64,000 nucleotides of DNA from Flavipsychrobacter sp. (lineage in GTDB: Bacteria; Bacteroidota; Bacteroidia; Chitinophagales; Chitinophagaceae): contig JAEUVZ010000032.1 in NCBI GenBank assembly GCA_016786665.1, positions 1 to 64,000 on the forward strand, read 5' to 3'. Of this stretch, positions 1 to 64,000 are shown piece by piece; position 1 is the stretch's first letter, and every line of letters starts with the position of its first letter. The translations under genes and the position numbers were made by a program. The notes beneath the pieces are model-generated. The model was given only the letters and a program-made list of their open reading frames with translations. It had not been told where the DNA came from and did no database searches.

Positions 1-1787
1 GCTGCATGGCGCTCGACTCCGTAACCATTTCCGAACCAACAGCGCTGACCGCAACGCATACGCAGGCAGATGTAAGCTGCAATGGTGGTGCCGATGGCTC
101 AGCCACGTTTGTAGTTACCGGTGGAGGAGTACCGCCTTACAGCTACAACTGGCAGCCGGTGGCGGGTACTGATACCACACTTGCGAACCTGGCGGCTGGC
201 GCCTATACCGCTACAGCTACCGACAACAGTGGTTGCACCATCAGCCATGTATTTACGATTGCGCAGCCCACCTACCAGTTGTGGACGGGTGCCGCTGACA
301 GTTTCTGGTCTAATCCTGCCAACTGGCAGTGCGGCACGCTGCCCGATATCAACACCGATGTATTTATTCCGCTTTCTGCGGTGCAGATGCCGGTGATAGA
401 TATTACTACAGCGCAGGCCAATAACGTTTTCATCAATTCCGGTGCGGCGCTCCGGTTTACCGGTACGGGCAACCGCCTGGAGGTGCAGGGCGATATCACC
501 AACCTGGGTACTTTCGTGAGCCTCAACGGTACCCTCCGTCTCAGTGGCTCCTCTTACCAGAGCATACCGGGCGGCACCTATGCAGGCATAGAGTTGGCGG
601 GAGCGGGCGTCAAGCAGTCGCTTACCAGCCTGCTGCTTACCAGCCACCTGCAGGCGAATGGCGGCTACCTGCAACTGAATAACAACAACATTACCCTGGC
701 CCCGGGCGCTACTGCTGCGGGAGGCAGTGCAGCATCGTTCGTGTACCTGAACGGCAGCGGCCGTATGACGGTGCAGGGAGTTGGCATGGGTGGTACTACC
801 GGCCAGGTGCTCTTCCCCGTGGGTAATCAACCCGGCGTGTACACCCCGGCAGCCATACAGAACGGCGGCACCGCCGATAACTTTACCGTAAATGTAATAG
901 ATGGCATATACCCGGACTACAACGGAGAGACCCCGGTGGGCGCTCCGCTCTGGGGATTCTCCGTGGCTAAGACCTGGTTCATTACCGAGGCGGTAAACGG
1001 AGGGTCTGATGCTACGGTATGGCTCTCGTGGCCGCTCTCTGAGGAGTTGCCCGGCTTTAATAATAGCCTTTGCGACGTGTCGCACTACAATACTACTACC
1101 GGAAACTGGGAGGCGGGTACTATCGGCCAGGCTACAGGCACCACCGCGCTGTTTACCCACAGCCGGCAGAATGTTACTTCGTTTTCCCCCTTCGGCCTGG
1201 GTACTGATTCTCAGCCGCTGGCGCAGTGCGATGTGCACCTGGTTGCCGCATACAACCCGGGTAGTGAAGCAGTAGTACTGAACTGGAACGCTACCTGCGA
1301 CCGCAATGTAGAGCGCTACGTAGCGGAACGCTCTGCAGACGGCATCCGGTTCACCGAAGCCGGCACGAAGCCCGCGGGAGCGGAGCAATACAGCTTCAGC
1401 GATGCGGAGGCCATCCGCCAGCCAGAGAAAAACCTGTACTACCGCCTCCGTCTTCACCGCAACAATGGAGATGTGCTGCACACCAATATCGCGAAAGTTA
1501 CCCTGCCGGGCAATGTTGTTACCGGCAGCGGACTGGTGGTGTACCCCAACCCGGTTGCAGGCAATGTAGCCTACATCAGCATAGCCGATAACAGGCTGGC
1601 TACCGATGCGGATGTGGTACTAACCGATATTACTGGTAGAGAAGCCCTGCGGCAACACTTTGCAGCCGGCAGCTACGCCCCCCGCAGAATGGAGCTCTCC
1701 ACGGCAGCCTTACCTGCTGGTGTCTACCACCTGGTGCTGAAGCAGGCAGGAGCGGTGCAGCGGGCGGCCACCTTTACGAAAGAGTAA
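1..1787 (+). CDS. Partial (5'-truncated by window edge) cell-surface protein with SprB-type repeat, Fn3-like region and C-terminal T9SS type A (Por secretion tail) sorting domain
   Basis: The ORF is open from the window edge. It has a CNGGADGSATFVVTGGGVPPYSYNW SprB-like repeat, and the C-terminus (LVVYPNPVAGNVAYISI...GVYHLVLKQAGAVQRAATFTKE) matches the Por_Secre_tail pattern. The C-terminal ~560 aa are paralogous to the C-terminus of the 6794..12775 product. Confidence 0.7.
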   Translation, partial: CMALDSVTISEPTALTATHTQADVSCNGGADGSATFVVTGGGVPPYSYNWQPVAGTDTTLANLAAGAYTATATDNSGCTISHVFTIAQPTYQLWTGAADSFWSNPANWQCGTLPDINTDVFIPLSAVQMPVIDITTAQANNVFINSGAALRFTGTGNRLEVQGDITNLGTFVSLNGTLRLSGSSYQSIPGGTYAGIELAGAGVKQSLTSLLLTSHLQANGGYLQLNNNNITLAPGATAAGGSAASFVYLNGSGRMTVQGVGMGGTTGQVLFPVGNQPGVYTPAAIQNGGTADNFTVNVIDGIYPDYNGETPVGAPLWGFSVAKTWFITEAVNGGSDATVWLSWPLSEELPGFNNSLCDVSHYNTTTGNWEAGTIGQATGTTALFTHSRQNVTSFSPFGLGTDSQPLAQCDVHLVAAYNPGSEAVVLNWNATCDRNVERYVAERSADGIRFTEAGTKPAGAEQYSFSDAEAIRQPEKNLYYRLRLHRNNGDVLHTNIAKVTLPGNVVTGSGLVVYPNPVAGNVAYISIADNRLATDADVVLTDITGREALRQHFAAGSYAPRRMELSTAALPAGVYHLVLKQAGAVQRAATFTKE

Positions 1788-1990
1788 ACAAATCGCTTGT
1801 AAGAAATGCAGGAAAGGGTTGCCGTACAGGCAGCCCTTTACTATGTCCGGCACTGGCTGAAATGTGGTGAAATCATTAAATGTTGGGGCAAACCATCGAA
1901 AAAACCGATATATATATTCTACTTTTGTGGGCGTCCTATCCTGTGCTAATGCTCTTTTTTTCATAGTACTACACAAAGATGATTTAGTTT

Positions 1991-4900
1991 ATGGGTATTA
2001 ATACTGCCGGGATAACAGCCCGGGCGAAGTATGTGCTGCGGATGGCTTGCCTGGTAATTATGCTGCTGGCACCTGCTGCGGTAAAGGCGACACACATTTA
2101 CGGTGCCGATATGTACTATACCCACGTCTCGGGCAATACCTATACCATTACGCTGGTCATCTATGGCGATTGTTCCGGTTCCGCATTCCAGAGCCTGGTG
2201 AACGCCTACCCCGAGGTGGATATCTATAACAACAACACGCTGGTGACTACCATCAACCTGGCCGCGCAGCAGCCCTTTAACGGGGTAGAGGTCACACCCG
2301 TTTGTCCGGCGCAGGTAAACCAAACCACCTGCACCAATATTAATAACCCCATACCCGGTGTGAAGAAGTTTGTCTACTCGGCCAACTATACCGTGCCCGG
2401 TGTATCTACCAACTGGCGCTTTCACTTCAACAGTACCCTTACCAATATAAACAGCGCGGGGCGCAGCACTACACTTACTAACATTCAGAATCCCGGCAGT
2501 ACCTGGATAGGACTGGAGGCTACGCTGAACAATACCGGCGGCCCCAATTCTTCTCCCGTATATACCACCATACCCACGCCGTTCTTTTGCATTAACGTAG
2601 CCGCCAACTACAACCCCGGCTGCGTAGACCCCAATACCGATAACCTGGTATTCTCGCTGGTAGACGGCCTTGATGAGAACATCGGTGGCCTGGTCACCTA
2701 TATCAATCCGTACACTGCCGTCAACCCGCTGGCCGCAACCGGCTATAGCTTCAATACCACCAACGGGCAGATGAGTTTTACGCCCAACCTGGTGCAGCGT
2801 TCGCTGGTAGTGGGCCGGGTAGAGGAATGGAAGAATGGAGTGATGGTAGGTACCAGTATGCGCGAGATGACCTTCGTGGTGCTGAATAACTGCAACAACA
2901 ATCCGCCTATCGGGGGCATCTCCAACTCATCCGGAGGCGTTATCGTTAACTCCACCACCTTCAATGTATGCCAGTCAGCGGGCGCATTCACGTTCAACAT
3001 CAATCCCACCGACCAGAACGGCAACAACATCACCATGACGGCCAACGGATTGCCCGGCGGCGCTACATTTATCATTACGGGCAATAATACTTCCGCGCCT
3101 ATTGGGGTGTTTTCGTGGAATGTAACCAATGTTGCTCCCGGCGCTTATACCTTCTACATCACTTACCTGGACAATGGATGTCCGCTCGCCAGCACGCAGA
3201 CTATAGCGTACACTATCAATGTGCTGCCTACCCCTGCTTTTACCATTGCCATGGTATCACCGGCTACCTGTGTAAAGAAGGCGGTGTTCCAGGTAATTCC
3301 GGTGGGCAACGTGGGCACCTGGCAGGAAAAAGTGTTGCAGGGTACCACCACCGTGCATACTATCAGCAACATCACCGGCACCCTTACCGACAGCCTGGCG
3401 CCCGGCACCTATACCATCCGCATGACGAATGCCAGCAACTGCAGTAAAGATACCATCATTACCATTCCACCTCCGCCTGCTATTATCCCGCTGTTATCGC
3501 TGGTGCAGCCCACCTGCCCGGGCATCAACAACGGGAGCATTACCGTTACGGGTACCAATGGCGGACCTCCCTATACCTACGCGCTCGGCTCGGGGCCTTA
3601 CAGCACGGTTAATGTGTTCAGCAACCTGGGTGCAGGCACGTATGTGGTGCATGTAAAGGATTCGAACCTGTGCGTTAAAGACACTACGGTAACCCTAACG
3701 CCAGCCAGCCAGGTATTGCTGAATGTGGGCATAGACCGGCCCACCTGCAATGGGCTGGCCGATGGCATCATATCCGTATCGGCATACAACAATACAGGTC
3801 CTTACCAATACGCGCTGGGTACCGGTCCCTGGGGAAGCAGCGGAGTATTCAGCAACCTGGCTGCCGGAACCTACACCATACATGTGCAGAGCGGGGTGGG
3901 CTGCCTGAAAGATACCACTATCACGCTCACCGATTCGGTACAGGTGCATGCTGTCATACCGCTGACGCCTATCCTTTGCCATGGCAACACCACGGGGGTG
4001 ATAACGGTAAACGGCAACTCCGGAATGGGGCCGGTCTACACCTACGCTTTAGGAACCGGGCCCTTCAGTACCAACAATGTATTTTCCGGCCTCGGGGCGG
4101 GTACCTATACGGTACATGTGCACGATAACGCCGGCTGCTACCTCGATACCCTGGTAACCCTTACCCAACCGGCGGTACTGAATGCCACTGCGTCCCAGGT
4201 AAACGTAGCCTGCCATGGGGCTAATACCGGCAGTATCACCATTACCGCTACGGGAGGTGTAACGCCGTATACCTATGCTAATGGTACCGGGCCTTATACC
4301 GGCAGTAATATATTCCCCAACCTGGCAGCCGGAACCTACACTATACATACCCAAGATGCCAACGGCTGTATAAAGGATGTGACCGTAACACTTACCCAGC
4401 CGGCGCCTATAGTACTGGACAGCGTGAAACTTACCCAGCCCGCCTGCTACGGCGGCAACAGCGGGGTAGCGGTGATATACGCCCACGGAGGTACGCCCGG
4501 GCTGATGTATGCCATAGATGCCAATCCCTATGGGGTGAGCAATACCATAAACGGGGTAGCGGCGGGCGTACACGTGCTGCATGTGCGCGATGCCAATAAT
4601 TGTATAAAGGATACCACCGTTACGCTGCAGCAGCCTACCCAGGTAGTACCGGCGGCAGCCGTAGTAAAGTCTACCTGCGCCACGTTGCAGAACGGCCAGG
4701 TAACGCTCAGCGCATCGGGCGGTACACCTGGCTATACCTATGCCGTGGGCACCGGGCCGTACACCACCAATGCTGTGTTCAGCCCGCTGGCTTCTGGTAC
4801 CTATACCTTTCATATACGCGATGCCAACAACTGCATAAAAGATACCATCATTACCGTACTTGATTCGCTCAATCCTGTGGGCCAGGTAACCATTACGGAA

Positions 4901-6550
4901 CCGCTGTGCCATGGTGGCGGCGACGGAGCCATAACGGTGGTAGGTTCCGGCGGTACCAACCCCTTTACCTATGCGATAGGTACCGGCGGATACAGCCCGG
5001 TCAATATGTTCGATAGCCTTTTGGCTGGCAACTACATCCTGCACATACAGGATGCCAACGGTTGCATTAAAGATACTACCGTGCTGCTGACCCAGCCCGC
5101 CGCGCTGGCGGCCACACTGGCCGTTACCCAGCCCTCTTGTTTCGGGTTCACCGATGGCAGCATTACCGTAACGGTTGCCGGGGGCACACCCGCTTACGGG
5201 TATGCGCTGAACGGCGGAACGTACTCACCCGGCAATACATTTGGTAGCCTGGCCACGGGAGTGGACACCATCCATATAATAGATGCCAATGGCTGCCGGC
5301 GGGATACCATTGTGGCCATAGCCCAGCCGGCACTGCTGGTGTTCTCTCAGCTGGACATAACCGATGTAAAATGCTTTGGTGAAAATTCAGGACAGGTATT
5401 GGTAACGGTGTCCGGTGGTACACCGGCCTATACCTACGCCTGGGATGCCAACGCCTTCCAGCCCTCATCGCTGCTCACCGGTATGGGGGTAGGTACCCAC
5501 GCTATACATGTAGTAGATGCCAACGGCTGCACTATAGATACCGGCGTCAGCATCAGCCAGCCGCCACCGCTGTACTTCGCCGGGGCTGATATTATCAATC
5601 CTACCTGCGAGGGGTACACCGACGGCTCCGTAGCGCTCGCCGCTACGGGAGGCACCAGTCCTTACCAGTTCGCCAGTGGCAACGGTAGCTTTGGAGCCTC
5701 ACCCAATTTCGGCCAGCTGGGCGAGGGCATGTATGTCTTTTATGTGCAGGATGCCAATGGCTGCCTGCACGATACCAGCGTCGCCCTGGTAGGCTATCCG
5801 CATATAATTATTGAGGAGCACCAGGTGACCCCGGCTTCCTGCTTCGGATACCAGGATGGCAGTGTGCAGGTAATGGCTTCCGGCGGCAACCAGCCCTTTG
5901 TGTATGCCATGGGTGGCGGCGTGCCGGGTTCGTCTGCCTTCTTCAGCGGCCTCTATGCCGGTACATACCAGGTAACCATTACCGACAGCACCGGCTGCAA
6001 CAAGCAGACGCCGGTAACCGTTCCGCAGCCCGACTCGCTCCGGGTAGAAATGAAAGTGACCAACAATGATTGCGAGGGCTACAACAACAATGGGGTAGTG
6101 GTGGCCAATGTAAGCGGCGGCACGGCTCCTTACTACTATGCCTGGAGCTATGACAATGCCGGTACGCAGGCTATTACGCACCTGGAGAATGGTGAATATT
6201 CCGTGGTGGTAAAAGATACCAATAACTGCACCGCCGAAGCCCTCGCTGCCGTAGTGTACGACAACTGCTGCAAGCCGTTTCTGCCTAATGCCTTTACACC
6301 CAATGCTGACGGTAAGAACGATCGCTTCCGGGTAGTTTTTAAAGGAGATATGGAGCTGATAGAGTTCTCCATCTACAACAGGTATGGCCAGTTAGTGTAC
6401 ACATCCGACGACATCGGGCATGGCTGGGATGGCACCTTCCGGGGAAAGCTCTGCGATGTAGGCACCTATATGTATTATGTGCGGTTCATCTGTGGAAACA
6501 AGGGTACGGAGAAGAAAATAATAAAAGGAGACGTAACGCTCATCCGCTAG
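1991..6550 (+). CDS. SprB-like repeat adhesin (about 15 SprB repeats) with gliding-motility-associated C-terminal domain (CHU_C / T9SS type B CTD)
   Basis: It has an N-terminal signal peptide (MLLAPAAVKA). It carries ~75-aa repeats of the form C.G..DG.I.V...GG..PYTYALGTGP....VFS.LAAGTYT.HV.DANGC.KDTTVTLTQP. The C-terminus CCKPFLPNAFTPNADGKNDRF...GTYMYYVRF...KGDVTLIR matches the TIGR04131-type gliding CTD. Confidence 0.75.
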   Translation: MGINTAGITARAKYVLRMACLVIMLLAPAAVKATHIYGADMYYTHVSGNTYTITLVIYGDCSGSAFQSLVNAYPEVDIYNNNTLVTTINLAAQQPFNGVEVTPVCPAQVNQTTCTNINNPIPGVKKFVYSANYTVPGVSTNWRFHFNSTLTNINSAGRSTTLTNIQNPGSTWIGLEATLNNTGGPNSSPVYTTIPTPFFCINVAANYNPGCVDPNTDNLVFSLVDGLDENIGGLVTYINPYTAVNPLAATGYSFNTTNGQMSFTPNLVQRSLVVGRVEEWKNGVMVGTSMREMTFVVLNNCNNNPPIGGISNSSGGVIVNSTTFNVCQSAGAFTFNINPTDQNGNNITMTANGLPGGATFIITGNNTSAPIGVFSWNVTNVAPGAYTFYITYLDNGCPLASTQTIAYTINVLPTPAFTIAMVSPATCVKKAVFQVIPVGNVGTWQEKVLQGTTTVHTISNITGTLTDSLAPGTYTIRMTNASNCSKDTIITIPPPPAIIPLLSLVQPTCPGINNGSITVTGTNGGPPYTYALGSGPYSTVNVFSNLGAGTYVVHVKDSNLCVKDTTVTLTPASQVLLNVGIDRPTCNGLADGIISVSAYNNTGPYQYALGTGPWGSSGVFSNLAAGTYTIHVQSGVGCLKDTTITLTDSVQVHAVIPLTPILCHGNTTGVITVNGNSGMGPVYTYALGTGPFSTNNVFSGLGAGTYTVHVHDNAGCYLDTLVTLTQPAVLNATASQVNVACHGANTGSITITATGGVTPYTYANGTGPYTGSNIFPNLAAGTYTIHTQDANGCIKDVTVTLTQPAPIVLDSVKLTQPACYGGNSGVAVIYAHGGTPGLMYAIDANPYGVSNTINGVAAGVHVLHVRDANNCIKDTTVTLQQPTQVVPAAAVVKSTCATLQNGQVTLSASGGTPGYTYAVGTGPYTTNAVFSPLASGTYTFHIRDANNCIKDTIITVLDSLNPVGQVTITEPLCHGGGDGAITVVGSGGTNPFTYAIGTGGYSPVNMFDSLLAGNYILHIQDANGCIKDTTVLLTQPAALAATLAVTQPSCFGFTDGSITVTVAGGTPAYGYALNGGTYSPGNTFGSLATGVDTIHIIDANGCRRDTIVAIAQPALLVFSQLDITDVKCFGENSGQVLVTVSGGTPAYTYAWDANAFQPSSLLTGMGVGTHAIHVVDANGCTIDTGVSISQPPPLYFAGADIINPTCEGYTDGSVALAATGGTSPYQFASGNGSFGASPNFGQLGEGMYVFYVQDANGCLHDTSVALVGYPHIIIEEHQVTPASCFGYQDGSVQVMASGGNQPFVYAMGGGVPGSSAFFSGLYAGTYQVTITDSTGCNKQTPVTVPQPDSLRVEMKVTNNDCEGYNNNGVVVANVSGGTAPYYYAWSYDNAGTQAITHLENGEYSVVVKDTNNCTAEALAAVVYDNCCKPFLPNAFTPNADGKNDRFRVVFKGDMELIEFSIYNRYGQLVYTSDDIGHGWDGTFRGKLCDVGTYMYYVRFICGNKGTEKKIIKGDVTLIR

Positions 6551-6793
6551 TTTATTGTTGAGGTTATGTTAAATTAAACAAAAGTACATACTAATGTTTT
6601 GAAGCGTAGCTATCTTGCGGCGCACTTTGAGAAAGTGTATTACCTGCTTAGGTGATTTTTTTATAGAGGAGATAATAATGGGTATTTATCCACAATAGTA
6701 GAATTTGTAATGAAATTGTCATTGCATCACACTACCTTTGCCGCGCCCATATTTAAAAAAAATATTTTTTATCAGTTATTCCAATCAATTATT

Positions 6794-9700
6794 ATGAAGC
6801 GAAACCGTTTACTATTGTTAGTTATGGTACTATTTAGCTCGCTGGCCGCCCAGGCTCAGTGTGGTAAATATTACGTACAGGATATGGATCCCTGGAGTTC
6901 CACGTCCAATCAACAGGCAATGGACCAGGTGTTTGGCACGGGAGCATGGACCCAGGCTAACTATTCTACGTCCGTAGCCACTGTCTTTTCACCTTCCAAC
7001 TGCTTTGTGGTTCTGGAGGGAAGTGACAATAATCCTGCCCTGACTTCCTACATCACGAATAACCAGGCTGTCATCGAAAACTGGGTAGCCGCTGGTGGCC
7101 GCTTATTCATTAATTCAGCACCCAACACTGGCAGCACTGTAGGCCCTATGTTTGGTGGTGTGAGCATTGTTTATCCTGATTTCAGTGGCACGGGATCAGC
7201 ACCTAATACTTCCCACCCTATATTCCTGGGGCCCAACACCCCTACCGCTACTAGTTGGACTGGTGGTTCTTATTGCCATGCCAACGTCACGGGTACTGGT
7301 CTTACTTCTATAATGGATGGGGACCCGGGTAAGATGGGCTTAGGATACAAATTATGGGGCAGCGGCGTAGTCTTTTTTGGTGGAATGACTCAACCCCAGT
7401 TTTGGAGTCCACAACCGGAAAGCTATAATATGTGGAATAACATTTTCCACCACGTATGGAACTTCACCCTGACTGATATCACTGCCTCTATAGGTGCCAG
7501 TACTTATTGCGGTGGGGCTACCGACAACGTAACCTATACTTCGACTGGTGTTACGTTCAACACAGGCAACGTTTTCTCTGTAGAGCTGAGTGATGCCGCG
7601 GGCAGCTTCTCTACTCCTACTACTATAGGTACCTTAAGCAGCACATCTGCCAGCGGTTCTATTGCGGTTACTATCCCTACAGGTATAGGTGGCACCGGCT
7701 ACCGCATCCGCGTAGTTTCCAGCAACACTGCGTACACAGGTTCTAATAACGGCTCCAATATCGCTATCTCCAATGTTTCAGTGGTAAGCAACTCCCAAAC
7801 CAACGTATTATGTAACGGCGGTACTGGTTCTGCCAGTGTTACAGCGGGCAACGGTACAGGTTCCTACACCTATGCATGGTCTCCCTCAGGTGGTACCGCT
7901 TCCAGCGCTACCGGCCTTTCTGCGGGTAACTATACGGTGACCGTTACCGATGCGAACGCTACCAGCTGTACAGCTACACAGGCATTCACTATTACAGAGC
8001 CTGCAGTGCTGACACTCACTCCTTCTTCTACCAACGAAACTCCTTGTAACAACTCTAATAACGGTACTGCTTCCGTAACTATGACGGGCGGTACGGCTCC
8101 TTACACATATAGCTGGTCTACCGGCGCTACTACTTCCGGTATCACCGGCCTGGTAGCGGGTTCTTATACCGTGAATGTTACTGATAATAACCTTTGCGCA
8201 GCCAGCCACACTTTCACCATCACCGAACCTACTGTTATCACCGGTATACCTTCGCAAACCAATGTGAGCTGCAATGGCGGTTCCAATGGTACGGCTACTG
8301 TTATAGCGCAGGGCGGCGGTTCTCCTTTCTATGCATATAGCTGGGCCCCAACGGGCGGAACAGGTACTACTGCTTCCGGCCTCAGCGCGGGTAACTACAC
8401 GGTAACCATCACCAACGGTTTTGGTTGCACCGGCACGCAGACGTACACTATTACAGAGCCTACGGCTATCTCTATCGCTCCATCGCAAACCAACGTATTG
8501 TGTAATGGCGCTTCTACCGGTACGGCTACGGCTACTGTTACCGGTGGTTCAGGTTTCTACAGCTACTCCTGGGCTCCTACCGGTGGTACCGGTTCTACAG
8601 CCCTTAACCTGGCTGCAGGTACTTATACGGTAAGCGTTACAGACTTCAACTTCTGCTCTGCTTCACAGACGTACACTATTACACAACCTACCGCGCTCAC
8701 ACTTACTTCCGGTGGCCAGACCAACATCACCTGCAATGGTGGTAACAATGGTTCTGCTACCGTTTCTGTTTCCGGCGGTACGGGTGCGTACACTTACTCC
8801 TGGTCGCCCAACGGCGGTACTGCTGCTACAGCCAACAACCTGACTGCCGGCATGTACACCGTAACGGTTACAGATGCCAATAACTGCCAGGGTACTCTTA
8901 CCTACAACATTACCCAGCCTGCTGCTATGGCGGCTACCGGTTCGCAAACCAACGTAAGCTGTTTCGGCGGCGCTAACGGTTCTGCTACTGTAGCGGCCAC
9001 TGGTGGTACGCTTCCGTACACTTACTCCTGGGCTCCGTCAGGTGGCACCGCGGCTACGGCCAACGGTCTTTCTGCCGGCAACTACACCGTAACCGTGTCA
9101 GACTTCAACGGCTGTTCTGTTACGCACACGTATACTATTACACAGCCTTCGCAAATCTCTACACTGGGTGTGCAGACCAACGTGAGCTGCTTTGGCGGCG
9201 CTAACGGTTCTGCTACCGTACTGGCTACAGGCGGTACAGGCGCGTACACATACTCATGGGCTCCTGCCGGTGGTACCGGTACTACTGCCAATGGCCTCGC
9301 TGCCGGTACTTATACCGTTACCGTTACCGATGCTAACCTGTGTACGGCTACACGCACCTACAACATTACCGAGCCGGCGCAAATGCTGACCAACGCTACC
9401 GTTACCAATGTTTCTTGCTTCGGCCTGGGCAATGGTTCTATCACTACGGCTATGAGCGGTGGTGTTGCTCCTTACTCTTACTACTGGACTCCGAACGGAC
9501 AAACTGCTGCTTCTATCAGCAACCTGGTTCCCGGTAGCTACGCGGTAATTGTGACCGATGCGAACGCATGTAACATTACTCAGAACTTTACCATCACACA
9601 GCCTACCGTTCTTACCGCTTCAGGTACCCAAACCAACGTGAGCTGCTTTGGTGGCGCTAACGGTACCGCTACCGCTATACCTGCCGGTGGTACTGCTCCT

Positions 9701-12700
9701 TACAGTTACTCATGGGCTCCAACAGGTGGCACTGCTGCTACTGCTACGGGCTTAACCGCGGGTAACTATACAGCTACCGTTACCGACTTCAACGGTTGTA
9801 CTACTACACAGACATATACTATTACCGAGCCCACGCAGCTGGTTTCCGTTCCTTCACAGGTTAACGTATCGTGCAACAGTGGTTCTGATGGTTCTGCTAG
9901 CGTAGCGGTGTCCGGTGGTGTAGCTCCTTACACGTATGTATGGGCTCCTACAGGCGGTACTGCTGCTACAGCCAGCAACCTGGTATCTGCCGTTTATACC
10001 GTTACCATTACCGACTTCAATGGTTGTACACTGGTTAACACGTTCAACATTTCTCAGCCTACTTATCTCTCTACTACCGGCACACAGGTAAACGTAAGCT
10101 GCAACGGCGCTGCCGATGCTTCTGCTACCGTAATACCTGCAGGTGGTACCCCGGGCTATACGTATAGCTGGGCTCCTACAGGTGGTACCGCTGCTACAGC
10201 GTCTAACCTGGTACCGGGTACATATACCGTTACCGTTACCGACGCTAATGGCTGTACTGCTATCCGCACGTACAACGTCACTGAGCCTGCCGTACTGGTA
10301 TCTTCCGGTGCGCAGAGCAACGTACTGTGTAATGGTGGCGCCAGCGGCGCGGCTTCTATCACAGCTGTAGGCGGCACGCTTCCTTATTCTTACGACTGGC
10401 AGCCCGGCGGCATGAACACACCTTCTGTTACCGGCCTGGTAGCGGGTACTTATACCGCTACTGTTACCGATGCTAATGGTTGTATCACCGCACAGACATA
10501 TACTATCAGCGAACCTACGGCTATCACATACCAGGCTTCCCAGTCTAATGTATTGTGTAACGGCGGCGCTTCCGGTACAGCAACTATCGCTGTGGCTGGT
10601 GGTGTAGCTCCTTACACGTACAACTGGCTGCCTACAGGTGGTACTGCGGCTACTGAAACCGGCCTTACTGCCGGAACCTATACGGTAAACGTTACCGACG
10701 ACAACGGATGTATGGTATCGGAAGTGTACACCATTACTGAACCAGCGACGCTTACTGTATTTGCTACGGCCAACAGCCCTGTATGCAGCGGCCAGGATCT
10801 GAACCTGACGGGAACAGTGGCCGGTGGTACCGCTCCTTACAGCATGTCTTGGTATGGCCCTAACAACTATAGCTCATCTATGGCTATATCTACTATTTCC
10901 AACGTACAGGTAGCGGCGGCAGGTACTTATACCTTCTCCGTAACCGACAACAATGGTTGCGTATCTTCAGCGCTTACCGCCGTAGCGGTAAACGAAACAC
11001 CGCAGGTTACCACACAGCCTCAGCCTGTTACGGCCTGCTTCGGTACTTCAGCTAGCTTCAGCGTTACGGCTATCGGTACCGGTATCTCTTACCAGTGGCG
11101 CGCCAACGGTGCTAACATCCCTAATACAGGTGTGTACTCCGGCGCTAATACCAATACGCTGAATATCTCTGATGTAACCGGCCTCAACGGTATCGTGTAC
11201 GATGTGATTGTATCGGGCGTTTGTACTCCTGATACCAGCATTGGCGTAACACTTACCGCTCCTTCATTCAATACATGGACTGGTACGGTAGATACGGCAT
11301 GGTCTAATGCGGCTAACTGGCAGTGTGGTATAGTACCTACACTGGTTACCGATGCCATCATCCCTGCTTCTGCTCCTAAAATGCCACTGGTAGATATACC
11401 CGGTGCGCAGGCCAACAGTGTAACAATTAACTCCGGCGCTTCCCTGGCCTTTGTAGGTACAGGTAACGAACTGGAAATAGTAGCTGACATCACCAACCTG
11501 GGTACATTCAACCCTTCTCTGGGTGCAGTGAAGCTTTCCGGTACAGGTGCACAGTCTATTCCTGGTGGAACTTATGCTGAACTGGAGCTGGCAGGTAGCG
11601 GTGTAAAAACCACAACCGGCAATATAGCTATCACAGGTGCCCTGTTACTGAATGGAGGTTACCTGCAGCTGGGTGCCAACAACCTGACACTGACGGCTAC
11701 AGGTGGTGTATCTGGTGGTGACGCTTCTTCGTTCGTAGTTACCAACGGTACGGGTGTGTTCATCGCACAGGGCCTGGGTAACGGCGGTATCATAATGCCG
11801 GTTACGTTCCCTGTGGGTACTACTCCGGGCATCTATACTCCGGCTTCTATCCTGAACAGTGGTACTATCGACAACTTCAGCGTTCGCGTTATAGAGAATG
11901 TGTACTCTGACTATGTGAACGAAGTACCGGTAGGTGGTGCGCTGTCTTCTAACTCTGTTAAGAAGACCTGGTTCATCAACGAAGCGGTAGATGGTGGTTC
12001 TAACGCGGTAGTGTCTCTGTCATGGCCACTGAGCGAAGAGCTTCCCGGCTTCAACAACAGCCTGAGCGACGTATCGCACTACATTGAGGATTCCAGCAAC
12101 TGGAGCTCCGGCCCGGTTAGCCAGGCTACAGGTACAACTACCCTGTTTACGCAGAGCCGTCCTAACGTTACTTCTTTCTCTCCGTTCGGACTGGGTACGC
12201 AGAACAACCCGCTCAGCGTGAGCGCGGTTACCCTGGCTGGCGTGTACAATGTAGCTACACGTGCCGTAGACCTCACATGGGATAAGAGCAACGACAAAGA
12301 CGTAATAGCTTACTCCGTTGAGCGCTCGCTGAATGGAACCAGCTACAAGGCTATCGGCAACAGGTACGCTGGCGAAGATACCTACACGCTTTCTGACGTA
12401 GATGCGATGAGCCTCGGTACCAAGCAACTGTACTACCGTGTACGGGTGCTGAGCAACGATGGCTATGTATATTCTAATACCGTGAAAGTAGACCTGGGAA
12501 CCATGCTCGTTACTCATGGCATGACACTGTATCCAAATCCTGTTGCCGGCAGCGAACTGTTCGTGAGCCTGACCAACAACGCACTGGCTACCGATATGGA
12601 AGTATCAGTAGTAGACATGCTGGGTAAGGAAGTGTCTAAAGCACACTACGAGGCAGGTTCTTACAACCCGGCTGCTATACCGGTGAATGTATCCGACCTG

Positions 12701-12775
12701 GCACAAGGTCTGTACACCATCCGCGTAAAACAAGCAGGTACATCTGCTCAAATGGCTAAGTTTACCAAGAAGTAA
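6794..12775 (+). CDS. Giant (~1990 aa) repeat-rich surface protein with about 25 SprB/HYR-like repeats and C-terminal T9SS type A (Por secretion tail) domain
   Basis: An ATG at 6794 gives the signal peptide MKRNRLLLLVMVLFSSLAAQA; the track ORF opens upstream at 6710. It carries ~76-aa tandem repeats (TNV.CNGG.NGSATV.A.GGT.PY.YSWAP.GGTAATA.GL.AG.YTVTVTD.N.C...TYTITEP). The C-terminal ~560 aa are homologous to ORF 1..1787, ending LYPNPVAGSELFVSL...GLYTIRVKQAGTSAQMAKFTKK. Confidence 0.75.
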   Translation: MKRNRLLLLVMVLFSSLAAQAQCGKYYVQDMDPWSSTSNQQAMDQVFGTGAWTQANYSTSVATVFSPSNCFVVLEGSDNNPALTSYITNNQAVIENWVAAGGRLFINSAPNTGSTVGPMFGGVSIVYPDFSGTGSAPNTSHPIFLGPNTPTATSWTGGSYCHANVTGTGLTSIMDGDPGKMGLGYKLWGSGVVFFGGMTQPQFWSPQPESYNMWNNIFHHVWNFTLTDITASIGASTYCGGATDNVTYTSTGVTFNTGNVFSVELSDAAGSFSTPTTIGTLSSTSASGSIAVTIPTGIGGTGYRIRVVSSNTAYTGSNNGSNIAISNVSVVSNSQTNVLCNGGTGSASVTAGNGTGSYTYAWSPSGGTASSATGLSAGNYTVTVTDANATSCTATQAFTITEPAVLTLTPSSTNETPCNNSNNGTASVTMTGGTAPYTYSWSTGATTSGITGLVAGSYTVNVTDNNLCAASHTFTITEPTVITGIPSQTNVSCNGGSNGTATVIAQGGGSPFYAYSWAPTGGTGTTASGLSAGNYTVTITNGFGCTGTQTYTITEPTAISIAPSQTNVLCNGASTGTATATVTGGSGFYSYSWAPTGGTGSTALNLAAGTYTVSVTDFNFCSASQTYTITQPTALTLTSGGQTNITCNGGNNGSATVSVSGGTGAYTYSWSPNGGTAATANNLTAGMYTVTVTDANNCQGTLTYNITQPAAMAATGSQTNVSCFGGANGSATVAATGGTLPYTYSWAPSGGTAATANGLSAGNYTVTVSDFNGCSVTHTYTITQPSQISTLGVQTNVSCFGGANGSATVLATGGTGAYTYSWAPAGGTGTTANGLAAGTYTVTVTDANLCTATRTYNITEPAQMLTNATVTNVSCFGLGNGSITTAMSGGVAPYSYYWTPNGQTAASISNLVPGSYAVIVTDANACNITQNFTITQPTVLTASGTQTNVSCFGGANGTATAIPAGGTAPYSYSWAPTGGTAATATGLTAGNYTATVTDFNGCTTTQTYTITEPTQLVSVPSQVNVSCNSGSDGSASVAVSGGVAPYTYVWAPTGGTAATASNLVSAVYTVTITDFNGCTLVNTFNISQPTYLSTTGTQVNVSCNGAADASATVIPAGGTPGYTYSWAPTGGTAATASNLVPGTYTVTVTDANGCTAIRTYNVTEPAVLVSSGAQSNVLCNGGASGAASITAVGGTLPYSYDWQPGGMNTPSVTGLVAGTYTATVTDANGCITAQTYTISEPTAITYQASQSNVLCNGGASGTATIAVAGGVAPYTYNWLPTGGTAATETGLTAGTYTVNVTDDNGCMVSEVYTITEPATLTVFATANSPVCSGQDLNLTGTVAGGTAPYSMSWYGPNNYSSSMAISTISNVQVAAAGTYTFSVTDNNGCVSSALTAVAVNETPQVTTQPQPVTACFGTSASFSVTAIGTGISYQWRANGANIPNTGVYSGANTNTLNISDVTGLNGIVYDVIVSGVCTPDTSIGVTLTAPSFNTWTGTVDTAWSNAANWQCGIVPTLVTDAIIPASAPKMPLVDIPGAQANSVTINSGASLAFVGTGNELEIVADITNLGTFNPSLGAVKLSGTGAQSIPGGTYAELELAGSGVKTTTGNIAITGALLLNGGYLQLGANNLTLTATGGVSGGDASSFVVTNGTGVFIAQGLGNGGIIMPVTFPVGTTPGIYTPASILNSGTIDNFSVRVIENVYSDYVNEVPVGGALSSNSVKKTWFINEAVDGGSNAVVSLSWPLSEELPGFNNSLSDVSHYIEDSSNWSSGPVSQATGTTTLFTQSRPNVTSFSPFGLGTQNNPLSVSAVTLAGVYNVATRAVDLTWDKSNDKDVIAYSVERSLNGTSYKAIGNRYAGEDTYTLSDVDAMSLGTKQLYYRVRVLSNDGYVYSNTVKVDLGTMLVTHGMTLYPNPVAGSELFVSLTNNALATDMEVSVVDMLGKEVSKAHYEAGSYNPAAIPVNVSDLAQGLYTIRVKQAGTSAQMAKFTKK
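7780..10760 (+). repeat. Tandem ~228-bp DNA repeats (about 13 units) inside the giant adhesin gene
   Basis: Near-identical nucleotide blocks recur, e.g. caaaccaacgtgagctgctttggcggcgctaacggttctgctac at ~8941, ~9175 and ~9637. The period is ~228 bp, equal to one protein repeat. Confidence 0.7.
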
Positions 12776-12797
12776 GCTCCGGTCATATATCATATCA

Positions 12798-12836
12798 CTG
12801 TCCCCGCGATTCCTTATCGCGGGGACAGTTTTTTTT
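12798..12836 (+). terminator. Rho-independent terminator after giant adhesin gene
   Basis: Perfect 13-bp stem ctgtccccgcgat/atcgcggggacag with loop tcctt, followed by T8. Confidence 0.8.
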
Positions 12837-12897
12837 AGGCTGGGCGGGTTTTCGTTTTGTTGCCGCCATCCGCTATCTTAGTATTCCTTGTTGTATT

Positions 12898-14727
12898 ATG
12901 AAAGAGACATCACCCGCACCGCAGCAGTTTTCCATATTCAGGTTTATCCCCATACGGCTGGCGCCCTGGCTGATGGCCATACTGGCGTGTATTATATATA
13001 TCAATTCGCTGCCCAACCAGTATGCCCTGGACGATATACTGGTACTGAGCGAGAACAAGTATGTGCAGCGGGGCTTTGCCGGCATACCCAAAATATTATC
13101 CTCCGATATGTTTGCCAGCTACTACGAGGACTACGGGGTAGAGCAGATGCTTTCCGGGGGAAGGTACCGCCCGCTGGCCCAGGTCACATTTGCCATAGAG
13201 CACCAGTTTTTCGGTTTGTCCCCGGCGGTGAGCCATACGGTCAATATGTTGCTTTATGGTGTGCTCGCCTTTGTGATGTTTTCCGTGTTGCTCCGTTCGT
13301 TTCGCCTCAATGCCGACCTGGTTTTTATCACCACGCTCCTCTTTGCGGTGCATCCCGTGCACACCGAAGTAGTGGCCAACATAAAGAGCCGGGATGAAAT
13401 TTTTTCGCTGATGTTCCTGCTGCTCAGTTTCCGGTACTTCTTCAATTATGTAGATACCGGCAGGAAGGTGCAGCTCCTGTTTGCGGCGCTGGTACTTTTC
13501 CTGGCCTTCCTGGCCAAGGAGTATGCTTACGGCTTGCTCGTGCTGCTGCCCCTGGCTATATATATATACCGGCAACAATATAGCAGCGGGCGGCTGTTTA
13601 CCTCGCTGCTGGTTTTTGCAGGGGTGGCCGCCTTGTGTACGGGCATCCGTATTTCGGTGGTGGGTATGTCGATACAGGAACAAAATGATGTATTAAACAA
13701 TCCCTACCTGCATGCCTCGGCCGATGAAGCCCTGGCCACCAAGATATTCGTTCTCAGCAAATACCTCCTGCTCCTGCTGTTCCCGCACCCGCTTTCTTCC
13801 GACTACTCCTATCCGCAAATCGCTTTTCTCGATTTTTCCAGTCCGCTGGTGTGGTTGTCAATGGGGCTGTATGCCGCCATTGCTGCGTATGGTATCTATG
13901 CCTGCTACCAGCGCAAGTTCATGGGTTTTGCCATTATGGCCTACCTCATTTTCCTCTTTCCCGTCTCCAACTTGCTGATAGATATAGGGGCTACCATGGG
14001 CGAGCGCCTGCTCTTTCATGCGTCTTTCGGCTTCTGCCTGGCTGCGGGTTACCTGCTGGTACGCGCCCATGAGCGGTTTTCGCTGCCCCCGGCGGCAATT
14101 GTAGCCCCGGTGCTGCTCATAGCAGCCCTCGGTTCGGCCAAAACCATCAGCCGGAACCCGGATTGGTACGATACGGATACGCTCTTCCTGAAAGATGTGC
14201 AGACTGTACCTAAAAGCGTGATAGCTAATAACAACGCCGCTGACGCAGTAATTAAAAAGGCGGATAAAGAGAAGGACCCGGCAAAGAGGGCGGAACTGCT
14301 GGAAAAAGGCCGCCTCTACGCCCGGCGGGCGATAGAGCCATATCCTGAGTTCTGTAATGCATTGATAAACATGGGCCTGGTAGAGCATCTTTCGGGCCGG
14401 AACGACAGCGCCATGAAGCACTGGCTACTGGCGAAAAAGTCGCTGCCGCAGTCGCCTCACTTTCCCCGCCTGGCGGAGTTCTTCTTTAACAAGGGCATGA
14501 GCGAAGGCACGAACGACCTGCCGCAGTCTGTACAATATTTCAAAATGGCTATCGGGCTCGATAGCTTTAAGTCCAATTACTGGTCTAATATGGGCGGGGC
14601 CTACTTCACCATGCAGCGGTACGACAGCGCATTGTATAGCTGGCAGACCGCCCTGCGCATCAATCCGCAGGATGTGGAGGCGCAGAGGGGGTACAACGCA
14701 CTCACCCAGCCACAGCCGGCTAAGTAG
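12898..14727 (+). CDS. GT-C superfamily (PMT/TMTC-like) polytopic membrane glycosyltransferase with C-terminal TPR repeats
   Basis: It has ~10 predicted TM helices. The first loop carries an acidic DD motif (YALDDILVLSENKY). The C-terminal soluble region has TPR-like repeats (YFKMAIGLDSFKSNYWSNMGGAYFTMQRYDSALYSWQTALRINPQD). The architecture resembles TMTC/DUF1736 O-mannosyltransferase-like proteins. Confidence 0.5.
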   Translation: MKETSPAPQQFSIFRFIPIRLAPWLMAILACIIYINSLPNQYALDDILVLSENKYVQRGFAGIPKILSSDMFASYYEDYGVEQMLSGGRYRPLAQVTFAIEHQFFGLSPAVSHTVNMLLYGVLAFVMFSVLLRSFRLNADLVFITTLLFAVHPVHTEVVANIKSRDEIFSLMFLLLSFRYFFNYVDTGRKVQLLFAALVLFLAFLAKEYAYGLLVLLPLAIYIYRQQYSSGRLFTSLLVFAGVAALCTGIRISVVGMSIQEQNDVLNNPYLHASADEALATKIFVLSKYLLLLLFPHPLSSDYSYPQIAFLDFSSPLVWLSMGLYAAIAAYGIYACYQRKFMGFAIMAYLIFLFPVSNLLIDIGATMGERLLFHASFGFCLAAGYLLVRAHERFSLPPAAIVAPVLLIAALGSAKTISRNPDWYDTDTLFLKDVQTVPKSVIANNNAADAVIKKADKEKDPAKRAELLEKGRLYARRAIEPYPEFCNALINMGLVEHLSGRNDSAMKHWLLAKKSLPQSPHFPRLAEFFFNKGMSEGTNDLPQSVQYFKMAIGLDSFKSNYWSNMGGAYFTMQRYDSALYSWQTALRINPQDVEAQRGYNALTQPQPAK

Positions 14728-14736
14728 TGCCGGGCT

Positions 14737-15840
14737 CTATATCGTGTTGTTCTCCTGTACTACGTGGTCCACATAGGCGCTCACCAGGCTGTTAAACTCT
14801 GTTTCCTTTCCAAACAGGATAGATACCGTAATGGGCAACACCACCACGGGGATATTCCATTCCCTGATTTTATCAAGGTGGAGGTGTAACCGCGCAGCAT
14901 CTTTTTCAGTGGTAACGATAACTTTTCCGGGCACGTCCCAGTTGTTGTAGGCGCTCTTTATCTCTTCCAGGTCGCTGGTCACAAAGTAGTGGTGATCCGG
15001 GTAGGAGAGTGTATGCACCTCCCTCGCCAGGCCTTTCACATAGTTTTCCATTGGGCCCGGCCGGGCTATCCCAGTTACCAGTATCGCATTGGTTCCCTCG
15101 AGGCTCGCAGGTGCCCCACCATCAAATTCATAGGGCTCCCCATATTGGATGGTGCTGAAGAAAACGTGCTGATGGGATTGTTTTTTTAATTGATTTTCAA
15201 TCTTTTGTGCTTCTTCTATCAATAGGTTTGGTGGGCACTTGGAAACGACGATGATATCGGCGCGCTTATACGAGCTGCGGCCCTCTCTCAGGGTGCCGAA
15301 GGGTAGAATATGGTCTTTATAGTATGGTTTATGGTAATCGGTAATGAGTATATTCAGCCCTGCTTTTACAGAACGGTGCTGGTAGGCGTCGTCCAGCAGT
15401 ATCACATCGGTTTCCGGTTTGCGCTGCAATAGCTGCGGTATTCCCGTCATGCGTTCTTCTGCTACGGTCACTATAGCCTCCGGAAACTTCAGGAAGTATT
15501 GCATCGGCTCGTCGCCTATGCGATAGGCATTGGTGTCTTTTTCTGCCAGCAGGAAGCCGCTGGTGTTCCGTTTGTAGCCCCGGCTCATGGTCGCTACAAT
15601 GTACTTCTGCTGCAGCAGGCGGATAAGGTACTCTACATGGGGAGTCTTCCCGGTTCCCCCCACCGACAGGTTGCCCACCGATATTACAGGCGGGGCAAAC
15701 TTTACCGAGTTCGACATCCCGGAGTCATACATTTTGTTTCGTATCCATACTATGGCTCCGTAAACCAGCGCCAGCGGGTAGAGGAGGAGCCGGAGTACCG
15801 AGAATATCCTGTAAAAAACACTTTTGTTATCGTTGCTCAT
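14737..15840 (-). CDS. lpxK: Tetraacyldisaccharide 4'-kinase
   Basis: P-loop VGNLSVGGTGKTP and LpxK-type N-terminal membrane anchor. Start set at ATG 15840 (MSNDNK...), which forms an ATGA start/stop overlap with the upstream gene. The longer track ORF would overlap that upstream gene. Confidence 0.88.
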   Translation of the reverse strand: MSNDNKSVFYRIFSVLRLLLYPLALVYGAIVWIRNKMYDSGMSNSVKFAPPVISVGNLSVGGTGKTPHVEYLIRLLQQKYIVATMSRGYKRNTSGFLLAEKDTNAYRIGDEPMQYFLKFPEAIVTVAEERMTGIPQLLQRKPETDVILLDDAYQHRSVKAGLNILITDYHKPYYKDHILPFGTLREGRSSYKRADIIVVSKCPPNLLIEEAQKIENQLKKQSHQHVFFSTIQYGEPYEFDGGAPASLEGTNAILVTGIARPGPMENYVKGLAREVHTLSYPDHHYFVTSDLEEIKSAYNNWDVPGKVIVTTEKDAARLHLHLDKIREWNIPVVVLPITVSILFGKETEFNSLVSAYVDHVVQENNTI

Positions 15841-16868
15841 ATCAGTCCGGCGTGGTGTAGTGCGTATTCTAATATCTTTTCCTGGGGGTGGAAGGGTTTT
15901 ACCTGGTTGAGTTTCAGGTATTCTATACCAGCCAGTACAAGCAGGGCTTTGTCGGCAGGTATATCCTGTTCCTGCTTCAGATAGCTGAAGGTTCCGGCTT
16001 CCAGCAGGCAAGACTCTGGCATCAATCCAATCAATTCACTTCCAATTAGTTGTACTCCTTCTTCTAAAGCTATCGCTTTACATGTTTCCCACGCTTGTAG
16101 GGGAGATGTTACCCGGTAGTCCAGCAGATTCATTGATACCTGGGCGCAGTCAAAGTCTGAAGTGTACCAGCCGATCGCCCGGGTTCTCGGCAGAAGTCCG
16201 GGTATTTTAACTGATTGGTTTTCAGTTATTTCGGTAGTCCCACTTGTACGTAGTCGTTTAGCGATACGGTCGGCTTTTTGGGCATCCTGGGTGTCTATGG
16301 AGATGTTGAAAGCGACCAGTATGTCCCGGGCGCCTATTATGGTGGCTCCCGTCTTTGGGTTAAAGTCTTTTGGGCCGAAATCGGGTGCCCAATCGGGCAT
16401 TTTTATCTTTTCGGCGAAGCCTTCGTACTGTCCTTTGCGAATAGAAGGCAGGGCCTTACGGTGGTGCTGCGAGGCGGAATGTTCGTAAAGGTATATTGGT
16501 ATATTTAATTGATTTCCAATTTTTTGAGATAGTTTAGTTGAACAGTCTATTGCATCATTTATGGTCATATTATACAGCGGCACTAAGGGGCAAACGTCAG
16601 TAGCGCCTATACGGGGATGTATCCCGCCTTGTTGGGTCATGTCTATCAGTTCGGCAGCACAGGCTATTGCCCGGTAGGCGGCTTCAACTACTGCTTCAGG
16701 TGAGCCGGCAAAAGTCATTACAGTACGATTGGCCGCCGGGCTGGCATCAATGTGGAGCAGGGCGGCACCATCTACCGACCGGATGGCTTCGGCTATAGCA
16801 TTTATTTTTTGCTCATCTCTCCCTTCGCTGAAGTTGGGGATGCATTCTAAAATTGGCTCGGTCATTGA
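15837..16868 (-). CDS. ftcD: Glutamate formimidoyltransferase (formiminotransferase domain protein)
   Basis: N-terminus MTEPILECIPNFSEGR matches the conserved FTCD formiminotransferase start, with strong similarity across the whole N- and C-subdomains. The stop overlaps the lpxK start (ATGA). Confidence 0.85.
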   Translation of the reverse strand, partial: SMTEPILECIPNFSEGRDEQKINAIAEAIRSVDGAALLHIDASPAANRTVMTFAGSPEAVVEAAYRAIACAAELIDMTQQGGIHPRIGATDVCPLVPLYNMTINDAIDCSTKLSQKIGNQLNIPIYLYEHSASQHHRKALPSIRKGQYEGFAEKIKMPDWAPDFGPKDFNPKTGATIIGARDILVAFNISIDTQDAQKADRIAKRLRTSGTTEITENQSVKIPGLLPRTRAIGWYTSDFDCAQVSMNLLDYRVTSPLQAWETCKAIALEEGVQLIGSELIGLMPESCLLEAGTFSYLKQEQDIPADKALLVLAGIEYLKLNQVKPFHPQEKILEYALHHAGLI

Positions 16869-17029
16869 TGTAAAGGTATGAAATGTATAGCGCTGCAAAG
16901 CGGCATCCCAAACCATAAGCTCATCAACTTTCCAAAATCAGGCATCACGAAATATGATGAACGGTGTAACTTTATGGCTTCGTTGCCGATATACTAACGA
17001 TAGTAAAATAAAATTGAAATAAAATCTAT

Positions 17030-18034
17030 ATGAAGAAACAACTACTCGCCGCACTTTTATTGCCGGTCACTGCACTGGCACAACCCACGCTCAGTCATGT
17101 GGAAAACTACACCATCGGTACTACATTACGATTTATTAATTGCGACCCTGCTGCCGCTGGCCCCGCAGGCGCTAACCAAACCTGGAATTTTGGGAACCTG
17201 TCTTCCCTGAACGATACGGCAACAGTATGGGTGATAGCTCCGCCTACTACCAACAATCCGTTCCCGGGTGCCGAGTTTGTGCTGCAGGACGATGACAGCA
17301 GTTACCTCTACTACGACACCAGCGCCACGGAGATAAACATGATTGGCTTAGTAGATTCGTCAACATCCAATTTTGGCAATATGGGCTACAGCAACCCGAT
17401 GCTGATCATTCCCAGGCCATTCACCTACATGGACAATGCGGCCGATAGCTTTTACAACCAGGGCACTTTCCTCGGTTTCAGCTTTACCGGTGCCGGCGGC
17501 ACTATGATGGAAGCCGATGCTTACGGAACCCTGCAACTGCCGCACGATACATTTACAAATGTATTACGTATTAAAACCTATACAGAAGAAGAAGACATGA
17601 TTACGGGGCTGGGTATGCTCAATACCCGTATTGCGTCGTACACCTGGTATATTGATAGCATACCGGGCGCACTGCTGCGCATCGACTCTATGAAGTTTAC
17701 CGGGGCGTACAACGACAGCTCTGTAGATGTGCAGTATTATTATAATGCACAGCCTACGGGACTGGGCGAAGTAAAGGCTCATAAGCTCCAGGCTGCTGCG
17801 GGTATTACGGGAAACGAACTGGTATTGTCAGCTTCTTTTGAGCAGGGCCGCCAATACGAAGCCGCCGTATATAGCCTCAATGGCCAAAAGGTGTACAGCA
17901 CAGCATTCCCCGGGGCATCCGGTACGCAGCGGCTGACTATGGGCAGCGACCTGGCTGCCGGTACATATATAATTACCCTGCGCAGGAAGGGCGATTTCCG
18001 GTCGCAGGTAGTAATGAAAGTAGTAAAGCCATAA
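17030..18034 (+). CDS. Secreted hypothetical protein with T9SS type A C-terminal sorting domain
   Basis: Signal peptide MKKQLLAALLLPVTALAQP. C-terminal ~75 aa (ELVLSASFEQ...AAVYSLNGQKVYS...LAAGTYIITLRRKGDFRSQVVMKVVKP) match the Por_Secre_tail pattern. Confidence 0.55.
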   Translation: MKKQLLAALLLPVTALAQPTLSHVENYTIGTTLRFINCDPAAAGPAGANQTWNFGNLSSLNDTATVWVIAPPTTNNPFPGAEFVLQDDDSSYLYYDTSATEINMIGLVDSSTSNFGNMGYSNPMLIIPRPFTYMDNAADSFYNQGTFLGFSFTGAGGTMMEADAYGTLQLPHDTFTNVLRIKTYTEEEDMITGLGMLNTRIASYTWYIDSIPGALLRIDSMKFTGAYNDSSVDVQYYYNAQPTGLGEVKAHKLQAAAGITGNELVLSASFEQGRQYEAAVYSLNGQKVYSTAFPGASGTQRLTMGSDLAAGTYIITLRRKGDFRSQVVMKVVKP

Positions 18035-18108
18035 AGCGCTGCTACAACAACAGAACACGGGCAAAGTTGCGGGTATCCCCCGCAACTTTCTTATTTTACG
18101 TACCTGAT

Positions 18109-18699
18109 ATGAACTGGTTGAAAGCGCCCATAGTGCTGCAAGGTGTCCGCGTAAGGCTGGAGCCCCTGGCATCTTCGCATTTCCCCGCCCTGGTGGAAAT
18201 AGGGAAGAATAAGAATATATGGACACACCTGCCGGTAGACGGAAGCGATGGCACCCTGCTGGAGCAGGAGTTGAAAAGCGCCCTTGTTCGTAAAGCATCG
18301 GGGGAGGAATACCCGTTCGCTATTATAGATGTTCAAAGCGGTAATGCGATAGGAAGCACCCGCTTCTATAATATATACCCCGAACACCGGAAACTGGAAA
18401 TAGGCTGGACCTGGTATCATCCCGGCTGGTGGGGTAAGGGGCATAATATAGAGTGCAAATACCTGCTGCTGCGCTATTGCTTTGAGGAGATGGCCGCCAA
18501 CCGGGTACAGCTGCAGACCAGCGAGGAGAACCTCCGGAGCCGTGCGGCGATACTAAAGATAGGGGCAACGTTTGAGGGGATTTTGCGTAAAGAACGCATC
18601 CGCCCCAACGGTACTACCCGCAATTCCGCCATCTTTAGCATTATAGATGATGAATGGCCCCAGGTGAAAGCAATGCTGGAGGCCCGGATTGCCGGCTGA
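18109..18699 (+). CDS. GNAT family N-acetyltransferase (RimJ/RimL-like)
   Basis: Acetyl-CoA binding region ...IGWTWYHPGWWGKGHNIECKYLLLRYCFEE...; ~196 aa from ATG 18109. Confidence 0.75.
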   Translation: MNWLKAPIVLQGVRVRLEPLASSHFPALVEIGKNKNIWTHLPVDGSDGTLLEQELKSALVRKASGEEYPFAIIDVQSGNAIGSTRFYNIYPEHRKLEIGWTWYHPGWWGKGHNIECKYLLLRYCFEEMAANRVQLQTSEENLRSRAAILKIGATFEGILRKERIRPNGTTRNSAIFSIIDDEWPQVKAMLEARIAG

Positions 18700-18712
18700 A
18701 TAGTATAATAAG

Positions 18713-18737
18713 AAAGGAGCGGCATCCCGCTCCTTTC
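18713..18737. terminator. Bidirectional hairpin between convergent GNAT and flotillin genes
   Basis: gaaaggagcgg-catc-ccgctcctttc is a perfect 11-bp stem. Confidence 0.6.
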
Positions 18738-18757
18738 CGTTATTGTCCGGTTACTAC

Positions 18758-20680
18758 TTAGTTGTTCGTTTCCCGGTTCTCTTCCTTGTTCTTCTCATTC
18801 AGCATGTCCATCAGTTTCAGGCCCATTAGTCCGTTCAGCGAGCCATCGGTACCGTTGCTGCCATTAATGATAATGTCAGGTATTATCTTTATTTCGTTCT
18901 TACCTATCTCTTCGGTTATCTTGTAGCGGGTAAAGTTATCGCCGCCCATCGCCTTCACCTGCAGTTCGTAAGCCTCCGCTGTCGATTTACCGATGGCGAG
19001 TATCTTCTCCGCTTCGGCATTACCCGTTTTTGATATCATCTCTGCTTCGGCCTCCGCGTTCATCTTGGTAGCGGCTGCCTGGGCGCCTGCCCGCAGCTTC
19101 GTGGCTTCGGCCTCCGCGTTTGCCCGCATTTTGGTGGCTTCCGCTTCGGCGTTCACTTGTAGCTTCAGGCTGGTAGCGTCACCCTCGGCCTTCTTTACGG
19201 TGGCGTCGGCGGTGCGCTGCGATATTTCTACGCTCTGCTGGGCTTTCACTATTTCCTTTTGCATGTCGGCAATAGCCGTTTCGCGTTCTACGCCCTGGCG
19301 CTTTTCCTGCGCCATTCGCTGGGTTTCGTACGTCTTTTCTTCTTCCTGCGCTATTTTACGGTCGGTCAGCGTCTTCATCAGCGCTTCCGGCGGAACGATG
19401 TCGCCTATCAGGGTGTCTACCGCGTTCACGTTATACTCTTCCAGCACGTGGCGGATGTGCTCGCGGGCCGACTCCTGGCGCTCCTTACGCGTAGTGAGGA
19501 ACGATATCACATCACTATCCTGCGCCGAGTTCCGGAAATAGTTACCAATAGTAGGCTCCAGTACCTGCGATACCAGGTTGGTCATGCTACCGAACCGTGC
19601 TATAACCTTAGGCGCCTCGTTGGCGGGAACGTGAATGATCTGCGCCACGTCGAGGTTGAACGGGAAGCCGTCCCGCGAACGAACGGTGATAGTAGACAGG
19701 TTCTTATCCAGGTCGTGCGACTCGCTGCGGGCGTTCGCCCAGTTCAGCACCAGGTTAGTGGTCGGCACCAGTTCTACCTTCATGGTATAACTGTTTACGG
19801 GATATTTACCGGGGCCCAGTGGCTCCATCCATACACCGCGCTCGCCCTTGGTCACTATATTGCCGTGCTTAAAGGTATCGCCTGTTACGTCTTTGCCATC
19901 CTCTCCTATATACGATATCACTACGCCTACATGGCCTATAGGCACGTCGGTCATAGGTATCTGTTCTACCTGCACCGCCCAGGGGTTTATGTAGTAGGAG
20001 CCCGCCAGTATCACCTGTGGCTGCAGGCCGCGGTTACCGCCGCTGTTCATAAAGGTATCTATGTCCTGGAAGTTGTTGTGGCCGTCTATATACTTACCGG
20101 CTATCTGTCCTATCTTAATAGGGTCACCATCCAGGGTGGTTACTATGCCCACCATGTTTTCCTGTACTATTACCTGGTCGGTAATGGCTACTTCAAAAAG
20201 GTAGGTATTGATACGGTACGATCCCGCGGTGATGTACGCCGTTTGCCGGCCACGCTGTCCGCCACTTTCCAGGAAGCGGAAAGCATCCTGGAAGTTGTCG
20301 CTCTCTACCCGGCGCGCCAGTATGCGCCCGGTGGGTATTTCGGCTCCGTCTTTAGAAAGCACCAGGCCTATTTTTCCTTCCGGAATCACGGTAAAGGCTA
20401 CCATGTCTACACTATACTGCCAGGGCCACATAAACCAGTACAGGCCGGGAGCCAGCGTACGGGCCTGGAAGCCCGCCTCTCCCTTGGTGGCAATAATACG
20501 CCCGTCCGGCAGTTCGCGGTTGGCCCCGAACAGCACGAATTTTTTGGTGACCAGCCCTATCTTGTCTTCGGGCACTATCACCATACCGAATATCACCCGC
20601 AGGATGATTTTGTACAATACCAGCGATAAAACTAATACAGCTACCCACCAGTAGCTGGCAATCATGTCAGGAAATGTCAT
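18758..20680 (-). CDS. Flotillin family protein (SPFH/band 7 domain, FloT/YqiK-like)
   Basis: N-terminal TM helix, SPFH domain, then a long Ala/Glu-rich coiled-coil region with repeated AEAEATK motifs typical of flotillins. Confidence 0.85.
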   Translation of the reverse strand: MTFPDMIASYWWVAVLVLSLVLYKIILRVIFGMVIVPEDKIGLVTKKFVLFGANRELPDGRIIATKGEAGFQARTLAPGLYWFMWPWQYSVDMVAFTVIPEGKIGLVLSKDGAEIPTGRILARRVESDNFQDAFRFLESGGQRGRQTAYITAGSYRINTYLFEVAITDQVIVQENMVGIVTTLDGDPIKIGQIAGKYIDGHNNFQDIDTFMNSGGNRGLQPQVILAGSYYINPWAVQVEQIPMTDVPIGHVGVVISYIGEDGKDVTGDTFKHGNIVTKGERGVWMEPLGPGKYPVNSYTMKVELVPTTNLVLNWANARSESHDLDKNLSTITVRSRDGFPFNLDVAQIIHVPANEAPKVIARFGSMTNLVSQVLEPTIGNYFRNSAQDSDVISFLTTRKERQESAREHIRHVLEEYNVNAVDTLIGDIVPPEALMKTLTDRKIAQEEEKTYETQRMAQEKRQGVERETAIADMQKEIVKAQQSVEISQRTADATVKKAEGDATSLKLQVNAEAEATKMRANAEAEATKLRAGAQAAATKMNAEAEAEMISKTGNAEAEKILAIGKSTAEAYELQVKAMGGDNFTRYKITEEIGKNEIKIIPDIIINGSNGTDGSLNGLMGLKLMDMLNEKNKEENRETNN

Positions 20681-21125
20681 GTGTTTAAAAAGTTAATTGG
20701 TTAAATAATGAAATAGTGAGGGTAGGGCAGAGCCAGCCCAGGGGGCGTAGAATGGTGACAGAGGGGTGAAGCCGCTGCTAGAGACAGAAGGATGGTGGAT
20801 GAACCATCTTCTTGTGGTTGGTCATTGTCTCACCTATATAATACAGGAAAGAAGTTACTGCCTCTGCGCGGGGAGCGAAGAAGGTAGCAGTACAAAAGGG
20901 TATGGTTACGTTGCTAGCCGCCATCGGAGACTGAATGATTTAGATATGCAAAAATAGGGAATACTTACAAATCCTAAAAATATTTCGGTGAACGGCGGTT
21001 GCAGGTAGGTAAATGAAGCCTGTAAGTTAGCCGTGCTGTGTTTTCTGAAAAGAGGAAAGGCAGTACCCTAAAATCTATCCCGGCAAATCATCGAAATCAG
21101 CGGAATCGTGGTTACTTTTGCGCCG

Positions 21126-22301
21126 ATGTCAGACAATAACCGGTACAATCAGCGGGGCGTATCTGCCCAAAAGGAAGATGTGCATAAAGCCATCGCCAAA
21201 CTGGACAAGGGCCTTTTCCCCAATGCGTTCTGCAAGATATACCCCGACTATTGGGGCGGCGATGACCAGTACTGCAACCTGATGCATGCCGATGGCGCAG
21301 GTACCAAGTCCATCCTTGCTTACATGTACTGGAAGGAAACGGGCGATATGAGTGTGTGGAAAGGCATCGCTATCGATTCTATAGTAATGAACACCGACGA
21401 CCTGCTGTGTGTAGGCGCTACGGGCCCTTTTACCTATTCTTCCACCATCGGGCGGAACAAGCACCTCATTCCCGGCGAGGTGATATCGGAACTGATAAAC
21501 GGAACTCAATCCTACTTCGACCGTATGGCGGAGTATGGCATAGATATAAAGCTGATGGGTGGCGAAACCGCCGATGTGGGCGATGTGGTGCGCACCGTGA
21601 TAGTGGACGGCACCATGGCCTGCCGCATGCGCCGCGATAAACTGGTGACCACCGAAAAGATGCAGCCCGGAGACGTGGTAGTATCGCTGGCCAGCTACGG
21701 GCAGGCCACCTACGAGGACGAGTACAACAGCGGCATGGGCAGCAATGGCCTCACCAGCGCCCGCCACGAGCTGCTGAAAAAAGAATACGCCACAAAATAC
21801 CCCGAGAGCGTAGACCCCAATCTGCCCGATGCCGTGGTGTACAATGGCAGCTTTGGCCTTACCGATGCCGCCGCCGGTACCCCGCTTGATATAGGCAAGC
21901 TGATACTATCGCCCACCCGCACCTATGCGCCGGTGGTGCTGAAGGTGCTGGAGCAGCATTTTGATAAGATACACGGTATTATACACTGCAGTGGGGGTGG
22001 CCAGAGCAAGTGCCTGCACTACCTGCCCGCGCCGCTGCGCGTGGTGAAAAATAACCTGCTGCCCATACCGCCACTGTTCCAGCTGATACAAACCTCCGCC
22101 GGTACCGACTGGAAGGAAATGTACCAGGTATTCAATATGGGGCAGCGCCTGGAGTTCTTTACCGATAAGGAAACAGCGGAAGACATTATCGCCATAGCTA
22201 AAGGTTTTGGGATAGACGCGCAGGTAAGCGGCTACGTAGAAGCGGCCCCGGCCAAAGAGGTGGTTATAGAAACTTCATACGGCACTTTTTCGTATAAATA
22301 A
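21126..22301 (+). CDS. purM: Phosphoribosylformylglycinamidine cyclo-ligase (AIR synthase), Bacteroidetes long form
   Basis: Motifs DGAGTK, NDLL, GGETA, SNGLT and PTRTY, and a C-terminus similar to E. coli PurM. ATG at 21126; the track ORF begins at a GTG upstream. Confidence 0.8.
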   Translation: MSDNNRYNQRGVSAQKEDVHKAIAKLDKGLFPNAFCKIYPDYWGGDDQYCNLMHADGAGTKSILAYMYWKETGDMSVWKGIAIDSIVMNTDDLLCVGATGPFTYSSTIGRNKHLIPGEVISELINGTQSYFDRMAEYGIDIKLMGGETADVGDVVRTVIVDGTMACRMRRDKLVTTEKMQPGDVVVSLASYGQATYEDEYNSGMGSNGLTSARHELLKKEYATKYPESVDPNLPDAVVYNGSFGLTDAAAGTPLDIGKLILSPTRTYAPVVLKVLEQHFDKIHGIIHCSGGGQSKCLHYLPAPLRVVKNNLLPIPPLFQLIQTSAGTDWKEMYQVFNMGQRLEFFTDKETAEDIIAIAKGFGIDAQVSGYVEAAPAKEVVIETSYGTFSYK

Positions 22302-22378
22302 CAGGAATGAGGAACTTTGGCACTAAAAATGCTATAAAAACGTTAATAACCAAACCAATCAACACCTAAACAATTTAT

Positions 22379-23212
22379 ATGCAACTTAAAGCGATCTTAT
22401 TAGCTGCTTTTGCCTTTGTTTCTCTTTCTGCCGCCGCGCAGGATAAAATATACAAGCGCAATGGCGAAGTGATAGATGGTAAAGTGAAAGAGGTTAATAC
22501 CCGCAACATATCCTACAAACGTTCCGACAACCCCGATGGCCCCGACTATGTGGTAGGCCGCAACGAGGTGGAAAAGATAAAATACCAGAACGGACTGGAA
22601 GATTATATCTCCGGCAGCCGAGAAACTACTACTTCGCGCAAGCCGGGCAAGAAGATAGAATACGGCAGCAACGTAGTGACCGTGGCATTGGTAAACCTGA
22701 ATGATGAAGGTTTTGGCTTTGGTGCCGCTTACGAGCGCGCCCTGGACAAGAAGGGGATACTCAGCTTCTACCTGCCGGTGAATGTGGCACTGGGTGGCCT
22801 GGGCAACTATACATCGTCTACTTCCGGCACTACCAGTTCTTTCAACAGGGCCATATGGCAGATAATGCCGGGTATCAAGTTTTACCCTACCGGCAGCAAG
22901 GGGAAGGTTCGCTATGCGGTAGGCCCACAGCTCTCTTACGAAACCGGCTACAAAGAAGAGTGGCAAACCATTTACGATCCGCAGACCTTTATGTCGTACC
23001 AGCGTTACGATAAGCTGGATGTACGCAAACTGGGCATACTGGTGAATAACTCGCTGAACATGAGCCCCAATGAGCACATGATCATAGGGCTGGACCTGGG
23101 CCTGGGCTTCACGTACATGAATAAGAAAGAAGACGCTTCCAGCGGTGTTATGCGCGAGTGGGGTACACGCCAGTTGGCGCAATTCAACTTCCGCATCGGT
23201 TACCGTTTTTAA
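22379..23212 (+). CDS. Outer-membrane beta-barrel protein (hypothetical)
   Basis: Signal peptide MQLKAILLAAFAFVSLSAAAQ, alternating amphipathic strands, and a C-terminal aromatic residue (..RIGYRF). Confidence 0.55.
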   Translation: MQLKAILLAAFAFVSLSAAAQDKIYKRNGEVIDGKVKEVNTRNISYKRSDNPDGPDYVVGRNEVEKIKYQNGLEDYISGSRETTTSRKPGKKIEYGSNVVTVALVNLNDEGFGFGAAYERALDKKGILSFYLPVNVALGGLGNYTSSTSGTTSSFNRAIWQIMPGIKFYPTGSKGKVRYAVGPQLSYETGYKEEWQTIYDPQTFMSYQRYDKLDVRKLGILVNNSLNMSPNEHMIIGLDLGLGFTYMNKKEDASSGVMREWGTRQLAQFNFRIGYRF

Positions 23213-23417
23213 TACGCCCTATCCATTCTATCACCATAAGATGATCGTCCTCTCCCGCATCGTGGAGGGGACGATTTATTTTAGCGTGGACTATTTTCAA
23301 AAAGCGGGAAATTTTTTTGCTATGCATTCAGGGTAGGGTGCCGGTTTTAAGGCCAGTCTTTTAATTCCTGTCGTTCCGCTCAGCAAGGAGTGAGATTTTT
23401 TTGTGTTTATTGCTCTA

Positions 23418-23978
23418 CTAATAAAGCGGATTCGCAACCATATTAAACACGGAATAGATGCCCACGCGTGTTCCCGGTGCAGGTACCCGGTTGAAATGCC
23501 CGTTCATCTTTACGTAGATAACATCGGATAAAAAGTAGTTTTTCAGGTTCTCCTCGCTGCACGTAAGGGCAATGCTATCCGATGCCGCCGGCGGGCCATA
23601 ATGATAGGCTGCTAAGAATTCCGGCTGCCCCGGTGCCGATATATATACGCGGACGGTATCAAAGAAGTCTACCGTTTCTCCCACAGGTGCCAGCACCTTT
23701 ACCGATAATTGCGCCAGCCGCACATAACGTATCATGTCAGCCCGGGTGTGGTACTGCGCCATATATTCCTGCGAGTTCGTCTGCAAGGCGATGGGCCCGA
23801 TGGTGCCGCTAAAGCCGCCGAAAGGAATGGGCACCCCCTCGTCATAAAATACAGGCAGGGTCACTTCTGTGCTGTACGGTATATTGATATCAATATTCGC
23901 CAGGTCGCGTATTTTCCGGCAGGCGCTCATCGGCAGGACCAGCAGGAGGCATAATAACAGGATTAACCGCTTCATGTT
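23418..23978 (-). CDS. Hypothetical lipoprotein
   Basis: Start MNMKRLILLLCLLLVLPMSAC (lipobox-like MSAC). The longer track ORF would overlap the mtaB start. Confidence 0.5.
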   Translation of the reverse strand, partial: NMKRLILLLCLLLVLPMSACRKIRDLANIDINIPYSTEVTLPVFYDEGVPIPFGGFSGTIGPIALQTNSQEYMAQYHTRADMIRYVRLAQLSVKVLAPVGETVDFFDTVRVYISAPGQPEFLAAYHYGPPAASDSIALTCSEENLKNYFLSDVIYVKMNGHFNRVPAPGTRVGIYSVFNMVANPLY

Positions 23979-24050
23979 CATTCCTTTAGTTATATAATCA
24001 CATAATACCGCGCCACCAATCGCCAAATAATAGCTAAATTTGCACCCTTT

Positions 24051-25325
24051 ATGTCGGGTAAGACTGTTGCATTTCATACACTGGGTTGTAAACTCAACTA
24101 TTCAGAGACCTCCACGCTGAGCCGTCAACTGGAGGCCGATGGCTTCGCCAAACGCGAGTTTGACGAACTGGCCGACGTGTACGTCATCAACACCTGCTCG
24201 GTAACAGAGAACGCCGACAAGGAATGCCGCCAGATAGTGCGCCGTATACAGCGCCGCGCACCGGAGTCGCTGGTGGTTATTACCGGTTGCTACGCCCAGC
24301 TAAAACCTAAGGAGATAGCCGCGATAGAGGGGGTGGACCTGGTACTGGGCGCCGCCGAGAAATTCAATCTCTCCCGCCACCTGGCCGAGCTTTCTAAAGG
24401 CGACAGCGCCAAAATATGCTCCTGCGATATTGAAGAAGTAGAAGGATTTAACAGCTCTTACTCCATCAACGACCGCACCCGCACCTTCCTGAAAGTGCAG
24501 GACGGTTGCGACTACAACTGCGCTTTCTGCACCATACCCCTGGCCCGTGGCCACAGCCGCAGCGATAGTATAACCGGTGTGCTGCGGAACGTGAACGAAC
24601 TGGCCGCCTCCGGCACTAAGGAGATTGTGCTCACCGGCATTAACCTGGGCGACTTTGGTAAAGGAAATGAGGGTGGAAAAAAGCGGGAAGAGTCATTCTA
24701 CGAACTAGTGCAGGAACTGGATAAGGCAGAAGGCATAGAGCGCTTCCGTATCTCTTCCATAGAGCCCAACCTGCTTACCGACGAGATAATAGAATTTGTG
24801 GCAGCTTCTAAAAAGTTTATGCCGCACTTCCATATACCCCTGCAAAGTGGCAGCAATAAAATACTGGGGGCTATGCGCCGCCGTTACCAGCGTGAACTGT
24901 ATGCCGAACGCGTAGCGAAAATAAAACAGCTCATGCCGCATTGCTGTATAGGGGTAGATGTGATAGTAGGTTTCCCCACGGAAAGTGATGACGATTTTAA
25001 AGATACCTTTGACTTCCTGCACGGGCTGGATGTATCTTACTTTCACGTATTCACCTACTCTGAGCGGGCCAATACCCTGGCGATAGATATGAAGCCTGTA
25101 GTGCCCGTAAACATCCGCCATGAGCGGAACAAGGCACTCCGCAATCTTTCTTACCAGAAGATGCAATACTTCACCGCCCAACACACCGGCCAAACCCGCA
25201 AAGTCCTCTTCGAGTCCGCCGAGAAGAACGGCATGATGGACGGCTACACCGACAACTACATCAAAGTAACCACTCCATTCCGCCCCGAATGGGTGAACGA
25301 GTTGGTGGAATGGAAACTAGGGTAG
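24051..25325 (+). CDS. mtaB: tRNA methylthiotransferase, MtaB-like radical SAM MTTase
   Basis: N-terminal MTTase domain (HTLGCKLNYSE, three Cys) and a radical SAM CDYNCAFC motif. At 424 aa it fits MtaB better than MiaB or RimO. Confidence 0.7.
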   Translation: MSGKTVAFHTLGCKLNYSETSTLSRQLEADGFAKREFDELADVYVINTCSVTENADKECRQIVRRIQRRAPESLVVITGCYAQLKPKEIAAIEGVDLVLGAAEKFNLSRHLAELSKGDSAKICSCDIEEVEGFNSSYSINDRTRTFLKVQDGCDYNCAFCTIPLARGHSRSDSITGVLRNVNELAASGTKEIVLTGINLGDFGKGNEGGKKREESFYELVQELDKAEGIERFRISSIEPNLLTDEIIEFVAASKKFMPHFHIPLQSGSNKILGAMRRRYQRELYAERVAKIKQLMPHCCIGVDVIVGFPTESDDDFKDTFDFLHGLDVSYFHVFTYSERANTLAIDMKPVVPVNIRHERNKALRNLSYQKMQYFTAQHTGQTRKVLFESAEKNGMMDGYTDNYIKVTTPFRPEWVNELVEWKLG

Positions 25326-25667
25326 TGCCCAACTATAAGGGGTGGTGAACACCCAATGCAAACAAAATACGCTATCCAAACACTCCCCTCCTTCCTTCGA
25401 CTGCGGTTCAGGATGACAGGGGGAGATGAAAAGTAAATTTTTCCCGGTCTTTTTTTGCTGAATGCGCCGTGGGCGCGGGTTTTGGATTTTCAAAAGTAAA
25501 TCCAGCTACCAGAAAGGTAAATCCAGCTACCAGCAAAGGTGCATTTTGGGTTAAGAAAAGTAAATTTTACTACGTGAAAGGTGAATTTTACTTCGTGTAA
25601 TTTCCATTTTTTGTTTTGTATCCCACCCGCTGGTTAGCGGGTGGTGTAGGGTGAAAGAAGCTGGTGG

Positions 25668-25880
25668 CGTGGGTGTTGGGTCGCCCCGACCCCCCTGAAG
25701 GGGGCTTTTCTTGGTTTGTGTATGTGTTGGCTGGGCAAATGGGCAAGAACGTGGGGTGAGGTTTCTTCGCTGCGCTCGCAAGGACGGTTGGGTAAGGATG
25801 ATTGGTGTAGGGTCGCCCCTAATCCCCTAAAGTGGGCTTTTCTTGGTTTGTGTATGTGTGTTGGCTGGGCAAGAACGTGG
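25668..25880 (+). repeat. Two ~80-90-bp direct repeats (about 85% identity) in a 900-bp noncoding gap
   Basis: Copy 1 is 25668-25760 and copy 2 is 25802-25880. Both contain ggtcgcccc...gggcttttcttggtttgtgtatgtgttggctgggcaa...gaacgtgg. A shorter duplicated 17-mer gtaaatccagctaccag lies at 25497 and 25518. Confidence 0.6.
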
Positions 25881-26247
25881 TTTGCAGGTGTTATTGTCCT
25901 ATGATTACGGGAGACTTATATGGATTCTCGCAGTGACAGCCTAAGGAATTCGTTTAGTGCTTGCTGCCGTGTTTTTACAAATTTACGGAGTTGGCGGAAG
26001 TTGGGGTGAATAACATATCCACATAGAAACGTGACAAACGCTGTTCCGGTGGCATCTTTGTAGCAAACGAGGGCGAGGTGAGAATTAAAATGAACAAACC
26101 ATTACCAGCAAGGTGATAGCCCCTGTTTTCAATGAATTGTTGGGGTGGCTTTAATGGTTGATGTCGTAGTGTTTTTTAGTAAACTCGCCCCTCCTTTGCA
26201 TTGGCACATGCTTTGCATTATCTTTCGTGCATCAACCGGTATAGGAT

Positions 26248-26682
26248 ATGAAACTCAGGCTGTTTTTTTCTACATTACTGTTCAGCATACTCGCCGTGGC
26301 CGCTTCCGCGCAGAAGGCGAAGCCTGGCACCGCGTATGCGCAGATAACCAGCGCCACCATGCGCACCGAACCACGGCCCGGCAGCGACCCGGAAGTGTTC
26401 TACAACTTTAATACTACCTGGAAAAGCTCCGCCAAACCGGAAGCTATATTCTTCCGCGGCCAGGAAGCCTGGGCCAACTGCGTAGTGATAAAAGACGGGA
26501 AAGACATCTCCCCCGAGCTGATAAAGAAAGGAAACAAGGTGTCGTTCAAAACCATCAGCGGCGGCCGCTTCGCCATACCCAAAGAGCTGGATGGCATTAA
26601 GGCGCCGGCGCTCTTCTTCCAGGTAAAGGGCAAGTGGTACTACCTGCCCGTACGCAACATCAAAAAAATGAATACCCGCTAG
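26248..26682 (+). CDS. Secreted hypothetical protein
   Basis: Signal peptide MKLRLFFSTLLFSILAVAASAQ; no recognisable domain. Confidence 0.5.
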   Translation: MKLRLFFSTLLFSILAVAASAQKAKPGTAYAQITSATMRTEPRPGSDPEVFYNFNTTWKSSAKPEAIFFRGQEAWANCVVIKDGKDISPELIKKGNKVSFKTISGGRFAIPKELDGIKAPALFFQVKGKWYYLPVRNIKKMNTR

Positions 26683-26685
26683 CGG

Positions 26686-28347
26686 TTAAGCGCTCACCAG
26701 TTCGCGCGCGTTTTCCAGCGCCGCCTCGCTGGGCTGCTCCCCGCCTATCATGCGGGCAATGGCTACTATGCGCTCCTCGGGCTTTAATACCTTTATACGG
26801 GTAGTAATGCGCTGGCCGCCAGCCGCATCTTTGTACACATAAAAGTGGCAGGCCCCTTTGGCCGCTACCTGCGGCTGGTGGGTGATGCACAGCACCTGGT
26901 GATAGGTAGCCAGCCCGCTCAGCAGGATGCCTACCTGGCGCGCCGCCTCGCCCGATATGCCCGTGTCTACTTCGTCAAATATCAGCGTGGGCAGGTGCAT
27001 CGCCTTGGCCGTCAGCGATTTTACGCACAGCATTATCCGGCTCATTTCCCCGCCTGACGCGGCCTTGTGTATCGGCAGGAACTGGCCGCTTTTATTGGCG
27101 TCCAGCAGGAACGATACTTCGTCCATACCCGTAGGCAGGGGTGTGGCGGCCCGCCCCGCCACCACCCGGAACTCCGCGTTGGGCATGCCCACCAGGGCCA
27201 GCAGCCCGGTCACCTGCCTGGCTATCTGCGGGGCTACTTTCTGCCGTGTAGCGGTGAGCGCCTCGCCAGCCTTCAGCAGGGCGGCCTGCAGGGCGGCCTG
27301 TTCTTTTTCCAGCTGCACTATCGCGTCGCCAAGGTTCAGGCTGGCTTTCAGCCCTTCTTCCAGTTCGTCTTTCAGTTGCAGCAGTTCGTTGGTGGTCGTT
27401 ACTCCGTGCTTCTTCAGCAGCTTGTATCCGGTGTCCAGTTTTTCCTGTAGTTGCTGCATCAGTGCGGGGTCCAGGCTCACTTTCCCTTCCAGGCTGTCCA
27501 GTTCGCCGGCTATATCTTTTAGTTCCGCCCATGCCGAAGCCAGGCGTTGCTGCAAGGCCGCCGCATCGGGCAGCACGTCGGTTATGGTTTGCAGCTGTTG
27601 GTTCAGGCGCTTCAGTTCATTCACCATGGGCTGCTCGCCCTCTTCCATCGCATAGCGGCTGCTTTGCAGCACCTGTAGTATGCGCTCGGCATGGCTCATC
27701 TGTTTCAGTTGCGCCTCGGCGTTCTCTATATCGTTTTCGGCCAGGCCGGCGGCCAGCAGTTCGTCGTACAGGTATTGTTTGTAGTCAGCTTCCTTTTGCC
27801 ACAGCGCCTGTTGCTCCCTGTTCTTGTCCAGCTCGCGCGTGGTGCGCTTGTAGTCGGCGTACAGCCGGGTGTACTCCCCGCGCGCTTTCCCGTTCTGCGC
27901 CACCGCGTCCAGCACATCCATCTGGAAATGGTCGTCTTTCAGCGCCAGGTGGTCAAACTGCTGGTGCAGGTCTACCAGCAGCGAGGTAAGTCGGTTCAGC
28001 GTAGCCAGGTTCACGGGTGTATCGTTCACGAACGCCCGCGATTTACCCGCGGCGCTTATCTCCCGGCGTATGATGCACTGGGCTTCATCGTCCAGCTCTT
28101 CCTCTTTCAGCGCCTGCCGGAAGGCCTCATGGCCGCTCACCTCAAAGTAGCCCTCCACCACGCATTTTTCTTCCTTGTTTATCAGCACGCCGGTATCGGC
28201 GCGCTCGCCCAGTATTAGCGAGAGCGCCCCCAGTATAATGCTCTTACCAGCACCTGTTTCGCCCGTTACGGTGTTGAGCCCCGCGTCAGGACTTATCTCC
28301 AGGTGGTCTATGATAGCGTAGTTCCGTACAATTAACTTCTGAAGCAT
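26686..28347 (-). CDS. recN: DNA repair protein RecN
   Basis: N-terminus MLQKLIVRNYAIIDHLEISPDAGLNTVTGETGAGKSII (Walker A), long coiled coil, and C-terminal SMC-like signature. Confidence 0.9.
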   Translation of the reverse strand: MLQKLIVRNYAIIDHLEISPDAGLNTVTGETGAGKSIILGALSLILGERADTGVLINKEEKCVVEGYFEVSGHEAFRQALKEEELDDEAQCIIRREISAAGKSRAFVNDTPVNLATLNRLTSLLVDLHQQFDHLALKDDHFQMDVLDAVAQNGKARGEYTRLYADYKRTTRELDKNREQQALWQKEADYKQYLYDELLAAGLAENDIENAEAQLKQMSHAERILQVLQSSRYAMEEGEQPMVNELKRLNQQLQTITDVLPDAAALQQRLASAWAELKDIAGELDSLEGKVSLDPALMQQLQEKLDTGYKLLKKHGVTTTNELLQLKDELEEGLKASLNLGDAIVQLEKEQAALQAALLKAGEALTATRQKVAPQIARQVTGLLALVGMPNAEFRVVAGRAATPLPTGMDEVSFLLDANKSGQFLPIHKAASGGEMSRIMLCVKSLTAKAMHLPTLIFDEVDTGISGEAARQVGILLSGLATYHQVLCITHQPQVAAKGACHFYVYKDAAGGQRITTRIKVLKPEERIVAIARMIGGEQPSEAALENARELVSA

Positions 28348-28432
28348 AATCAGTTACACAAAAATAGAGAGAATAACCACGTGCGGATAAAAATGGGGAT
28401 AAGTGCCCTGCACGCACCCGCTGGCCCCCGTG

Positions 28433-29218
28433 CTAGAAGTAGCGCTTCACCAGCCGCAGATTGTGGGTACGCTTGCGGTGCAATACGCTTATAATGCCCC
28501 CCTGGTCTATCTTATCTATCACCACGCAGCCACCGGCGTCGGTAGCGTGTATTATGGTGTGGTCATTCAGCAACAGGCCCACATGGGTAATTTTGCCCTC
28601 GGCGTTGTCAAAAAAAGCCAGGTCGCCGGCATGGGTATGCTGCAGAAAGTCGACGGTTTCGCCGAGCTCTGCCTGCTGGCTGGCATCGCGGGGTATGGCT
28701 TTGCCGCACAGCTTATAGGCCATCTGCGTCAGCCCCGAGCAGTCTATACCGGTTATGGTGCGCCCGCCCCATACATAGGGGGCGTGCAGGTAGTGCAGCG
28801 CTGCGGCCTTTATGGTGTCTTTGGTCAGCTCCAGTGCGGGGTAGTCCAGTTTCTTGCCTTTGTAGCGGCCCTGTTCGTTGCCCACAGTTAGCTTTCCGCC
28901 CTTCAGGGGATACAGGTCGGCACCCATGGGCAGCCACATCTCGCTCTGCGGAAACACGAGTTTATCGCCGTTGCGGGCCACCAGGTGCCTGGGGGCCTTA
29001 TTATACGCTTTCCGGCTCACTACGGTCAGCTGCGAGAGCTTGCTCCAGCCTTCGTAGCCATCCCACTCGGCTTTCACCCGCGCCCAATCCTTATCGTTTA
29101 TTTCTAATATCTCCGCACGCTCCCCAAACAGTAGCTCGGTTACCTGCTCCGAGCGGTGGCTCGGCTCCAGGCGCACCGGGCTGCGCGAGCTGTTGCAGTA
29201 GGCAAAGGACAATACCAT
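28433..29218 (-). CDS. NlpC/P60 (C40) family peptidoglycan endopeptidase with N-terminal SH3b-like domain
   Basis: Catalytic region YVWGGRTITGIDCSGLTQMAY...H...H. Confidence 0.85.
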   Translation of the reverse strand: MVLSFAYCNSSRSPVRLEPSHRSEQVTELLFGERAEILEINDKDWARVKAEWDGYEGWSKLSQLTVVSRKAYNKAPRHLVARNGDKLVFPQSEMWLPMGADLYPLKGGKLTVGNEQGRYKGKKLDYPALELTKDTIKAAALHYLHAPYVWGGRTITGIDCSGLTQMAYKLCGKAIPRDASQQAELGETVDFLQHTHAGDLAFFDNAEGKITHVGLLLNDHTIIHATDAGGCVVIDKIDQGGIISVLHRKRTHNLRLVKRYF

Positions 29219-29418
29219 TGTTGTTATTTACGGCCCTAAATTTAGGCTAGTTTCAAAGCACTGCAAATCACCGCGCCGATTATTTACCCCCATATTTATC
29301 CAGCCTCCATACCTCCCGATTACCGAAATCTTTTATTAACTTGCGCGCTAGACATATAAACATCACATTAAAAACATTGTGATACTATTTATTTAATTGA
29401 TAAAGATCTCAACATATC

Positions 29419-30993
29419 ATGAACGATACTATCCTTGTCGCCATCGTTGCGGTGGTGGCTATATTAATAGGCATATTCCTGGGTAAAGCCATTTTCTCTA
29501 AAAACACCCGAAAACAGGTAGAAGAAGCAGAAGAACAAGCAAAAAAACTGGTAGAAGACGCTAAAACACACGCAGAAACCCTTAAAGACAAAAAACTATT
29601 AGAAGCGAAAGAGCACTTTTTACAGCTTAAAAGCCAGCACGAGAAAGACGTACTGCAGCGTACCCAGAAGATAAGCGAAGCCGAAGCGCGCCTGAAACAG
29701 CAACAGCAGGGCCTGAACGATAAAAATTCCGCACTCCAGAAGCAAATTCAGGAGAATGAGAACCAAAAGCAGAACCTGGAGCGCCAGCTGGAGGTAGTGA
29801 ACATTAAGCGCACCGAACTGGAAAAACACCAGGAAGAGCACATCAAGCGCCTGGAAAAGGTGTCTAATCTTTCTGCCGAGGAAGCCAAAGCCGAACTGGT
29901 GGAAGCCGTGAAGGAAGAAGCCCGTACCCGTGCCATGGCGCATGTGAAGGAGATAATGGAAGAGGCGAAGATAAACGCCACTAAGGAAGCCAAGAAAATA
30001 GTAATACAGTCCATACAGCGTACCGCTGCCGAGCATACCATTGAGAACGCCATTACCGTGTTCAACCTGGAAAGCGACGAAATAAAAGGCCAGATAATTG
30101 GCCGCGAGGGCCGCAATATCCGCGCCCTGGAGGCAGCGACAGGTGTAGACCTGGTTATAGACGATACCCCGGAAGCCATTGTACTCAGTTGTTTTGATCC
30201 GCTGCGCCGCGAGGTGGCACGCCTCTCGCTGCAGCGCCTGGTTCAGGACGGACGCATACACCCCGCCCGCATTGAAGAGGTGGTGGAAAAGACCAAAAAG
30301 CAACTGGAAGAGCAGGTAATGGAAATAGGCGAGCGCACCATTATAGAACTGGGCATACACGGCCTGCACAAAGACCTGGTGCGCATGGTGGGCAAAATGC
30401 GGTTCCGCTCATCTTACGGGCAGAACCTGCTGATGCACTCTAAAGAAACCGCCAACCTCTGCGGCATTATGGCGGCGGAACTGGGCCTGGGCCAAAAGGT
30501 AGTGAAGCTGGCCAAGCGTGCGGGGCTGCTGCACGATATAGGCAAAGTGCCCGATGAAGAAACCGAACTGAGCCACGCACTGCTGGGCGCCAAGCTGGCA
30601 GAGAAGTGCGGCGAACACCCCGCTATCGTTAATGCCATAGGCGCGCACCACGATGAAATGGAGATGACCTATATTATCTCTCCGCTGATACAGGCCTGCG
30701 ATGCCATTAGCGGCGCACGCCCCGGTGCCCGTCGCGAAATGATGCAAAGCTACCTGCAGCGCATTAAAGACCTGGAGAACCTCGCCCTTGCCTACACCGG
30801 TGTAGAAAAAGCATATGCGATACAGGCAGGCCGCGAACTGCGCGTAATAGTGGAAGCCGAAAAAGTAAGCGATGCCGACAGCGATCGTCTCAGCTTCGAG
30901 ATAGCCGACAAAATTCAAAAAGAAATGCAGTACCCCGGCCAGATAAAAGTGACCGTTATCCGCGAACTCCGCGCCGTGAACATTGCCCGATAA
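29419..30993 (+). CDS. rny: Ribonuclease Y
   Basis: N-terminal TM helix, coiled coil, KH domain ([13 protein letters not shown]) and HD domain ([18 protein letters not shown]...LLHDIGK). Confidence 0.9.
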
Positions 30994-31014
30994 TACTAAC
31001 AAAAACATCCCCCA

Positions 31015-31045
31015 ATCCCGCACACACCGTGCGGGATTTTTTTTG
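31015..31045 (+). terminator. Rho-independent terminator after rny
   Basis: Stem atcccgcac/gtgcgggat with loop acacc, then T8. Confidence 0.8.
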
Positions 31046-31265
31046 TAGCATCTGCACGGCGCACAAACGTCAGTACGCGTCACATGACCAGGTTATTTCC
31101 TCGCCGGGGTTTCTCCCTGTGGGTGGAGTGGGGGGGGCAAACCCACAGTTGGGGCCGCGCCCGCTCTCCGCTTATGGCACGTTTTCTTTGTACCCACTAT
31201 AAACAATCACTATTGCCGCGCTTGACACCATTGTGCTAGCTTTGCAATACTAAACACCAGCCATT

Positions 31266-32594
31266 ATGAGCAGGAGAAGGATAGTAATTCTGGGGGCGGG
31301 ATTTGCGGGCTTGCAGCTAGCCAGGAGGATAAAGGATTCCGGGTGCGATATTACCCTTATCGACCAATACAACTTCCACCAGTTTCAGCCACTGTTCTAC
31401 CAGGTAGCAACCGCCCGCCTGGAGCCCAGTTCCATCTCTTTTCCGCTGCGTAAGGTATTTCAGCGTCGCAAAAACATACACGTGCGCATAGCCAGGGTAC
31501 TGCGTGTAGATACCCTGCAGAACAAAGTGGTGACCACCGAAGGTGATTTTAGCTACGATAAGCTGGTGATAGCCACCGGCTGCACGTCCAACTATTTCGG
31601 CAATAAGGAAATAGAGCGCCATGCCTTCCCCATGAAGTCTACCACTGAAGCCATTGCACTACGCAACCGCATACTGCTCAACTTTGAGGATGCGCTCAGC
31701 GCTACCGGCGACGACCTGGATGCCATAATGAATATAGTGATAGTAGGAGGTGGCCCCACCGGTGTGGAACTGGCCGGCTCGCTTGCCGAAATGAAAAAGA
31801 ACATCCTACCGCGCGACTATCCTGACATGGATTTCTCGCATCTGCGCGTGTACCTGGTGGAAGGGCAGGCCAATACACTCGCCAATATGAGCGAAGCTTC
31901 CAAACGGAAGTCGCAGGAATACCTGGAGCGCCTGGGGGTGCAGCTGATGCTGCAAACCTTTGTTCAGTCATACGATGGTGATACCATCACGTTCAAAGAC
32001 GGAAGGCAGTTGCGGTCGCGCACGCTTATATGGGCTGCGGGCGTAATGGGCAATGTACCCGAAGGCATACCCACCGAAACTCTCGTGCACGGCAACCGGA
32101 TAAAAGTAGACCGCTACAACAAGGTTGCAGGATTGGAAAATGTATATGCCATAGGCGATGTATGCTATATGGAAACACCCAGGTATCCGCAAGGCCATCC
32201 ACAACTGGCCAATGTGGCCATCAACCAGGGGAAGAACCTCGCCCGGAACTTCCGCTCAGAGCTGAATGGGCAAGCGCTACACCCCTACGAGTACAAAGAC
32301 CCCGGCAGCATGGCCACGGTAGGGAAACGAAAAGCAGTGGTGGATCTGCCATCGTTCAGCTTCCAGGGTTTCTTTGCGTGGCTGGTATGGATGTTCCTGC
32401 ACCTGATGCTGATACTCAGTGTTAAGAACAAGCTCATTATCTTCATCAACTGGGCCATCAGCTACACTACCAACGATACCACCCTGCGCCTGATACTGTT
32501 GCCCACCCGCAAGCAACTGGAAATGGCATTTGAAGAGGCAGGCCTACCGGGAAAGCAGCCTCTGCAGGAAGGCAAGTCGCTGATGGGCGATTAA
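31266..32594 (+). CDS. ndh: Type II NADH dehydrogenase (NDH-2), FAD-dependent oxidoreductase
   Basis: Two Rossmann dinucleotide-binding motifs, GAGFAG and GGGPTGVELAG, plus a C-terminal membrane-anchoring helix. Confidence 0.85.
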   Translation: MSRRRIVILGAGFAGLQLARRIKDSGCDITLIDQYNFHQFQPLFYQVATARLEPSSISFPLRKVFQRRKNIHVRIARVLRVDTLQNKVVTTEGDFSYDKLVIATGCTSNYFGNKEIERHAFPMKSTTEAIALRNRILLNFEDALSATGDDLDAIMNIVIVGGGPTGVELAGSLAEMKKNILPRDYPDMDFSHLRVYLVEGQANTLANMSEASKRKSQEYLERLGVQLMLQTFVQSYDGDTITFKDGRQLRSRTLIWAAGVMGNVPEGIPTETLVHGNRIKVDRYNKVAGLENVYAIGDVCYMETPRYPQGHPQLANVAINQGKNLARNFRSELNGQALHPYEYKDPGSMATVGKRKAVVDLPSFSFQGFFAWLVWMFLHLMLILSVKNKLIIFINWAISYTTNDTTLRLILLPTRKQLEMAFEEAGLPGKQPLQEGKSLMGD

Positions 32595-32697
32595 AATCAC
32601 AGAATTCATATCCACATTTAGATGGACAAATCACAATTATTAAGTATTTTTACGTCGAACTACTAAAACCCCGCATGGGGCGTAGGTAGTGGTCTAA

Positions 32698-32736
32698 AAT
32701 ATTGCCGCCGGAGAATCTGGCGGCAATATTTATTTA
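32698..32736. terminator. Bidirectional terminator between ndh and the DUF3800 gene
   Basis: 12-bp perfect stem aatattgccgcc/ggcggcaatatt with T-runs on both sides. The stem abuts the stop codon of the minus-strand gene. Confidence 0.7.
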
Positions 32737-33521
32737 GGGTAAAATACAACCCCATACTCATTTTTATAAGATGCTTTCAAATTAAATATGGGTTTTAGAA
32801 TTGCGAGCAGGCTTAATAAATCCTCTTCGGCTAATACGTTCTTAATTCTCTTCCCCCATTCAATTTTCGGGTTACATAACCTTGTTTTACAGTAAAGTTG
32901 CATTATAAATGCAAGTAAGTCGGCAGCTTGAATGAAATAAGAGTCTTTTGAGTTTTTTGATAACGGATCTTCAATAAGCTTCTTAATGTCTTTTCTAATT
33001 GGCGTACCATCCAACATAGACGGTACGTAATTTATTTTTTGAATCATTCTCGTAGTTCGGCGCATCGCTGCAACTCTCCCTTCATCGGTAATAATCATAA
33101 ACCTTGCATCATCTCCCATTACGGTTAAATCATTTTCTATTCTTTGAACGCTGTAAGTAAGCGCTTTTTCTAACACCTCATACTCAGGTCGGTTAATCCC
33201 TCTTTTATTAATGCAGACAGTAACCAATTTAAAATTTAGAGTTGCTAATCCCCGGCAGTAATCGAACAGCATCTCTTTCCTTTGCTGAGGGGTAAAAAGT
33301 CCGTGATACGGATTCTTGTCTGTAATGAACTCTTTGGTATGAAACTCCTGGCTGACATTAAGGCCATACTTCGCCTTAAGCATTTTTCTTATCCCGTGCA
33401 TCCCCTCATAGTTCCGCTTCCAGTTACTTTCGTGCATATAAAGATTTGCCAGCACAAACAGCTCAGAGGACATTTGCGGATACCCATCATCTCCGGACTC
33501 ATCGAAGTAACTTAAAAACAT
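32730..33521 (-). CDS. DUF3800-like protein (hypothetical, AT-rich singleton)
   Basis: N-terminal MFLSYFDESGDDGYP matches the Y(I/F)DESG signature of DUF3800. Local GC is clearly lower than the flanking genes. Confidence 0.55.
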   Translation of the reverse strand: MFLSYFDESGDDGYPQMSSELFVLANLYMHESNWKRNYEGMHGIRKMLKAKYGLNVSQEFHTKEFITDKNPYHGLFTPQQRKEMLFDYCRGLATLNFKLVTVCINKRGINRPEYEVLEKALTYSVQRIENDLTVMGDDARFMIITDEGRVAAMRRTTRMIQKINYVPSMLDGTPIRKDIKKLIEDPLSKNSKDSYFIQAADLLAFIMQLYCKTRLCNPKIEWGKRIKNVLAEEDLLSLLAILKPIFNLKASYKNEYGVVFYPK

Positions 33522-33746
33522 AATGCTACGTATAAACTGTCGGTTAGCTTCAAAAACGTCGTCAGCCTTTACTGATAATTAGTATTGCAAACAACATGGA
33601 TACTAAAGTATATATAAAATCAACCTCCCAACTGTTTTTGGGGATATCTTCCCACTCCACCACTGACCACGCTCACTCCCATCCATGACGGCCATCATCG
33701 CCGGTTACTGCATGGCGGCATAGATTTGCCTTATTAAAGGCGATAC

Positions 33747-34130
33747 ATGAAAAAGGTCAGCATCACCCATATCGACAACCGGCACAACCAATGGCTCCGG
33801 TCGTTACAGTTTTACAAAAACGAACTGCAATTCCTGAAGGGGCGCCTTACCGAGATTGGCGGTAAAAATACCGGCGACGAGGTACTGCGCCAGGTGGAGC
33901 ATTTTGAGAACCAGTTCAAGGTGCAGGCGGACAATATCGACCGGCTCTCGCACGACATTCGCCTGAACATACAGGAAGCCGGAAGGCAGTTACAGCAATC
34001 CTCAGCCGGGTACGTGGACAGTAACCTCATCACCCGCCACGAGCAGCTGGATGACGCCTTCCTTACCGGCGAAAAAACCATCAATGAGCTCCGGCAGGAG
34101 TTCAACAGGTTCTCCGCCACCTGGATGTAA
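33747..34130 (+). CDS. Hypothetical coiled-coil protein
   Basis: 127-aa ORF with its own terminator; no recognisable domain. Confidence 0.45.
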   Translation: MKKVSITHIDNRHNQWLRSLQFYKNELQFLKGRLTEIGGKNTGDEVLRQVEHFENQFKVQADNIDRLSHDIRLNIQEAGRQLQQSSAGYVDSNLITRHEQLDDAFLTGEKTINELRQEFNRFSATWM

Positions 34131-34167
34131 CAGAAAGGTCTATCGTTTGTATATATCTAAAGTGTGC

Positions 34168-34193
34168 AGCCCCCGGTTCCCCGGGGGCTTTTG
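34168..34193 (+). terminator. Rho-independent terminator
   Basis: agcccccgg-ttcc-ccgggggct followed by tttt. Confidence 0.7.
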
Positions 34194-34396
34194 CCTGCCC
34201 CATAGGCTTGGCAAAGCAGCGGAAAAGCCGGTAGCAACCACGCAAAACAGCCCTCGGTACACCAGCTCAATTTTCGCTTTTTCGTCATGTGTTTTATGCT
34301 TAATAGACCTTAACTTTGTCAGCCTCCACCCGCTTGTGGGGGAACAGGGCCTAATCCCTGTTTTACTAACGACTAAAGTAACGCACCGGCTGAAAG

Positions 34397-37123
34397 ATGA
34401 AAGACTTCTCTTACGTGATGAGCTCACACCCCTCTTATGTTGATTCATTGTACAATGACTATGTTGCTAACCCCGAAAGCGTCGACCCGGAATGGAAGAA
34501 GTTTTTTGAAGGAGTAGACTTCGCCAGTAAAAAGAACGGCTCTCCCACACTTGAAAGCGCGCCCGTGAGCAACGAGCAACTGGGTAAGGAGCTGGGAGTG
34601 TATCGCCTTATTAATGCCTATCGCAAGCGGGGCCACCTGGTGGCACTCACCAATCCTATCCGCCCGCGTAAAGACCGCAAGCCGCACCTTGAGCTTTCCG
34701 ACTTCGGCCTTACAGAGTCCGACCTCGATATCGAATTTTACTCCGGCTCTTTCCTGAACATGGGCAAGGCCAGGCTCCGCGATATTATCGCGCACCTGCG
34801 CAAGCTCTACGCCAGCTCGGTAGGTATAGAGTACACCTACATCAACGACCTGGAGAAATGCGCCTGGGTAGAAAAAGCCTTTGAAACCATGATGGCCCGG
34901 CAGCCGGATATGGAGCAGAAGCGCCGCATACTGGAGAAGCTCAACGAAGGGGTTATCTTCGAGAAATTCCTCCACACCAAGTATATAGGCCAGAAGCGTT
35001 TCAGCCTGGAAGGTGGCGAAAGCATCATACCCGCGCTTGACGCCGTTATCAACAGCTCGGCCGACAACGAGGTGAAGGAAGTAGTGATAGGTATGGCGCA
35101 CCGCGGCCGGCTGAACATACTGGCCAACACCCTGCGCAAAACATACGAACAGATATTCAGCGAGTTTGAGGGCAATATGCCCGCCGATACCACCATGGGC
35201 AGTGGCGACGTGAAGTACCACCTGGGCTTCCGCTCCAACATACAAACGCCCAATGGCAAAGAAATAAACGTGCAGCTCACCCCCAACCCCAGCCACCTGG
35301 AAGTGGTGGACCCGGTAGTAGCCGGTTTCGCCCGGGCAAAGGCCGACACGCACTACAACAAAGATTACTCTAAGGTATTACCCGTGCTGATACACGGCGA
35401 CGCGGCCATAGCGGGGCAGGGCGTGGTGTACGAGCTGCTGCAGATGAGCAAGCTGCCCGGCTACTATACCGCCGGCACCATACACTTTGTTATCAACAAC
35501 CAGATAGGCTTTACTACCGACTTTGACGAGGCTCGCTCTGCCGACTACTGCACCAGCGTGGCCTCTATGGTACAGGCCCCCGTGCTGCACGTAAATGGCG
35601 ACGACCCCGAAGCCGTAGTGAAAGCGGCCGAACTGGCGGTAGCCTACCGCCAGCGCTTCTGCCAGGATATCTTTATAGATATTGTTTGCTACCGACGCCA
35701 CGGCCACAACGAGGGCGATGACCCTAGCTTCACCCAGCCCGACCTGTATGAGCTGATAAAAAAACACGTGAACCCCCGCGAGGTGTACACCAGCTACCTG
35801 CTGCAGAATGGCAAACCCGACGCCAAAGAACTGGCGCAGGAAATGGAAAAGAAATTCTGGGACGACCTGCAGGCCCGTCTTGATGAAATAAAGCAAAAAC
35901 CAATACCCTACCAGCTACAGACATCGGAGCAGGCCTGGAAAGACCTGGCGAAGGCAAAGCCCGAAGACCTGGAAAGCTCACCGGCTACCGCCATCACCAA
36001 GAAAGAACTCGACAAGCTTTTCAAAAGCCTGATGAATATACCCGAAGGCTTCACGCCGCTCCGGAAAATACAGAAGCTGCTGGATGAAAAAGTAAAACTC
36101 TACGACGCAGGACAGGTAGACTGGGCTACCGGCGAGCTGCTGGCCTACGCCAGCATAGTAGCCGAGGGTAAGAACGTGCGTATGAGCGGGCAAGACGTAG
36201 AGCGCGGCACCTTCAGCCACCGCCACGCCGTACTGCACGATGAGAAGAGCAATAAAGAGCACAACCGCCTCAGCAACCTCAACGATAAGAGCCGCTTCCT
36301 GATATACAACTCCCTGCTCAGCGAATTCGCCGTGCTGGGCTTTGAATACGGTTACTCCATCGCCAACCCCGATGCGCTCACTATATGGGAAGCGCAGTTT
36401 GGCGACTTTAACAACGGCGCGCAAACCGTAATAGACCAGTACATTGTTTCTGCCGAAACCAAGTGGCAGAAAATGAGCGGGCTGGTGCTGCTGCTGCCAC
36501 ACGGCTACGAGGGCCAGGGGCCGGAGCACTCTTCCGCCCGCCTGGAACGTTTCCTCCAGCTCTGTGCCGAAAACAACATCATCATTACCAACATCACTAC
36601 TTCGGCCAACCTGTTCCATATGTTCCGCCGCCAGCTCGCCTGGAACTTCCGCAAACCACTGGTCAACTTCTCACCTAAGGCTAACCTTCGCCACGTAAGG
36701 GCGCAGTCGCCTATTGAAGATTTTACCAAAGGTGGCTTCAAAGAAGTGGTAGACGACCCGAACGTAAAGACCGCGAGCAAGGTAAAGCGCGTGATACTCT
36801 GCAGCGGCAAAGTGTACTTCGACCTCAGCGAAAAACAGATGCAGGAAAAGCGCGATGGCGTGGCCATCGTTCGCCTGGAGCAGATATACCCAACCCCGGT
36901 AAAACAACTCCAGGAGCTGGCCGCCAAATACAAAAACGCCGAATGGGTGTGGGTACAGGAAGAACCGCGCAACATGGGCGCACTCAGCTTCCTGAACCTG
37001 AACCTGGAAGGCATTACCATCAGCAAATACGTCAGCCGCCCCGCAATGGCCGCTTCCGCAACGGGCTTCTCCAAGATGCACGCCAAAGAGCAAGCCACAC
37101 TGCTGGAGCAAGCCTTCAGCTAA
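34397..37123 (+). CDS. sucA: 2-oxoglutarate dehydrogenase E1 component
   Basis: ~900 aa with N-terminus YVDSLYNDYVANPESVDPEWKKFF and TPP-binding and transketolase-like regions. An alternative start is ATG 34418. Confidence 0.9.
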   Translation: MKDFSYVMSSHPSYVDSLYNDYVANPESVDPEWKKFFEGVDFASKKNGSPTLESAPVSNEQLGKELGVYRLINAYRKRGHLVALTNPIRPRKDRKPHLELSDFGLTESDLDIEFYSGSFLNMGKARLRDIIAHLRKLYASSVGIEYTYINDLEKCAWVEKAFETMMARQPDMEQKRRILEKLNEGVIFEKFLHTKYIGQKRFSLEGGESIIPALDAVINSSADNEVKEVVIGMAHRGRLNILANTLRKTYEQIFSEFEGNMPADTTMGSGDVKYHLGFRSNIQTPNGKEINVQLTPNPSHLEVVDPVVAGFARAKADTHYNKDYSKVLPVLIHGDAAIAGQGVVYELLQMSKLPGYYTAGTIHFVINNQIGFTTDFDEARSADYCTSVASMVQAPVLHVNGDDPEAVVKAAELAVAYRQRFCQDIFIDIVCYRRHGHNEGDDPSFTQPDLYELIKKHVNPREVYTSYLLQNGKPDAKELAQEMEKKFWDDLQARLDEIKQKPIPYQLQTSEQAWKDLAKAKPEDLESSPATAITKKELDKLFKSLMNIPEGFTPLRKIQKLLDEKVKLYDAGQVDWATGELLAYASIVAEGKNVRMSGQDVERGTFSHRHAVLHDEKSNKEHNRLSNLNDKSRFLIYNSLLSEFAVLGFEYGYSIANPDALTIWEAQFGDFNNGAQTVIDQYIVSAETKWQKMSGLVLLLPHGYEGQGPEHSSARLERFLQLCAENNIIITNITTSANLFHMFRRQLAWNFRKPLVNFSPKANLRHVRAQSPIEDFTKGGFKEVVDDPNVKTASKVKRVILCSGKVYFDLSEKQMQEKRDGVAIVRLEQIYPTPVKQLQELAAKYKNAEWVWVQEEPRNMGALSFLNLNLEGITISKYVSRPAMAASATGFSKMHAKEQATLLEQAFS

Positions 37124-37143
37124 GCCGGCGGCATAACCACATA

Positions 37144-37182
37144 CAAGAATCCCCTCCCGGTTTTTCCGGGAGGGGATTCTTG
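37144..37182. terminator. Bidirectional terminator between sucA and the VOC gene
   Basis: Perfect 17-bp stem caagaatcccctcccgg/ccgggaggggattcttg with loop ttttt. Confidence 0.8.
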
Positions 37183-37256
37183 TATAATGCCTACAGTTGT
37201 TATTGGCAGCAAAGCGGTCTAACCACTCGTTGTTGCCCAGGGTCAAAATCAATCCA

Positions 37257-37649
37257 TCAGCTATCCACCTGGCCTCCTAACACAAAGTGCGGATTATAAA
37301 TAATCCCAAACACGTTGCCCCAGGGGTCCTTCACCGCTGCCACCACTATATCCCCGCCCACATCCGTGGGTGGCTCGTGTGCCGTAGCCCCCTTGGCGAG
37401 CAGCATATCATACACCTCCTGCACCCGCTCCACACCCCAGTAGGTGGTAGCAGTATCCGGGCGGCTGTTATCCACTGCATCCTCTGCTGATAGCCCCAGC
37501 TCAAACCCGCCTACATTAAACCCCACATAGAAGGGCATATCAAAATAAGGCGCTACACCCAGTACATCGGCATACCAGTTTTTGGCGGCCGTTATATCCG
37601 TTACCTTATAGTTTAGCGTGCGCAGCCCCAGGAATGGTGTTTGGTTCAT
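37257..37649 (-). CDS. VOC family protein (glyoxalase/bleomycin-resistance fold)
   Basis: ~130 aa; betaalphabetabetabeta modules with ...HEPPTDVGGDIVVAAVKDPWGNVFGI.... Confidence 0.7.
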   Translation of the reverse strand: MNQTPFLGLRTLNYKVTDITAAKNWYADVLGVAPYFDMPFYVGFNVGGFELGLSAEDAVDNSRPDTATTYWGVERVQEVYDMLLAKGATAHEPPTDVGGDIVVAAVKDPWGNVFGIIYNPHFVLGGQVDS

Positions 37650-37796
37650 CTTTTATAAAGGCGTGTTTTTAAATCACGCCTGCGGGTAAAATTACCCCAT
37701 CCAACCGTAACCACCATTGGCCCACGCCGCATGATATCCACATAAAAGCGTTCCGCCTAATCATCAGGGCGCCACCCTGTCGCCCTTGCGAGCGCA

Positions 37797-37833
37797 GCAA
37801 CTGTTCTCATGGAGCGCAGCGGAATAATCTCAC
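37797..37833. repeat. Left copy of a 37-bp imperfect inverted repeat bounding the tRNA-Lys-adjacent islet
   Basis: gcaactgttctcatggagcgcagcggaataatctcac. The reverse complement matches 40956-40992 at ~32/37 positions. Confidence 0.6.
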
Positions 37834-38037
37834 GCCTCGTTCTTGCTCATGAAAGCTTACCTGAAAGTCTGCCTCTATTGAGGAGATATGCCGTAAAATA
37901 AAGATCAGCACCCGCCTGGAACTGGCCATATTTGCTATAAGAGTTGGCATTGCACCATATAATGAAATGAATGCATCGCTCGCGAGATAAAATCAGCCTC
38001 ACTGTATTTCGCAGTAAGGCTGATTACTTTATTTTTT

Positions 38038-38090
38038 AGCCGATCTGGAGATTGGCCACCACTACGACGTAGAGAAACTCTACGCCGAAC
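38038..38090 (+). repeat. Solo 3'-end fragment of the mosaic hairpin repeat (S3 end)
   Basis: gccgatctggagattggccaccactacgacgtagagaaactctacgccgaa matches the 3' ends of repeat copies A and B. Confidence 0.6.
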
Positions 38091-38159
38091 TATCAATAAT
38101 GGTCAGAAATTACGCTGACCGTGGTTGTTTTTACCATAGAATGCGGAGTGAGGGTCAGA

Positions 38160-38684
38160 CTATCCTAAATGTGATTCCTCAACATATTTATCTATAAATC
38201 TTGGCCAGTCATTGTGAGGAATTAATTGATTAATTTCTAAACAGACTTTTTGAATAATTGAAAGTGACACTTTAGCAAACCGAACGTCCTGCCTTACTCC
38301 ATTCAATAACTTATCCCATACAAAAAGATAATTCGGAGCTTCATATACTGCACTTATTAGCCATGGGTCAAAATTTTCTCCTAAAAACAAATTGTGTCTG
38401 TCTTCATGAATCTGTTCTTTTGTGAACTTTTTCTTCGAAGTCCCCTCATCATTTAGTCTATAAAAGATAGCGCTTGGCGACAGTTCTCTTAAATTATTAT
38501 TTTCAAACAACAAAAAGTCCTTTGCTAATTTGTTTAAGGTTTTAATAAAAGGAGCTATCCTTTCAATACTGTCAAAGATTCCAATTTCTTCGCCATCTAT
38601 ATACAGGCAGGTTTTACCCATTAAAGGTTGGGACTTTATTATGACAATTTTAGCAGCAAATATGTCACTATTTCCATTTATCAT
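38160..38684 (-). CDS. Hypothetical cytoplasmic protein, AT-rich cassette ORF (immunity-protein-like)
   Basis: 174 aa with no TM or signal peptide. GC is far below the genome background. It is flanked by the mosaic repeat. Confidence 0.5.
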   Translation of the reverse strand: MINGNSDIFAAKIVIIKSQPLMGKTCLYIDGEEIGIFDSIERIAPFIKTLNKLAKDFLLFENNNLRELSPSAIFYRLNDEGTSKKKFTKEQIHEDRHNLFLGENFDPWLISAVYEAPNYLFVWDKLLNGVRQDVRFAKVSLSIIQKVCLEINQLIPHNDWPRFIDKYVEESHLG

Positions 38685-38781
38685 AGCGTTGTTTTTCTTT
38701 ATCGAAACCTGTCTCTAATTTCTGCTGGGACTTTTCGAATTGGTGGTACCATTTCGTTCCATCTATTTCTGTTTTCGCCTG

Positions 38782-39211
38782 TCGAACCACCCCGCTTGGC
38801 GTAGTCTCTGACTACGTCGAAACCGGCTGTCAATCTCCTGATTGACGAAATTCTTTACTCATACCTATCACACAATTTAAAATGAATTTCACAGGCGCGG
38901 GAGCTTGCAGAGCGCTCCCGTGTCTGCATGGGTAAACCGGACTTTGCCCGGCTGCACAACCACCGATACTGTCGTTCTTTGGCGGAAGCGTCCCGCTTGC
39001 GGAAATGAAGTTAATTAATAATCCGTGGTTTCCTGGGATTGCTACGCGGGTCGGAGACTCGTTTTACTGGGTGGGCACAGGAGCCTCGCTCAACACAGTT
39101 GTTCGGGCAGGCGCTGCGCTAACTCCTGCGCCAGTGGGCGCAATGAAGCTGATAGTGTTTGTATTACTCGCCGATCTGGAGATCGGCCACCATAGCGACG
39201 TAGAGGAACTC
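38782..39211 (+). repeat. Mosaic hairpin-rich repeat, copy A (modules S1+S2+S3, complete with TIR-like ends)
   Basis: It begins t.ggcgtagTCtctGActacgtcg and ends gcgacgtagAGgaaCTctacgcc.a. The two ends are an inverted pair with covarying stem bases. Inside is a string of 6-8-bp-stem hairpins (gtcaatc/gattgac, cgggag/ctcccg, ccggac/gtccgg, tgcgcc/ggcgca, gccgatct/agatcggc). Confidence 0.7.
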
Positions 39212-39247
39212 TACGCCAAACTAGGGGTTGAGATAATGCGCATATGG

Positions 39248-39652
39248 TTATTTTGTGTAATTCAGTATCCAACTTAAACTATCTGGGAATTGATAATTGA
39301 ATGCTTCAAAGTCTCTTTTTATAATAAGAATTAAATTATTTGAGGGTCTTTGTGGATGATAAACTACCGGAAAATATCTGTTAAGAAAATATTCATCACA
39401 GTCAGCAGGGCTTAGGCTAGAAGTATTGATTGATGTAGACCCTTTATATTCTTGATTGCTTAATGTAAAGGTGTAATCAATCGAGATACTTCCACCACGC
39501 CCACGTCCCCCATAAGTACATTTTGTTATTCGTCCTCCATTAATTATATTATTATTCTCTCGCAACTCTTTAGATAGCTTAATGCCCCAAAAATAAAATG
39601 GTGTTATCACAACCACGGCGAACAAAGTTATCATTAATACTTTCCTTTTCAT
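39248..39652 (-). CDS. Small membrane-anchored hypothetical protein (N-terminal TM helix; ..VYHPQRPSNN.. C-terminal motif, DUF3592-like); paralog of 40263..40655
   Basis: 134 aa, AT-rich; MKRKVLMITLFAVVVITPFYFWGI forms a TM anchor. It shares G+I.K...SI.I.Y.F.L and VY.P..P.NN.ILI....Y/FN...PDSL.W motifs with the next cassette ORF. Confidence 0.55.
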   Translation of the reverse strand: MKRKVLMITLFAVVVITPFYFWGIKLSKELRENNNIINGGRITKCTYGGRGRGGSISIDYTFTLSNQEYKGSTSINTSSLSPADCDEYFLNRYFPVVYHPQRPSNNLILIIKRDFEAFNYQFPDSLSWILNYTK

Positions 39653-39716
39653 AAGTGTATCTATTTTGCTTTTCCAGTTGTATCATCAATCTTGTTCGTA
39701 ACAGTTTGAATAATTA

Positions 39717-40050
39717 CCTCACTGGCGCGGGAGTTAGCAAAGCGCTCCCGTGTCTATATGGGTAAACCGGACTTTGTCCGGCTGCACAACCACCGATAAC
39801 GGCGTTCGCTAGCCGAAGCGTCCCGCTTTCGGAAATGAAGTTAATTAATAATCCGTGGTTTCCTGGGATTGCTGCGCGGGTCGGAGACCCGTTTTGCTGG
39901 GTGGGCACAGGAGCCTCGCTCAACGCAGTTGTTCGGGCAGGCGCTGCGCTAACTCCTGCGCCAGTGGGCGCAATGAAGCTGATAGTGTTTGTATTACTCG
40001 CCGATCTGGAGATCGGCCACCGGTGCGACGTAGAGAAACTCTACGCCGAG
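39717..40050 (+). repeat. Mosaic hairpin-rich repeat, copy B (modules S2+S3)
   Basis: ~90% identical to the S2+S3 part of copy A. It ends with the same TIR-like hairpin gcgacgtagagaaactctacgccgag. Confidence 0.7.
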
Positions 40051-40262
40051 TGAGGGAAGCAGCAGAATGATTTCTTAGATTGACGAACCCCGTTGCTCAT
40101 ACCCGCAGTTTTTATTCTATAACAATCTACTATTAAAATAAAACATCCTTACTGAATAAACAGTAAGGACGTTTGTTGAAAGACATTCTCTTTCTAGCTC
40201 AAGATTATTCGAACTAGGAACATTACTTATGTCAGAATAAATTGAAGTTTTGATGCCCAAGA

Positions 40263-40655
40263 TTATTGAGTAAAGTATTGTTCAACCCAATACAAACTAT
40301 CTGGTTTTTTTAAATTATAATATTCATAATCCTCATCAGTTATTAGTATTTCGTTATTCTTAGGATTCTTCGGCTCATATACAATGGTAAAAAAATGCCC
40401 AACAAATTTATTTTCCCAATTAATAGATATATTAGTATAAGATTTAGTGTTTCTGTAAACTTTATCATTTAAATTAAATTGATATACAATAACGATTGAA
40501 GACCGCTTAGATACACTATTGAATTTGATTACCTTACCTGTGGAAAAAGACGGAGAATTTTTTATTTTACCTCGCTTCTCTTGTAGATGATATGTCCAAA
40601 AAACACCTGCAATTAGAAGACATAATATGACAATCCATGTTTCCCTTTTTTTCAT
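40263..40655 (-). CDS. Small membrane-anchored hypothetical protein (N-terminal TM helix; ..VYEPKNPKNN.. motif); paralog of 39248..39652
   Basis: 130 aa from ATG 40655 (MKKRETWIVILCLLIAGVFW). The longer track ORF runs into the repeat and is closed upstream by TAA. AT-rich. Confidence 0.55.
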   Translation of the reverse strand: MKKRETWIVILCLLIAGVFWTYHLQEKRGKIKNSPSFSTGKVIKFNSVSKRSSIVIVYQFNLNDKVYRNTKSYTNISINWENKFVGHFFTIVYEPKNPKNNEILITDEDYEYYNLKKPDSLYWVEQYFTQ

Positions 40656-40696
40656 GAGTTTTACTTTTTTGTAACAGTAGTAACGCTTTTTATGCC

Positions 40697-40945
40697 CCCG
40701 CTCGGCGTAGTCTCTGACTGCGTCGAAACCGGTTGTCAATCTCCAGATTGACGAAACTCTTTACTCATACCTATCACACAATTTAAAATGAATCTCACTG
40801 GCGCGGGAGTTAGCGATAGCGCTCCCGTGTCGGCATAGGTAAACCGGACCTTGTCCGGCTGCACAACCACCGATACTGTCGTTCTTTGGCGGAAGCGTCC
40901 CGCTTGCGGAAATGAAGTTAATTAATAATCCGTGGTTTCCTGGGA
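40697..40945 (+). repeat. Mosaic hairpin-rich repeat, copy C (modules S1+S2)
   Basis: ~90% identical to the S1+S2 part of copy A. It starts with the TIR-like hairpin ggcgtagtctctgactgcgtcg. Confidence 0.7.
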
Positions 40946-40955
40946 GAAGAAGCTG

Positions 40956-40992
40956 GTGAGGTTATTCCGCTGTGCTCCATGAGGAAAGTTGC
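40956..40992. repeat. Right copy of the 37-bp imperfect inverted repeat bounding the islet
   Basis: gtgaggttattccgctgtgctccatgaggaaagttgc is the reverse complement of 37797-37833, with ~5 mismatches. Confidence 0.6.
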
Positions 40993-41149
40993 ATCGCCAG
41001 ATCGAATTTGAGACAGGCGCCATAGACCAATGCACTGAATCGGTTCTATCAGTTTCACTGCCACCTCTCACGAGATTTCTCTCTTCACTACGTTGTACTC
41101 CATTTCGTTTGAAATGAGGGCGTAGATGGGGCTGGGTGGACTTGATGCA

Positions 41150-41183
41150 AAAAATAAGGATTGCACTTGTGCAATCCTTATTT
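41150..41183 (-). terminator. Rho-independent terminator immediately 3' of tRNA-Lys
   Basis: On the minus strand: aaggattgcac-aagt-gcaatcctt followed by attttttg. Confidence 0.8.
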
Positions 41184-41186
41184 GTG

Positions 41187-41259
<73 letters not shown>

Positions 41260-41307
41260 TTCACCGTTGGGACGGCAAATATAGTGGTTTTCAGGAAAAT
41301 CGTTTCA

Positions 41308-42567
41308 CTAAAATCTTCTGCGGCGTGCGGGGGGCCTGCGGTCCCTGGAGGGGATGGAGCCGCTTACCGCGTTGGGGCGCTGCACTATCTCTTTATTTTT
41401 CGGCGGGCGTATCTGCACCAGTCCGCTATCTGCTGATATAAAGGGGTGGCTTTCCACCACCGGTATCTGCAGGCCTATCAGCTTTTGTATGTCTTTCAGC
41501 TCGCTGCGCTCTTCGGCATCGCAGAAGGAAATAGCTATGCCGCTGGCACCTGCGCGGGCCGTGCGGCCTATGCGGTGCACATAGGTTTCCGGCACATCGG
41601 GCAGCTCAAAGTTGAACACGTGCGATATGGCTTCCACATCTATGCCGCGCGCGGCTATGTCGGTAGCTATCAGCACGGGCGTTTCGCCCGACTTAAAATT
41701 GTTGAGCGCTCGCTGGCGGGCACTCTGCGATTTGTTGCCGTGTATGGCCTCGGCCTTTATCCCTTCTTTAAAGAGGTCTTTCACTACTTTATCGGCACCG
41801 TGCTTGGTGCGGGTAAACACCAGGGCGCTGCGTACGCTCTTGTCTTTCAGCAAATATACGAGCAGCTTTTTCTTGTCCTTCTTGTCTACAAAGTATAGCG
41901 ACTGGGCTATCTTTTCTACCGTGGAGGATACCGGTGTTACTTCTACCTTTTCCGGATTCACCAATATGGTATTGGCCAGCTTCTGTATCTCCGGCGGCAT
42001 GGTGGCCGAGAAGAACAGGGTCTGCTTCTTGAGTGGCAGGCGGGCTATCACTTTCTTTACATCGTGTATAAAACCCATGTCCAGCATCCGGTCGGCCTCA
42101 TCGAGCACAAAAATCTGCAGGTTGTTGAGGTGCACAAAGTGCTGGCCTATCAGGTCCAGCAGTCGGCCGGGCGTGGCCACCAGTATGTCTATACCGTTCT
42201 TCAGCGCCTGTACCTGTGCGCCCTGCGGCACACCACCAAAGATAACGGCGTGCTTCAGCTTCAGGTTCTTGCCGTAGGCGGCGAAGCTCTCGCCTATCTG
42301 TATGGCCAGCTCGCGGGTTGGGGTAAGTACCAGGGCTTTTATGGTTTTGTGATGGCCGCGCTCTTCGGGCAGCTTGCTGAGGTTTTGCAGTACGGGCAGC
42401 GCGAAAGAGGCCGTTTTACCGGTGCCGGTCTGGGCGCAGCCCAGGAGGTCTTTGCCGGCCAGTGCTATGGGTATGGCTTCTTTCTGTATGGGTGTGGGGC
42501 TGGTATAACCTTCAGCCGTGATTGCGTCCAGTATGGGCGCAACGAGGTTCAAATCTTTAAATGTCAT
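41308..42567 (-). CDS. rhlE: DEAD-box ATP-dependent RNA helicase (RhlE-like)
   Basis: Q motif, AQTGTGKT, DEAD, SAT and HRIGRTAR, with a basic C-terminal tail. Confidence 0.85.
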   Translation of the reverse strand: MTFKDLNLVAPILDAITAEGYTSPTPIQKEAIPIALAGKDLLGCAQTGTGKTASFALPVLQNLSKLPEERGHHKTIKALVLTPTRELAIQIGESFAAYGKNLKLKHAVIFGGVPQGAQVQALKNGIDILVATPGRLLDLIGQHFVHLNNLQIFVLDEADRMLDMGFIHDVKKVIARLPLKKQTLFFSATMPPEIQKLANTILVNPEKVEVTPVSSTVEKIAQSLYFVDKKDKKKLLVYLLKDKSVRSALVFTRTKHGADKVVKDLFKEGIKAEAIHGNKSQSARQRALNNFKSGETPVLIATDIAARGIDVEAISHVFNFELPDVPETYVHRIGRTARAGASGIAISFCDAEERSELKDIQKLIGLQIPVVESHPFISADSGLVQIRPPKNKEIVQRPNAVSGSIPSRDRRPPARRRRF

Positions 42568-42696
42568 TAATTAATTATAAAATGGAAAAAATACTAAAAG
42601 GCGGGAACTCATTGGTTACTCAACTGTTAGAACAGCGAAGGTACAACAATTATATTAAATCGGTTTTTTAAGCGTCTATCCGGATATAAAGACTCC

Positions 42697-43143
42697 TTAC
42701 TTCTTCAGCCTGAGGGCAATGGCTATATTGGAGTATGCGGGGTCCTCGGTTACCTCCCTGCCGCAGAAGCCGGGTATGGTGGTGAGCTCGCCGGTGTACT
42801 CTATCTCTATTATGTTAAAGCCTACTTCGGCAGGGTATATATCTATATCAAAATGGAGTTCGCCCTCGCTCCAGCTACAGCGCTTCTTAGGGAGCTTCAG
42901 ATCCGCCAGTTGATATAGTTCTTCCCCTTCGGCATAGGGGATTTCGTATTCAAACTCGTGCCTATCGGTACTAGTCAGTTTTTGTTTGTAACCGATGATC
43001 GCTTTTTCTCCATCTATCAGCCTTACCCGCAGCTGGCGGTCGGAGGCAATCATCAAGTAGGCTTGTTTTAGTTCCTTCACTTCGTGCGGGGGAAGCTCGG
43101 GCATGTATTGGAGGATGAATTTACGTTCGCGTTCCAGTGGCAT
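42697..43143 (-). CDS. CYTH domain protein (triphosphate tunnel metalloenzyme, CyaB/YgiF-like)
   Basis: N-terminal ERERKF (ExExK) motif and EIEY acidic beta-strand motifs. Confidence 0.65.
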   Translation of the reverse strand: MPLERERKFILQYMPELPPHEVKELKQAYLMIASDRQLRVRLIDGEKAIIGYKQKLTSTDRHEFEYEIPYAEGEELYQLADLKLPKKRCSWSEGELHFDIDIYPAEVGFNIIEIEYTGELTTIPGFCGREVTEDPAYSNIAIALRLKK

Positions 43144-43702
43144 GGGGTAAAGGTACAGGATTGCGCGGAGTGGAGGGGATAGTATGGGCTGTAAGGGAGC
43201 GTTGAGGTGCCGCTATCAGCGGGGTGTTTTTTATGTGGATAAGCGCGAGGAATGTAAAAATGTAATCTATTGGTTATCAATATTTTAAGAAAATTATAGT
43301 TACATTTTACTATCATTTACTTACATCGTAGTGGCAGGATAGCATCAGACACTTACAGTTTGCCAACAGACAGTTTCAGGATAGGGACAGACAACAGCAG
43401 ACAGTTTCATTTTAGTTACATTTTTGTTTTAATGTGTTGGTTTAGTTTGTTTTATACTTGCGATGTAAATTTACTAAGATTTGCGGGCCTGGCAAATAAT
43501 GATATGCACAGTGGGGCAGCGTGGGTGGCTGCTGAGGTTCCTGCTATGGCAGGAATAGGCCGGCCGCAGACCGGTTTATTTATTGTGGCGGGGGTCTTCC
43601 GGAGGATGACGCGTGGGAGTGGGGGGAGGTGATATCCACATGTTGGCAGTTGCAAACTGCGGTTATTTGTTACCACAAGTTTCAAACTTGCGGTAGGGGG
43701 GG

Positions 43703-43906
43703 CACGGTATCGTTGACTATACAGGCGGCGAATACGTACGGGGCAAGATTCACACTAATAGCATTGAAGGCTTTTGGTCACAACTGAAGCGCGGTATCAT
43801 TGGTACATTTCATTCTGTATCACATAAGCATTTACAACGCTATTGCGACGAGTTTGCTCATAGACATAACAACAGGTCGTTAAGCCACAGAACGCTTCGC
43901 AAATAG
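43703..43906 (+). pseudogene. C-terminal remnant of an IS1595-family (ISXO2-like) transposase
   Basis: Translation HGIVDYTGGEYVRGKIHTNSIEGFWSQLKRGIIGTFHSVSHKHLQRYCDEFAHRHNNR matches the conserved IS1595 DDE C-terminus (N.IEGFWS.LKR...G.YH.VS.KHL..Y.DEF.FR.N). There is no start codon or N-terminal part. Confidence 0.7.
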
Positions 43907-44171
43907 CCTGAAAAACGCGACCAATACAAAACTGACATACAGGGAATTGACAGCAAAAAGGGAGGCTTAAAACCTCCCTTTTGTGGATATGTTATGCGTC
44001 CCGATGCGCTTAATAATGTTAATTTCACATTAATAAAACCTGTGTCCTATGCCATATTCCTGTCTCCGTCTATTGACGGTATTGCATAATTCGATAATAT
44101 ACCCCATCTTTACCCGTCCTTTGGCGCAATTTTTGAGCTTGTTTAACGTTTTTAGTAATAACTTTGCTATT

Positions 44172-44513
44172 ATGAACTCCATACGCACAATAGGTAAGCA
44201 CCAGATTTTATCACTCAATGTGAGTGTATTGGTGTTCCAGGAGGAAGGCTATTTTATAGCTTTCTGCCCTGCCTTGAAGCTGTCTTCTTATGGAGATAGT
44301 ATCGAGGATGCTAAGGAAGGTTTTGAGGAAGTAATTACCGCCTATATCGAGGAAACTCAAAGGCAAGGAACGCTTAATGAAGACCTGACAAAGCATGGAT
44401 GGGTTTTTCATTCTAAACAGGTTTTCCCTCCCGAGCAAGTTGATATAGACAATATCCCAGCAGGCTTACTTAAAAGGCAATTTAACCAGAGGTACGAAAT
44501 ACCTGTCTGCTAA
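44172..44513 (+). CDS. hicB: Type II TA antitoxin, HicB family
   Basis: UPF0150/HicB pattern VLVFQEEGYFIAFCPALKLSSYGDSIEDAKEGFEEVI. The stop directly abuts the hicA start codon. Confidence 0.65.
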   Translation: MNSIRTIGKHQILSLNVSVLVFQEEGYFIAFCPALKLSSYGDSIEDAKEGFEEVITAYIEETQRQGTLNEDLTKHGWVFHSKQVFPPEQVDIDNIPAGLLKRQFNQRYEIPVC

Positions 44514-44759
44514 ATGGGAATTAAGCCGATACCCGTAGATAAATTTGTAAGGTGGCTAGAAAGTCGAGGTTTGTCCTATCAAAGGACAAAGGCTTCGCAT
44601 GACCATTATAATTACCCAGAGCGCGACCCTAGAAGGCTCACCCGCAATGTTACCGTCCGCACAAAATATAAGGACATACCCCTGTTTCACATTCACACCA
44701 ATTTACAGACGATGGGGGTTACAAAGGCTGAATTTGAATCCGAAATAAAGTACTTCTAA
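44514..44759 (+). CDS. hicA: Type II TA toxin, HicA family mRNA interferase
   Basis: 81 aa with a ..GW...R.KASH.....P.....VTV..H...IP....NLQTMGV pattern like HicA (GSH..., V.VP.H). Confidence 0.65.
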   Translation: MGIKPIPVDKFVRWLESRGLSYQRTKASHDHYNYPERDPRRLTRNVTVRTKYKDIPLFHIHTNLQTMGVTKAEFESEIKYF

Positions 44760-44807
44760 CCATTGGTGTCAATGCGGTTACGTGTAATTAGGTATAGTTA
44801 CCCTCGA

Positions 44808-44986
44808 GAGGGGGTAGGGCTATGTAGCTTGTCTGCTACCTCTCAACAAACCACCTCCCCCTGCGCCCGGCCGGATGAACTATCCGTTCGGGCTGGGGTA
44901 CTCCTCGTTATTCGCTATCGCTCATGAGAAAAGTTGAAGGAAGGAGGAGCGCTTATTTTTTGGTTTTGTCACATTACCAACACATT
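44808..44986 (+). repeat. Direct repeat copy 1 in the deaD upstream region
   Basis: ~150 nt are shared with 45200-45346 (atgtagcttg...ctcaacaa.ccacctccccctgcgcccg.ccggatgaactatccgttcgggctggggtactcct...aaggaaggaggag.gcttatttt.ggttttgtcacattaccaacacatt). Copy 1 carries an extra 28-nt insertion. Confidence 0.7.
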
Positions 44987-45199
44987 CCTCCCCAGCCGTA
45001 TCTCTGCACAGCAGGACACGGCGGCATCACAGGAACTCAGCTGAGAGGAAGCTTCTACTCGCATCTGCCGTGTCCCGTTCAGGAGGCACGGCTGGCGTAA
45101 AAAAACAACACGAGTCCATGAGTCCGGGTTAGATTGCTTCGTGCCTCGCAATGACGTGAGTAGGGAGGCTGGTGCTGAGGTGTGCGACGCAACGATGTA

Positions 45200-45346
45200 G
45201 AGTAGGGGGATGTAGCTTGGTCACTACTTCTCAACAACCACCTCCCCCTGCGCCCGCCCGGATGAACTATCCGTTCGGGCTGGGGTACTCCTCCTTGAAG
45301 GAAGGAGGAGAGCTTATTTTGGGTTTTGTCACATTACCAACACATT
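45200..45346 (+). repeat. Direct repeat copy 2 in the deaD upstream region (contains ctcctcc/ggaggag hairpin)
   Basis: See copy 1. It ends ~85 nt before the deaD ATG. Confidence 0.7.
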
Positions 45347-45430
45347 AACACAATCCTTAAAATAAAATGGGGAAAGACGGAATAATAGGTGTACCTTTGC
45401 GGCTCATTTAGTAAAACAGATCTTAATTTA

Positions 45431-47272
45431 ATGACTACATTTTCAAGCTTCCCAATGCGGGAAGAACTGAAACGTGCCGTAGAGGACATGGGTTTTGAGA
45501 ACCCGACCCCCATTCAAGCAAAGGTTATCCCCGAGCTTCTCTCACAACCTTCCGACATCATTGGCCTGGCTCAAACAGGCACCGGCAAGACTGCCGCCTT
45601 TGGTTTCCCACTACTGCACCACAGCGACGTAACACTGAAACATGTTCAGTGCCTTGTACTCAGCCCAACCCGCGAGTTGTGCATGCAAATACAAGAAGAA
45701 TTTAAGAAATATGGCCAGCATATGCGTGGCCTGAAAACGGTAGCCGTGTACGGCGGCGTGCCTATTGGCGGGCAAATCCGTGAGCTGAAGTACCATCCGC
45801 AAGTGGTGGTGGCTACTCCCGGCCGCCTGATAGATTTGCTGGAGCGTAAAGCTATCTCCCTGGACGAGGTTCAGTACGTGGTACTGGATGAGGCCGATGA
45901 GATGCTGAACATGGGCTTCCGCGAGGATATCGATTTTATCCTGAAGAACACGCCGGCGCGGGAACACACGTGGCTGTTCAGCGCTACGATGAGCAACGAG
46001 GTGCGGGGCATTGCCAAGCGCTTTATGAAGGAGTGGAAGGAGTTCAGCGTAGCGGCCGCCAATAGTACCAACGAGAATATTGATCACCAGTATTACGTGG
46101 TGAACCATCATAACCGCTTTGAGGCGCTGCAACGCCTGCTGGACTTTACACCGGGTATCTACGGGGTGATCTTTGTGCGTACGCGCCAGGATTGCCAGGA
46201 TATAGCCGAGAAGCTGATGCGCCAGGGCTACCATGTGAGTCCGCTGCACGGTGATATGGACCAGAAGATGCGCAGCAAGGTGCTGGAGCGCTTCAAGAAC
46301 CGGAGCCTGCAGGCGATAGTGGCCACCGACGTGGCGGCGCGCGGTATAGATGTGAACGATATAACGCACGTAATTAACTACGAGCTTCCCGATGACCCCG
46401 AGGTGTACACGCACCGCAGCGGCCGCACGGCGCGCGCGGGCAAGAGCGGTATCTGTATGAGCATCGTATCGCCCAAGGAGATAGGGGGCATCAGGCAGAT
46501 AGAAAGGCTGGTGAAGCAGAAGTTTAACCGCAGCGATGTGCCGGATGGCGCGGAGGTGATACGGAAACGCCTGTTCCACTACCTGGAGCAGATAGAGACG
46601 GTGGAGCCGAAGAATAACTTTGCCGAGGTGTACCAGCAGAGCATCCACGAGCGCTTTGAGCACATGGACAAGGACGAGCTGATCAACAAGCTTATCTACC
46701 TGCAGCTGAAGGACGTAATGGACTCGTATAGCGAGGTAGACGACCTGAATGCCGGCTATGAGAATAGCGGCCGTGGCGGAGCCCGCAATGGCTCGGTGCG
46801 CCTGTTCATTAACCTGGGCAGCAAGGACGGCATTACCAGCAACGAGAAGCTGCTGCACTTTATAACCGACAGCACGGATATAGAGCCGGGCCTGGTGGAC
46901 CGCATTACGGTGCGGGAAATGAGCTCGTTCTTTAACGTGCCGGGCAGTGCTGCTGAGTTTATCAGCACGGCGCTGAGCCAGCGGAAGTATAAGGGCCGCA
47001 AGGTGCGTATAGAGGAAGCGGAGCAACGCACGGGCGGGCAAGGCGGCGGACGCAGCTATGGCAGCCGCGATGGCGGAGGCTACGGCGGTGGCCGCGGTGG
47101 CTACCAGGGCCGCACAGACGGTGGCCGCGGTGGCTACCGTGGTGACAGGGGCTATAGCCAGGGCGGAAAACAGGGTGGTGAACGCAGGGGCGGACAGCGG
47201 TTCTCGGAGAATTTCCGGGCGGCGCGCGGCAAGGACAGTTCACCAAACTTTAACAGGAGAGATAACGATTAA
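45431..47272 (+). CDS. deaD: DEAD-box RNA helicase DeaD/CsdA with DbpA-type RNA-binding domain and Gly/Arg-rich tail
   Basis: AQTGTGKT, DEAD, SAT and HRSGRTARAG motifs; a C-terminal DbpA-like domain (RLFINLGSKDGIT..); then an RGG/GGY-rich tail. Confidence 0.85.
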   Translation: MTTFSSFPMREELKRAVEDMGFENPTPIQAKVIPELLSQPSDIIGLAQTGTGKTAAFGFPLLHHSDVTLKHVQCLVLSPTRELCMQIQEEFKKYGQHMRGLKTVAVYGGVPIGGQIRELKYHPQVVVATPGRLIDLLERKAISLDEVQYVVLDEADEMLNMGFREDIDFILKNTPAREHTWLFSATMSNEVRGIAKRFMKEWKEFSVAAANSTNENIDHQYYVVNHHNRFEALQRLLDFTPGIYGVIFVRTRQDCQDIAEKLMRQGYHVSPLHGDMDQKMRSKVLERFKNRSLQAIVATDVAARGIDVNDITHVINYELPDDPEVYTHRSGRTARAGKSGICMSIVSPKEIGGIRQIERLVKQKFNRSDVPDGAEVIRKRLFHYLEQIETVEPKNNFAEVYQQSIHERFEHMDKDELINKLIYLQLKDVMDSYSEVDDLNAGYENSGRGGARNGSVRLFINLGSKDGITSNEKLLHFITDSTDIEPGLVDRITVREMSSFFNVPGSAAEFISTALSQRKYKGRKVRIEEAEQRTGGQGGGRSYGSRDGGGYGGGRGGYQGRTDGGRGGYRGDRGYSQGGKQGGERRGGQRFSENFRAARGKDSSPNFNRRDND

Positions 47273-47332
47273 GTGTAATATGGTTTAGGTTTTTAGGTGC
47301 CAAAGGCGTACCTTTGCATTCAATCAAATTTA

Positions 47333-47779
47333 ATGCGTATGAGGCGGTTGTTATTGATTACAATTTTATTCTTCGCGGTAAATGAGAGTAAGGCTCAAAG
47401 TATCAGCCAGGAGGTGAAGAACCTTCGTAAGGGTATTGCGAGTTTTTATCATCACAAGTTTGAGGGCCGTAAAACAGCTACGGGCGAGATATTTGACAAC
47501 GACAAGTATACCGCCGCGAGCAACACGCTGAAGCTGGGCACCTTTGTACGGGTTACGAACCTGAATAACGGGAAGGTGGTGTATGTGCGTATTAATGACC
47601 GCATGGCGCCTAACAACAAACGAGTGATAGACCTGGCCACGGTAGCAGCAGATAAGCTGGGCTTCCGGAGTGCCGGTACCGCGAGTGTAAAGGTAGAGGT
47701 GGTTCCCAGCTCGGAAGGGAAACTGGCTATATTGGCGCAGCGCAATGCTGAGTTTATAGCGCCAGCGAATGAGTTGTAA
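47333..47779 (+). CDS. Septal ring lytic transglycosylase RlpA-family (DPBB domain) protein
   Basis: Signal peptide, then DPBB pattern GIASFYHHKFEGRKTATGEIFDNDKYTAAS..LKLGTFVRVTNLNNGKVVYVRINDR. Confidence 0.75.
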   Translation: MRMRRLLLITILFFAVNESKAQSISQEVKNLRKGIASFYHHKFEGRKTATGEIFDNDKYTAASNTLKLGTFVRVTNLNNGKVVYVRINDRMAPNNKRVIDLATVAADKLGFRSAGTASVKVEVVPSSEGKLAILAQRNAEFIAPANEL

Positions 47780-47826
47780 TTTGAACCGGGATTTTTGGGA
47801 TTAACCAGATTGACCGGGTTACTATA

Positions 47827-47867
47827 AAGCGTCCTGCCTTTTTGGGTGGGACGCTTTTTTTGCGGGC
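47827..47867 (+). terminator. Rho-independent terminator after the rlpA-like gene
   Basis: aagcgtcc....ggacgctt followed by T7. Confidence 0.65.
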
Positions 47868-47884
47868 TGTAACCCGCTTCCTCG

Positions 47885-48052
47885 CCCAAGATACCAGGGA
47901 TTATTATTTAACTTCATTTTCGCAAGCGGGATGCTTTGGCCAGTGAACGACGGTATCAGTGTTTGTGCGGCCGGACAAAGTCCGGTTTGCATATGCAGAT
48001 ATGGGAGCCTCGCTCAATGCAGTTGTTCGGCCAGGCGCTGCGCTAACTCCCG
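47885..48052. repeat. Mosaic hairpin repeat fragment (inverted S2 piece fused to forward S3 piece)
   Basis: 47885-47935 is the reverse complement of the S2 3' end (aacttcattttcgcaagcgggatgctt). 47971-48050 has ccggacaaagtccgg and ggagcctcgctcaatgcagttgttcgg.caggcgctgcgctaactcc, matching S2/S3. Confidence 0.6.
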
Positions 48053-48149
48053 GGTAAGTGAGGGGGGATTAGTACCTAAGCGAATGTTACAAAAATGTTC
48101 CTTTCTTGTAACATTCAACCTTTGCGTCGTACAATAACAATGTTTATAC

Positions 48150-48539
48150 CTATTTTATCCAACTAAAACTTCTTACGTAACTTACCCAAATGGGGCGTTG
48201 CATGTCTTTTTCGTCTTCGAATGGTAATACCCCTCCTGTGTCGCAATTGCCAGTAAGTAGGCTGTCAATTTCCAATAGAAACGTACCAAAGTCTTGATAA
48301 ACATCATCGTTATGTTCAACTAAATCTCTAACTAGGAAAAAAATATCCTTACGTTTCCACCCTTCAACAATTAATCCTAAAATCCTATCGTATATAGATC
48401 TTTCAAACTTTTCGGGCTGATTGCCATTTGTTAAATTGTTTTTGACTTCAGTCAAAATTCCCTCTTTTATATTTTCATAGTTTTCAGGTAAGCCAGTAAT
48501 ATTCTCTTTTAAGAAAGAAAAGTCTCCAAAATTTTGCAT
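48150..48539 (-). CDS. Hypothetical cytoplasmic protein, AT-rich orphan cassette ORF
   Basis: 129 aa, low GC, no TM. It is bracketed by mosaic-repeat fragments, like the cassettes at 38-41 kb. Confidence 0.5.
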   Translation of the reverse strand: MQNFGDFSFLKENITGLPENYENIKEGILTEVKNNLTNGNQPEKFERSIYDRILGLIVEGWKRKDIFFLVRDLVEHNDDVYQDFGTFLLEIDSLLTGNCDTGGVLPFEDEKDMQRPIWVSYVRSFSWIK

Positions 48540-48611
48540 ATCATGCTGTTTAGAGTTGAAATTAATTAAATGGTATCTATCTAACAGAGTTTAGTAGACT
48601 TTGATATTCCC

Positions 48612-48710
48612 CCACTGGCTAGGAGTTAGCGATAGCGCTCCTGTGCGCACCCGGTAAAATGGGTCTCCGACGCGTGTAAGCCATAGTGGTGGAAGCGTCT
48701 AGCTTCCGAA
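48612..48710 (+). repeat. Degenerate mosaic hairpin repeat fragment (S2-like)
   Basis: cactggctaggagttagcgatagcgctcctgtg...ggtaaaatgggtctccgacg...ggaagcgtctagcttccgaag parallels the S2 module. Confidence 0.5.
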
Positions 48711-48866
48711 GAACTATGCCTCCTAACTATAAGCAATAAAGCCCGGAACTGCTTTTGGACATGCGTTTCCCATTGCCCGGTTCGTACTTATTATCCGGCC
48801 TGGTGTGCATATGTGTATAATAAGGGTAGGTTAATAAAATAGCGCACTATATATTTGGATGCAAAC

Positions 48867-50867
48867 ATGTTTAGTACCAGTTTGCCTGCCAGTATGAGAT
48901 ATATTGTTTGCCTGCTTATCTGTATGGGATTGGGGCGTTTTTGTGTTGCCCAGGATAAGGTAAAGGGGCTATTGAAAGAGATAGAAGTCAGCCCCAGCGA
49001 CTCGCTGAAAGCGGAGTATTATAAAAAGCTGTACGAATATTACCAGTACACTACGCCGGACTCGGCAATGCATTACGTGGAGCAAGGGCTTTCCTACTTC
49101 CGGAAGGAGGAGTATAAGCCGGGTATAGCCCGCATGATGGGCTTGCGGGGGCAAATGGCCAGCCTGAAAGGAGAGCAGGAGCGGGCGAAGGTCCACTTTA
49201 ACGAAGCGCTGGCCCTGTACAAAGAGGCCGGCGATGATAACGGCATAGCCGTGATAAGCAACAACCTGGGGGTGATAGAAGGACGTACGGGTAACTACCT
49301 GAGAGCCACGAAGTACTTCCTGGCCGCCCTGCACAAGTTTGAAAAAACAGGCAACGAAAAAGGCATAATGAATACCTACCTGAAGCTGGGTACGGTAAAT
49401 GACATTAACAACAACCTGGATAAGGCGCTGGACTACTTTAACAAAGGGCTGCAGATAGCCCTGAAGCAGAAAGATGAGCGCAACACAGCCTACCTGTACA
49501 ACAGCATTGGCATCGTATTCTGCAAAAAGGACATGACGGATACCGGGCTGGTCTGTTTCCAAAAGGCGTATGAGCTTTCGCAATCGCCGGAGATGCTGGA
49601 AACGAAGATACACACCATCATGCACATTGGTAACGCCTACAAAGACCTGAGCAAGTATAATAAGGCGCTGGAGTATTATGACCAGGTGAAAGAGCTGGTA
49701 GACCCGGAGCTGATGCCGGAAACCTATAGCCGCCTGCTGCTGAATATAGCTACTGTAAAGGGCCTTACCAACCAAACGCAGGCGCTGGAAATACTGGACC
49801 AGGCGGGGCAGATAGCACTGGATATTGGCCACCGCGCGCTATACCTGGAGGTGCTGGGCGAGCGTATTACCCTGTACCAGCGGGCGGGTGATTATAAGTC
49901 GGCTTTCCAGGTGCTGGAGCGCTCCAAGACCCTGCAGGACAGTCTCTTTACCGTAGAGAAGAACACGGAAATCGCCAACCTGCAATCGCTGCACGAACTG
50001 CAGCAATCGAATATACGGGTAGAGCAGCTGGAGGCCTCCGAAAAATCGAACACCGCGCAGCGAAACATCATTATAGCCATTGCGGCTATACTGCTGCTCA
50101 CGTTGCTGGCGCTTACATTCTCTTACAGCAAAACGAATAAGCTAAACAGGCAGTTGCTGCTGAGGGAAACCGAGCTGCAACGCTCTAACGCAATAAAGGA
50201 CCGGACGTTCTCTATAATAGGGCACGACCTGAGAGGGCCAATAGCGAATATACCCATGGTGATAGAGTTGTATAAAGACCCGCGCACCTCTGCCGAAGAG
50301 CGCGAGTACATGCTTGACCTGCTGACGGAGAACTCAATGGCCTCGCTGGAAACGCTGGATAAACTCCTGCACTGGGGCAAAGCGCAGATAAAAGGGACCG
50401 CCATATTGCCGAAGGAATTCAGGGCGAGCCACAACGTGCAGCACCAGGTAAGCCTGATAAAGGGCATAGCCAGCAATAAGGATATTACCCTGGAGAACAA
50501 GGTGCCTGCCGATACAATACTGAATGCGGATGAAGACCACTTTAATTTCGTGGTCAGGAACCTGTTGTCGAATGCTATCAAGTTTACGCATCCCGGTGGA
50601 AGCGTTGTTGTAGATGCGGACAGGCACAGCCAGCCAGGGTTCACCATATTCTCCGTATCAGACAGTGGTGTGGGCATCCGGGAAGAGGAGCTGGCGCGCA
50701 TTTTTGAGGCGTTCAACAGCAGTACGCTGGGCACCAACAATGAAGGGGGCACCAGTATAGGACTGATGCTCTGCAAGGAATTTGTAACAGAGAACGGCGG
50801 GAAGATATGGGTGGAAAGTGAGGTGGGCAAAGGTTCTACTTTTTACTTCACCTTCCGGAATGCCTAG
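48867..50867 (+). CDS. Sensor histidine kinase with N-terminal periplasmic TPR repeats, one TM helix, HisKA and HATPase_c domains
   Basis: TPR repeats in the first ~380 aa, then a TM helix (IIIAIAAILLLTLLALTF), an H-box (TFSIIGHDLRGPIANI), and N, G1 and G2 boxes (NLLSNAIKFT...SDSGVGI...GGTSIGL). Confidence 0.8.
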   Translation: MFSTSLPASMRYIVCLLICMGLGRFCVAQDKVKGLLKEIEVSPSDSLKAEYYKKLYEYYQYTTPDSAMHYVEQGLSYFRKEEYKPGIARMMGLRGQMASLKGEQERAKVHFNEALALYKEAGDDNGIAVISNNLGVIEGRTGNYLRATKYFLAALHKFEKTGNEKGIMNTYLKLGTVNDINNNLDKALDYFNKGLQIALKQKDERNTAYLYNSIGIVFCKKDMTDTGLVCFQKAYELSQSPEMLETKIHTIMHIGNAYKDLSKYNKALEYYDQVKELVDPELMPETYSRLLLNIATVKGLTNQTQALEILDQAGQIALDIGHRALYLEVLGERITLYQRAGDYKSAFQVLERSKTLQDSLFTVEKNTEIANLQSLHELQQSNIRVEQLEASEKSNTAQRNIIIAIAAILLLTLLALTFSYSKTNKLNRQLLLRETELQRSNAIKDRTFSIIGHDLRGPIANIPMVIELYKDPRTSAEEREYMLDLLTENSMASLETLDKLLHWGKAQIKGTAILPKEFRASHNVQHQVSLIKGIASNKDITLENKVPADTILNADEDHFNFVVRNLLSNAIKFTHPGGSVVVDADRHSQPGFTIFSVSDSGVGIREEELARIFEAFNSSTLGTNNEGGTSIGLMLCKEFVTENGGKIWVESEVGKGSTFYFTFRNA

Positions 50868-50960
50868 CATGCGTTTCCCGGAAAGTAAAAAGCCATCCGC
50901 ATATGTGGATGGCTTTTTACTGGTTATTATGTGCGTACACCGGTGTACGCCATTGTTGTT

Positions 50961-52181
50961 TTAGTTAGCACTTACGGCATCCTGAACGAGCTGAGCGGCT
51001 TCGCTCAGCAGGATAGCAGACTGCACTTTAAGGCCTGAATTTACTATCAGTTCCTTCGCTTGTTCCGCGTTGGTTCCCTGCAGGCGAACGATGATGGGGA
51101 TATTGATATTGCCCAGCTTGTTGTATGCCTCAATAACACCGGCAGCCACACGGTCGCAACGAACGATACCGCCAAAGATGTTGATAAGGATAGCTTTCAC
51201 GTTCGGGTCTTTCAGAATAATACGGAAGCCTGCTTCTACGGTTTGTGCGTTGGCAGAGCCGCCCACGTCCAGGAAGTTAGCGGGTTCGCCACCAGCCAGT
51301 TTAATCATATCCATGGTAGCCATGGCCAGTCCGGCACCGTTTACCATGCAGCCCACGTTACCGTCCAGCTTCACATAGTTCAGGTTGTATTCGCCGGCTT
51401 CTACTTCGGTTGGGTCTTCTTCGCTTTTGTCGCGCATGTCAGCCAGGTCCGGGTGACGCATCAGTGCGTTTTCGTCCAGGCCCATCTTACAGTCAACGGC
51501 AATGATCTTATCGTCAGCCGATTTGAACAGGGGGTTGATTTCCAGCATAGAGCAATCAAGGCCCACATAGGCGTTGTACAGGTTGGTTACAAACTTCACC
51601 ATGTTCTTGAATGCCTCACCGCTCAGCCCGAAGTTGAAAGCGATTTTACGCGCCTGGAACGCCTGCAGCGGCATGCCGGGGTGTATCCATTCTTTAAATA
51701 TTTTTTCAGGGGTATGGTGCGCTACTTCTTCTATATCCATACCACCCTCGGTGCTGTACATAATTACATTGCGCTTCTCAGCACGGTCCAGCAGTATAGA
51801 GAGGTAAAATTCTTTACGTTCGCTGGGGCCGTCGTAGTACATATCCTGGGCTACCAGTATCTTATTTACTTTCTTGCCCGCTTCACCGGTTTGTATAGTT
51901 ACCAGGGTATTGCCCAGGATGCCTTTCGCTACGCGTTCCACATCTTCCGCGCTCTTCACTACGGATACGCCCGCTTGATCGGGTGCTTCCTTCATGCGGC
52001 CTTTACCACGGCCACCGGCGTGTATCTGTGCTTTAACCACAGCAAATTTGCTTCCGCTGTCTGTAGCTATTTGTTTATATGCATTGAGTGCGTCGTCTAC
52101 TTTTTCAACAGCTATACCTTCCTGTGTAGGTACGCCGTAACGTTTTAAAAGCTCTTTGGCTTGGTACTCATGTAAGTTCAT
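50961..52181 (-). CDS. sucC: Succinate--CoA ligase [ADP-forming] subunit beta
   Basis: MNLHEYQAKELLKRYGVP N-terminus and ATP-grasp region; ~406 aa. Confidence 0.9.
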   Translation of the reverse strand: MNLHEYQAKELLKRYGVPTQEGIAVEKVDDALNAYKQIATDSGSKFAVVKAQIHAGGRGKGRMKEAPDQAGVSVVKSAEDVERVAKGILGNTLVTIQTGEAGKKVNKILVAQDMYYDGPSERKEFYLSILLDRAEKRNVIMYSTEGGMDIEEVAHHTPEKIFKEWIHPGMPLQAFQARKIAFNFGLSGEAFKNMVKFVTNLYNAYVGLDCSMLEINPLFKSADDKIIAVDCKMGLDENALMRHPDLADMRDKSEEDPTEVEAGEYNLNYVKLDGNVGCMVNGAGLAMATMDMIKLAGGEPANFLDVGGSANAQTVEAGFRIILKDPNVKAILINIFGGIVRCDRVAAGVIEAYNKLGNINIPIIVRLQGTNAEQAKELIVNSGLKVQSAILLSEAAQLVQDAVSAN

Positions 52182-52285
52182 GATAGCAAAAAATTTGGGG
52201 CGAAGATAACTTATTAATGTGGGAATGTGAAAATATGCGAATGTGGAAATCCGGAAAGGGTAAGCGAGAGATATAAATTATATAA

Positions 52286-53194
52286 TTATTCAAAAAGTTC
52301 GCTGCCCGTGTACATTACGGGCGGTTTTATGTCTGTTTTACAGTGCTTGTTCAGTTGTTCTATTAAGTATTTTATTAATTCCGGCGAGTGGAGTTCTTCG
52401 TGCTGGTGCATAAAGAAGTAGCAGGTTTCCAGGCCTTCTTTCATCCACTTTTTTATGCGCTTTACCCATTCGTCTATCCGGGAGTAGTCGGTAGGATGGA
52501 GGCCGTTGCCTACAAAGCGGATAAAGCACTCCGGGGTGGAGAGGTGCATATGCACACAATCGCGCCTGCCGGCAGCATCGGTGATGACCGTACCACGTTT
52601 CTTTTTTCTCAGGAACTCGAATAGCGCAGGGTCGTACCCATCACCTGTCTCGTACCAGCCACCATGGCGAAGCTCTAAGAACAGGTCAATGTCCTTAGGA
52701 ATATCAGTGATGAACTCTTCTATGGTATCCAGGCTTTTAGGGGCCATCTGCGGATGCGGCAGCAGGAATATAGGCCCCAACTTCTTACCGAACGCTGATA
52801 CTATTTCCAGGTAAGCATCTACATCCGCCCGGGTATTCTTCAGTCTCTTCAGGTGAGTAATGGTCTGCGTGAATTTAGGGCAGAACAGGAAATCTTTCGG
52901 AACAGCATTCGCCCACTTTTGCACCACCTCTCCAGAGTGCGGGCTATAGAAGAACCCGTTGAACTCGATAGAGTTGAACTGTGTAGCATAGTGCGCCAGG
53001 AAGTCCTTTTCTTTCGTCCCTTTCGGGTATAGCTTTCCGATCCAGTCCTTACGCCCCCATTTGGCGCAGCCCACGTAGAATTTCGTGTTGCCCTTTCCTT
53101 TCTTTAATACTTCCGTGGTGACCTTGGGGTCTTTGGGTAGTTTAAAATCAATACTATCCAGGTCTATTACTTCATCTACTTTTCCGAAATCCAT
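52286..53194 (-). CDS. DUF72 (YecE-like) family protein
   Basis: KFYVGCAKWGRKDW.G.LYP...DFL..YA..FNSIEFN..FY pattern. Confidence 0.7.
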   Translation of the reverse strand: MDFGKVDEVIDLDSIDFKLPKDPKVTTEVLKKGKGNTKFYVGCAKWGRKDWIGKLYPKGTKEKDFLAHYATQFNSIEFNGFFYSPHSGEVVQKWANAVPKDFLFCPKFTQTITHLKRLKNTRADVDAYLEIVSAFGKKLGPIFLLPHPQMAPKSLDTIEEFITDIPKDIDLFLELRHGGWYETGDGYDPALFEFLRKKKRGTVITDAAGRRDCVHMHLSTPECFIRFVGNGLHPTDYSRIDEWVKRIKKWMKEGLETCYFFMHQHEELHSPELIKYLIEQLNKHCKTDIKPPVMYTGSELFE

Positions 53195-53256
53195 GATTGT
53201 ATTTTTGTGAAATTGGATATTTGATAAACCAAATCGCTCTACAAATGAAAGGGATG

Positions 53257-54354
53257 CTATTTGATGGAAGTGCTACCGTTGTTTCTATCCATGTAGATAG
53301 CCAATTTTTCATAGAGCATTTTCTTGATATAATTTTCCATGTAGTGATAATCAGGTTGTCCTGTGTGGTTTATTGGTAACATAATTTTTAAGACTTTTAA
53401 TCTTTGGTTGTTGATGGAATAACCATGACCAAATTTGCCTCTCTGAGCTGTAATGCATCGTGATATATACAGCAAAACAAATTCGCTCAATTTATTTTTG
53501 GGGAATAGAGACGTAACGTGATTATCTAGTAAGTAATCACTAGGTTGGTAAAATGAAATGCCTGCGCCACCATCTCCATCATTGTTCAGTGTCAAACTTT
53601 TTTTTGCATAGAGTTTTTTGTTTGATTGAGTTGCAAAGTCTTTATAGCCATTTTCTCCTTTTTTTGCTGAGACCAATGGGATATTCCCTTTTTTAATACT
53701 CATCATGTTATTTTGATCGCCTTTCTCAAAATCAAATAAATCAACTATCTTAAACTCTCCCCACGCTTTTTTTTCAATAGGCTCAACTGGTTTAAAGTCT
53801 TTTAATATTATGAGACGTTTGCTTATGTAGTTGTGGTATTCCTGTAGTTTCTGTTGCTGCTTCTGTAGCATATACTGCTCCATAAAAGCATAATCAGGTT
53901 TGCCTTTTAAATCTACTGGTAAAAGAATTTTACTTCGCTTTAGTCTTGTAAGTGTTGCACCATTGCCGCCCCAACTAAATTTCTCCATTTGTTTTTTTAT
54001 CAATGGGATTATAAATTGAGAAGTAAAATGATTCAGGTTGTCGTTTGACAATATTTGAATATTCTGTCCTGTGTAGAATGAATTAGATTGATAAAAAACC
54101 GTTTGAGTGTCTAATCCAATAGTAATGACATTTTTGCTGTCCTGCTTAAATTTTTCATCCTGAACGCCAACAAAAAAATCGATACCATTATTTTTATCAG
54201 ACCTTGTTATATATGGTATATCCCCCTTTTTGTTATTTAATTTATTTTTGTCAATTCCACTACTTGTAGAATAGATTTTGAAAATGTCTTCGAAAACGAA
54301 TTCACTCCAACTAGTTTTTTTTAGGTCCATTTTTTGAAGCTTATTGGTTCTCAA
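53257..54354 (-). CDS. Restriction-modification specificity subunit (HsdS-like; BcgI-B-like) with two target-recognition half-repeats
   Basis: Two TRD + conserved-helix modules (GATLTRLKRSKILLPVDLKGKPDYAFMEQYM.. and GYSINNQRLKVLKIMLPINHTGQPDYHYMENYI..). AT-rich. It overlaps the upstream MTase gene by 14 nt. Confidence 0.8.
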   Translation of the reverse strand: MRTNKLQKMDLKKTSWSEFVFEDIFKIYSTSSGIDKNKLNNKKGDIPYITRSDKNNGIDFFVGVQDEKFKQDSKNVITIGLDTQTVFYQSNSFYTGQNIQILSNDNLNHFTSQFIIPLIKKQMEKFSWGGNGATLTRLKRSKILLPVDLKGKPDYAFMEQYMLQKQQQKLQEYHNYISKRLIILKDFKPVEPIEKKAWGEFKIVDLFDFEKGDQNNMMSIKKGNIPLVSAKKGENGYKDFATQSNKKLYAKKSLTLNNDGDGGAGISFYQPSDYLLDNHVTSLFPKNKLSEFVLLYISRCITAQRGKFGHGYSINNQRLKVLKIMLPINHTGQPDYHYMENYIKKMLYEKLAIYMDRNNGSTSIK

Positions 54355-56260
54355 ATAAATAACTTCTTCCTTGCATTATCATGCTAAACTCAAAAGTAAG
54401 ATAGTCGGCAATCGTTTTTTCGAAGTCTTCAGCTTTGGGAGTTTCGTCATTAAAATAATAAAACGAGTGTAACCATTCGTCTTCGGGTTCAATGGTAGTC
54501 CTAACCATAAATTTGCTTTCTGATGGTTTGTCATGTAGCCAACAGTCGAGCAAGTGAGCCTTTTGAGATTTTGCTCTAGTTGTTTCTACCAAACCAATAT
54601 GCTTGCTCACTATAAAGCCATCATCTTCATAGTTAACGAATTTACAGTGCTTTTTATCTGAGTGTGGTTTGTGTGCTGTAAAGATTGCTATACAAGGATT
54701 TGTACCTACACCATAAAAAGTATTTTTGTTTAAAGTAATTACGCCTTCTAGTGTATGATTATTGAGAATTTGTTTTTTTATAGCTTTGTCTTCTTTTGTT
54801 TTACCGACCATTGTGGACTGCGGTACGATAGCGACACATCTGCCATTTTCAGCCAAACTATCTAACAAATGTTTTATAAAATTGATTTCGGATAGATGCG
54901 CTGTGTCTTTGCCTTTTGCTTGTGAATACGGTGGATTTATAAAGCCAACGGAGTAATTGTTCTTTCGTAAATCTTCCGCTCTGCGCCTTAAAAAATCGTC
55001 TTTTATTAAGTTGCTTTTCCCATCTCCACGCAGAATCATATTGGTCGTAGCAATGGCAAACATGTCTTCGCGAATTTCAATTCCGTGAATATGCTCTTTT
55101 TTGATTTTGTCCTTCTCTTTCCCCTTGGCCTCGTTTAGCATTTTGTGCATACCTGCAATCAGAAAGCCGCCAGTACCACAACAAGGATCAAAAACTCTAT
55201 CAGAAGGTTTTAAGTCAATGATTTCTGAGAATAATTCTGTTATATGTTTGGGTGTCAGAACAACCCCTAATGTTTGTCCATCACCACCACTATACCGAAT
55301 AAATTCTCCATAAAAACGTCCTAGAACATCTTCGGTAGAGTTCGAAGTAACAGAAGATAGAATGTTCTTCTGAATGTATTCAGCAAAGTATTTTAAAGGC
55401 GTTTTTTCTAAATAATTGTTTTTCGAAATTTCAACTTTTAATCTTTCGTCTTTTTGGTTTAGTAAAGTCCTGTCTTTGATTAACGTAAATTGATTTAAAA
55501 CTTGATTTTTCTTTACTTCAGGTTGTACTTCAACTCTTGTCATATGTGTTGTAAGCGCATCAAATATTTTCTGTCCATCTGTCTTTAGAGTATCTCCTGA
55601 CAAGGAGTCAATTGTGAATGATTCTTCACTTAGTGCTAGTAAGATGGCCGATACAACTAAGGGTTTTTCAGAATCACCGAGCTGCCCATAGTTACGTAGT
55701 GCTTCGTGCAGCTCAGAAGATTTTTTTAATATATCTTCCAGCTCTAGCGTTTCCTGTGGGGTTTCTCCTAATACTTGTTCCTTGTAATACTTCTCGATGT
55801 TTGCACTTGAAAAATTCTCAAAATTCTCTACCTTTTCGAGTAGTTTGTAGCCTGCCTTATTTACAAATATTGGTCTAACTATGTGGTGCTTTTCGTCCCC
55901 TGAGCAGCCAAACGCGAATATTTTTTTAAAGCTGGTTTTCTGTAAAATTTCATTTGCGTAAAAAAGTGCTCCATTTTCGGCGTAGTTGGTAACTGCCTTT
56001 TTCTCAATTGAGAGAATTTGTTTGTCTTCGTCAGCATACAAAACCTGTTTTTCAAGTGCAGATTTGTTTTCAATAACGAGTATAAAGTCTTTGGAAATTG
56101 CTACGAATTCAGGAAAGCCTGATTTTCCAGTTCCTTTTTTGGAAGCTGTCTTTAATGCTTGCTGTATTTCTTTTATGTCGCTTCCGTTCGGAGTGTAACT
56201 GATGTCCGCACTTTCAAGAAGTCTACTTATAAATATGTCAGTTTTTTTTTCGTTGGCCAT
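54341..56260 (-). CDS. Fused PD-(D/E)xK nuclease / N6-adenine DNA methyltransferase (BcgI-A-like type IIB R-M subunit)
   Basis: N-terminal ..GFPEFVAISKDFILVIENK (PE...ExK nuclease motif). MTase motif I is VFDPCCGTGGFL and motif IV is NPPY. At 639 aa with a ~365-aa S subunit and no separate HsdR, it resembles the BcgIA (637 aa) / BcgIB (341 aa) pair. Confidence 0.65.
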   Translation of the reverse strand: MANEKKTDIFISRLLESADISYTPNGSDIKEIQQALKTASKKGTGKSGFPEFVAISKDFILVIENKSALEKQVLYADEDKQILSIEKKAVTNYAENGALFYANEILQKTSFKKIFAFGCSGDEKHHIVRPIFVNKAGYKLLEKVENFENFSSANIEKYYKEQVLGETPQETLELEDILKKSSELHEALRNYGQLGDSEKPLVVSAILLALSEESFTIDSLSGDTLKTDGQKIFDALTTHMTRVEVQPEVKKNQVLNQFTLIKDRTLLNQKDERLKVEISKNNYLEKTPLKYFAEYIQKNILSSVTSNSTEDVLGRFYGEFIRYSGGDGQTLGVVLTPKHITELFSEIIDLKPSDRVFDPCCGTGGFLIAGMHKMLNEAKGKEKDKIKKEHIHGIEIREDMFAIATTNMILRGDGKSNLIKDDFLRRRAEDLRKNNYSVGFINPPYSQAKGKDTAHLSEINFIKHLLDSLAENGRCVAIVPQSTMVGKTKEDKAIKKQILNNHTLEGVITLNKNTFYGVGTNPCIAIFTAHKPHSDKKHCKFVNYEDDGFIVSKHIGLVETTRAKSQKAHLLDCWLHDKPSESKFMVRTTIEPEDEWLHSFYYFNDETPKAEDFEKTIADYLTFEFSMIMQGRSYLFENQ

Positions 56261-56439
56261 TTTATTAGTCTGATTTACAGAATATAGACAAAAGTAGAGT
56301 TCTAATGATAATTTTCTAACCTTTGGGACTTTAATTATTCTGTGCTTTGGAACTAAAACACAATAGACCGCCGAAGCGGTCTATTGTGGATATCTTGTAG
56401 CGAGCAGGGCAACCGTAAAGGATTGCCCCTACATTTCTG

Positions 56440-57651
56440 TTAGCCTTTAATTGCCGCTATGCCCGGTAGTTCTTTTCCTTCAAACAGTTCCAGTAGCGCA
56501 CCACCGCCGGTAGATACATAGCTTACCTGTGTGGTGTAGCCGAATTTGTTCACTGCGGCTACGCTGTCGCCACCACCTACCAGCGAGTAAGCTCCGTCGG
56601 CGGTTGCTTCTGCTACAGCATCTGCTATCGCTTTAGTGCCGTTCTGGAATTTTTCCATCTCGAATACTCCCATAGGGCCATTCCAAAGTATGGTTTTAGA
56701 ATCCTTGATGACCTTTGTAAAGTTCTGGCAGGCGAGCTGGCCTATGTCCAGTCCCATCCATCCGTCAGGTATCTCTGAGTTTATAGCTGATGAGGTATTA
56801 GCGTCAGCGGCAAATTTATCTGCAATGATGCTATCTGCAGGAAGGTGTATGCATACGCCTTTGTCTTTTGCTTTTTGCAGCAGATCGCGGGCCATATCCA
56901 GGCGGTCGTCTTCGCAAAGGGATGTGCCGATGTGCCCACCCTCCGCTTTAAAGAACGTATACGCCATACCACCGCCAATGATGATGTCGGTTGCCCGGTC
57001 CAGAAGGTTTTCAATAATTAGTATTTTATCAGAAACCTTTGCTCCGCCAATGATTGCGGTAAAGGGCTTTTTGTTATTGTTGAGTACTTGTTCCGCAGCG
57101 GAAACCTCGCCTTCCATCAGCAGGCCGAACATGCGGCTGTCTGAATTAAAGAACTGCGCGATAACAGCGGTAGAAGCATGCGCGCGGTGAGCGGTGCCAA
57201 ATGCATCGTTCACATAAACATCCCCCAGCTTAGAGAGCTTTTCGGCCATAGCCTTGTCGCCTTTTTCTTCTTCTTTGTAGTAGCGCAGGTTTTCCAGGAG
57301 TAGTACCTGCCCCGGTTGCAGGTTGGCGGCTTTTTGTGCGGCATCTTCACCGAGCGCATCTTCGGCAAACAGCACTTCTTTATCCAGCAGGGTAGAGAGG
57401 TGTTCTGCTACGGGCTTCAGTGAGAAATCAGCCAGCGTAAGGTGTGGCTTTTTTTCGATGTCTTTATGCGGACGACCGAAGTGGCTCATCAGTATCACGC
57501 TACCGCCGTCTTCCAGCACTTTTTCTATGGTTGGTAATGCTGCTTTGATACGAGTATCGTCTGTGATCTTCCCTTCTTTGATAGGTACGTTGAAGTCGAC
57601 ACGAATAAGTGCTTTTTGGCCGTTGAAGTTATGGTTGTTGAATTTGCTCAT
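56440..57651 (-). CDS. pgk: Phosphoglycerate kinase
   Basis: N-terminus [10 protein letters not shown] and hinge and nucleotide-binding motifs; ~403 aa. Confidence 0.92.
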
Positions 57652-57653
57652 GG

Positions 57654-58001
57654 TTATATAATTTCTACCAAGTCAAAGCCTGACTTTGTTATCAGGTCAA
57701 TAGACTGTTGGAATGAAGAATAAAGTTTCGTTTTTAAATCGGCATTAGATATGTTGCCAACGCCCAAAAATATTATGGCCGGAGGCGCTTTAAGTTGGTT
57801 AAGTAGCTTAATGTAATCTTTATCTTTCGTTATGAAAATTGCGTTTGCCTTTTTTGCTTTCATGAAGATGCTGTAGTCAGTTTCTATGAAAAAGTCAAGC
57901 TTATACGAAGAAACGGCCTCAACATCGAAAGTTTGATTAAGCCATTTGCAGATAGATGCTGAAATGTGAACATCCATCCATATCAATGGTTTAGGCCGCA
58001 T
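57654..58001 (-). CDS. DUF5615-family PIN-like protein (putative TA toxin)
   Basis: 115 aa, AT-rich. It overlaps the upstream DUF433 gene and lies 2 nt from the pgk start. Confidence 0.5.
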
Positions 58002-58234
58002 GGACGATGGCTGTGTTATTAACAGTCATTGATGCGTATAAAAGGCAAGCGGTAATGTCCTCCTTTTCGAGTATAGGATGCTCTTCAAGAATCAATTCCG
58101 CACTCATACCGTTGGCAAGCATTTCCAGTACATCAATAACACGAAAACGCATCCCCCTTATTATCGGCTTACCGCTGAAGATACCAGGGTTGTTCGTAAT
58201 GCGTTTTAAAAGCTGGTCTATTTCTGCCTGTGTC
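57991..58234 (-). CDS. DUF433 domain protein (putative antitoxin partner)
   Basis: MTQAEIDQLLKRITNNPGIFSGKPIIRGMRFRVIDVLEMLANGMSAELILEEHPILEKEDITACLLYA matches the DUF433 pattern (GKP.I.GTR..V..VL..L..G.S.EEIL..YP.L..EDI.A.L.YA). Confidence 0.6.
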
Positions 58235-58298
58235 ATAGGTATAAAATTACAATAAAAAACAGAGCCTCCCAAAAGGAGGCTCTGTTTCTGATTTATAC

Positions 58299-59309
58299 TT
58301 ATTTTATCAATCCTGCAAAGTGCTTCACCGTACGCACCAGCTGAGATACATAGCTCATTTCGTTGTCGTACCAGCTAACAGTCTTCACCATTTGCGTATC
58401 GCCAACAGTGATTACCTTGGTTTGGGTAGCATCAAACAGGGAACCGTAAGAGGTGCCGATGATATCGCTGGAAACGATTTCGTCTTCGTTGTAACCGAAG
58501 CTTTCGTTAGCTGCGGCTTTCATAGCGGCGTTGATTTCTTCAGCCGTTGTTTTCTTGCCCAGTACAGAAACCAGTTCCGTTAAAGAACCTGTAACGGTAG
58601 GAACGCGTTGCGCACCACCGTCCAGTTTACCCTTCAGTTCAGGCAGTACCAGTCCGATAGCTTTAGCGGCACCGGTTGAGTTAGGGATGATATTTTCCGC
58701 GGCAGCACGTGCACGGCGCAGGTCGCCTTTTGCGTGAGGAGCGTCCAGTGTGTTCTGGTCGTTGGTGTAAGCGTGGATAGTGCTCATAAGGCCGGTAACG
58801 ATACCGTAGTTGTCTTGCAGCACTTTAGCCATAGGAGCCAGGCAGTTGGTGGTGCAGGAAGCACAGCTGATAACTGTTTCGCTACCATCCAGTATGTCGT
58901 GGTTCACGTTGAATACTACTGTCTTCATTTCGCCGGTAGCAGGAGCAGATATAACCACACGCTTAGCGCCGGCGGTAATGTGCGCTTCCGCTTTTTCTTT
59001 ATCGGTAAAGAAGCCGGTACATTCCAGTACTACATCTACACCGTGCTGTCCCCAGGGTATTTGCGCCGGGTCTTTTTGAGCGTATATTTTCACTTCGTTG
59101 CCATTCACCGTAATTGAGTTATCGGTGAAGGTTACATCCTGGTTGAAACGGCCCTGCGCGGTGTCGTACTTCAGCAGGTGCGCCAGAACGTTAGGTTTTG
59201 TCAGGTCGTTGATAGCAACTACTTCAATACCTTCCATGTTGTAGATCTGGCGGAAAGCCAGGCGGCCAATACGTCCAAAACCGTTAATGGCAACTTTTAC
59301 TTTACTCAT
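58299..59309 (-). CDS. gap: Type I glyceraldehyde-3-phosphate dehydrogenase
   Basis: INGFGRIGR Rossmann motif, catalytic SCTTNC, ~336 aa. Confidence 0.92.
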
Positions 59310-59362
59310 TTTATAGTTTTTTAAAATATCTGATTACGAAATCGTGGCGCAAAGGTACGGTC

Positions 59363-59893
59363 ATGTTATATAAAAACCAATCGATTATAGCAGGGCAAAT
59401 GTTATTTAGCGTTAAAAGATGTCCCCGGGCCCGCAAAATAGGCTGGTTGGGCGCCTATATGGTGTATCATCTGGAAAAAGCTTTCTATTTTTCGGGTATG
59501 AACGGTATGGAAGGAGATAACAAAGTATGGCAGGTCTCGGCCAACTTCCGCTGGATAGAGAATCTGCATATATTGCTTTGGTTGTTTAAAGACCTTTGCT
59601 GGGCGCTGGAGTTCAGGCCGGGTGGGGTGGTGATGATAGTGCCTACCGTGGCGGTGGCCTTCTACATTACCTGGCGCTCACGCGGAATGCGTGCGGAGGT
59701 GTACCACAATATTGCCGTTTGCTGCTGGATACTCGCTAACTCTACCTGGATGCTCGGCGAGTTCTTTGGTTTCGACGAGGTGGGCAAGCTGGTAGCTGCG
59801 GGGCTGTTCGCCACCGGTATATTGCTGCTGGCTTATTACTATCTGCGTTTTTTCCGCAAAGACCGGAAACGGGAAGCCGAGCTGAACCGCTAA
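59363..59893 (+). CDS. Hypothetical integral membrane protein
   Basis: Several hydrophobic helices; start codon uncertain; no domain recognised. Confidence 0.4.
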   Translation: MLYKNQSIIAGQMLFSVKRCPRARKIGWLGAYMVYHLEKAFYFSGMNGMEGDNKVWQVSANFRWIENLHILLWLFKDLCWALEFRPGGVVMIVPTVAVAFYITWRSRGMRAEVYHNIAVCCWILANSTWMLGEFFGFDEVGKLVAAGLFATGILLLAYYYLRFFRKDRKREAELNR

Positions 59894-59895
59894 TA

Positions 59896-60360
59896 TTACG
59901 GGCAGCGGTCTTTGGCTACCTTACCACCACCGTCGGCGGGCATACTGCCAATCAGGTGGCCTCTTAGTTCTGCGTTGGAGAAGACGATTCGCGTATTGGC
60001 AGGGTTATCGTTGGCTACCGGCTTGGTACTGCCAAAGCCTACCATTATCAGCCGTTTACAATCCACGCCGTTATCCGTCAGCCATTTTCCGGCAGCTATA
60101 GCGCGCTTTTCGCTCAGTGCCTGGTCGTCGGCGCTACCGGCCACATGGCCTTCTATGCGCATCAGGCTGATGTAGGTTTTGTCTTCCAGGTATTTTTTTA
60201 TCCCGGCGAGTATCTCCCTGCCCTCCGGCGTCAACTCCGCGGTACCGGTCTGGAAGGTTACCGGTTTCTCCAGTACCAGGTCGTTGCCGGAAAGCTTATA
60301 CGATTGCGCATTGGCGGAAAGTGCCAGCAGCAGTGCTGCAAAGGTGTAGATGTATTTCAT
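59896..60360 (-). CDS. OmpA-family (peptidoglycan-binding OmpA_C-like) protein
   Basis: Signal peptide, then ...IEGHVAGSADDQALSEKRAIAAGKWLTDNGVDCKRLIMVGFGSTKPVANDNPANTRIVF, an OmpA C-terminal domain pattern. Confidence 0.7.
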   Translation of the reverse strand: MKYIYTFAALLLALSANAQSYKLSGNDLVLEKPVTFQTGTAELTPEGREILAGIKKYLEDKTYISLMRIEGHVAGSADDQALSEKRAIAAGKWLTDNGVDCKRLIMVGFGSTKPVANDNPANTRIVFSNAELRGHLIGSMPADGGGKVAKDRCP

Positions 60361-60362
60361 CG

Positions 60363-61382
60363 TCAGTGTATTCCTCTTTCGTTAAGCGCCTGCTGGTAAG
60401 CTTTTGCGTTCTTCAGGTGCTGGTCGTAACTGGCGGTGAAGGCGCTGGAGCCATCTAGCGCGGGGGTAGCGCAAAAATAGATATAATCAGTAGCCGGTGC
60501 GTTCAGCACGGCGTTGATGCTGCTTTCGGAGGGGGTGCAGATGGGCCCCGGGGGCAGCCCTTTGTTTTTATAGGTGTTGTACGGCGATACCACTGCCAGG
60601 TGCACACCGGTAACCCTGCGGATAGCGAAATCGCCTACGGCAAATTTTACTGTCGGGTCGGCCTGAAGCGGCATGTTCTTATCTATCCTGTTCAGGTACA
60701 CGCTGGCCACCAGCGGCTTATCGGCCAGTTTGTTGGTTTCCTCTTCCACTATGGAGGCCATCGTTATCACTCCGGCCGGGGAAAGTCCCTTTAGCCTGGC
60801 CAGCCGCTTACGGTCTTCATTCCAGAAGCGGGTGTACTTCTTCGCTATTTTCCGAAAGACCTTATCGGCCGTTGTGTTCCAGTAAAACTCGTAGGTGTCG
60901 GGCATTATAGCGCACAGGGCGGTATTAGTGTCCAGCCCATACTCTGCCAGGTAGGCGCTATCGGCAAAGAGCGCTTTTAGCTGGTTACTGTCCGCTTCCA
61001 GTTGCGTGGCTACGAACCGGTAAAAGTCTTCTTTGGTGCGCAGCTTATTGATGACTAGCTTCACCGGTTCCTGGCTGCCGTTGCGGAGCATGCGCACAAT
61101 ATTATAGTTGCTCATGCCGGCCGCTATTTTGTACTTGCCCGGTTTTACTTTGGCCGGGTAGCCCGCCCGCTCTGCCAGCAGCTTGAAGCTGTTTATCTCT
61201 TTCACAAATCCGCCGTCTTCCAACTGCTTTATGACCGTAGCATAGTTGGAGCCGGTACGGATATAGAGGTACCTGTCTTTGTAAGAGTTGGGACCGAAGA
61301 GCAGGTAGGCCCCTGCTGCGCCTGCAATGAGGAGGAGGATAAGGAGTAATCGCAGCCCTTTTCGTTTTTTGCCCCTGGCCAT
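60363..61382 (-). CDS. mltG: Endolytic murein transglycosylase MltG (YceG-like)
   Basis: N-terminal TM anchor and YceG domain (..IPEGYTLRQI-like region, conserved C-terminal catalytic part). Confidence 0.8.
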   Translation of the reverse strand: MARGKKRKGLRLLLILLLIAGAAGAYLLFGPNSYKDRYLYIRTGSNYATVIKQLEDGGFVKEINSFKLLAERAGYPAKVKPGKYKIAAGMSNYNIVRMLRNGSQEPVKLVINKLRTKEDFYRFVATQLEADSNQLKALFADSAYLAEYGLDTNTALCAIMPDTYEFYWNTTADKVFRKIAKKYTRFWNEDRKRLARLKGLSPAGVITMASIVEEETNKLADKPLVASVYLNRIDKNMPLQADPTVKFAVGDFAIRRVTGVHLAVVSPYNTYKNKGLPPGPICTPSESSINAVLNAPATDYIYFCATPALDGSSAFTASYDQHLKNAKAYQQALNERGIH

Positions 61383-61461
61383 GGTTGTTGTTTCGCTAAA
61401 AATAGAAATACCCGCTCAAATAAAGAGCGGGTATTGCAACTAAATATGGTTAAAGAGGCAA

Positions 61462-61776
61462 TTATTTTTGCGGCTGGCCACCACCGGCAGGAGCCGGAGA
61501 TTTTTGCTGTTCCTGCTTGGCAGGAGCCTGTTGCGTTTCTTTCTTTTCAATTTTAGGGTAGAACATCGTCATCATGATGCAAAGAATAGCTATGAGGCCA
61601 ATAGAAGCCCATGTGCCTTTTTCCATTACGTCGCTCGACTGCTTTACGCCCATTACCTGGCTGCTCATGCTACCGAAGGCACCGGTAAGGCCACCGCCTT
61701 TAGGAGCCTGTATCAATACAAAAAACGCCAGTACGCCACAAGCCAGTAATATTATTATAGTAAGAGTGATGATCAT
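61462..61776 (-). CDS. secG: Preprotein translocase subunit SecG
   Basis: Two TM helices with LIQAPKGGGLTGAFG signature. Confidence 0.85.
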   Translation of the reverse strand: MIITLTIIILLACGVLAFFVLIQAPKGGGLTGAFGSMSSQVMGVKQSSDVMEKGTWASIGLIAILCIMMTMFYPKIEKKETQQAPAKQEQQKSPAPAGGGQPQK

Positions 61777-61779
61777 TGT

Positions 61780-62916
61780 TTATTTTTCCTTTAAAACTTC
61801 TTCTGCTTTGCGGGCAAAATAAGCACTTTTCTGGGGATTACGCAAACTTAATTTTTTATACATATCAATGGCAGCGTCATATTTTCCCTGCTTAACATAT
61901 ATTTCGGCGAGCGACTCGCTGGCAATGCTTTCTTCCCGGGTAATAGAGTTGACGGCCATCTCGAATACGTTCTCCGGTATTTCTTCATTTTCTTCTTCCA
62001 TGGCGGCAGCCAGTTTTTCTTTTTGCCACATGGTTTTGAGCGCCTTCTGGTCTTCCACCTCTTCACGCATCTTGTCGCCGTTGGTCTTGAAGTGTGTCAA
62101 CCATTCGGTATAGCTCATCACTATCATCAGCGATTTAGGGTCGCCAGAGGCAGCTTCTTCAGCAGCCGCGGTTTTTTCTACCGTTGGTATGTTGTTCGAT
62201 ACCTGGATGCCCTGGTGCAGGAAGTAGTCCTCCGTGTATATAGGCAGTATGAGGTTGTCTTCGTTTTCGGCCCTTAGTTCTATGGGTTCCGGCTCGGCTT
62301 CTATTATTTCTTCCGCCAGGTAGCTTTCTTCGGCGGGTATTTCCGCATCGGCGCCAGCATCCATGGTGTGCAGCGTTTCTTCTTCCAGCTCGTGGTAGAT
62401 TTCTTCATCGCCACCAGCGTCTATTATGTCCTCCTCTTCTGCTACTTGTTCTTCTTCTATTCCAGGTTCTTCACCGGCATCTTCCAGTGCCTCTACCGGT
62501 ATCTCTCCGGCTTCTTCGCCGCTATTTACGGGTTCATCTTCATCCTCCTCTTCCTGCGACCAGATACTGGAGGCTTCGGCAGGTGCTACCGCTTCTTCCT
62601 GCTCCGCAGCATCATTATCTACGTCGGCCGGTTCGTATATTGGTGGCTGGCTGATGGGCATGTCCTCACTGTCCCGTGCCCGGAGCATGTACTCGTGAAA
62701 AACAAGCCAGTTGCCCATGTAGAGCTGCATGTTGTTCATCATGTCAGCGCCAAAGGGAGTGGCTTTGTGCCTGCTGGCAGCCTCCATATACCGCGCTGGT
62801 ACAAAGTAGGGGTAGGATTCGGTAAGTGATACAATGCTGTCAATGTCCGCCTCGCTGATGGAATGCGGCTCACTGAGCATCTGCGTGATGTATGGTATGG
62901 AGGAAGAAGTGATCAT
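61780..62916 (-). CDS. Hypothetical protein with long acidic low-complexity region and C-terminal TPR-like helix pair
   Basis: ORF of 378 aa; contains an EDEDEPVNSGEEAGE-type acidic tract; ends ..YVKQGKYDAAIDMYKKLSLRNPQKSAYFARKAEEV. Confidence 0.45.
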   Translation of the reverse strand: MITSSSIPYITQMLSEPHSISEADIDSIVSLTESYPYFVPARYMEAASRHKATPFGADMMNNMQLYMGNWLVFHEYMLRARDSEDMPISQPPIYEPADVDNDAAEQEEAVAPAEASSIWSQEEEDEDEPVNSGEEAGEIPVEALEDAGEEPGIEEEQVAEEEDIIDAGGDEEIYHELEEETLHTMDAGADAEIPAEESYLAEEIIEAEPEPIELRAENEDNLILPIYTEDYFLHQGIQVSNNIPTVEKTAAAEEAASGDPKSLMIVMSYTEWLTHFKTNGDKMREEVEDQKALKTMWQKEKLAAAMEEENEEIPENVFEMAVNSITREESIASESLAEIYVKQGKYDAAIDMYKKLSLRNPQKSAYFARKAEEVLKEK

Positions 62917-62929
62917 GAGCTGAAAACTG

Positions 62930-63430
62930 TTACCAATTTACAAATGCTTTATTAAAAATGTCATCGGCCAGTTGTGTGCCTATCTCGTCTATCAGCCTTG
63001 TTTCTACCGACTGGAGGCTTTGAGCGGCGCTGAAGTCGGCATAACGGGTGAAGGACTGGCTGAAGTCAGACTTTTCGTTCAGTTTGCTTTTAAAGTTGAC
63101 CTGTATAGTGATGTTGAGCCTGTTGAGGGTAGCGGTCTGGGTGTTCTGCACACCGGAGACGGTAACCTCGTAAGCCACAATGGTACCTGAAATATCGTAG
63201 TCGGCATCCTGCGTGGTCACGGGCGATAGCCCGGTCTGCGACAGGATACGGCTGCGTATCTTATTGGTAAGCGCAGGGCTGAGCGTAGGTACTACGTTTC
63301 GCGCGCGGTTATCCAACGGACGGATATTTATGGTTTTTCCCTCTATACTTGCCCCGGAGAAGGAGTACACTCCACACCCCGCAAGCGTTATCAGCAAAAC
63401 AGGAACTAAAAGTAACAGCCTGTGCATCAT
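62930..63430 (-). CDS. LptE-like outer-membrane lipoprotein (putative)
   Basis: Start MMHRLLLLVPVLLITLAGC (lipobox LAGC). The size, position next to secG and sequence character fit Bacteroidetes LptE-family proteins. Confidence 0.4.
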   Translation of the reverse strand: MMHRLLLLVPVLLITLAGCGVYSFSGASIEGKTINIRPLDNRARNVVPTLSPALTNKIRSRILSQTGLSPVTTQDADYDISGTIVAYEVTVSGVQNTQTATLNRLNITIQVNFKSKLNEKSDFSQSFTRYADFSAAQSLQSVETRLIDEIGTQLADDIFNKAFVNW

Positions 63431-63446
63431 AACTAACCCTGTAAAG

Positions 63447-64000
63447 TTACTCTTTGATATCGTATTCTTTAATTTTTCTGTATAAAGTTCTTTCTGATAT
63501 ACCCAGCTCATTGGCTGCGTCTCGCCGGCGGCTTTTGTGCTTCTTCAGCGCTTTTACTATCATCTCTTTTTCCTTATCGGAAAGCAGGAGCGTTTCTTCT
63601 ACCTCCTCGTGGGGCTGGTGCTGCTCGGGCTGCTGAATAAGGATAGGAGTGGAGGAGCTGTTATACGATGGTGTATTCACCGGTACGGGTACCGGCTCGC
63701 TGTTGTAGGGCTGTATAAAGCTATCGGTCATGCCCCGGGGGGTATATCCCTGCTGGTCTGCCATGTCCAGCATCATTTGCTTCATATCGTTCATGTCCTT
63801 TTTCAGGTCGAAGAACAGTTTGTAGAGAATATCCCGCTCGGTAGGCGAGTTGAAATCCTTTCCTGATGGGGCCGGTGCGGCGCTGCCTGCCGGAACCAGT
63901 GCCAGGCTGCGGGAGGTTTCCCGGTTGGGCAGGAACTGGCGCAGCGCGTCGGTGGTTATTTGTTTGTCGGTGGAGAGTACGGATATCTGCTCGGCGATAT
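63447..64000 (-). CDS. Sigma-54-dependent Fis-family transcriptional regulator, C-terminal part (gene continues beyond window end)
   Basis: The frame is open to the window edge. C-terminal HTH_8 is ..ANELGISERTLYRKIKEY. Confidence 0.6.
   Translation of the reverse strand, partial: IAEQISVLSTDKQITTDALRQFLPNRETSRSLALVPAGSAAPAPSGKDFNSPTERDILYKLFFDLKKDMNDMKQMMLDMADQQGYTPRGMTDSFIQPYNSEPVPVPVNTPSYNSSSTPILIQQPEQHQPHEEVEETLLLSDKEKEMIVKALKKHKSRRRDAANELGISERTLYRKIKEYDIKE

Follow-up and report, generated by a model that had tools for sequence, protein, structure and literature searches.

A low-GC gene array interspersed with a non-coding repeat

The 64-kb window, by which we mean the whole stretch of DNA that was analysed, contains four small genes that point the same way and have a GC content of 31-34%, compared with 50-55% for the genome. 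A hairpin-rich, non-coding repeat family is present in the 64 kb as six copies or fragments, all of which flank these genes, and the remaining intergenic regions of the window contain no repeat copies. The genes and repeats form two islands: island 1 holds cassette genes 1-3, all on the minus strand, with repeat copies A-D, and island 2 (47872-48712), about 7 kb away, holds gene 4 with the rearranged copies E and F. The array neighbours are a glyoxalase gene on one side and, on the other, a tRNA-Lys(CTT) gene (41186-41259, minus strand), which marks the array boundary, and a DEAD-box helicase gene. A second, unrelated repeat family, R2, brackets the entire array with one copy at 37792-37850 (plus strand) and an inverted copy at 40956-40997, and has a third copy at 25739-25793. 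Integration of an island at tRNA-Lys was rejected as an origin, since the opposite end of the array has no tRNA-derived direct repeat. A Pfam search of ten larger ORFs of the window and of the island-adjacent ORFs revealed neither a recombinase nor an HUH nuclease nor an intact transposase; the sole transposase trace in the window is an IS1595 fragment (43697-43906), the surroundings of which, by eye, are unlike the element ends.

Cassette gene 1 (38160-38684, minus strand; 174 aa, 32% GC) is immunity-like, judging from its relatives, as 5 of 11 family members match Imm42, and from its predicted fold, as a structure model with pLDDT 84 gives a match to the CdiI immunity protein 5FFP (E 1.5e-6). 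Gene 2 (39248-39652, minus strand; 134 aa, 33% GC) has a weak DUF3592 match, was detected in this MAG alone and has an N-terminal hydrophobic segment that, read by eye, is probably a membrane helix. Gene 3 (40263-40655, minus strand; 130 aa counted from the ATG, 31% GC) has its own terminator hairpin (40141-40174) and is a paralogue of gene 2, with 27% identity between the two genes and >90% identity between the repeats around them. Gene 4 (48150-48539, minus strand; 129 aa, 34% GC) has no detectable relatives, and its single-sequence structure model was too poor for use. For genes 1 and 4 we detected no similarity to other cassette genes. Querying genes 1-4 directly with Pfam, NCBIfam and PADLOC returned nothing significant, and genes 1, 3 and 4 gave no match as a concatenated query either; genes 2-4 yielded neither a family nor a fold assignment. 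Immunity-like character is demonstrated for only one of the four genes, gene 1.

Anatomy of the repeat

The full repeat unit is 431-434 nt long with ~55% GC, and its copies are 83-97% identical. Copy A (38790-39223, plus strand) is a complete foldback element of three modules, S1, S2 and S3. Its left-end hairpins lie at 38798-38847 in S1, which continues to 38888; an inner inverted repeat with a GGGAGC hairpin (IRL, 38889-38921) is followed by the core, a second inner inverted repeat (IRR, 39111-39143) and an S3 tail that carries the right-end hairpins (39170-39217). The terminal inverted repeats have arms of ~55 nt that are 75-81% complementary, with two hairpins per arm, and the whole element aligns with its own reverse complement (E 1e-8). 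The inverted pair of end sequences quoted in the preliminary description, GGCGTAGTCTCTGACTACGTCG (38798-38819) and CGACGTAGAGGAACTCTACGCC (39196-39217), is exact and has 0 matches in shuffled sequence; the outermost ends of the element read CCCCGCTTGGCGTAG ... CTACGCCAAACTAGGGG. A sub-site, consisting of a ~10-nt motif, CYCRCT(N)GGCG, and then a 7-bp hairpin, occurs four times in the 431-nt unit, separated by intervening DNA, with the left end and IRL in one direction and IRR and the right end in the opposite one. Inverted copies of these sub-sites, in nested arrangement, lie on both sides of each of the imported AT-rich genes.

Copy B (39702-40056, plus strand; 94% identity to A) consists of S2 and S3 preceded by the final ~16 nt of S1, and an orphan S1 fragment, AGATTGACGAACCCCGTTGCTCATACC (40077-40103, plus strand), lies 20 nt beyond its right end. 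In copy C (40695-40957, plus strand), S1 and S2 are present and S3 is replaced by a terminal extension, GAGAAGAAGCTGG. The mosaic of modules claimed in the preliminary description (S1+S2+S3, S2+S3 and S1+S2 in copies A, B and C) is thereby confirmed, and we extend it with the terminal extension of C and with three further copies. Copy D (38010-38092, plus strand), 68 nt beyond the stop of gene 1, is an S3 tail only, with both right-end hairpins (GCCGATC/GATTGGC and CGTAGAG/CTCTACG). Copy E (47872-48066, plus strand) combines a reverse-orientation S2 (47885-48008), a GGAGC join and a direct S3-head with IRR (48004-48060), and its terminus is AAGTGAGGGGGG. Copy F (48606-48712, plus strand) begins with CCCCC and an IRL/hairpin 5' arm, 20/20 identical to that of copy C, followed by a GCTCC join, a reverse-complemented S3-head (48637-48678) and diverged S2 remnants. 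Copy C is an array-end variant, the terminal extension being common to C and E. All four island-1 copies have a single orientation, which is also the same relative to the genes, and an element right end follows each of genes 1-3 within 27-205 nt.

This anatomy could be that of a foldback or MITE-like element, selfish and non-autonomous, with a modular build comparable to pneumococcal BOX or Neisseria Correia, that underwent repeated insertion into an AT-rich island, followed by decay through internal deletions. The terminal inverted repeats and self-complementarity of the element point in that direction, as do its non-coding nature, its GC content, which is host-like and unlike that of the cassette genes, the high identity of the copies, which suggests recent spread, and their partial, modular state. 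However, no target-site duplication was visible where A, B and C begin and end, and direct repeats are absent from the flanks of A, GTCGAACCA and TTGAGATAA, and from those of C. Intergenic DNA elsewhere in the 64 kb lacks dispersed copies, the island-1 copies share one orientation, and the window holds no autonomous partner, the IS1595 fragment being without matching ends. In addition, one special S2-terminal variant ends both islands, which would not be expected of random insertion. The preliminary description had put such an element forward; we consider it unlikely, though a serious contender.

Folding, covariation and coding tests

Copy A contains 6 perfect hairpins (stem >=6 bp), where shuffled sequence has 0.56 +/- 0.8, and across the whole 64 kb the perfect-hairpin density is highest in the repeat windows, in agreement with the earlier claim of a chain of short perfect hairpins. 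Folding z-scores were -4.7 and -4.5, one per strand, and both strands are equally foldable. The central GGGAG-loop-CTCCC hairpin with differing loops is present in A, B and C, as described before, and also in F (48622). That structure rather than sequence is conserved, a further claim of the preliminary description, holds for the terminal hairpins and fails in the interior. Between the left-end and right-end terminal hairpins, all four differing stem pairs are compensated (4/4), and copies C and D carry G-T intermediates at terminal stem pairs. Structure-preserving change is real only in these two terminal hairpin pairs, left end versus right end. The element interior gave no covariation, and when the 83%-identical copy E was added to the S2 alignment, no compensatory pairs appeared, several pairs were broken and the covariation term was unfavourable. 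A conserved long-range IRL-IRR helix was rejected, as IRL is variable and IRR is not, and strand assignment by RNAalifold was dropped as uninformative, given zero broken pairs on either strand.

The non-coding nature of the repeat, also claimed earlier, was borne out: the longest ORF through it is not conserved, with A/B differences mainly at codon position 1 and an early end in B. With no third-position substitution bias and no frame open across the element, a coding sequence or toxin-gene remnant was rejected.

Another explanation is that the hairpins act as a cis-acting RNA element in a polycistronic immunity transcript, as a REP/BIME-like stabiliser, processing site or partial terminator, or that they belong to a plus-strand antisense RNA. 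A stable GC-rich hairpin chain between co-oriented genes would suit such a role, and the canonical Bacteroidetes promoter motif (TAnnTTTG) does not occur in the repeats, which is consistent with co-transcription. The plus strand tolerates the G-T intermediates of copies C and D and has a sigma-70-like site in S1 directed into S2, but Bacteroidota are not known to use sigma-70-type promoters. The element hairpins are without U-tracts, the two strands fold equally well, S2 shows no covariation, and the variation in IRL is unmatched in IRR. An Rfam search matched the tRNA alone at gathering thresholds and nothing credible inside the repeats at E up to 10. These results speak against the structured RNA that had been proposed as an alternative to a mobile element, and we regard an RNA function as improbable.

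Rearrangements

The S1-less and tail-less variants terminate at a common boundary motif, which was defined post hoc, with the junctions already known. In island 2 the gene-bearing segment has undergone a 628-bp inversion, both reciprocal junctions of which are preserved, each in the inverted repeat GCTCC(C/T)GTG, and copy F is the reciprocal inversion junction. The breakpoints of the module losses and of the single inversion are short internal repeats. The inversion is seen as a fixed difference between paralogous islands, with one arrangement per locus. Identity within S2 is patchy, A being nearer to C than to the neighbouring B, and differences are clustered at 38969-38999. Such patchiness and clustering, and rearrangement at short repeats, would fit a functionless by-product, namely an intergenic stretch segmentally duplicated with its genes, homogenised by gene conversion and perfected in its near-palindromes by template switching, but this is very doubtful, as the flanked genes are unrelated as detected or 27% identical and so did not arise by joint duplication with the repeats, the same architecture recurs in a second island 7 kb off, and the hairpin density is extreme for the genome.

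Searches beyond the window

An exact 30-mer S2 probe had 0 matches in GTDB representative genomes, and three probes had 0 matches in IMG/VR. A 19-mer probe gave 11 matches in JGI metagenomes, all of them chance matches of ~20 nt. We found no similarity to the repeat in 80 helicase-anchored loci of related Bacteroidota; in the closest relatives' loci (helicase 81-83% identical), the gene order is not shared and the tRNA and the repeat are absent. Searches of plasmids and phages with blastn also found nothing, and thus no second genome with the repeat was identified among GTDB representatives, related Bacteroidota loci, IMG/VR, JGI metagenomes, plasmids or phages.

Proposed role of the repeats as cassette junctions

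The genomic context of the copies, which the preliminary description missed, is decisive. Among the options named there, we favour a recombination site, because all copies lie beside AT-rich small genes in a cassette-like array, one gene of which is immunity-like. We tentatively propose, as the best explanation though one that falls somewhat short of probable, that the repeats serve a small array of orphan (unpaired) immunity-gene cassettes as its conserved non-coding junction or recombination modules. The exclusive association of the copies with the four low-GC genes in 64 kb and their uniform orientation in island 1 support this proposal, as does the immunity-like nature of gene 1. The contrast between repeats that are 83-97% identical and genes that are either 27% identical (genes 2 and 3) or without detected similarity (genes 1 and 4) is the pattern of attC-like junctions. 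Further support comes from the compensated terminal stem pairs with their G-T intermediates, from the variant ends at the common boundary motif and the placement of both inversion junctions in GCTCC(C/T)GTG, and from the existence of analogues in rAID-1, polyimmunity loci and CALINs.

Mechanistically, the sub-sites may be the substrates of recombination, through which cassettes would be inserted, deleted and flipped by a recombinase whose gene would lie in another part of the genome. Extrusion of the hairpins would take place from single-stranded or supercoiled DNA, similar to what happens in integron attC sites and is suspected of the repetitive motifs between rAID-1 genes.

Several observations weaken the junction proposal. 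No gene for a recombinase, an HUH nuclease or a complete transposase was found among the scanned ORFs of the window, and the searches beyond it yielded no second genome with the repeat in which an empty site or cassette turnover could be seen. Only one of the four genes was shown to be immunity-like. Precise site-specific exchange does not predict copies as unequal as these (full, S1-less, S3-less and tail only), and the deletions and the inversion could have arisen without an enzyme, through slippage at short repeats or homologous exchange between them. Likewise, template switching in near-palindromes can mimic compensatory change, and the boundary motif carries less weight for having been defined post hoc.

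In its most ambitious form, the proposal would be that of an undescribed, integron-analogous cassette platform of Chitinophagaceae, in which giant foldback sites of four sub-sites are used by an unlinked enzyme that captures, deletes and flips orphan immunity genes. We think this a long shot. If it were true, it would give a sequence-level handle on the construction of rAID-like and polyimmunity arrays, whereas an ordinary dispersed MITE would be a routine finding. The way in which genes are gained by polyimmunity and rAID arrays is described as unresolved (PMC12247911), and how integron cassettes get joined to their sites is unknown (PMC4889954). The present locus lies outside Bacteroidales, is small enough for every base to be read and has junctions that are unusually elaborate; its rearrangement scars, in the form of module loss at a common motif and a two-junction inversion, make it a tractable place to seek recombination sites and then the enzyme.

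Comparison with known systems

The repeat has in common with BOX, Correia, BIME-REP and REPIN elements that it is non-coding, has modules in varying combinations, has foldable inverted ends and is host-like in GC, and the GTAG/CTAC seen at REP feet also occurs in its terminal stems. In contrast to these, it is much longer and, within 64 kb, keeps to cassette genes instead of being dispersed. Its hairpins all differ in sequence, whereas REP is one unit of 20-40 nt repeated, and unlike REP/REPIN it has no RAYT or transposase partner in the window; unlike MITEs, it shows no target-site duplication around A, B or C. As in the invertons and shufflons of Bacteroidota, inverted repeats, here of 26 nt, enclose ~200 bp and also each gene, and one gene-bearing segment occurs in inverted form, its two junctions lying in an inverted repeat. 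In contrast to those systems, we found a single fixed arrangement per locus, no invertase and no promoter inside the segment.

Integron attC sites are about 57-141 nt long and end in RYYYAAC ... GTTRRRY, whereas the element here is 431 nt long and has no such ends; a GTTGAGA that is off the attC consensus follows copy A only, with nothing similar after B or D. The local hairpins here are perfect, unlike the R/L-box pairing of attC with its extrahelical bases, the copies are unequal in length, and, unlike in an integron, no intI gene was found among the scanned ORFs of the window. The likeness lies in unrelated, mostly orphan, co-oriented small genes, each followed by a conserved, foldable, imperfect inverted-repeat site, and in sites far more similar than the genes. 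A nearby integrase can also be absent in integron cassettes, as CALINs, clusters of cassettes with no integrase nearby, are common (PMC4889954).

[quoted passage not shown] In rAID-1 arrays a tyrosine recombinase of the XerD family lies upstream in the same orientation, and XerC/D recombinases often adjoin polyimmunity loci; here a tyrosine recombinase was found neither adjoining the array nor within ~20 kb. The host here is a member of Chitinophagaceae rather than Bacteroidales, the array has very few genes (3+1), and the junctions are foldback units of 250-430 nt instead of short motifs. As in the rAID-1 and polyimmunity loci of Bacteroidales, however, the genes are short, co-oriented and of a GC content far under that of the genome (31-33% for three genes, 34% in island 2), and at least one of them, gene 1, is immunity-like. 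The arrays are also alike, by description, in their conserved repetitive intergenic sequence, rAID-1 being defined by low-GC, co-oriented immunity genes with conserved intergenic motifs 'reminiscent of integrons'.

Organization of the two islands

The sequence comes from a metagenome-assembled genome (MAG) of Flavipsychrobacter sp. (family Chitinophagaceae), and the evidence described here derives from one window of that MAG. Island 1 consists of GC-rich (~55%) non-coding copies of the element, a hairpin-rich repeat built from modules S1, S2 and S3, alternating with AT-rich (31-33% GC) small genes that all lie on the minus strand. It is bounded on the left by a glyoxalase gene (37257-37649, minus strand) and on the right by tRNA-Lys(CTT) (41186-41259, minus strand). 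Between them lie copy D (38010-38092, S3 tail only), gene 1 (38160-38684, 174 aa), copy A (38790-39223, the complete element), gene 2 (39248-39652, 134 aa), copy B (39702-40056), a 27-nt S1 fragment (40077-40103), gene 3 (40263-40655, 130 aa, with its own terminator at 40141-40174) and copy C (40695-40957), which carries a special end. The module composition proposed in the preliminary description (A = S1+S2+S3, B = S2+S3, C = S1+S2) was confirmed, with the addition that copy B retains ~16 nt of S1. Island 2, 7 kb from island 1, contains copy E (47872-48066), gene 4 (48150-48539, minus strand, 34% GC) and copy F (48606-48712).

Copies of another repeat family, which has the core GAGCGCAGCGGAATAAYCTCAC and no relation to the element, are found at 37792-37850 (plus strand), 40956-40997 (minus) and 25739-25793 (minus). 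The first two copies are inverted, 86% identical over 42 nt and bracket the whole cassette array, with the copy at 40956-40997 abutting the end of copy C; the third lies in a long non-coding stretch (25600-25900) containing internal duplications (GGGTCGCCCC...CTTTTCTTGGTTTGTGTATGTGT, twice) and several small hairpins. Direct copies of another sequence of ~120 nt (GTAGCTTG...CTCAACAA..CACCTCCCCCTGCGCCCG..CCGGATGAACTATCCGTTCGGGCTGGGGTACTCCTC) occupy 44780-44960 and 45195-45320, upstream of a DEAD-box helicase gene at 45389; this Flavipsychrobacter genome has several different intergenic repeat families. Window repeat statistics are dominated by very large genes at 3300-11000 (plus strand) with 228-231-nt tandem units of ~60-75% identity, which we take to be SprB-like adhesin repeats by comparison with SprB/CHU_C genes called in related loci.

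The element is a non-coding foldback

The ends of the element are inverted repeats of ~55 nt, each with two perfect 7-bp hairpins (left, CGTAGTC/GACTACG and GTCAATC/GATTGAC; right, GCCGATC/GATCGGC and CGTAGAG/CTCTACG). Inside them, a 26-nt inverted pair, with arms IRL (CACTGGCGCGGGAGTTAGC...) and IRR (...GCTAACTCCTGCGCCAGTG), surrounds ~200 nt. The left end, IRL, IRR and right end have a common layout, in which a motif of the form CYCRCT(N)GGCG precedes a hairpin; this motif was defined post hoc, after the junctions had been seen, and its enrichment is not independent evidence. As two of the four sites face one direction and two the opposite, each gene is enclosed by nested inverted repeats.

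Both the end sequences and the central GGGAG-loop-CTCCC hairpin had been reported exactly, with no occurrence of either expected by chance. The chain of hairpins also held up: copy A contains 6 perfect hairpins (stem ≥6 bp), against 0.56 ± 0.8 after shuffling, and repeat windows rank top for hairpin density across the whole 64 kb. Relative to shuffles, folding energy is lower by 4.5-4.7 standard deviations on plus and minus strands alike, and the element aligns end to end with its own reverse complement, making it a global foldback. As had been claimed, it is non-coding, since no open reading frame spans it and the longest one (39005-39277) differs between copies A and B mainly at codon position 1 and stops early in copy B.

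Compensatory change in the terminal hairpins

The preliminary description held that structure rather than sequence is conserved in the inverted end pair. This is true of the terminal hairpins, in which all four stem pairs that differ between left and right ends are compensated, with single-step intermediates in copies C (T-G) and D (G-T). Compensation did not extend to the S2 interior, where an alignment including the 83%-identical copy E gave no compensatory pair, several broken pairs and an unfavorable covariation term; outside the terminal hairpins, evidence for covariation is weak. The comparison of copies A and B gave zero broken pairs on the plus strand, but the minus strand also gave zero with a different fold; this outcome is an artefact that arises when a structure is fitted to just two sequences. 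Between copies IRL varies while IRR is invariant, which favors a local hairpin over a long-range helix. These data distinguish neither RNA from DNA nor one strand from the other, and the compensated pairs could also stem from template switching in near-palindromes.

Rearrangements at internal repeats

In copies B and E, which are without S1 and the S3 tail, respectively, the new boundary falls at the shared CYCRCT(N)GGCG motif. The boundary of copy F is a hybrid of the left end and IRL (F, CCCCCACTGG; E, AAGTGAGGGGGG). In island 2 a gene-bearing 628-bp segment is inverted and both reciprocal junctions are present: in copy E, reversed S2 and S3-head joined at GGAGC, and in copy F, the hairpin 5' arm and reversed S3-head joined at GCTCC. 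Reverting the inversion restores the island-1 architecture, including an array-terminal S2-plus-extension copy resembling copy C. From these module losses and inversion breakpoints, we conclude that the internal repeats are recombinogenic, with or without an enzyme.

The putative cassette genes and their surroundings

Gene 1 belongs to a small family of remote relatives, 5 of whose 11 members match Pfam Imm42. Its predicted model (pLDDT 84) resembles the CdiI immunity protein 5FFP (E = 1.5e-6, TM-score 0.56-0.62), and one relative, from a different Bacteroidota MAG, stands alone as an AT-rich insert without repeats. Genes 2 and 3 are paralogues (27% identical) whose N-terminal hydrophobic segments, read by eye, look like membrane anchors. 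Gene 2 has no relative on record besides itself, and genes 2-4 gave no significant family match in Pfam, NCBIfam or PADLOC.

No recombinase or intact transposase turned up when ten larger ORFs, together with those flanking the islands, were scanned against Pfam; the sole transposase trace in these ORFs was a C-terminal IS1595/ISXO2-type fragment (43697-43906, plus strand, E = 8e-16), beside which lies a small AT-rich two-gene module without a Pfam match (44172-44759). A tRNA-derived attachment-site repeat is also absent. Searches of GTDB representatives, IMG/VR, JGI metagenomes, plasmids, phages and related Bacteroidota loci gave no homologue of the element. A lone AT-rich (38% GC) DUF3800 gene (32730-33521, minus strand) sits amid housekeeping genes without the hairpin repeat, so not all imported genes in the window accompany it. 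An AT-rich (33-36% GC) island of type I restriction-modification genes (specificity and methylase subunits; 53257-56260, minus strand) likewise has no flanking hairpin repeat. An AT-rich DUF433-DUF5615 pair (57654-58272, minus strand), which we read as a putative toxin-antitoxin-like module, is inserted between the phosphoglycerate kinase and glyceraldehyde-3-phosphate dehydrogenase genes.

Interpretation of the element copies

The feature is a genuine and unusual one, in a suggestive cassette-like context. We tentatively favor the view that the element copies are junction sites of a cassette array. This fits better than independent MITE insertions or a trans-acting RNA because copies in the window occur exclusively at low-GC, co-oriented small genes, conservation is high at the junctions whereas the genes show no detected relationship or are only 27% identical, copy orientation is constant, and both islands share an array-end variant. 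The earlier MITE-like or structured-RNA reading stands as to modularity, inverted ends and non-coding character; the context favors a recombination site, an option it also named.

A MITE- or BOX-like foldback element, which would share that modular foldback anatomy, is a rather unlikely account of the copies. We consider a cis-acting RNA element, to which the hairpin chain would be suited, distinctly unlikely: a search of Rfam, which the preliminary description had proposed, matched no family even at E up to 10. The repeats lack the canonical Bacteroidetes promoter motif, which would fit co-transcription. A perfect 15-bp hairpin with a T-run on the minus strand directly after tRNA-Lys (41152-41183) looks like its terminator, which makes simple read-through of the array from the tRNA promoter (~41283) unlikely. 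In the spacer separating copy C from tRNA-Lys, a weak, sub-threshold Rfam match to group II intron D1-D4 (41027-41159, minus strand, 16.6 bits, E = 2.5) is probably due to chance, although group IIC introns are known to target attC-like hairpins. That the copies are a functionless by-product seems improbable.

Comparison with known systems

In rAID-1/polyimmunity loci, an XerC/D-type recombinase is often adjacent, whereas the ORFs scanned here include no such defining recombinase, and the host taxon differs. Unlike the attC sites of integrons and CALINs (integron-like clusters without a nearby integrase), the element matches neither the attC consensus nor attC size. While these differences place the locus in neither group, the closest described systems to our cassette-array reading are CALINs and the rAID-1/polyimmunity loci, the latter with low-GC, co-oriented immunity genes and conserved intergenic motifs "reminiscent of integrons".
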